Positions 1 through 14,810 of a stretch of DNA of 14,810 bases are shown here, one piece after another. Source of the DNA: Candidatus Bathyarchaeota archaeon (GTDB lineage Archaea > Thermoproteota > Bathyarchaeia > Bathyarchaeales > Bathycorpusculaceae); contig CAVTZU010000029.1 of NCBI GenBank assembly GCA_963739305.1, positions 1-14,810 of the forward strand, read 5' to 3'. Numbering within the stretch: the first letter of the stretch is position 1; each line of letters begins with the position of its first letter. The notes below the pieces were generated by a model. That model searched no databases, had not been told where the DNA came from, and saw only the letters and a list, made by a program, of their open reading frames with translations. A program made the translations under genes and the position numbers.

Positions 1-800
1 GGTGTTGAGTTGTTTATGACCCATTATGATTCGTACTGTTTCGGTGTTCTGTGTTCTGTGTAGTTGCTTGGTGCAATAGTAGTGTCTCAAGTCGTAGAGT
101 CGTATGTTGTGGATTGATGGGTCGTTGAGTTTCTTGGCTAGTTTGTTTCTGAATCGTCTGAAGTGTTCGCCGTATCTTTTGACGTTGCCTTTGAATAGTA
201 GGTCGTTTCCTTTCTGAGGTTGTGTTTGCGTATGTAGTCTTGGATTCTTCCCATTAGTTCGGGTGTGATGTTTGTGGTGGTCTTGGGTTGCATCCTTTGG
301 TTATTCGTGCGGTGATGGTGTTTGTTTCTGGGTGGATGTCTTTGACTTTGAGACCTTTCTCGCCGTAGTATTTCGATAGGTCTTAGTCCTGTTCGTCTGT
401 GATAGTCAATCAGTATTGAGAGTCTGCCTTTGGCTGATGCAATTAGCATTTGTACCTTTTCTTGTGTTGGTGGTTGGATGGTTGTTGGTTCGGGTGTGTA
501 GATGGGTTTTTCCCAGAATATTTGATTCAGTTTACAGTATGTTGCATAGCAGTCACATAGCTTAGATTTGTAGTTGTTTGTGATGGGTCTTCCGTTTGCT
601 TGTTTGTATCGGGCTATTGCTAATTCAACGGTTTTTGTGTCGTTCAAGCTCTGATCGTATTGCTAGTGCTTTCAGGGACTTCTCGTACATTCGGATTGTG
701 TTTGGACTTCTTCCTTTTCCTTCGAGGTGTAGTAGAAGCTTTTGTATACTTGGTAGTTGTTGGATGTATTGCGGGTGGGCGAGTAGCTCAGCACGGATTG
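1..800 (-). pseudogene. Tyrosine recombinase/site-specific integrase, multiply frameshifted, 3' end outside the window
   Basis: Manual translation across frames gives LLLHLEGKGRSPNTIRMYEKSLKAL (N-terminal core-binding-like), TGLRPIEI (box I Arg), GLKVKDIHPETNTITARITKG (catalytic Lys region), and LFKGNVKRYGEHFRRFRNKLAKKLNDPSIHNIRLYDLRHYYCT...IIMGHKQLNT (box II and GH motif). At least 4 frameshifts are needed. The track ORF 138..647 covers only part of it. The start is uncertain; the frame stays open antisense through the tRNA 5' half to about 810. Confidence 0.9.
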
Positions 801-908
801 GGTCTTTGCCTCAATGCTTCAAGTGGCGGGTGCTTTTGTAAGGGGAGTCACGGATAGAGCACCAGCCTCCTAAGTTGGGGGTCGTGGGTTCAAATCCCAC
901 CTCGCCCG
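777..908 (+). tRNA. tRNA-Arg(CCT) with a 57-nt insertion in the D-loop
   Basis: Acceptor GGGCGAG(777-783)/CTCGCCC(901-907); D-stem GCTC(786-789)/GAGC(857-860); anticodon stem CCAGC/GTTGG with loop CT-CCT-AA (anticodon 869-871); T-arm GTGGG-TTCAAAT-CCCAC; discriminator G908; no encoded CCA. Removing one CACGGAT copy plus the intervening DNA restores a normal D-loop AGCACGGATA. Confidence 0.88.
792..855 (+). repeat. 7-bp direct repeat CACGGAT (792-798, 849-855) bounding the D-loop insert
   Basis: Read directly from the sequence; offset 57 nt. Confidence 0.9.
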
Positions 909-953
909 CTACAGACGAACCCAGCCCGGTCTTATGAAATTTCTTTTAATGGT

Positions 954-1114
954 TCATTTCCGTTTTCGGAAGGCTTTGTTGTCTTCATAGTCGCAGACAA
1001 ATTCGAATCCTGCTTCTATGGGCTGGGTGACTTCCTGTTCTGAGTGGGCTATTTTCGCCGTGTAGTCACATCATCTTTGAGGTTGACGAGTTGGGTGTAG
1101 ACTAGGGTGTTGCT
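954..1114 (-). pseudogene. C-terminal remnant of a tyrosine integrase (includes the catalytic Tyr region)
   Basis: Translates SNTLVYTQLVNLKDD / (frameshift near 1070) DYTAKIAHSEQEVTQPIEAGFEFVCDYEDNKAFRKRK*, resembling the C-terminal tail of archaeal tRNA-adjacent integrases. It ends 45 bp from the tRNA 3' end, convergent with it. Confidence 0.75.
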
Positions 1115-1304
1115 AAGATCATACTCAAGTATTTCGCGCACGGGGCTGCCTTGCGTTTCTTGCTGAAGAACGAAGGATACCGTTGCATGTCCTCGTATAT
1201 TGGTCTGGGCATACGTCCTGAATAGATGTCCGGGTGGCCTTCAGGGTTTACAAGCGGATACTTTACTTTGATGTTTCTTATTGTCATTCGGTAGACTTGG
1301 TAGA

Positions 1305-1314
1305 CGCGCGCGCG
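1305..1314. repeat. (CG)5 run
   Basis: CGCGCGCGCG, downstream of the terminator of gene 1396-1809. Confidence 0.9.
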
Positions 1315-1343
1315 AAATGATGCTTGCTTGCCCAACTTCACCC

Positions 1344-1368
1344 GAAAGAAAAAAGGTTAAAAAAAGGG
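1344..1368 (-). terminator. Poly-T terminator of gene 1396-1809
   Basis: Minus strand reads CCCTTTTTTTAACCTTTTTTCTTTC about 30 nt after the stop codon. Confidence 0.6.
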
Positions 1369-1395
1369 ATTAGAAAATATGGAGCGTTTTAGATT

Positions 1396-1809
1396 CTATG
1401 ATATTATGAATGGTTCGTTTATGGTTGCCTTAAAGTCCCAAGGACCTGCTCCTGACAAAGTATATGTTATCCTTGCTTTCCCAAAAGCATCAGTTGTAAC
1501 AGGTGAACTAGGAATCTCAGTCCAAGCTCCGCCATTGATTGAAACCCAGAAGTGAACGCTTAATCCCTTAACTGAAATGACACTTGGTCCAACTACCGTA
1601 GCGTTGAGGTCAATCACATTAAGTGTGTCATCGTCTTCCTTAGCAGACAGCGTAAGAGTATATTTCGGGGCAGTTACGTGTATGATGTTGCTTGTAAGCA
1701 TGTAGTCAGCATACGCTGCCGTAGCCGCACATACAATAGCCAGCATTACAATAGATGCCAGAAGCATTTTCCTTCTCTTCGTTGAAACAAGACTTTTCAT
1801 ATTCATCAT
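1396..1809 (-). CDS. Secreted or surface protein, probable Ig-like beta-sandwich
   Basis: Basic N-terminus (KRRK), hydrophobic helix and AYA cleavage-like site; beta-strand-rich mature part with VTTDAFGKARITY; SD GGGGTGA directly upstream. Confidence 0.75.
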   Translation of the reverse strand: MMNMKSLVSTKRRKMLLASIVMLAIVCAATAAYADYMLTSNIIHVTAPKYTLTLSAKEDDDTLNVIDLNATVVGPSVISVKGLSVHFWVSINGGAWTEIPSSPVTTDAFGKARITYTLSGAGPWDFKATINEPFIIS

Positions 1810-1857
1810 ATCACCCCCTATGTTTATTCATTTTAAGGATGACCGTCATATTCGTGA

Positions 1858-1866
1858 CGCGCGCGC
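1858..1866. repeat. Alternating CG run (9 nt)
   Basis: CGCGCGCGC, about 50 bp upstream of the start of gene 1396-1809. Confidence 0.9.
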
Positions 1867-1988
1867 ACAAAACGAGAGAGATTAATGCGTTTCTCCACAT
1901 GGCGTATACGCCTAGCCTTGACCGCCTGTGCGCTATTTAATTGGCACGCTCTTAACTCTTATGATACTTTCTTCTATGCCCGCTTTCT

Positions 1989-1996
1989 GCGCGCGC
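1989..1996. repeat. (GC)4 run
   Basis: GCGCGCGC in an intergenic region. Confidence 0.9.
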
Positions 1997-2057
1997 TATC
2001 AATCAAAGTTCCTTCTTTCAACAGAGTAAACTCGTTCAACAGGACTCCGACCATCAT
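1997..2057 (-). pseudogene. Possible N-terminal stub of an amidohydrolase-family gene
   Basis: MMVGVLLNEFTLLKEGTLID, then the (GC)4 run. GGAG precedes TTG at 2039. LLKxGTLID resembles the first beta strands of metal-dependent amidohydrolases. Confidence 0.4.
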
Positions 2058-2068
2058 TTCAATTAATT

Positions 2069-2082
2069 AAAGCGCGCGCTTT
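2069..2082. repeat. 14-bp palindrome AAAGCGCGCGCTTT
   Basis: Perfect palindrome with a (GC)4 core at 2072-2079. Confidence 0.9.
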
Positions 2083-2166
2083 GGGTTTGGGATAAAACTT
2101 TGCTCCGAACCAAAACAAAGAGAAAAAAAGGGGTTTGCAGGATGTGACGAAGGCGGAACTGACACA

Positions 2167-2367
2167 TTATTCGATTTTCTTTTTTGCCTTTTCTAAGGCT
2201 TCCTTGGTTTTTTCGACGCCCTTTTCGCCGGCTTCTTTGACTTTTCCACCAGCCGTCTTGGCTCCTTGGACTCCTTTTTCACCTGCTGTTTTTGCTGCAT
2301 CAGCAGCCCTTTTTGCTTCCTCTTCAGCCTTTTTCTTCGCTTTATTCAAGAATGACATATTCATCAC
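2167..2367 (-). CDS. Small Lys/Ala/Glu-rich repeat protein (LEA/general-stress-like)
   Basis: Internal repeats AKTAG and AGEKGV; highly hydrophilic; poly-T tract downstream (about 2113-2133 on the minus strand). Confidence 0.75.
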   Translation of the reverse strand: MMNMSFLNKAKKKAEEEAKRAADAAKTAGEKGVQGAKTAGGKVKEAGEKGVEKTKEALEKAKKKIE

Positions 2368-2455
2368 TCTAACAAGACATCTTCTTTTTGCCTAAAAACA
2401 TATTGGACAAACACGCGAGACCTAGAAAAAGCTAAGGCGGCGCCGCTAAGGGTGC

Positions 2456-4858
2456 TCACTTGAGAGTCCAAACGAGTGCGACTAGACGAACTGTAATGTT
2501 TGTTTTGGTTGGTGTGACTGAGATGTTTTCTAGGTCTTCGGTTAATGGGTTAGTTTTCGTCTCCAACGCGTTCACTTCCGACTGAAATTGCGTCTCAAGA
2601 TTGGCCCTTTCCTGCTGCAAAGTCTTCAAGTTTGCTTCAGCGCCTTCTTTGTCACGTGATTCCTTCATGCTGCGGCCTATTTCGCGAGCGGTTCTTGTGG
2701 CGCCGCTACCGGTCTTCCTTCCGAGGAAGGAGCCAAGGAGCGTTGCTCCAAACGACACGGCAGCTTGATATTTCTCTCCCTTTGCTTGACTTTCCTGTTC
2801 TTGTAACACAGTCGTTGCACGCCTGATCCGTTCGTCGAGTCTTGCGAAGTCTGAACTGTATTTTTGTCTCAGCTTTTCGACCTGTTGGTCGCGCTGTTCC
2901 CTTCCTTTCTGTTGAAGGCGTATTCTGAAATCCCGTTCTGTCTCATCTGGTCCTGAGAATTCGTTGAGATTGCCGCTTTTCATCAATTGCAGTTTTTGGG
3001 TTCTGAACAGCCAATTCGAGAAGTCTTTTGACCAAAAGCCATAATTTTTTGGTATAGCGGCAGCTGACGGCAGATCAGCAAATGAGACTCCCTGACTTGG
3101 TGCGTTGCTCAGTTCTGAGACCTTTATGTTGGCCTCTCTTGAATTGTCCCAATTGACAGCTATAGGGTCATTTGTAATGGAAGTGAGGAATACCAACTCT
3201 TTTGTAGTGTCGATTCGTGCTTTTGTGTCGACAAACCGCACTTGCGCTGTCCCAAGAATAGCGGGTTGATAGATCTCTTCCGTCTTCATCAATTGGTTCT
3301 GGCCACTCGAGACAAAATATTGTGGCACATCGGGAGGCACGACGGGTCTTTGAGGGATTCCTTTGAGGCTTGGCGACAGGGCTGTTGGGGTTGAGGGAGT
3401 CGATAGTGCTGCCGTTTGTGTTTGAGAGGCTGTCGTTTGTTGGGTTCTTAGTGGGTCAACGAGAATTCTGATCTGATCTCTTGTTAAGGGGCCACGAAGG
3501 TAGGACATTGCCCATCTGGTTTCGAATACTACCGGATTGTCCTCATGGACATCGTTCATAAGAAATACTCGATTCCCAAGAGCAGAGAGAGTCTGGTCCA
3601 TGCTCTGACGATCAAACTGTCCTTGACTTGTGAGGGCAGCGCTTTCGAGTCCGTCTAGTACATGTGCCTTGTCTTGTTCAGTCTGCAGCCGTCCGAGAAA
3701 CCACGTACCAGCATTCGAAAGGGCTTTGTAGTCTAGATCGACTGGATTTTGCGTCGCAAGTACGATTCCAAGACCGAAGGCACGTGCCTGCTTCAGGAGC
3801 GTCAGCAAAGGCGTCTTCGACGGTGGATTGGCCAAAGGTGGAAGGTAACCGAAAACTTCATCGATGTAAACAATCGAGCGCAGACTTGCAGTTCCAGACT
3901 GTGTGCGCATCCAGCCCACTATCTGATTGAGTAATAGAGATACGAAGAACATCCGTTGCGTATCGTTCAGGTGTGCAATGTAGAATATTGATACTTTTGG
4001 TTTGCCGCTCGTGGAATGGAGCAGTTTGTTGACGTCAAGTGGATCTCCTTCGAGCCAGAGGCTGAACCCTGGAGCTGCAAGAAGATTGTTCAGTTGCATA
4101 GCTAGTTCAAATCGGTTCTTGGATGGATAGAATGATTCTATGTCAAGGACCCCGATGCGACTCATAGGCGGAGACTGAATGAGTTGAATGAGTCCACCGA
4201 TGTCTAAGTCTTCGCCACGCTGCCAGGTTGCAGCAAGTATGGTGGAGATCAGTATATGTTCCCTTGAACGGATTGGGTCAGCTTCTATCCCCAGCAATCC
4301 GAGAAGGCTTGTGACCGTGGTTGTGATTCTCTCTTGGAAGAGTTCATTGTCTTCCCTGATCTCAGGTGTGGGAGCCGCAAAAGATTTCAGAATCGAGATT
4401 GGGAGACCCGCGTTGCTGCCTGGGGTGTAGATGGCAAAGTCTGCAGAATCACGAAGGCGTTGGATGCGCTTGCCGTCCTCCCCCCACTTTAGAAGACCGT
4501 TTTTCCATAGGTCTGCCTGCTGATTGGCGTATTCCTGCGTTGAGACCCCCTTCTTGAGGGCTTCTTCTTCATTTATCCAAGGAAGAAAATCTTGACTTCT
4601 CAATTCGGGAAATGTCAGCAGAAGATTTGTGATGTCTCCTTTTGGATCGATCACGATGGCTGGAATACCATCGATTGCCGCTTCCTCAATGAGAGACATG
4701 CACAGACCCGTCTTCCCGCTACCAGTCATACCGATGCAAACCGCATGTGTGACCAAATCCCTCGAATCATACAATAACAGGTCTTCCAATCCTGATTTGT
4801 TACGAACATCATAGAGACGCCCAAGGTAGAAGACTCCTAGCTTCTCAAAATCCTGCAT
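2456..4858 (-). CDS. HerA/FtsK-superfamily P-loop ATPase (DUF87/DUF853-like) with C-terminal coiled coil
   Basis: Walker A GMTGSGKT, IVIDPKGD, Walker B YIDEVFG, QARAFG (Arg finger region), LATQNP; 800 aa; SD AGGAG upstream. Confidence 0.9.
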   Translation of the reverse strand: MQDFEKLGVFYLGRLYDVRNKSGLEDLLLYDSRDLVTHAVCIGMTGSGKTGLCMSLIEEAAIDGIPAIVIDPKGDITNLLLTFPELRSQDFLPWINEEEALKKGVSTQEYANQQADLWKNGLLKWGEDGKRIQRLRDSADFAIYTPGSNAGLPISILKSFAAPTPEIREDNELFQERITTTVTSLLGLLGIEADPIRSREHILISTILAATWQRGEDLDIGGLIQLIQSPPMSRIGVLDIESFYPSKNRFELAMQLNNLLAAPGFSLWLEGDPLDVNKLLHSTSGKPKVSIFYIAHLNDTQRMFFVSLLLNQIVGWMRTQSGTASLRSIVYIDEVFGYLPPLANPPSKTPLLTLLKQARAFGLGIVLATQNPVDLDYKALSNAGTWFLGRLQTEQDKAHVLDGLESAALTSQGQFDRQSMDQTLSALGNRVFLMNDVHEDNPVVFETRWAMSYLRGPLTRDQIRILVDPLRTQQTTASQTQTAALSTPSTPTALSPSLKGIPQRPVVPPDVPQYFVSSGQNQLMKTEEIYQPAILGTAQVRFVDTKARIDTTKELVFLTSITNDPIAVNWDNSREANIKVSELSNAPSQGVSFADLPSAAAIPKNYGFWSKDFSNWLFRTQKLQLMKSGNLNEFSGPDETERDFRIRLQQKGREQRDQQVEKLRQKYSSDFARLDERIRRATTVLQEQESQAKGEKYQAAVSFGATLLGSFLGRKTGSGATRTAREIGRSMKESRDKEGAEANLKTLQQERANLETQFQSEVNALETKTNPLTEDLENISVTPTKTNITVRLVALVWTLK

Positions 4859-4936
4859 GATTTACACTCCTTGTTAGGCTGATAGTCCGTATCATCCAGG
4901 CTCTATTTTATCGTTTTTGTTCCGTCCAAGATCAAC

Positions 4937-4950
4937 CGCGTGCGCACGCG
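4937..4950. repeat. 14-bp alternating purine/pyrimidine palindrome CGCGTGCGCACGCG
   Basis: Perfect palindrome between divergent genes. Confidence 0.85.
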
Positions 4951-5104
4951 TTTGAGTGAGAGCCGTTGTAAAGGCATGGAAATCGCATGCCCTAGGCATT
5001 AAGAGAGTGAATTGGCACTAAATTAGGACTTGATCACAATCTTGCACTTATGCGACGAAAACCTTTTCTATCAACTCAACAACAACTGGTAGCAGGTGAT
5101 ATCT

Positions 5105-5290
5105 TTGCCAGAGCCAAAGTTTGAATGGTTCAAAGACAAAGCAGGAAAATTCAGGTTCCATCTGCTAGCAGCTAACGGAGAGATAATTGCAGTAAGCGAA
5201 GGCTACTCCTCAAAGGAAGCATGCGTCAACGGCATCGAATCGGTAAAGAAGAACGCTCCGATTGCCAAAATAGTAGAAACCAAACAATAG
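5105..5290 (+). CDS. DUF1508 (YegP/HVO_2922-like) protein
   Basis: FEWFKDKAGKFRFHLLAANGEIIAVSEGYSSKEACVNGIESVKKNAP signature. SD AGGTGA at 5094-5099 favours a TTG start at 5105. Poly-T terminator at about 5318-5333. Confidence 0.9.
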   Translation: MPEPKFEWFKDKAGKFRFHLLAANGEIIAVSEGYSSKEACVNGIESVKKNAPIAKIVETKQ

Positions 5291-5538
5291 CATCTTTTAG
5301 CAACAAGACAAGATAACCCCTTCTTTTTCTTTTAGCGTGCCCGACAAGGCTTACAAATGAAACTGGACAAAAGCCGTTTCGGGTGATTCGTTGGCAAAAG
5401 AAGATGAAATGTTAGAAAACTGAAGAGCGCGCACCTCGTTGTTTACTAGTATTTCACGATAACTTCAGGTCTTGTTCAGAAAAGATAAGAGCGGGCGTGC
5501 AAACTGAGGAGTTCAGAGTGTTCCAAAGAGGTTCAAGT

Positions 5539-6276
5539 ATGAAAGTTTTGGCTTTCAACGCAAGTCCGCTTATGGAAAAGGGAAACACTGCCCTCCTGTT
5601 AGAGCCCTTTTTGGAGGGGACGAGGGAAGAGGGTTGCGACGTAGAACTATTCTATACGTGCAGGCTTCACGTGAATCCGTGTTTAGGTGACAGAGGCTGC
5701 TGGACGAAAACACCGGGCAGGTGCGTTCAGAACGATGACGTGAAGATGCTTCTGCCGAAAATACAAGAAGCCGACATCATTGTTTTCGCGTCGCCAGTGT
5801 ACGTTGACGGAATGCCTGGAACCTTGAAGAACCTCATTGACCGCCTCATCCCCATCGTCGAGCCTTATTTTGTCATGCAAGACAGGCACTGCAGGCATCC
5901 TTTGCGCAAGCCTCACAAACACTCCAAAGTAGTTCTGATTTCAAACTGCGGTTTCTGGGAGATGGACAACTTCGAACCGCTCGTCACGCATATGCAGGCG
6001 ATATGCAAGAACACGTGTTGGGAGTTTGCTGGTGCTCTCTTGCGTCCTCACGGTGAAGCACTAGGCTACATGGTCAGAAAGGGGATCCCAGTTCAAGACG
6101 TACTTGATGCAGCGAAGAACGCTGGAAAAGAACTCGTTCGAACCGGAAAAATAAGCGAAGAAAACATGAAAATCGTAAGCCGAAACCTGGTCCCGCTAGA
6201 GACGTACGTAGAAATGACGAATAAAGGTTTCAAACAAGCCCTCGACAGACTCGGTCAAACCAAAGGCTCTCACTGA
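5539..6276 (+). CDS. Flavodoxin-family / iron-sulfur flavoprotein (NADPH-dependent FMN reductase fold)
   Basis: MKVLAFNASP..GNT, CLGDRGCW...C, ADIIVFASPVY...LKNLIDR; SD GAGGT before ATG 5539. Confidence 0.88.
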   Translation: MKVLAFNASPLMEKGNTALLLEPFLEGTREEGCDVELFYTCRLHVNPCLGDRGCWTKTPGRCVQNDDVKMLLPKIQEADIIVFASPVYVDGMPGTLKNLIDRLIPIVEPYFVMQDRHCRHPLRKPHKHSKVVLISNCGFWEMDNFEPLVTHMQAICKNTCWEFAGALLRPHGEALGYMVRKGIPVQDVLDAAKNAGKELVRTGKISEENMKIVSRNLVPLETYVEMTNKGFKQALDRLGQTKGSH

Positions 6277-6309
6277 GCTGATCTTCCCAGGTTCAACCTT
6301 ATCTGGTCG

Positions 6310-7152
6310 TTAGACTTGGCATTTGGGGCAGACGAACACTTTTCCTCCCCCAAGGCTCAGCTCTTCTATAGGCGTCCCGCAAACTGGGCAGTCCTTTTTT
6401 CTCATGTTTGGCCCCATCGCTGGAACGTACCCGCCTTGCTTCTGATACAGGTCCAGAAATTGGTTTTTTCCGTTCAACCGGAGTCTCTCTCGAAGGACAA
6501 GTTTAACAGCGTTGTAAAGGGCTTTTTGCTCATTCAAGTTCAACTCGGAGGCTTTCCGCTTTGGGTGCAGCTTAGCCCTGTATATTACGTCTTGAAAGGC
6601 GCTGTTGCTCAGCCCAACTAATACAGCATCTTTGCCAACGAGTACAGATTTGAGCGCTCTGTTGTTGTCTGCTAAGAGTTTCGAAAACCGCTCGAACGTG
6701 AAATTCTCATCCACAGGTGAGAGCATCTCAGGATTGAAATCCCGCTTGAACACGTACGAGCTCGCTAGTTCATCGTCCTTCAACACTCTCAGCCCTCCCA
6801 TGCTAGTGAACCTCACCGTCAACACGGTTTTGTCGCAAAAATCAATCCTTAAATGGTATTTTTCTGGAACCGTCGTTTCGCATGAGTGATAGAAAATCTC
6901 GCCTCCGTACTCAGGGGCTAGAATGATGTTCATTTTGCCATCGAGTTTCACGAGTATGGCGTTCCCTCTCGAGGTGACAGACTCAACTTCTCGGTTTACA
7001 AGCTGATCAAAAGCTTTGGTGTCCTTGTTTATGAACCCAGTTTTCTGCAATCTTTCGCAGTCTCGAAGATGATAACTTCCGATGCGTTTGCCACGGAGTT
7101 CTTTGTTCATCTGTTCTGCGAGGATCCTTGCTTCCGGAAGCTCGATGCTCAT
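6310..7152 (-). CDS. Fpg/Nei-family DNA glycosylase-like protein (H2TH plus C4 zinc finger)
   Basis: N-terminal MSIELPEA, H2TH-like LKSVLVG...GLSNSAFQDVIYRAKLHP, C-terminal CPVC...CPKC. Confidence 0.85.
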   Translation of the reverse strand: MSIELPEARILAEQMNKELRGKRIGSYHLRDCERLQKTGFINKDTKAFDQLVNREVESVTSRGNAILVKLDGKMNIILAPEYGGEIFYHSCETTVPEKYHLRIDFCDKTVLTVRFTSMGGLRVLKDDELASSYVFKRDFNPEMLSPVDENFTFERFSKLLADNNRALKSVLVGKDAVLVGLSNSAFQDVIYRAKLHPKRKASELNLNEQKALYNAVKLVLRERLRLNGKNQFLDLYQKQGGYVPAMGPNMRKKDCPVCGTPIEELSLGGGKVFVCPKCQV

Positions 7153-7489
7153 CTGAAGTCTCCAATACACCCATTTTTGGTAAACCACTCTTAAAATCGT
7201 TTGTGCATTGATCGATGAGAGAAAGTTTAAGAACTCTCAGAATTTATTGTTGCTCGGTTTGTCTTGCAAATTCATACTCAGCCACGAGCACAACTAGCCC
7301 GTTCCGTGCCGAAAGAAATATTTTTCTGAACTGACCACATCAAGTCCTTCAGGATAGTGGAATCAGCAGACGGCAAGGTGTATGAGACTTGAAATCGAGT
7401 TACCCTTTACTGGTGCGGAAAATCCGGCAACAAACCGTTCTGCGGCAGCAGTCATTACCCCGAATGACTTAAAGAGGTGAAGACTTCAA

Positions 7490-7813
7490 ATGAGTAAAAT
7501 CAACCTTGAATATAATCTGGACAAAGTACTGAAGTCGAAAGACAAATCGATCGTTCTCTTCTACGCTTCTTGGTGTCCCTTTTCTCAGAGGTTCTTGCCC
7601 GTGTTCAAAAAATACTCCCGAGCCAAGCCTGATAGTTGCTTGGAAGTCGTCACCGATGACAAAGCGAGTCTTTGTGAAAAATACAACGTGGACGTAGTCC
7701 CCACGGTGCTTATCTTCGAGAAAGGCAAAGTCACGAAGCGGTTGGACGGAGCGGCAGGCATCGGACTGACAGAGAAACAACTGCTCGATTTCGCCAAAAA
7801 ATCCGAACGTTAA
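7490..7813 (+). CDS. Thioredoxin-family protein (CxxS active site)
   Basis: VLFYASWCPFS, cis-Pro motif VVPTVLIFEKG; SD GAGGTGA. Confidence 0.88.
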   Translation: MSKINLEYNLDKVLKSKDKSIVLFYASWCPFSQRFLPVFKKYSRAKPDSCLEVVTDDKASLCEKYNVDVVPTVLIFEKGKVTKRLDGAAGIGLTEKQLLDFAKKSER

Positions 7814-7937
7814 ATCGCTGCATTTCAAGCAGACAGGACGAGCTTTCGTCAGCTGCTAGATCTGATCTAGGATCGGATCTTCAAAGTTATGGCGCCAATG
7901 GGACACGTTGAGACGCGGCACTAAAAGCTGATCGAGG

Positions 7938-8690
7938 TCACATTCTCAGCACTCCAGAAAGCACGTAGGTCAATGCGAATATCACCGCGAATCCAACCGC
8001 GCAGGCGCCAACCGTGAGTGCTGGAGGGTTCTTGGCGTGAGCTTCTGGCAAGAGGTCACTTGCCCCCAAATAAAGAAAGCCACCGGCAAAAAATGGCAGA
8101 AGGAGAACTATGTAGAACTGCTGAACCTGGATGAAGAGCGCCACAACGGCTCCAAAAACCGGCGCAACCGCATCCAAGAACAACATTCGCAAGGAATTTT
8201 TCAGGGAGTTTCCGGAATTCAACATCACGGTAACAGTGCTAAGCCCATCCGTGAAGTCGTGACATATCACTGCAATCGCTATGATGACTCCTACGTGGAT
8301 GTCGGCTTGGAAACCAAACCCGATGGCTAGACCGTCGATGAAACTATGGACCGAAAGCTCGGAGGTCGCAAAAAGGCCGCCTACGGGGTGCTTGACTTCA
8401 ACGTATTCGCCATCCTTGCTGAAAACATGAGCGCTGATTAGCCGAGAGATCACGTAGAGGAAAAGGAACCCGACGACTGTCAAGGCCATAACGTCTTCAA
8501 GAAGTACGTTCACTGCCGTGGCAAGCTTGAATGTCTCAGGCAGCAGATCCAACAGAGAAGTCGTGATCAATATCCCAGCTGCGAAGGCGCCCAGAACTCC
8601 AATGTTCTTCCTTCGTCTTGCTGCAAATGTCCCTCCGAGCAAAGTAGAAAAGCAAGTAACGACAGCCAGCAAGAGCGCGTAAAGGTTCAT
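7938..8690 (-). CDS. ZIP-family divalent metal transporter
   Basis: Multiple TM helices with HSFIDGLAIG, HDFTDG and FLYLGASDLLPEAH motifs. Start is ATG 8690 or GTG 8711. Confidence 0.9.
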   Translation of the reverse strand: MNLYALLLAVVTCFSTLLGGTFAARRRKNIGVLGAFAAGILITTSLLDLLPETFKLATAVNVLLEDVMALTVVGFLFLYVISRLISAHVFSKDGEYVEVKHPVGGLFATSELSVHSFIDGLAIGFGFQADIHVGVIIAIAVICHDFTDGLSTVTVMLNSGNSLKNSLRMLFLDAVAPVFGAVVALFIQVQQFYIVLLLPFFAGGFLYLGASDLLPEAHAKNPPALTVGACAVGFAVIFALTYVLSGVLRM

Positions 8691-8759
8691 ATCGCTATCC
8701 TTTCTTGACACAAGCTACTTAATCATTTTCGTAAAGGAGCCATATCTTGAATGTTGTCT

Positions 8760-9524
8760 TCATCTACTAGTCTTTTTCGCGCGCGCGGGAACTTTTCTTC
8801 CTGTCAACAGTTTCATCCTGGTTTCTCTGACGGCAATTCTGGGAAGCACGTCTTCATTTTCCTCCAGATATCTTTCGACCCTCTGCCTGCTGTGCTTGAT
8901 TAGATCCCTTAGCAGCCATGATATCGCCTTCGTACTCAGAATGTTTCGCTCGGACTTTAATCTGTCAATGTTCATGAGAGCCACGTCTGTCAGCCTTGAA
9001 TCTTCCGAGTCTCTCACTGGTTTGATAAGCAAAACCAGACTCGCGCGTCTCTTGTTAACGTTGCTATCCGAAGCAAGCTTGGTCAACAACCTCTTCCATT
9101 CTTTCCAGTTGCCCAAAACCTCAGTTGCAGTGAATTTCGATTGGCACAACGAATCAACTTCGGCCCACCCGTGCAATCTATTCAGCCAAACGTCAATGTA
9201 CTTCGGTTCAACATGCTTCCTTAGTTTGGGCATTGACTCAAGCAACTCGCCAGCCATCGAAATCTCGTTAATCGATTCTCCCTGATACAGAGAGCTTAAC
9301 AATTCAATGTACTGAGACATCGAAAGATCAGAATGCCTTTTTACCCATTCTTTTACGATTCTTTTCTCGGTATCTGCTCCGAGCACGTAGCATACCTTGT
9401 CAGTTCCAATATACCTCAAGAGCTTCTCTTTCTCATCCCGAGACATATCGCGCGCTTTTGCCTTCGCTTCGGACACGAGATCAAAGCGATATTTGTTCAA
9501 AACCTTTCGATTCAACTGTCCCAA
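8760..9524 (-). CDS. DNA alkylation repair protein (AlkD-like, HEAT-like repeats)
   Basis: GWAEVDSLC, SDSNVNKRRASLV, KAISWLLRDLIK, RIAVRETRMKL motifs. Exact start uncertain. Confidence 0.82.
   Translation of the reverse strand: MGQLNRKVLNKYRFDLVSEAKAKARDMSRDEKEKLLRYIGTDKVCYVLGADTEKRIVKEWVKRHSDLSMSQYIELLSSLYQGESINEISMAGELLESMPKLRKHVEPKYIDVWLNRLHGWAEVDSLCQSKFTATEVLGNWKEWKRLLTKLASDSNVNKRRASLVLLIKPVRDSEDSRLTDVALMNIDRLKSERNILSTKAISWLLRDLIKHSRQRVERYLEENEDVLPRIAVRETRMKLLTGRKVPARAKKTSR
8778..8787. repeat. (CG)5 run in the last codons of the AlkD-like gene
   Basis: TTTTT-CGCGCGCGCG-GGAA; encodes the PARAK tail. Confidence 0.9.
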
Positions 9525-9566
9525 TCCTGGTTCATAGCAACGTCTTCTTCAGGGGCAGGGGCTTGC

Positions 9567-9998
9567 TTATTCTTGCGGAGGCCTAGTGTAGACTTCGATA
9601 ACGTGGTTATCAGGATCACAGAAAGAAGCTGCATAGTATCCTGGCACGAATTCTGGATGCTCTTCAGGAGGGAACAAAGGTTCAAACCCATTTTGCTTCA
9701 TATTTTTAGCCACCGTGACCACGCTCTTCTTATCTGGAACAAAGATGGCTAAATGCTCTGTAACCACAAACTCCTCTCCAGTAGGAGCAGCACACTTGAC
9801 CCTCACATCTCTCTGCTCGCCTAGCCACACTTGAAAATTCTGATTCGAGAATCCGAGAACCCCTTTCGAGTCAACAATGACTCTGCAGCCGAGAGTTTTC
9901 AACAAGATCTCATAGAACCTTCTCGCCTTTCTGAGGTTTGTTACTTCGATTCCAACATGACCAATTGTGGCTCGTTCTTCTTTTTTCTCAGGCACCAT
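9567..9998 (-). CDS. VOC/glyoxalase family protein
   Basis: IGHVGIEVTNLRKARRFY, EHLAIFV, GYYAASFCDPDNHVIEV. Confidence 0.9.
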   Translation of the reverse strand: MVPEKKEERATIGHVGIEVTNLRKARRFYEILLKTLGCRVIVDSKGVLGFSNQNFQVWLGEQRDVRVKCAAPTGEEFVVTEHLAIFVPDKKSVVTVAKNMKQNGFEPLFPPEEHPEFVPGYYAASFCDPDNHVIEVYTRPPQE

Positions 9999-10068
9999 GC
10001 GTTACCACGTGAACTTTAAGGGATGCTTTGGTTTCATAAGCTTTGCCTACCGCTTGAGGGTAACTCCT

Positions 10069-10076
10069 GCGCGCGC
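10069..10076. repeat. (GC)4 run
   Basis: Intergenic, between the divergent VOC and MPG genes. Confidence 0.9.
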
Positions 10077-10180
10077 TTCTTAAGAGCACGTGACTGCTCC
10101 ATCATCATGACAGACCGCCTAACTATGCCGACAGCGGCTTGTCGCAGGGTTTATTTCGAATGGGTTCCCACTATCCATCC

Positions 10181-10786
10181 ATGATTCTGAAAAGAAGCTT
10201 CTACGAGCGAAACACTTTGACAGTGGCAAAGGATCTCCTTGGAAAACTCTTGGTCCATGAAACCCCGCTAGGTATGACTGCAGGCAAGATCGTTGAGACC
10301 GAAGCATACATGGGTCCCGAGGACAAAGCTTCACATGCCTTCGGAAATCTCCGTACGAAACGGACCGAAGCTCAATTCGGACCAAAAGGACACGCCTATA
10401 TCTATTTTGTCTATGGAATGCACTATTGTTTCAACGTTACCAGCGGAATAATCCCCGGGAAACCCGACGCAATCTTGGTGAGAGCACTTGAGCCAGTTTT
10501 GGGGGTGGACATAATGATTAAACGCAGGGATATCTCTGACCGAAATACGACTAACTTGACAAATGGACCCGGCAAGCTCTGCAAGGCAATGGGTATGTCA
10601 ACAAAACAGAATGGAGCCGACCTATGTGCTCCACCGCTTCACATCGACGGAGGCCAAAGGATACGAAAAATCGAGATCGTTCAAACAACGCGTATTCACG
10701 TGGATTATGCAGGTGAATGGAAATACGCACCTTGGAGATTTTTCGTAAAGAACAACCTGTACGTTTCGAGACCAACTGGAAAATAG
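10181..10786 (+). CDS. mpg: 3-methyladenine DNA glycosylase, AAG/MPG family
   Basis: VAKDLLGKLLV, IVETEAYMGPEDKASH, YIYFVYGMHYCFNV, ILVRALEP, NGPGKLC, PWRF. ATG 10181 lies about 25 nt after TTTATTT. Confidence 0.93.
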   Translation: MILKRSFYERNTLTVAKDLLGKLLVHETPLGMTAGKIVETEAYMGPEDKASHAFGNLRTKRTEAQFGPKGHAYIYFVYGMHYCFNVTSGIIPGKPDAILVRALEPVLGVDIMIKRRDISDRNTTNLTNGPGKLCKAMGMSTKQNGADLCAPPLHIDGGQRIRKIEIVQTTRIHVDYAGEWKYAPWRFFVKNNLYVSRPTGK

Positions 10787-10857
10787 GTCGCGCCCGTCAG
10801 AAATCGTGTGCGTTAGGTACAAATAGGAACACTGTCGCTTAGCATTCTGTGGAGAAT

Positions 10858-11208
10858 ATGTCAATCTGGAAAACAGACAAATGGAACTATAGAATAACCA
10901 GTAAGCGATCCATTCTGATCAGGAACAAGAGCATAGATCAACACAAAGTTGGTGCAGTGGATCTGACAACGAAGCTCCCTATCGTGTTCGAAGTCTCCAA
11001 GGATGTTTCAATGCAGGCAATCAAAGTAGGCAAAAAATATCTCGTGACGGTCAGAATCTACACCGCCAAATCGACGGAGAACGTGAGCGCAGACTATATT
11101 GAACTCTTTCAGGTGCTCGACGTGGATCAACCGGCAGAAAACTTTCTGTCAGCAACGTGCTGTTATCCAAACCTTATCCGATTTGAACTCGAGGACATAG
11201 AAACATAG
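10858..11208 (+). CDS. Hypothetical protein
   Basis: Open frame of about 116 aa filling the gap between mpg and tag; GGAG before ATG 10858; no family recognised. Confidence 0.65.
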   Translation: MSIWKTDKWNYRITSKRSILIRNKSIDQHKVGAVDLTTKLPIVFEVSKDVSMQAIKVGKKYLVTVRIYTAKSTENVSADYIELFQVLDVDQPAENFLSATCCYPNLIRFELEDIET

Positions 11209-11257
11209 TCAATAGTTTCCTGATAATTGAAGGAAATCAGGATTCTGCAGAACGAAA

Positions 11258-11869
11258 CTATCGGATCGTTTTGTTCTTGGCGCCGCTTTTGCTGGTCATT
11301 TTCCTTATCTGTTCATAGCGGAAGCAGTGAACTAAGTGATCATTCACTAAACCAGCACCTTGCATGAAGGCGTAGCAGATGGTTGGTCCTACGAACTTGA
11401 AGCCTCTTTCCTTCAATTTTTTGCTCATCACCCTGCTTTCTGAAGAGTCAGCTGGAAGATCTGCAAAGGTTTTAAGAGCATTGTCGATTGTTTTTCCTCG
11501 AACAAACTTCCAGACAAAGGCATCAAAAGAACCGAAATTATTCTGAATCTCCAGGAATTTGCGCGCGTTATTCACAGTCGCCTGTATTTTCGCCCTGTTA
11601 CGAATGACTTCAGGATTGTTCATAATACGGTTGATGTCTTTCTCGGTGTACTTCACTATCTTTTGCGGGTCGAAATCGCTGAATGCTTTCTTCATTGCTT
11701 TTCTTCTGTCAAGGATGAGTTTCCACGTTAACCCTGCCTGAAAACCTTCGAGTACTAATAACTCGAACAATCGCTTGTCATCATGAAGAGGAGTACCCCA
11801 TTCGTCGTCATGATAGGCGATGAAAAGCGGGTCAGTGGTTTTCCAGCACCTTACAAGATGCTTTTTCAT
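11258..11869 (-). CDS. tag: DNA-3-methyladenine glycosylase I
   Basis: RCW...YHDDEWG, LFELLVLEGFQAGLTW, IRNRAKI, LKERGFKFVGPTICYAFMQGAGLVNDHLVHC. Confidence 0.95.
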   Translation of the reverse strand: MKKHLVRCWKTTDPLFIAYHDDEWGTPLHDDKRLFELLVLEGFQAGLTWKLILDRRKAMKKAFSDFDPQKIVKYTEKDINRIMNNPEVIRNRAKIQATVNNARKFLEIQNNFGSFDAFVWKFVRGKTIDNALKTFADLPADSSESRVMSKKLKERGFKFVGPTICYAFMQGAGLVNDHLVHCFRYEQIRKMTSKSGAKNKTIR

Positions 11870-12063
11870 GACGAACAGTATCCTATGTCAACGTTCTTAA
11901 GTTTGTCCATAAAGTATTTTTCCCCGTTTAGACCTTACGAAAAACGTCACGTAAGATGGTGTGCCGTTTTGCGGAGGATCTCAATAAGGCGCGCAGACCG
12001 GTTTCTGCAGATTCTTCCTTTGTGGTCACCATTTCATGCGTGGCGATTATAGTTGGTCAAGGT

Positions 12064-12367
12064 CTAGAATGTTTGCAGTTTCAACTTGCTCAAATAGTGC
12101 TCTTTCAGCTTTGCTAGCTTCGGCGCGATGACCAGAGTGCAGTATGCTTGTTCTGGGTGCCGTTTGAAGTAGTCTTTGTGATAGTCTTCTGCAGGGTAAA
12201 ACACTCTCAACGGTTCAAGCTGCGTCACGATCGGTCTGTCCCACGCGTTTGCCTCACTCATCTCTTTGATCACTTGCACAGCTACCGCTTTCTGTTGATC
12301 ATCGCGGTAAAATATGACTGAACGGTACTGGGTTCCGACATCAGGACCCTGACGGTTCAACGTGGTT
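12064..12367 (-). pseudogene. msrA: Peptide methionine sulfoxide reductase MsrA, C-terminal fragment only
   Basis: TTLNRQGPDVGTQYRSVIFY, FYPAEDYHKDYF, YCTLVIAPK. The N-terminal part with GCFW is absent, and homology stops at the CG run. Confidence 0.9.
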
Positions 12368-12380
12368 CGCGCGCGCGCGC
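12368..12380. repeat. Alternating CG run (13 nt) at the msrA breakpoint
   Basis: CGCGCGCGCGCGC, the longest run in the window. Confidence 0.92.
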
Positions 12381-12419
12381 TACTATTGACCAGTCTGTTG
12401 GACAATGAGGATGAGATGA

Positions 12420-12971
12420 TTGGACCTGGATCAGGCTCTAAAGGGTCGCAGAAGCATACGAAGCTACGTTGAAAAGGGAGTGCCAATACAGCTCGTCAGA
12501 CAGGTCATTGAGGCTGGCACGTTTGCACCTTCAGCTAAGAACGGCCAGCAATGGCGGTTCACCGTAGTTGGTGGAAAAACAAAAGCAGATCTGACTGCAG
12601 TTTTCCGAGCTCAGTTGGAGAACGTCTCACAGAAAATTGGCAGAGAAAGCATGGGATCTTCTTTCTCTTCCTGTGTGATAATGGAACAAGCACCCATCGT
12701 CATAATGGTTTGGAACGCCGGAGAGAGAGGATGGGAAACCGAAACCCAGAGCGTCGCCGCCGCCATTCAAAACATGCTGCTCAAGGCACATTCTCTTGGG
12801 TTGGGAACTTTATGGATCGGCGACATCTTCTACGCGACTGAAACCCTCACACGTCACCTCAACAAACCTTGGAGGCTCGCGGCAGCCGTGGCCTTAGGAT
12901 GGCCAGCCTCGGCTCCAGAACCGCGTCCAAGGAAATCTGTTGATGAAGTCACCGAATTCTTCATCGACTAA
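12420..12971 (+). CDS. Nitroreductase family protein
   Basis: RRSIRSY, APSAKNGQQWRF, AAAIQNMLLKAHSLGLGTLWIG, VALGWP. Confidence 0.92.
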   Translation: MDLDQALKGRRSIRSYVEKGVPIQLVRQVIEAGTFAPSAKNGQQWRFTVVGGKTKADLTAVFRAQLENVSQKIGRESMGSSFSSCVIMEQAPIVIMVWNAGERGWETETQSVAAAIQNMLLKAHSLGLGTLWIGDIFYATETLTRHLNKPWRLAAAVALGWPASAPEPRPRKSVDEVTEFFID

Positions 12972-13167
12972 CAAGAAAAGCTTCAGAAAGCCTTGGCAGT
13001 ACAAAAAAAGAGGGTGAAGCGTCGTCATTTATTTATGAGTGGTGCTAAACCTTTTTATCTGAGAACGATATGTATTGGTCACGTCACAATAATTCATGTA
13101 ATTAACGAAGCTTCTGAAAGCTTTTAGAAATGCATGCACAATTTTTGTGGCAGGAGATACATAGTAT

Positions 13168-14358
13168 ATGCAAAATATGCAAAATAATACCTTCAAAGAC
13201 TTGTCACTAAGCAGTGAGGTCATGAAAGGTATCGAAGAGCTTGGATTCACAGATCTATTTCCAATTCAGGCTCAAGCGATAACGCCGTTGCTTCAAGGCA
13301 AGGACGTTATCGGTCAAGCACAAACAGGAACAGGCAAAACCGCCGCCTTCGGTATACCGATGATTGAGCGGGTAAACCCTGAGGTCAAAGAAATTCAAGG
13401 TTTGATCCTGGTTCCGACTCGAGAACTTGCAGTGCAAGTTGCTGATCACGTACGGCGACTCGCAAAGTACGCGGGAGTGAGGGTTCTGCCGGTTTACGGC
13501 GGAGAACCCATAGAAAGACAAATTCACGCCCTGAGAGGCTGCATTCAGATCATCGTCGGAACGCCAGGCCGAGTCATCGACCTGATTGAAAGGCGAATAC
13601 TTGATCTGGGGTTTGTGGGAGTTGTCGTTCTAGATGAAGCAGATCGCATGCTTGATATGGGCTTCATAGAAGACATCGAGTACATACTGCGAAAAGTGCC
13701 CAGAAATCGGCAGACCAGTCTTTTCTCAGCTACGATCGACGCGCAAGTGATGAGAATCTGCAATAGGTACATGAAGAATCCCGAAAAAATACTCGTAAGC
13801 AAGGATGAAATAGCCCTCACTCAGATGAACCAGTACTACATGGTGGTAAACCCGTACGAGAAGTTTGAAGTTCTCTGCAGCATACTGAACGAGAACCACA
13901 TAGAACGTGCTATAATATTCTGTAAAACCCGAACGGACACGGGCATTCTGGCTGAAAAGTTGAAAGACAAAGGCTATGATGCAAAACCGCTCCATGCTGG
14001 GCTAACTCAACCACAACGAGACTGCGTCACCGACCTGTTCAGAAGAGGAAGGCTGAAGTTCCTAATCGCGACTGACGTCGCTGCCAGAGGATTAGATATT
14101 CAAGGAATCACCCACATAATAAACTTCGACGTACCAATGGAGGCGTTGGTTTACTTCCACCGAATCGGAAGAACGGCCAGGATGGGCAGCGAAGGCACGG
14201 CTATAACCCTCGTCAGTTACGGTGAAATGTCGGATTTCAACAGCATAAAGGCTATGACCAAGACAAGAATCCAGGAAATGCAAGAACCAGAGTCGAGCGG
14301 TGAGGGAAGCCAAAGAAGCCCAGTGTCCTATATTGCTGCACCAAAACCTCGATGGTAA
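13168..14358 (+). CDS. DEAD-box RNA helicase
   Basis: Q motif, AQTGTGKT, PTRELA, TPGR, DEAD, SAT, ATDVAARGLD, HRIGRTAR. Confidence 0.96.
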   Translation: MQNMQNNTFKDLSLSSEVMKGIEELGFTDLFPIQAQAITPLLQGKDVIGQAQTGTGKTAAFGIPMIERVNPEVKEIQGLILVPTRELAVQVADHVRRLAKYAGVRVLPVYGGEPIERQIHALRGCIQIIVGTPGRVIDLIERRILDLGFVGVVVLDEADRMLDMGFIEDIEYILRKVPRNRQTSLFSATIDAQVMRICNRYMKNPEKILVSKDEIALTQMNQYYMVVNPYEKFEVLCSILNENHIERAIIFCKTRTDTGILAEKLKDKGYDAKPLHAGLTQPQRDCVTDLFRRGRLKFLIATDVAARGLDIQGITHIINFDVPMEALVYFHRIGRTARMGSEGTAITLVSYGEMSDFNSIKAMTKTRIQEMQEPESSGEGSQRSPVSYIAAPKPRW

Positions 14359-14449
14359 ACGAATAGACTTAAATTAGCCTTGATAAATATAAAAACCGTG
14401 CAAGAACAACCCACTTTTGCACTCAACAGAATAGGAGTTGAAGTAGTAA

Positions 14450-14587
14450 ATGTATAGAAAAGAGATGCACAAGGCAGTCTGTGCTGATTGCGGTAAGGAA
14501 TGTGAAGTTCCTTTCAAACCAGATGGTAGCAGACCAGTATACTGCCGAGAATGTTATTCTAAACGAAGTCCACCACGAAGATATTAA
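14450..14587 (+). CDS. CxxC-x17-CxxC zinc-ribbon protein (45 aa, not in the ORF track)
   Basis: MYRKEMHKAVCADCGKECEVPFKPDGSRPVYCRECYSKRSPPRRY*; AGGAG upstream; poly-T tract at about 14623-14636. Confidence 0.9.
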   Translation: MYRKEMHKAVCADCGKECEVPFKPDGSRPVYCRECYSKRSPPRRY

Positions 14588-14692
14588 GCTCACAAGCTAA
14601 CATCTTTACTTCGTTCCACCAACTTTTTCTTTTTTTACCACTATTAATAATAAGAAGAAATCACATTCTTCATTGAGGTTAAGACCAAGAAA

Positions 14693-14810
14693 TTGCCTAA
14701 AGATCCCGTTTGCGGCATAATTCTGGACAAAAAACATCCAAGTTCAAAATCACTTTCGATGGTGAAACGTATCATTTTTGCAGCGTCACCTGCAAGAAGA
14801 GGTTCAAGAG
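14693..14810 (+). CDS. YHS/TRASH-domain protein, partial, with an apparent frameshift in an A6 run
   Basis: TTG start; MPKDPVCGIILDKK / (frameshift at 14729-14734) TSKFKITFDGETYHFCSVTCKKRFK; runs off the window. Confidence 0.75.
   Translation, partial: MPKDPVCGIILDKKHPSSKSLSMVKRIIFAASPARRGSR

Follow-up and report, generated by a model that had tools for sequence, protein, structure and literature searches.

A probable D-loop intron with a relaxed bulge-helix-bulge motif in a tRNA-Arg(CCU) gene of Bathyarchaeia, and its possible origin by tandem duplication

Non-canonical archaeal tRNA introns are cut by alpha2-beta2 EndA at bulge-helix-bulge (BHB) or relaxed (hBH and HBh') motifs; one example lies in the D-loop of tRNA-Thr2(UGU) from Aeropyrum pernix. 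PMC3241643 reports that the A. pernix enzyme (APE-EndA) cuts a D-loop intron in vitro and that K44 is required for D-loop and relaxed motifs. In Thermoproteales, transposition of introns between tRNA genes has been described as a DNA-level gain of non-canonical BHB introns (Fujishima et al., 2010, as cited in the accessible parts of PMC4090602 and bioRxiv 10.64898/2026.10.13.758758). In the tRNA-Thr of Caldiarchaeum an intron was gained via a mobile element with an intron-bearing attP, according to the available portion of that report (PMC3293823). D-arm intervening sequences in Asgard archaea are missed by standard callers, about one-third of them are at a canonical BHB, and their gains have been repeated; the route by which they arrived is stated as open in the text available to us (bioRxiv 10.64898/2026.10.13.758758).

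Here we analyzed a tRNA-Arg(CCT) gene at positions 777–908 of a genome segment from Bathyarchaeia (the window, meaning the whole stretch of 14,810 nt). Our data indicate that this gene probably encodes a tRNA-Arg(CCU) with an EndA-spliced intron of the relaxed BHB kind, and that the direct repeat at the intron boundaries is most likely a remnant of internal tandem duplication. As in A. pernix tRNA-Thr2(UGU), the D-loop holds the insert and the rest of the tRNA is complete. As in introns cut by the A. pernix type of alpha2-beta2 EndA, a helix closes the intron with predicted cuts one nucleotide before and six nucleotides after it, and the host encodes a catalytic subunit similar to APE-EndA, including its specific-loop Lys, together with a second, non-catalytic paralogue. 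By contrast with that type, both strands of the central helix here consist of one and the same hexamer and form just two or three standard pairs, three unpaired D-loop nucleotides lie opposite the 3′ bulge, and the intron holds copies of the host tRNA. The Thermoproteales case is likewise one of DNA-level gain with many related introns in one lineage. However, as far as the accessible text of those sources describes it, the related introns occur there in different tRNA types, whereas here they occur in one tRNA type and the intron is single-copy and resembles its own host gene in register. In Caldiarchaeum, too, intron gain goes together with a directly repeated 5′ fragment of a tRNA and with population heterogeneity at one tRNA locus, but there the repeat lies on either side of a 1.8-kb element that carries a recombinase gene (PMC3293823), whereas here the repeat period equals the intron length (49–57 nt) and the window contains no element or recombinase. 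The Asgard inserts share the D-arm position, as far as the available preprint text goes, but belong to another phylum than Bathyarchaeia (bioRxiv 10.64898/2026.10.13.758758).

A perfect tRNA-Arg(CCT) can be read in two parts that are separated by a 57-nt insert (Table 1). This agrees with the preliminary description of the locus, which had reported two intact and complementary tRNA parts 57 nt apart with CACGGAT at both flanks; the reading, a repeat search and ARAGORN all confirmed it. When 777–798 was joined to 856–908, ARAGORN returned a 75-nt tRNA-Arg(cct), showing that removal of the insert restores the cloverleaf. On the unspliced window ARAGORN with default settings found no tRNA, and the Rfam tRNA model matched 841–908 alone (29.6 bits). 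The acceptor pair A782:U903, A6:U67 in tRNA numbering, is changed on both sides compared with the G:C pair of genus mates G001, G002 and G008; therefore, the two tRNA halves stayed complementary. The motif TATACTTGGTA of the TATA-like element is common to 16 distinct syntenic versions of the gene, and the position of this element suggests that it acts as the promoter.

Table 1. Features of the tRNA-Arg(CCT) gene and its insert, in window positions.
Feature	Position	Strand	Remarks
TATA-like element TTTTGTATAC, putative promoter	740–749	+	about 30 nt upstream of the tRNA start
Exon 1, tRNA positions 1 to 20a	777–798	+	spliced product is a valid tRNA; same 22-nt pattern in insert-free orthologues; acceptor 5′ strand GGGCGAG, U8 A9 (UA), D-loop AGCACGGAU
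D-stem 5′ strand GCUC	786–789	+	part of exon 1
Repeat copy 1, CACGGAU	792–798	+	A793–G796 are the exon strand of central helix H; A797 and U798 open the 5′ bulge
Non-canonical intron, 57 nt	799–855	+	between tRNA positions 20a and 21; sole register common to 93 family versions
Helix h', 5′ strand	800–807	+	pairs with 842–849
Degenerate tRNA-like module	821–833	+	AAGTGGCGGGT (821–831) resembles exon AAGTTGGGGGT; aligns with the GGGGTCGWGGGT module of related introns
Competitor segment	829–836	+	8 bp with exon 856–863 in the MFE; rivals the D-stem and the 3′ splice site
Helix h', 3′ strand	842–849	+	pairs with 800–807
Repeat copy 2, CACGGAU	849–855	+	C849 closes h'; A850–G853 are the intron strand of H; A854 and U855 open the 3′ bulge
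Exon 2, tRNA positions 21–73	856–908	+	from sequence reading, Rfam match and ARAGORN on joined exons; CCA not encoded
Third nucleotide of the 3′ bulge, A856	856	+	part of exon 2
D-stem 3′ strand	857–860	+	part of exon 2
Anticodon CCT	869–871	+	part of exon 2
T arm	884–900	+	part of exon 2
Acceptor 3′ strand	901–907	+	part of exon 2
Discriminator G	908	+	part of exon 2

The preliminary description had also raised the question of whether the genome has another tRNA-Arg(CCT). Of CCT anticodon arms combined with a T arm, the assembly, which is 97% complete, yielded the gene at 777–908 and no other. AGG accounts for 18.6% of the Arg codons in 752 long open reading frames of the genome. ARAGORN with the intron option on the whole genome reported no tRNA for Lys, Phe, Tyr or Trp and none for Arg(CCT) or Arg(TCT).

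Because of the 7-nt boundary repeat, eight cut registers (from after 791 to after 798) yield one identical product and one identical intron circle. The register with cuts between 798 and 799 and between 855 and 856, that is, after GGAU and before AGAGC, is singled out by family comparison only. For this we used D-loop inserts in tRNA-Arg(CCT) genes of Bathyarchaeia, of which 93 distinct versions (30–99 nt) were analyzed. Among the 243 loci with the same 23-nt exon piece, 96 distinct versions have a D-loop insert; a further 28 have one after position 9 instead, 25 have none and 14 are truncated. Insert-free alleles are present in the family at the same promoter, and in alleles of the L097/L191 type the tRNA-like module lies in the leader. 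Many family inserts end in CACGCAG, CACGAAA, CACGCAA, CACGTAG or TCTGTAT, and only cuts after GGAU and before AGAGC restore the D-loop across all of them.

In this register the intron ends pair as a helix, h', across the family, whose introns fall into 56 sequence clusters. The pair i2:L-6 is formed in all 93 versions and by five pair types (GC in 55, AU in 21, CG in 10, UA in 4 and GU in 3), and the eight positions beyond it pair in 63–89 of the 93. Counted along 800–807, the positions pair in 93, 88, 85, 89, 85, 72, 77 and 70 of 93 versions, respectively. Pairing of h' is 90% in the chosen register versus 36–47% when the strands are slid by 1–2 nt. There are 80 distinct 6-bp h' helices, 70 of which have at least five of six pairs, versus 13% for strands taken from different genes. 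These data show that the h' structure is kept by compensatory change. A register after G796 (GGAC/GUCU), which looked perfect in G008 by eye, was rejected on the L-6 and L-7 statistics, as it fails in most family members.

The 3′ end of the intron is conserved as well. L-1 is A and L-3 is G in 94 of 94 cases, while L-4 is C in 80 and U in 14, both of which can pair with G19. The number of standard pairs in the central helix H is two in 51 versions, three in 41 and four in one. The exon side of H is invariant, so that its support consists of conservation and one-sided C/U variation with no two-sided covariation.

In the window, h' contains the pairs G800:C849, G801:U848, U803:A846, C804:G845, U805:G844, U806:G843 and U807:G842, with a mismatch of G802 and G847; seven of the eight positions pair, with one G/G mismatch and five G-U pairs. 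The helix begins one nucleotide after the 5′ cut and stops six nucleotides (4 + 2) before the 3′ cut, and this spacing is that of the canonical BHB geometry as given in the available text of PMC4090602. The same text defines a strict hBHBh' motif as two 3-nt bulges set apart by a 4-bp helix. The window does not conform to this definition, since H has two standard pairs (C794:G852 and G795:C851, both Watson-Crick, next to the purine-purine oppositions A793/G853 and G796/A850) and the 3′ bulge lies opposite three unpaired D-loop nucleotides, A790–C792. It does conform to the relaxed form (HBh' and hBH), where each splice site is between two helices at canonical distances and the D-stem is the outer helix. 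The earlier statement that no clean BHB could be found is therefore correct for a strict motif in the single sequence, where our register ranks 88th of 2064 candidates in a crude BHB scan and the MFE differs, but it does not hold for a relaxed BHB at the family level. Attempts to recognize a BHB from the single sequence, by hand and with the 2064 cut pairs, gave better-scoring decoys that have no tRNA product, for example the cut between 798 and 799 combined with one between 841 and 842, and were abandoned because without the family they carry no information.

It had further been suggested that pairing of GCUC with GAGU gives a relaxed motif. If GCUC 786–789 and GAGU 845–848 formed the central helix, the enzyme would cut after 791 and after 850, taking out 59 nt and leaving an 8-nt D-loop. 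The four standard pairs of this helix are real, and ARAGORN accepts the product as a 73-nt tRNA-Arg(cct). However, the flanking helices are absent at the required places, and the same-product register at 791 scores 8 versus 12 for 798. Moreover, every insert-free orthologue retains the 10-nt D-loop AGYACGGAYA, and such cuts are impossible for family introns that end in CACGCAG and the like. We therefore regard these other cut sites as very improbable.

The family also gives a better understanding of the boundary repeat, which is the sole direct repeat in 740–910 according to a repeat search (CACGGAT, spacing 57). By a hand estimate, a boundary repeat of at least 7 nt is expected in roughly 4 per 10,000 random inserts. 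Boundary repeats of at least 5 nt occur in 58 of the 93 family versions, and their length ranges from 0 to 9 nt. Because of the register and the ACGG/ACGG central helix, each repeat copy can be assigned a strand of the central helix and a bulge, making the two copies symmetric half-sites of the relaxed BHB. Therefore, the 7-nt direct repeat is this pair of half-sites.

The preliminary description had suggested a DNA-level mini-element or scar, that is, a 57-bp mini-insertion with a 7-bp target or crossover duplication whose excision from the DNA restores the gene. The repeat does resemble a DNA-level scar, being perfect and exactly at the boundaries, and tRNA genes are known integration targets (PMC3293823, in the part available). 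Against a mobile element or an att scar, the insert at 799–855 is single-copy in the genome, a Pfam scan of 13 open reading frames in the window revealed no integrase, transposase or recombinase, and the window has no second tRNA 3′ end. Also against it, the repeat varies in length across the family, and compensatory changes preserve an RNA helix throughout 93 diverged versions. A precise 57-bp deletion was not seen in the contigs of four sequencing runs, and none of the 16 distinct syntenic versions has the leader without the insert, both being limited samples. Together, these results make an element that is excised at the DNA level extremely unlikely, and the scar-like appearance is better explained by internal tandem duplication than by site-specific recombination.

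The predicted folding of the precursor bears on whether the gene is still productive. The MFE of the window, –52.3 kcal/mol, belongs to another fold; with the motif forced it is –42.3 kcal/mol, and the pair probability of h' is about 0. Across the family, the unconstrained MFE has the D-stem, at least two H pairs and at least four of six h' pairs in 63 of 91 versions, and the window is among the 28 of 91 whose MFE is without the motif. One reading of this is that the gene is decaying. On this view the insert used to be spliced out, but erosion of the motif in this genome lets the precursor misfold and has left a pseudogene or a gene of low output; AGG codons would then depend on another tRNA or on a further Arg(CCT) gene absent from the assembly. 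The fold that is 10 kcal/mol more stable than the motif-constrained one, the G/G mismatch in h' and the 8-bp competitor helix all point in this direction, as do the 97% completeness of the assembly and the presence in relatives of Arg(CCT) at another type of locus as well, with two matches in G010. The conserved upstream flank of this other locus was not found in the genome with the window (G000) and matched no Rfam family. Against decay, both exons are flawless, including the compensated acceptor pair, the promoter motif is conserved, all family invariants of the intron 3′ end are kept, and h' retains all but one of its pairs. An unfavorable MFE is also common to those 28 family members and not peculiar to this copy. 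We consider decay unlikely, although less so than the other alternatives discussed above.

The genome has the enzymes that splicing of such an intron would need. Two genes, in the regions C11:127119–127364 and C32:64826–65080 of the assembly, match PF01974. One encodes an EndA of 186 aa that matches PDB 3p1z_B at 5e-43 and has a Lys aligned to K44; the other, on reading of the sequences, encodes a paralogue of 192 aa with Ala at the position of the catalytic His. An RtcB gene is also present. The gene content thus points to an alpha/beta-type splicing endonuclease plus RtcB, with the assembly of the subunits being predicted.

The present-day mechanism is best read as ordinary RNA splicing, probably by EndA, because the family reveals a relaxed BHB, canonically spaced and with strong covariation, whose processing would give the mature tRNA. 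By the terms of the preliminary description itself, a valid motif of this sort makes the insert an ordinary non-canonical intron, contrary to its suggestion that the insert may not be a classical intron. The whole stretch would be transcribed from the TATA-like element. In the precursor, the intron ends would pair as h' and the D-stem would serve as the outer helix. The ACGG copies at 793–796 and 850–853 would meet antiparallel, with the two Watson-Crick pairs flanked by A/G and G/A, and A797-U798 with U799 and A854-U855 with A856 would be the dyad-related bulges of the relaxed BHB. The alpha/beta-type endonuclease would then cut within both bulges, between 798 and 799 and between 855 and 856, and RtcB would join the exons into the 75-nt tRNA.

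To gain a better understanding of how the intron arose, we compared introns with their host genes. In the relative L137, two repeats, one of 20 nt (80%) and one of 18 nt (78%), have the same spacing of 55, which equals the length of the L137 intron. L138 has a repeat of 15 nt (93%) at a spacing of 49, again its intron length, and L194 has repeats of 21 nt (100%) at a spacing of 55 and of 9 nt (89%) at a spacing of 64. A collinear period equal to the intron length is thus present in L137 and L138 and nearly so in L194. These in-register repeats lead us to propose internal tandem duplication as the origin. Across the family, 7-mers common to an intron and the tRNA of the same gene are concentrated at positions 16–22 and 43–56, and the family-wide in-register identity is 31% at offset L versus 20–28% at other offsets; offset L is the best in 19 of 91 versions.

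The intron in the window can be aligned with those of L137, L138 and L194, and its own copy may share their history. In relatives, the module matches the exon at as many as 21 of 21 positions, whereas the module of the window alone is not significant (z about 0). Similarity of the whole window intron to its own tRNA is not significant either (z from 0 to 1.2), L is not its best offset, and at period 57 the 7-mer stands by itself. No repeat of 49–68 nt was reported by Tandem Repeats Finder for the window, L137, L138 or L194. A global alignment of the introns to a model of tRNA 21–56 followed by 1–20a was discarded as it gave z of at least 3 in only 11 of 93 versions, and a module-order control against this model was unfavorable, with 33 better and 50 worse.

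It is quite possible, if somewhat short of probable, that the entire family of Bathyarchaeia tRNA-Arg(CCU) D-loop introns arose when some 55 nt within the tRNA gene (about positions 7–60) were duplicated in tandem, and not by insertion of foreign DNA. One in-register repeat unit would now be excised as the intron. Duplication alone would yield an RNA with two-fold symmetry. The true D-stem would consist of the 5′ strand of copy A and the 3′ strand of copy B, a pseudo D-stem would consist of the 3′ strand of copy A and the 5′ strand of copy B, and the copies of the D-loop would pair via their self-complementary CG core. The endonuclease cuts would be related by the same dyad and would fall at the same position in both copies; sharing this dyad, they would therefore remove exactly one repeat unit and restore the tRNA.

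If this is true, duplication of a tRNA stem-loop is "pre-adapted" to become a BHB intron and may be a general route of tRNA intron gain, with a direct repeat at the splice sites and a period equal to the intron length as its signature. It would also account for the frequent lack of a canonical motif in D-arm inserts. The locus itself is one more non-canonical archaeal tRNA intron, of the sort that escapes gene callers and has to be allowed for when this lineage is annotated. Beyond this, it offers a possible explanation of the 7-nt repeat. One tRNA type with about 100 diverged intron versions, some of which have in-register copies of the host, provides a concrete and testable model of gain.

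Two further observations concern the intron and the sequencing data. By eye, the intron has no C or D boxes, and the idea of a box C/D guide RNA within it was dropped. The contigs of the four sequencing runs, which leave 821–837 uncovered, contain neither a spliced nor a deleted joint, and their loose ends show other insert variants.

Positions 777–908 of the window had been described preliminarily as a split tRNA-Arg(CCT) gene carrying a 57-nt insert and a 7-nt repeat, and sequence reading, a repeat search and ARAGORN on the joined exons all bear this out. ARAGORN found no tRNA in the unspliced window, and the Rfam tRNA model covered 841–908 alone with a score slightly above threshold (29.6 bits). 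Joining 777–798 to 856–908 resulted in a 75-nt tRNA-Arg(cct) that ARAGORN accepted. The sole direct repeat in 740–910 is CACGGAT at 792–798 and 849–855 (spacing 57), and because of it eight cut registers lead to an identical product. The assembly (2.3 Mb, 97% complete, 7.8% contamination, with the window as contig C29) was also checked for another tRNA-Arg(CCT), as the preliminary description had proposed, and no second CCT anticodon arm with T arm occurs in it. AGG makes up 18.6% of the Arg codons in 752 long ORFs. In relatives, Arg(CCT) is also found at a different kind of locus, and since the flank of that locus is not in this assembly, the genome may have a second, unassembled copy.

Features of the tRNA-Arg(CCT) gene, its putative splice motif and other genes in the window
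Feature	Position	Strand	Details
Exon 1	777–798	+	GGGCGAG UA GCUC AGCACGGAU (sequence reading)
Exon 2	856–908	+	D-stem partner strand, anticodon arm with CCT at 869–871, T arm, acceptor 3' strand
Helix closing the intron ends (h')	800–807/842–849		G800:C849, G801:U848, G802/G847 mismatch, U803:A846, C804:G845, U805:G844, U806:G843, U807:G842
Central helix (H)	794–795/851–852		C794:G852, G795:C851; flanks A793/G853, G796/A850
800-aa ORF	2456–4858	−	Weak HerA/DUF87 and TrwB-type P-loop matches
Fpg/Nei-like	6310–7188	−	
AlkD-like DNA_alkylation	8760–9524	−	
Methylpurine glycosylase	10139–10786	+	
Tag-type methyladenine glycosylase	11258–11869	−	

The gene belongs to a larger family. Among the public genome matches listed for a 23-nt piece of exon 2, 72 of 80 were Bathyarchaeota, Bathyarchaeia or Bathycorpusculum. 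We examined the best tRNA-like match in each of 19 related genomes: ten were insert-free, two had a D-loop insert (one of these, in G008, with the same promoter context as in the window), five had an insert after position 9, one had a canonical 37/38 intron and one was a different tRNA. A single genus holds insert-free, D-loop-insert and position-9-insert genes. Scanning metagenome and genome collections, together with the relatives, yielded at least 243 loci with this exon piece, comprising at least 96 distinct gene versions with a D-loop insert, at least 28 with an insert after position 9, at least 25 with no insert and at least 14 cut by a contig end. We analysed 93 distinct D-loop versions with inserts of 30–99 nt, excluding one further version (L059) with its insert at another position; the introns form 56 clusters at about 80% identity. 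The 3' ends of the inserts are often CACGCAG, CACGAAA, CACGCAA, CACGTAG or TCTGTAT rather than GGAU, and the conserved 10-nt D-loop is regained in all versions analysed by one register alone, with the first cut following GGAU and the second preceding AGAGC. In the window this register corresponds to cuts at 798|799 and 855|856, and the intron is therefore 799–855.

Other variants of the same gene were also seen in sequencing runs. In runs X1, X2 and X15 compared with window 600–1100, loose ends before 843, 849 and 850 represent other insert variants, including a position-9-insert form in a contig from an RNA library. In five position-9-insert genes (L002, L011, L015, L016 and L019) the leader contains, just a few nt upstream of the gene, a near-copy of the acceptor 5' strand, and the inserts of these genes have a proper 3–4-bp central helix that, by eye, covaries with the acceptor variant (CGAG/CUCG versus CGGG/ACCG).

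The D-loop introns share a helix, h', that closes their ends. With L the intron length, intron nt 2 pairs with position L-6 in 93/93 versions using five pair types, and the next eight positions are paired in 88, 85, 89, 85, 72, 77, 70 and 63 of 93. Shifting the partner by 1–2 nt lowered pairing from 90% to 36–47%. At least five pairs were present in 70 of 80 distinct 6-bp helices, compared with 13% when the strands came from different genes. According to PMC4090602, the bulge-helix-bulge (BHB) motif has a 4-bp helix and two 3-nt bulges, and its 4-nt exon strand stops two nt short of the cut; we verified this geometry by hand on a canonical intron (L020). Beginning one nt past the 5' cut and ending six nt ahead of the 3' cut, h' has the spacing of a BHB to both cuts. 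The exon strand of the central helix, H, is A17 C18 G19 G20, opposite L-2 to L-5. A at L-1 and G at L-3 are invariant (94/94), L-4 holds C in 80 versions and U in 14, and L-5 holds A in 56, C in 30, U in 6 and G in 2; C18:G and G19:Y are thus always present. Standard pairs in H number two in 51/93, three in 41/93 and four in 1/93. Opposite the 3' bulge lie three D-loop nt, A14 G15 Y16; being part of the tRNA, these cannot be deleted. The motif is a relaxed form and not a strict BHB, in line with the preliminary description, which had found no clean one. In 63/91 versions the D-stem, H and h' occur together in the unconstrained minimum free energy (MFE) fold of the precursor.

Given the pairing of h' and H in the window, each copy of CACGGAU represents the H strand and the first two bulge nt with a leading C; the leading C of copy 2 closes h'. 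The register 798|799 and 855|856 ranks first among the eight same-product registers, yet 88th among 2064 candidate cut pairs. The window's MFE fold (-52.3 kcal/mol) is a different one from the motif-constrained fold (-42.3) and pairs intron 829–836 with the start of exon 2 at 856–863 (8 bp), a pairing that competes both with the D-stem and with the 3' splice site. In related introns, segments of the GGCUGGU type complement the 5' strand of the anticodon stem. The window intron therefore counts as a weak representative of a family that is itself well supported.

The splicing endonuclease EndA is represented by two genes in the genome. The 186-aa protein matches PDB 3p1z_B, 2cv8_A, 3ajv_B and 2zyz_B (E 5e-43 to 2e-31), which we take to be crenarchaeal enzymes, and has a Lys aligned to K44 of the Aeropyrum enzyme. 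In that enzyme, K44 and its loop are required for D-loop and relaxed motifs, as shown in PMC3241643. The sequence of the 192-aa paralogue has Ala in place of the catalytic His. The RNA ligase RtcB was found twice with equal scores, on the near-duplicate contigs C1 and C21; a tRNA-Leu(TAG)/Thr(GGT) pair is likewise on both C1 and C15. Such duplicates are in keeping with the 7.8% contamination and may stem either from two strains or from contig redundancy.

The preliminary description had also considered a DNA-level mini-element or scar. The genome contains one copy of the insert, a Pfam scan of the 13 window ORFs found no integrase or transposase, and within the window the tRNA 3' end is present just once. 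Among the contigs of four runs, which lacked cover of 821–837, none carried the precise 57-bp deletion, and the window's leader was without the insert in 0/16 distinct syntenic versions. The single-copy insert and the lack of a recombinase gene or 3'-end repeat in the window and of an observed empty-site allele argue against a DNA element. The scar idea holds as history and fails as a present mechanism. The insert is probably removed as an RNA intron, by cuts at 798|799 and 855|856. As an EndA-type non-canonical intron its class is ordinary; the family is undescribed and unusually informative.

Boundary repeats recur across the family. The last six nt of the intron equal the last six of the exon in 32/93 versions, the last seven do so in 13/93, and boundary repeats of at least 5 nt occur in 58/93. 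Longer repeats at a spacing equal to intron length were found in L137 (55-nt intron; 20 nt at 80% and 18 nt at 78%, each at spacing 55) and L138 (49-nt intron; 15 nt at 93%, spacing 49). In L194 (68-nt intron) there are 21 nt at 100% at spacing 55 and GTAGCTCAG / GTAGCTTAG at spacing 64. Shared 7-mers between introns and their own tRNAs concentrate at tRNA 16–22 (13–15/93; shuffles about 0.8) and 43–56 (up to 28/93; shuffles about 4). The intron interior was locally similar to exon 2 at p ≤0.01 in 21/93, and collinear similarity to the exon 2 start reached p ≤0.05 in 34/91. The 10 nt preceding the terminal hexamer had at least six matches to tRNA 7–16 in 9/91, compared with 1.4% of control 10-mers. 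Ungapped identity of position p versus p+L, leaving out the hexamer, was 31.2%, against 20–28% at 24 other offsets; offset L was best in 19/91. The intron copy mirrored the exon T-stem variant in 19/20 cases, which are related and hence non-independent. Two loci (L097:240-312 and L191:240-312) have the window's promoter and an intact, insert-free tRNA-Arg(CCT) straight after a leader module (..AAGTGGCTGGTA..) that is found within the D-loop introns of syntenic relatives.

Tandem Repeats Finder reported no such repeat in L137, L194, L138 or the window. A global fit to the duplication model was significant in just 11/93 and the order control was unfavourable. Past the 7-mer, nothing significant linked the window intron to its own tRNA; what ties it to the model is its homology with four family introns, those of L070, L076, L180 and L133 (z 10.4 to 6.2).

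As a reading of sequence, the repeat and similarity evidence fits an internal tandem duplication of approximately tRNA positions 7–60, one in-register unit of which is now the intron. After such a duplication, the D-stem 5' strand of copy A and 3' strand of copy B would form the true D-stem, while the 3' strand of A and 5' strand of B would form a pseudo D-stem, later h'. Both D-loop copies would be opposed and paired via CG. This would create a dyad in the RNA structure, like the dyad in the endonuclease's two cuts, so the cuts would fall at equivalent places in the two copies and take out exactly one unit. Two distinct later adjustments in the family set h' beside H: in most versions A14 G15 Y16 are gone from the intron copy (for example, the window ending ...GUC-ACGGAU), and in L138 they are retained with new pairing partners. 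We hold this origin of the family tentatively, at slightly below even chances. In literature available mainly as abstracts, with few subscription journals, we found no proposal of host-gene self-duplication as a source of tRNA introns. A preprint (bioRxiv 10.64898/2026.10.13.758758) describes Asgard D-arm inserts missed by callers, about one-third at canonical motifs, and leaves their arrival route open. Direct repeats near introns of all kinds, with four archaeal examples in a loose 80-bp window, are reported in PMC11782384 and are not relied on here.

Non-canonical introns seem widespread in this genome. With its intron option, ARAGORN reported neither Arg(TCT) nor Arg(CCT), nothing for Lys, Phe, Tyr or Trp, and several introns of implausibly huge size; Rfam gave 47 tRNA-like matches, several of them partial. 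On contig C27 (about 14189–14205), the 5' end of an interrupted tRNA-Gln(TTG) gene has two copies of AGCCCGG at a spacing of 10 nt, a further exon-copy beside an insert. Within the window, the 800-aa ORF follows the tRNA gene at a distance of 1.5 kb, and 6310–11869 is occupied by a base-excision-repair gene cluster.

What the first reader, a model, noticed from the sequence alone, without database searches (positions are those of the whole stretch)
1305..12380. Alternating (CG)n runs punctuate gene boundaries: candidate cassette/recombination system beside a tRNA-integrase locus
Seen: seven pure CG runs of 8 nt or more (1305-14, 1858-66, 1989-96, 2072-79, 8778-87, 10069-76, 12368-80). A rough estimate at about 45% GC predicts well under one by chance. 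Shorter or variant sites also lie at boundaries (2437-46 GCGGCGCCGC, 4937-50, 5427-32, 10789-93, 11989-94). All long runs are intergenic, at a gene's last codons, or at a truncation point, although most of the window is coding. Successive sites bracket 1-2 gene units (secreted protein; LEA-like; HerA; DUF1508; alkD+VOC; mpg; hypothetical+tag), and gene orientation varies, as expected for a palindromic site. The three longest share TTCGCGCGCGCG. One stretch (5432-8778, four genes) has no site. Inference: (CG)n is the crossover or junction sequence of a gene-shuffling system, integron-like or HIP1-like, possibly served by the adjacent integrase family. (CG)n is also the canonical Z-DNA former.
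Basis: partly seen in the sequence, partly recalled or inferred. Interest (0 to 1): 0.88.

Follow-up and report, generated by a model that had tools for sequence, protein, structure and literature searches.

The report
Octamer palindrome marking archaeal DNA joints
The CG runs are copies of GCGCGCGC, the commonest eight-letter word in this archaeon's genome, which lies almost only between genes and at places where DNA has been broken, moved or newly joined, by a mechanism that is still unknown.

Summary
The seven runs are real: 9 GCGCGCGC matches against 0.13 expected. They are not a local system. The window is a whole contig of a Candidatus Bathyarchaeia genome in which GCGCGCGC is the most abundant 8-mer (359 copies, 26 expected). 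Of 351 runs of 8 nt or more, 262 lie in the 15% of the genome that is intergenic. All 10 same-genus genomes searched are rich in it, sister genera hold 0-14 copies, and two other families of the class are rich too.

The unit is an exact octamer, often flanked as TAGCGCGCGCTA.

Sites are 3-5 times rarer in intergenic regions whose flanking genes kept their adjacency than at synteny breaks or beside accessory genes. They coincide with the ends of intragenomic repeats (41 against about 7 expected; 37 against about 4). They abut truncated genes whose intact orthologues have no CG motif at that point.

So the octamer marks non-homologous DNA joints. It is not a crossover between two pre-existing sites. 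No integrase, methyltransferase, RAYT or Ku pattern explains it. The writing mechanism is inferred, not shown.

The parts
1305..1314 (.). CG run (CGCGCGCGCG) holding the octamer GCGCGCGC, in the gap downstream of the Big_1-like ORF 1396-1809(-)
   Evidence: spanned by a contig of another study's run (X6 record 25)
1858..1866 (.). CG run with the octamer, in the 325-nt divergent gap 1810-2134 (first of three sites there)
   Evidence: spanned by X6 record 26
1989..1996 (.). exact octamer GCGCGCGC followed by TA, same gap
   Evidence: spanned by X6 record 26
2072..2079 (.). exact octamer, directly abutting a copy of the dispersed motif TTTGGGTTTGGGATAAAACTTT (2080-2113) upstream of ORF 2135-2395
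8778..8787 (.). CG run inside the last codons of the AlkD-like gene (8760-9524, -). In the 85%-identical metagenome locus L042 the same place reads CGCGCATGCA, the same length with 3 substitutions
   Evidence: spanned without difference by X4 record 14
10069..10076 (.). exact octamer in the divergent gap between the VOC (9567-9998, -) and MPG (10139-10786, +) genes; absent from L042, where the alignment shows a 7-nt gap
12368..12380 (.). 13-nt CG run at the junction that truncates msrA. One of only two 13-nt runs in G000; the other is its strain-duplicate copy on contig C35
12064..12366 (-). C-terminal remnant of msrA (PMSR profile positions 77-152). Four relatives have the full gene of about 175-190 aa with the GCFWC site. 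The N-terminal half was not found anywhere in G000
4937..4950 (.). 14-nt palindrome (cgcgtgcgcacgcg), equal to (CG)7 with two mirror-image transitions; possibly a decayed run; about 80 nt upstream of the HerA-like gene. Membership uncertain
   Evidence: transition one-off variants of the octamer are enriched in intergenic DNA

Best explanation
The runs are ordinary copies of a lineage-wide, highly iterated octamer palindrome, GCGCGCGC, with a preferred context TAGCGCGCGCTA. It is found in some Bathyarchaeia.

The octamer is not a crossover site shared by two recombining partners. It appears as a fixed sequence at joints between otherwise unrelated DNA:
- at ends of inserted or duplicated fragments,
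- at deletion points that truncate genes,
- at synteny breaks and in accessory, gene-poor DNA.

After that it decays by point mutation. Because only joints in dispensable DNA survive, the copies are almost all intergenic.

Shown: abundance, exact 8-nt unit, intergenic bias, lineage distribution, association with breaks, repeat ends and truncated genes, and absence of the motif at the same point in intact orthologues.

Inferred: the octamer is written, or carried in on a DNA end, when ends are joined without homology. A self-complementary G+C tract would let any two ends pair. Archaeal primase and PolDom-type polymerases have terminal-transfer and microhomology-annealing activities (PMC12019639, abstract and passages read). 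Which enzyme does it, and why exactly 8 nt, is unknown.
For: Abundance and unit:
- GCGCGCGC is the top 8-mer: 359 against 26.3 expected under a first-order Markov model. G001 has 464 against 28.4, and the 12-mer 19 against 0.06.
- There are 351 runs of 8 nt or more, against 17-75 for other alternating dinucleotides.
- Run types 175 (exact G-start 8): 96 (9 nt): 23 (C-start 10) fit one octamer extended by chance flanks.
- GCGCGC outside runs of 8 nt or more numbers 397 against 453 expected (arithmetic).
- Flank T at +1 is 57-80%, and TA makes up 37% of flanks even 40 nt or more from ORFs. G001 has 71% T.

Place:
- 262 of 351 runs are intergenic, against 14.9% of the genome.
- 60 of 71 clusters are intergenic in the first 400 kb of G001.
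- 15 of 15 are intergenic in a 20-kb locus of a distant family.
- Density is similar in tandem, divergent and convergent gaps (0.75, 0.63, 0.96 per kb).

Joints:
- In gaps with conserved adjacency there are 8 sites in 42.4 kb (G001) and 6 in 37.8 kb (G000). In other gaps there are 321 in 308.7 kb and 225 in 276.5 kb (p 5e-10 and 4e-7).
- Broken core-core gaps hold 29 in 34.0 kb and 16 in 30.0 kb (p 4e-5 and 0.009). The contrast holds within length strata and for divergent gaps (0 in 11.3 kb; 2 in 10.1 kb).
- Repeat ends: 41 of 1999 endpoints have a run within -13..+5 nt against 7.4 expected; 37 of 1160 against 4.1 (P<1e-17).
- Run-bounded fragments of 205-560 nt exist whose source copies have no run at those points, for example C7:31527-31842 against C7:19384-19683, and C17:14851-15245 against C30:2960-3339.
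- Truncated homologues end within 5 nt of a site in 12 of 712 sites, against 2 of 1526 random non-core positions (p 4.6e-5; unique events 10 of 710, p 3.4e-4). In all 12 the intact orthologue lacks a CG motif there.

Turnover:
- Only 1 of 614 conserved gaps has a site in both genomes (6 in G001 only, 3 in G000 only).
- 0 of 2 window sites are kept in L042.
- Transition one-off variants are enriched in intergenic DNA.
- Clean 9- and 13-nt insertions holding the octamer occur in alignable sequence.
Against: - The first version of the truncation test was not significant: 13 of 419 against 24 of 1257 (p 0.18), and 12 of 314 against 30 of 942 (p 0.59). The stricter criteria (50% identity or more, within 5 nt) were chosen after seeing those results.
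- Clean small indel blocks are not flanked by sites. The two indels documented inside the window are not bounded by octamers.
- Depletion in conserved gaps could reflect stronger constraint. Site number per 50 kb correlates better with intergenic fraction (rho 0.70) than with accessory fraction (rho 0.49).
- Inside real coding sequence the octamer appears as a same-length replacement. 17 such cases were printed, and several differ from the orthologue at multiple positions of the octamer. That needs no break.
- In strain-level duplicates of G000, sites are stable: 48 of 55 run records are identical, and there are 4 mismatches in 442 run positions against about 2% background.
- No enzyme tracks the motif. 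Ku is present in G000 but in only 3 of the 10 genomes with 10 or more copies of the 12-mer, and 42 Ku-positive genomes have 0-4 copies.
- ORF calls are my own crude longest-ORF calls, and strain-duplicate contigs mislabel some G000 genes as accessory.
Confidence: 0.5

Rival explanations
1. HIP1-like signature. The octamer is produced or kept by a sequence-specific process acting on intact DNA, such as biased repair, methylation-linked conversion, or selection for a protein-binding, nucleoid or insulator site. It accumulates wherever DNA is least constrained. The link with joints is a by-product of where unconstrained DNA lies.
For: - It is genome-wide, lineage-specific and an exact palindrome with palindromic extension, as for HIP1 (PMC4390886, passages read).
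- Same-length multi-substitution replacements occur in coding sequence (also 8778 against L042).
- Correlation with intergenic fraction is rho 0.70.
- Sites are stable between strains.
- One pair of lineages shows asymmetric loss: 5 sites degenerate in L060 against 1 in the L002 lineage. This is as if a maintaining activity had been lost.
Against: - The intergenic density excess is about 17-fold, unlike HIP1, which is enriched and conserved in coding regions too (PMC5861425, passages read).
- Positions are not conserved: 1 shared among 614 conserved gaps.
- No C5 methyltransferase in G000, G001 or G107, while octamer-poor G116 and G181 have one. No Vsr over the cut-off in 31 genomes.
- The model does not predict runs 0-3 nt from truncation points, or at both ends of copied fragments whose sources lack them.
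- Conserved divergent gaps, which also hold promoters, are nearly empty.
Confidence: 0.22
2. Mobile nano-element or transposon scar. The octamer is either the excision footprint or fused termini of a TA-targeting cut-and-paste element (TA-GCGC|GCGC-TA), or a minimal palindromic element that is itself copied to new TA sites, as proposed for mitochondrial GC clusters.
For: - TA flanks: TA is on both sides in 12 of 75, 14 of 56 and 3 of 43 exact octamers, and T at +1 is 57-80%.
- Clean 9- and 13-nt insertions occur in alignable sequence, and a 7-nt gap at 10069 against L042.
- Distribution across the class is patchy, as for a horizontally moving agent.
- Yeast mitochondrial GC clusters are mobile GC-rich palindromes in AT-rich spacers (PMC4478555, abstract and introduction read).
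Against: - No DDE_3 (IS630-type) transposase or TnpB in G000. No Y1/RAYT in 31 genomes.
- Run-bounded segments have no terminal inverted repeats and are pieces of ordinary genes.
- A footprint leaves both halves of a gene in place, but at the 12 junctions the far side is unrelated DNA, and 0 of 733 sites interrupt a gene with both halves present.
- Between strains of 95-99% identity no presence/absence by 8-10-nt indel was seen. The only length difference was a 1-nt indel, and searches showed substitutions only.
Confidence: 0.12
3. (CG)n is the crossover core of a site-specific, integron-like cassette system, served by the tyrosine recombinases of which a fragment lies at 138-647.
For: - Sites lie at unit boundaries and synteny breaks.
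- G000 has 15 Phage_integrase matches, 12 of them over the Pfam cut-off.
- Window 62-244 is 72-73% identical in DNA to two such genes. A tRNA-like gene lies at 841-908.
- A few repeats share decayed runs at both ends in both copies (C18 against C8).
Against: - Partner sequences lack the site.
- Small indel blocks and their empty sites lack it.
- Flanks beyond TA are random, so there are no recombinase-binding arms.
- Integrase match counts do not track richness: octamer-rich G115 has 1, G113 has 2 and G107 has 3, while octamer-poor G149, G160 and G202 have 14 each.
- The window's own indels are not bounded by octamers.
Confidence: 0.08
4. Artefact of assembly, binning or library construction (linker-like chimeras).
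For: A constant palindromic 8-mer at chimeric-looking joints is what a ligated linker would give. G000 is a metagenome bin with 7.8% contamination and strain-duplicate contigs.
Against: - The same feature occurs in 10 of 10 same-genus genomes, including a single-contig chromosome, and is near-absent from sister genera.
- Identical sites appear in loci from different assemblies (L002, L053, L054), with mutated versions in a 97% relative.
- Contigs from other studies span four of the window's runs.
Confidence: 0.01

Closest known systems
HIP1 (GCGATCGC) and other highly iterated palindromes of cyanobacteria
   Same: An exact 8-bp G+C-rich palindrome. It is the most over-represented octamer of the genome, lineage-specific with exceptions, has palindromic extensions of the core, and its function is unresolved (PMC4390886 and PMC5861425, passages read).
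   Different: HIP1 is enriched and positionally conserved in coding as well as non-coding DNA, and is tied to the methyltransferases DmtA and DmtC. Here 75-85% of copies lie in the 15% of DNA that is intergenic, positions are not conserved, no C5 methyltransferase is present in three rich genomes, and copies sit at rearrangement joints.
REP/REPIN elements mobilised by RAYT transposases
   Same: Extragenic, palindromic, hundreds of copies, and common just after gene 3' ends.
   Different: REPs are 20-40 nt imperfect hairpins with a conserved flanking tetranucleotide, and they co-occur with a RAYT gene (recalled, not read here). No Y1_Tnp match was found in 31 genomes. The unit here is 8-12 nt, too short for a stable hairpin.
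Palindromic GC clusters of yeast and other mitochondrial genomes
   Same: G+C-rich palindromes scattered in spacers, with rapid turnover and horizontal spread (PMC4478555, abstract and introduction read). They have also been linked to deletions and recombination, which is recalled from older literature and was not read here.
   Different: Those are 30-60 nt elements with family structure. Here there is a fixed 8-nt unit with random flanks, in archaeal chromosomes.
Integron cassettes with attC sites
   Same: Short conserved cores at the boundaries of unrelated gene units in variable regions.
   Different: There are no imperfect inverted repeats around the core, no array next to an integrase, no site at empty positions, and partners lack the site.
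Junction additions in end joining (filler or terminal-transfer nucleotides in NHEJ/MMEJ; archaeal primase-mediated repair)
   Same: Extra nucleotides belonging to neither partner at non-homologous joints, and capture of DNA fragments. Archaeal PriSL does terminal transfer and microhomology annealing (PMC12019639, abstract and passages read). G000 has a PolDom-Ku-ligase/phosphoesterase operon.
   Different: Known additions are short and variable. A constant 8-nt palindrome is not described in what I read or recall. Ku does not track the motif.
Excision footprints of TA-targeting Tc1/mariner-IS630 elements
   Same: TA on both sides of a short palindromic remnant (recalled).
   Different: No IS630-type transposase in G000, no interrupted genes with both halves present, and joints lead into unrelated DNA.

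Membership tests
HIP1-type highly iterated palindrome | An exact octamer palindrome far over-represented genome-wide and shared by a lineage | tested here: met
   359 against 26.3 expected, the top 8-mer; 10 of 10 same-genus genomes hold 29-464 copies against 0-14 in 8 sister genera; G107 601 and G121 298 against G116 1 and G181 9
HIP1-type highly iterated palindrome | Enriched and positionally conserved in coding as well as non-coding DNA | tested here: not met
   262 of 351 runs intergenic; core ORF interiors hold 0.013-0.015 per kb; 1 of 614 conserved gaps shares a site
HIP1-type highly iterated palindrome | Cognate orphan DNA methyltransferase recognising an internal sequence | tested here: not met
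   PF00145 has no match in G000, G001 or G107, but matches in octamer-poor G116 and G181. N4/N6 methyltransferases are present in most genomes but not in G107, so they do not discriminate. Specificities were not testable
REP/RAYT (REPIN) | A RAYT (Y1 HUH transposase) gene in genomes that carry the repeats | tested here: not met
   PF01797: 0 of 31 genomes, while the control rings in 6 of 14 known genomes
REP/RAYT (REPIN) | A 20-40 nt imperfect palindrome able to form a hairpin | tested here: not met
   Flanks beyond 2 nt are at background composition
Integron-like cassette system | Cassettes bounded by the site on both sides, with the empty target carrying one site | tested here: not met
   Both ends carry a site in 0 of 65 and 1 of 54 clean indel blocks; empty sites carry one in 3 of 65 and 2 of 54
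Integron-like cassette system | A dedicated tyrosine recombinase that co-occurs with the sites | tested here: not met
   Match counts in 201 genomes do not track the 12-mer. Kin are not independent, and counts are matches, not copy numbers
Site-specific recombination core (any) | Both recombining partners carry the core sequence | tested here: not met
   At 12 of 12 clean junctions the intact orthologue has no CG motif at the break. Sources of two doubly bounded fragments lack runs
MITE / IS630-type footprint | An autonomous TA-targeting transposase; terminal inverted repeats; TA duplication | tested here: not met
   No DDE_3 in G000; bounded segments have no terminal inverted repeats; TA on both sides in only 29 of 174 exact octamers
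Ku-dependent NHEJ junction addition | Ku/LigD present wherever the signature is present | tested here: not met
   The operon is present in G000, but only 3 of 10 genomes with 10 or more 12-mers have Ku, and 42 Ku-positive genomes have 0-4 copies
Z-DNA forming tract | Adoption of left-handed helix in vivo | not testable with these tools
   The sequence is alternating CG, but the exact 8-nt unit, the G-start phase and the TA flank preference show sequence-specific rather than purely structural definition

The most novel reading that the evidence does not exclude
Some Bathyarchaeia, in at least three families, have an activity that writes one fixed self-complementary octamer, GCGCGCGC, at every non-homologous DNA joint. 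That covers simple break repair, deletion, fragment capture and acquisition of foreign genes. Their genomes would then carry a readable, slowly decaying record of several hundred past break-and-join events. The agent would be a new kind of end-joining or DNA-insertion machinery, unrelated to Ku, integrases, RAYTs or known transposases.
Probability: 0.35. Interest if true: 0.92.

Novelty: new variant of a known kind. Interest (0 to 1): 0.78.

Why it matters
Long alternating GC words are the commonest statistically 'missing' words of bacterial genomes (PMC8034619, table read). A lineage in which GCGCGCGC is the commonest octamer is therefore an outlier that asks for a cause.

If the octamer is written at DNA joints, three things follow:
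- It would be a natural tag of illegitimate recombination. The history and rate of gene gain, loss and rearrangement could be read directly from sequence in an uncultured archaeal group.
- It would point to an unknown end-joining or insertion enzyme with a fixed product.
- It would give an entry to how archaea without classical pathways repair double-strand breaks.

If it is instead a HIP1-like signal, it is the first intergenic, methyltransferase-free example I could find, and it lies outside cyanobacteria. That bears on the 30-year-old question of what such palindromes are for.

On the practical side, the motif is a strong marker for binning and for finding variable regions in these genomes.

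I found nothing in print on it. 'GCGCGCGC' with 'archaea' gave 11 papers, none on this in the 9 listed. 'palindromic octamer / overrepresented / intergenic / archaea' gave nothing relevant in the 12 listed of 381. Subscription journals and supplements were not searchable.

Tried and rejected
Local cassette system: rejected, because the motif is genome-wide and lineage-wide.

Microsatellite slippage: rejected. The run-length distribution peaks at 8, with a fixed G-start phase (175 against 24 exact 8-mers), and there is no hexamer excess outside longer runs.

Terminator, promoter or insulator: not favoured. Density is similar in divergent, convergent and tandem gaps, flanks show no T-run, and conserved divergent gaps are nearly empty.

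m5C plus Vsr drive: rejected.

RAYT, IS630, TnpB, reverse transcriptase, protelomerase and Prim-Pol were not found where tested. Searches covered only 5 genomes.

Ku-NHEJ as the writer: the operon exists in G000 and G016, but the class-wide pattern does not fit.

Hypermutable CpG: inconsistent. There are 18 mismatches in 140 run positions against about 5% background in nine locus pairs, but 4 in 442 against about 2% in G000 duplicates.

Polarity of gain and loss could not be set, because only two lineages were available per site.

First truncation test: not significant.

The partial 400-kb adjacency test was underpowered and was replaced by the whole-chromosome test.

The synteny loci around the ZIP gene showed that neighbours differ between species, but they were too diverged for breakpoint mapping.

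A joint 909->13041 in run X6 has only 25 letters on its shorter side. It is too weak to claim that 909-13040 is one island.

Supplements of papers were not available. Supplementary tables of PMC4390886 and PMC5861425 might list non-HIP1 octamers that I could not check.

Full report
**1. What is there**

The window is the whole of contig C29 of a 2.32-Mb, 36-contig genome bin. Relatives found through one of its proteins are all titled Candidatus Bathyarchaeia or Bathyarchaeota.

All seven CG runs are at the stated coordinates. Each contains GCGCGCGC: 9 overlapping matches against 0.13 expected from dinucleotide-preserving shuffles.

Against the ORF map and Pfam matches:
- five runs are intergenic (1305; 1858, 1989 and 2072 in one 325-nt gap; 10069);
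- one lies in the last codons of an AlkD-like gene (8778);
- one lies exactly at the point where a truncated msrA begins (12368).

Contigs from other public runs, including another study, span 1305, 1858, 1989 and 8778.

**2. It is not local**

Genome-wide there are 351 alternating CG runs of 8 nt or more. Other alternating dinucleotides have 17-75. GCGCGCGC is the single most abundant 8-mer: 359 copies against 26 expected under a first-order Markov model.

The window has the highest density of any contig. Even so, given the genome's coding and intergenic densities, 3.2-3.8 runs are expected there and 7 are seen (P 0.045-0.09).

All 10 other genomes of the genus hold 29-464 copies, 8 sister genera hold 0-14, and one genome of another family holds 53.

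In a sample of 201 genomes of the class, the 12-mer TAGCGCGCGCTA (reversed control 0-3 copies) reaches 10 or more copies in 10 genomes of three families. Octamer counts are 601 (G107), 298 (G121) and 464 (G001), against 1 (G116) and 9 (G181).

**3. The unit**

Among 348 runs with flanks, 175 are exact G-start octamers, 96 are 9-mers, 23 are C-start 10-mers and only 24 are C-start 8-mers. That ratio is what a single octamer gives when a neighbouring C or G extends it by chance.

Outside runs of 8 nt or more, GCGCGC occurs 397 times against 453 expected (arithmetic). So there is no hexamer class, and simple slippage is excluded.

The base after the run is T in 57-80% of cases. TA makes up 37% of flanks even far from ORFs, although TA is the rarest dinucleotide (odds 0.58). 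G001 repeats this with 71% T. Beyond two bases the flanks are random.

**4. Where copies lie**

I used my own crude ORF calls: the longest ORFs of 80 aa or more, giving 85% coding.
- 262 of 351 runs are intergenic, against 14.9% of the genome.
- In the first 400 kb of G001, 60 of 71 clusters are intergenic.
- In a 20-kb piece of G121, from another family, 15 of 15 are intergenic.

Density is alike in tandem, divergent and convergent gaps (0.75, 0.63 and 0.96 per kb). There is a peak 0-30 nt after stops and a broad hump 40-100 nt before starts. This is unlike HIP1, which is enriched and conserved in coding DNA (PMC5861425, passages read).

**5.

I fetched the complete chromosome of G001, called ORFs the same way and found 1230 reciprocal best hits (median 74% identity).

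| Gap class | G001 sites per kb | G000 sites per kb |
|---|---|---|
| core genes, adjacency conserved | 0.19 | 0.16 |
| core genes, adjacency broken | 0.85 | 0.53 |
| core-accessory | 0.93 | 0.74 |
| accessory-accessory | 1.21 | 0.95 |

Conserved against the rest gives p 5e-10 and 4e-7. Broken against conserved gives p 4e-5 and 0.009. The contrast holds in every length stratum and for divergent gaps alone (0 sites in 11.3 kb; 2 in 10.1 kb).

Positions are not conserved. Of 614 conserved gaps, 1 has a site in both genomes, 6 in G001 only and 3 in G000 only.

Per 50 kb of G001 the counts are over-dispersed (variance 35, mean 8.9). They correlate with accessory fraction (rho 0.49) and more strongly with intergenic fraction (rho 0.70). 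So runs are not equally common in core syntenic DNA. Constraint remains a possible confounder.

**6. Joints**

(a) The window's msrA keeps only its C-terminal 100 codons. Four relatives have the full gene, and the missing half is nowhere in G000.

(b) A first, loose genome-wide test for truncated homologues next to sites was not significant (p 0.18 and 0.59). I then tightened the criteria, after seeing that result, to 50% identity or more, 30 aa or more missing, and an end within 5 nt. With those, 12 of 712 sites against 2 of 1526 random non-core positions qualify (p 4.6e-5; 10 unique events, p 3.4e-4). In all 12, nucleotide homology to the intact orthologue runs to within 0-3 nt of the run and then stops, and the orthologue has no CG motif there.

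(c) Ends of intragenomic repeats (150 nt or more, 70% identity or more) fall on runs. The counts are 41 of 1999 endpoints against 7.4 expected from local background, and 37 of 1160 against 4.1.

(d) Eight segments of 205-560 nt are bounded by runs on both sides. There are five in G000, two of which are one region on strain-duplicate contigs, and three in G001, two of one family. For C7:31527-31842 and C17:14851-15245 the source copies are parts of longer sequences with no run at either point. In two other pairs the partner has decayed runs.

(e) In alignable non-coding sequence there are clean 9- and 13-nt insertions holding the octamer, and a 7-nt gap at 10069 against L042.

Together these say the octamer belongs to neither partner and sits at the joint.

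**7. What speaks against, or limits, this**

- Small clean indel blocks are not flanked by sites: both ends in 0 of 65 and 1 of 54, and empty sites in 3 of 65 and 2 of 54. Many of these 'blocks' may be spurious ORFs.
- The window's 2.6-kb HerA-like segment is missing in G005, in L060 and in abundant population variants. It ends near other GC palindromes (2437-46, 4937-50), not at octamers. The 10849-11208 indel against L042 has none either.
- In true coding sequence the octamer appears as a same-length replacement or a 9-nt in-frame insertion. None of 733 sites splits a gene with both halves present.
- Strain-level duplicates within the bin (95-99% identity) show stable sites that differ mostly by single transitions. 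Nine other locus pairs show 13% change inside runs against about 5% outside, driven by one lineage pair.
- The bin has strain-duplicate contigs: C35:1-7417 equals window 7394-14810 at 99%. This mislabels some G000 genes as accessory. The G001-based figures do not suffer from this.

**8. Search for an agent**

- No C5 methyltransferase in G000, G001 or G107, while poor genomes have one.
- No Vsr over the cut-off.
- No RAYT in 31 genomes.
- No IS630-type DDE or TnpB in G000.
- No reverse transcriptase, protelomerase or Prim-Pol in five test genomes.
- N4/N6 methyltransferases do not discriminate.
- G000 has 15 tyrosine-recombinase matches, but counts do not track the motif across 201 genomes.
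- G000 carries a PolDom-Ku-ligase/phosphoesterase-DUF72 operon. This first looked promising: 8 of 11 genus genomes have Ku against 1 of 20 others. Class-wide, however, Ku is in 45 of 201 genomes, only 3 of the 10 motif-rich ones have it, and G016 has the operon with 7 octamers.

So Ku-dependent NHEJ is neither necessary nor sufficient.

Archaeal replicative primase can join breaks by terminal transfer and microhomology annealing (PMC12019639, abstract and passages read). That makes a Ku-independent joining route plausible, but it does not explain a fixed octamer.

**9. Reading**

Most likely (0.5): the octamer is written, or carried on an end, when DNA is joined without homology, survives only in dispensable DNA, and then decays.

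Rivals:
- a HIP1-like process on intact DNA, with the joint association secondary (0.22);
- a mobile nano-element or transposon scar (0.12);
- an artefact (0.01).

The descriptive core, a lineage-wide iterated intergenic octamer, is secure. The mechanism is inference.

**10. Novelty**

It works most like a cross between HIP1 (an exact iterated octamer) and junction filler DNA. It fails the defining tests of HIP1 (coding enrichment, methyltransferase), REP/RAYT, integrons and IS630 footprints. I found no description in the searchable literature. (GC)6 is reported as the commonest significantly absent word in bacteria (PMC8034619). I file it as a new variant of the iterated-palindrome kind, with a 0.35 chance that it is a categorically new junction-tagging activity.

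Noticed in passing
window 5497-12971: An unusual concentration of DNA-damage and redox genes on one contig: FMN reductase (5497-6276), Fpg/Nei glycosylase (6310-7188), AlkD-like (8760-9524), VOC/glyoxalase (9567-9998), MPG (10139-10786), Tag (11258-11869), an msrA remnant and a nitroreductase (12420-12971). That is four different base-excision glycosylase families within 6 kb. In relatives these genes are loosely near each other but reordered (G005 C10, G009 C13).
   Followed up: partly
window 7394-14810 and G000 contig C35:1-7417: The right half of the window is present a second time in the bin at 99% identity. About 100 kb of the bin consists of such 95-99% contig-end overlaps. This indicates co-assembled strains (contamination figure 7.8%).
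   Followed up: partly
window 2080-2113; about 25 further places in G000 (e.g. C10:113054-113075, C8:11047-11068): A dispersed motif (T)TTGGGTTTGGGATAAAACTTTACCCC(A)AAC, with inverted G/C-rich arms around ATAAAACTTTA. It lies in intergenic DNA and is also found in other genomes of the genus. Several copies are fused directly to CG runs at different points of the motif. It could be a promoter or operator module, or a small hairpin element.
   Followed up: partly
window 14415-14581: A small zinc-ribbon ORF of about 45 codons with two CxxC pairs (14451-14588). It is present in many copies (77-82% DNA identity) in every genome of the genus searched. Depth of public contigs is very high here.
   Followed up: no
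window 841-980 and 138-647: A tRNA-like sequence scores just over Rfam's threshold (29.6 bits against 29) but is not called by ARAGORN. 850-980 is 85-97% identical in several genomes of the genus. It may be an intron-bearing or otherwise atypical tRNA. The neighbouring ORF 138-647 has no Pfam match, but its DNA resembles two integrase genes of G000.
   Followed up: partly
window 2413-5046: The 800-aa DUF87/HerA-like ATPase gene is a presence/absence polymorphism. Forms that join about 2400 to about 5047 are seen in three public runs, once at higher depth than the gene itself, and in G005 and L060.
   Followed up: partly
G000 C32:50049-53873 (L206:7049-10873): A complete archaeal NHEJ operon, PolDom - Ku - ligase fused to phosphoesterase - DUF72. 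G016 has the same gene order with a separate phosphoesterase. Ku is in 45 of 201 sampled Bathyarchaeia genomes, far more than its rarity in archaea, as I recall it, would suggest.
   Followed up: partly
window 4937-4950: The palindrome cgcgtgcgcacgcg equals (CG)7 with two transitions at mirror-image positions, so the palindrome is kept. One degenerate site in L060 (GTGCGCAC) is also mirror-symmetric, and others are not.
   Followed up: no
window 10849-11208: A 119-aa ORF without Pfam match is absent from the otherwise collinear 85%-identical metagenome contig L042, where about 42 nt replace about 520 nt.
   Followed up: no
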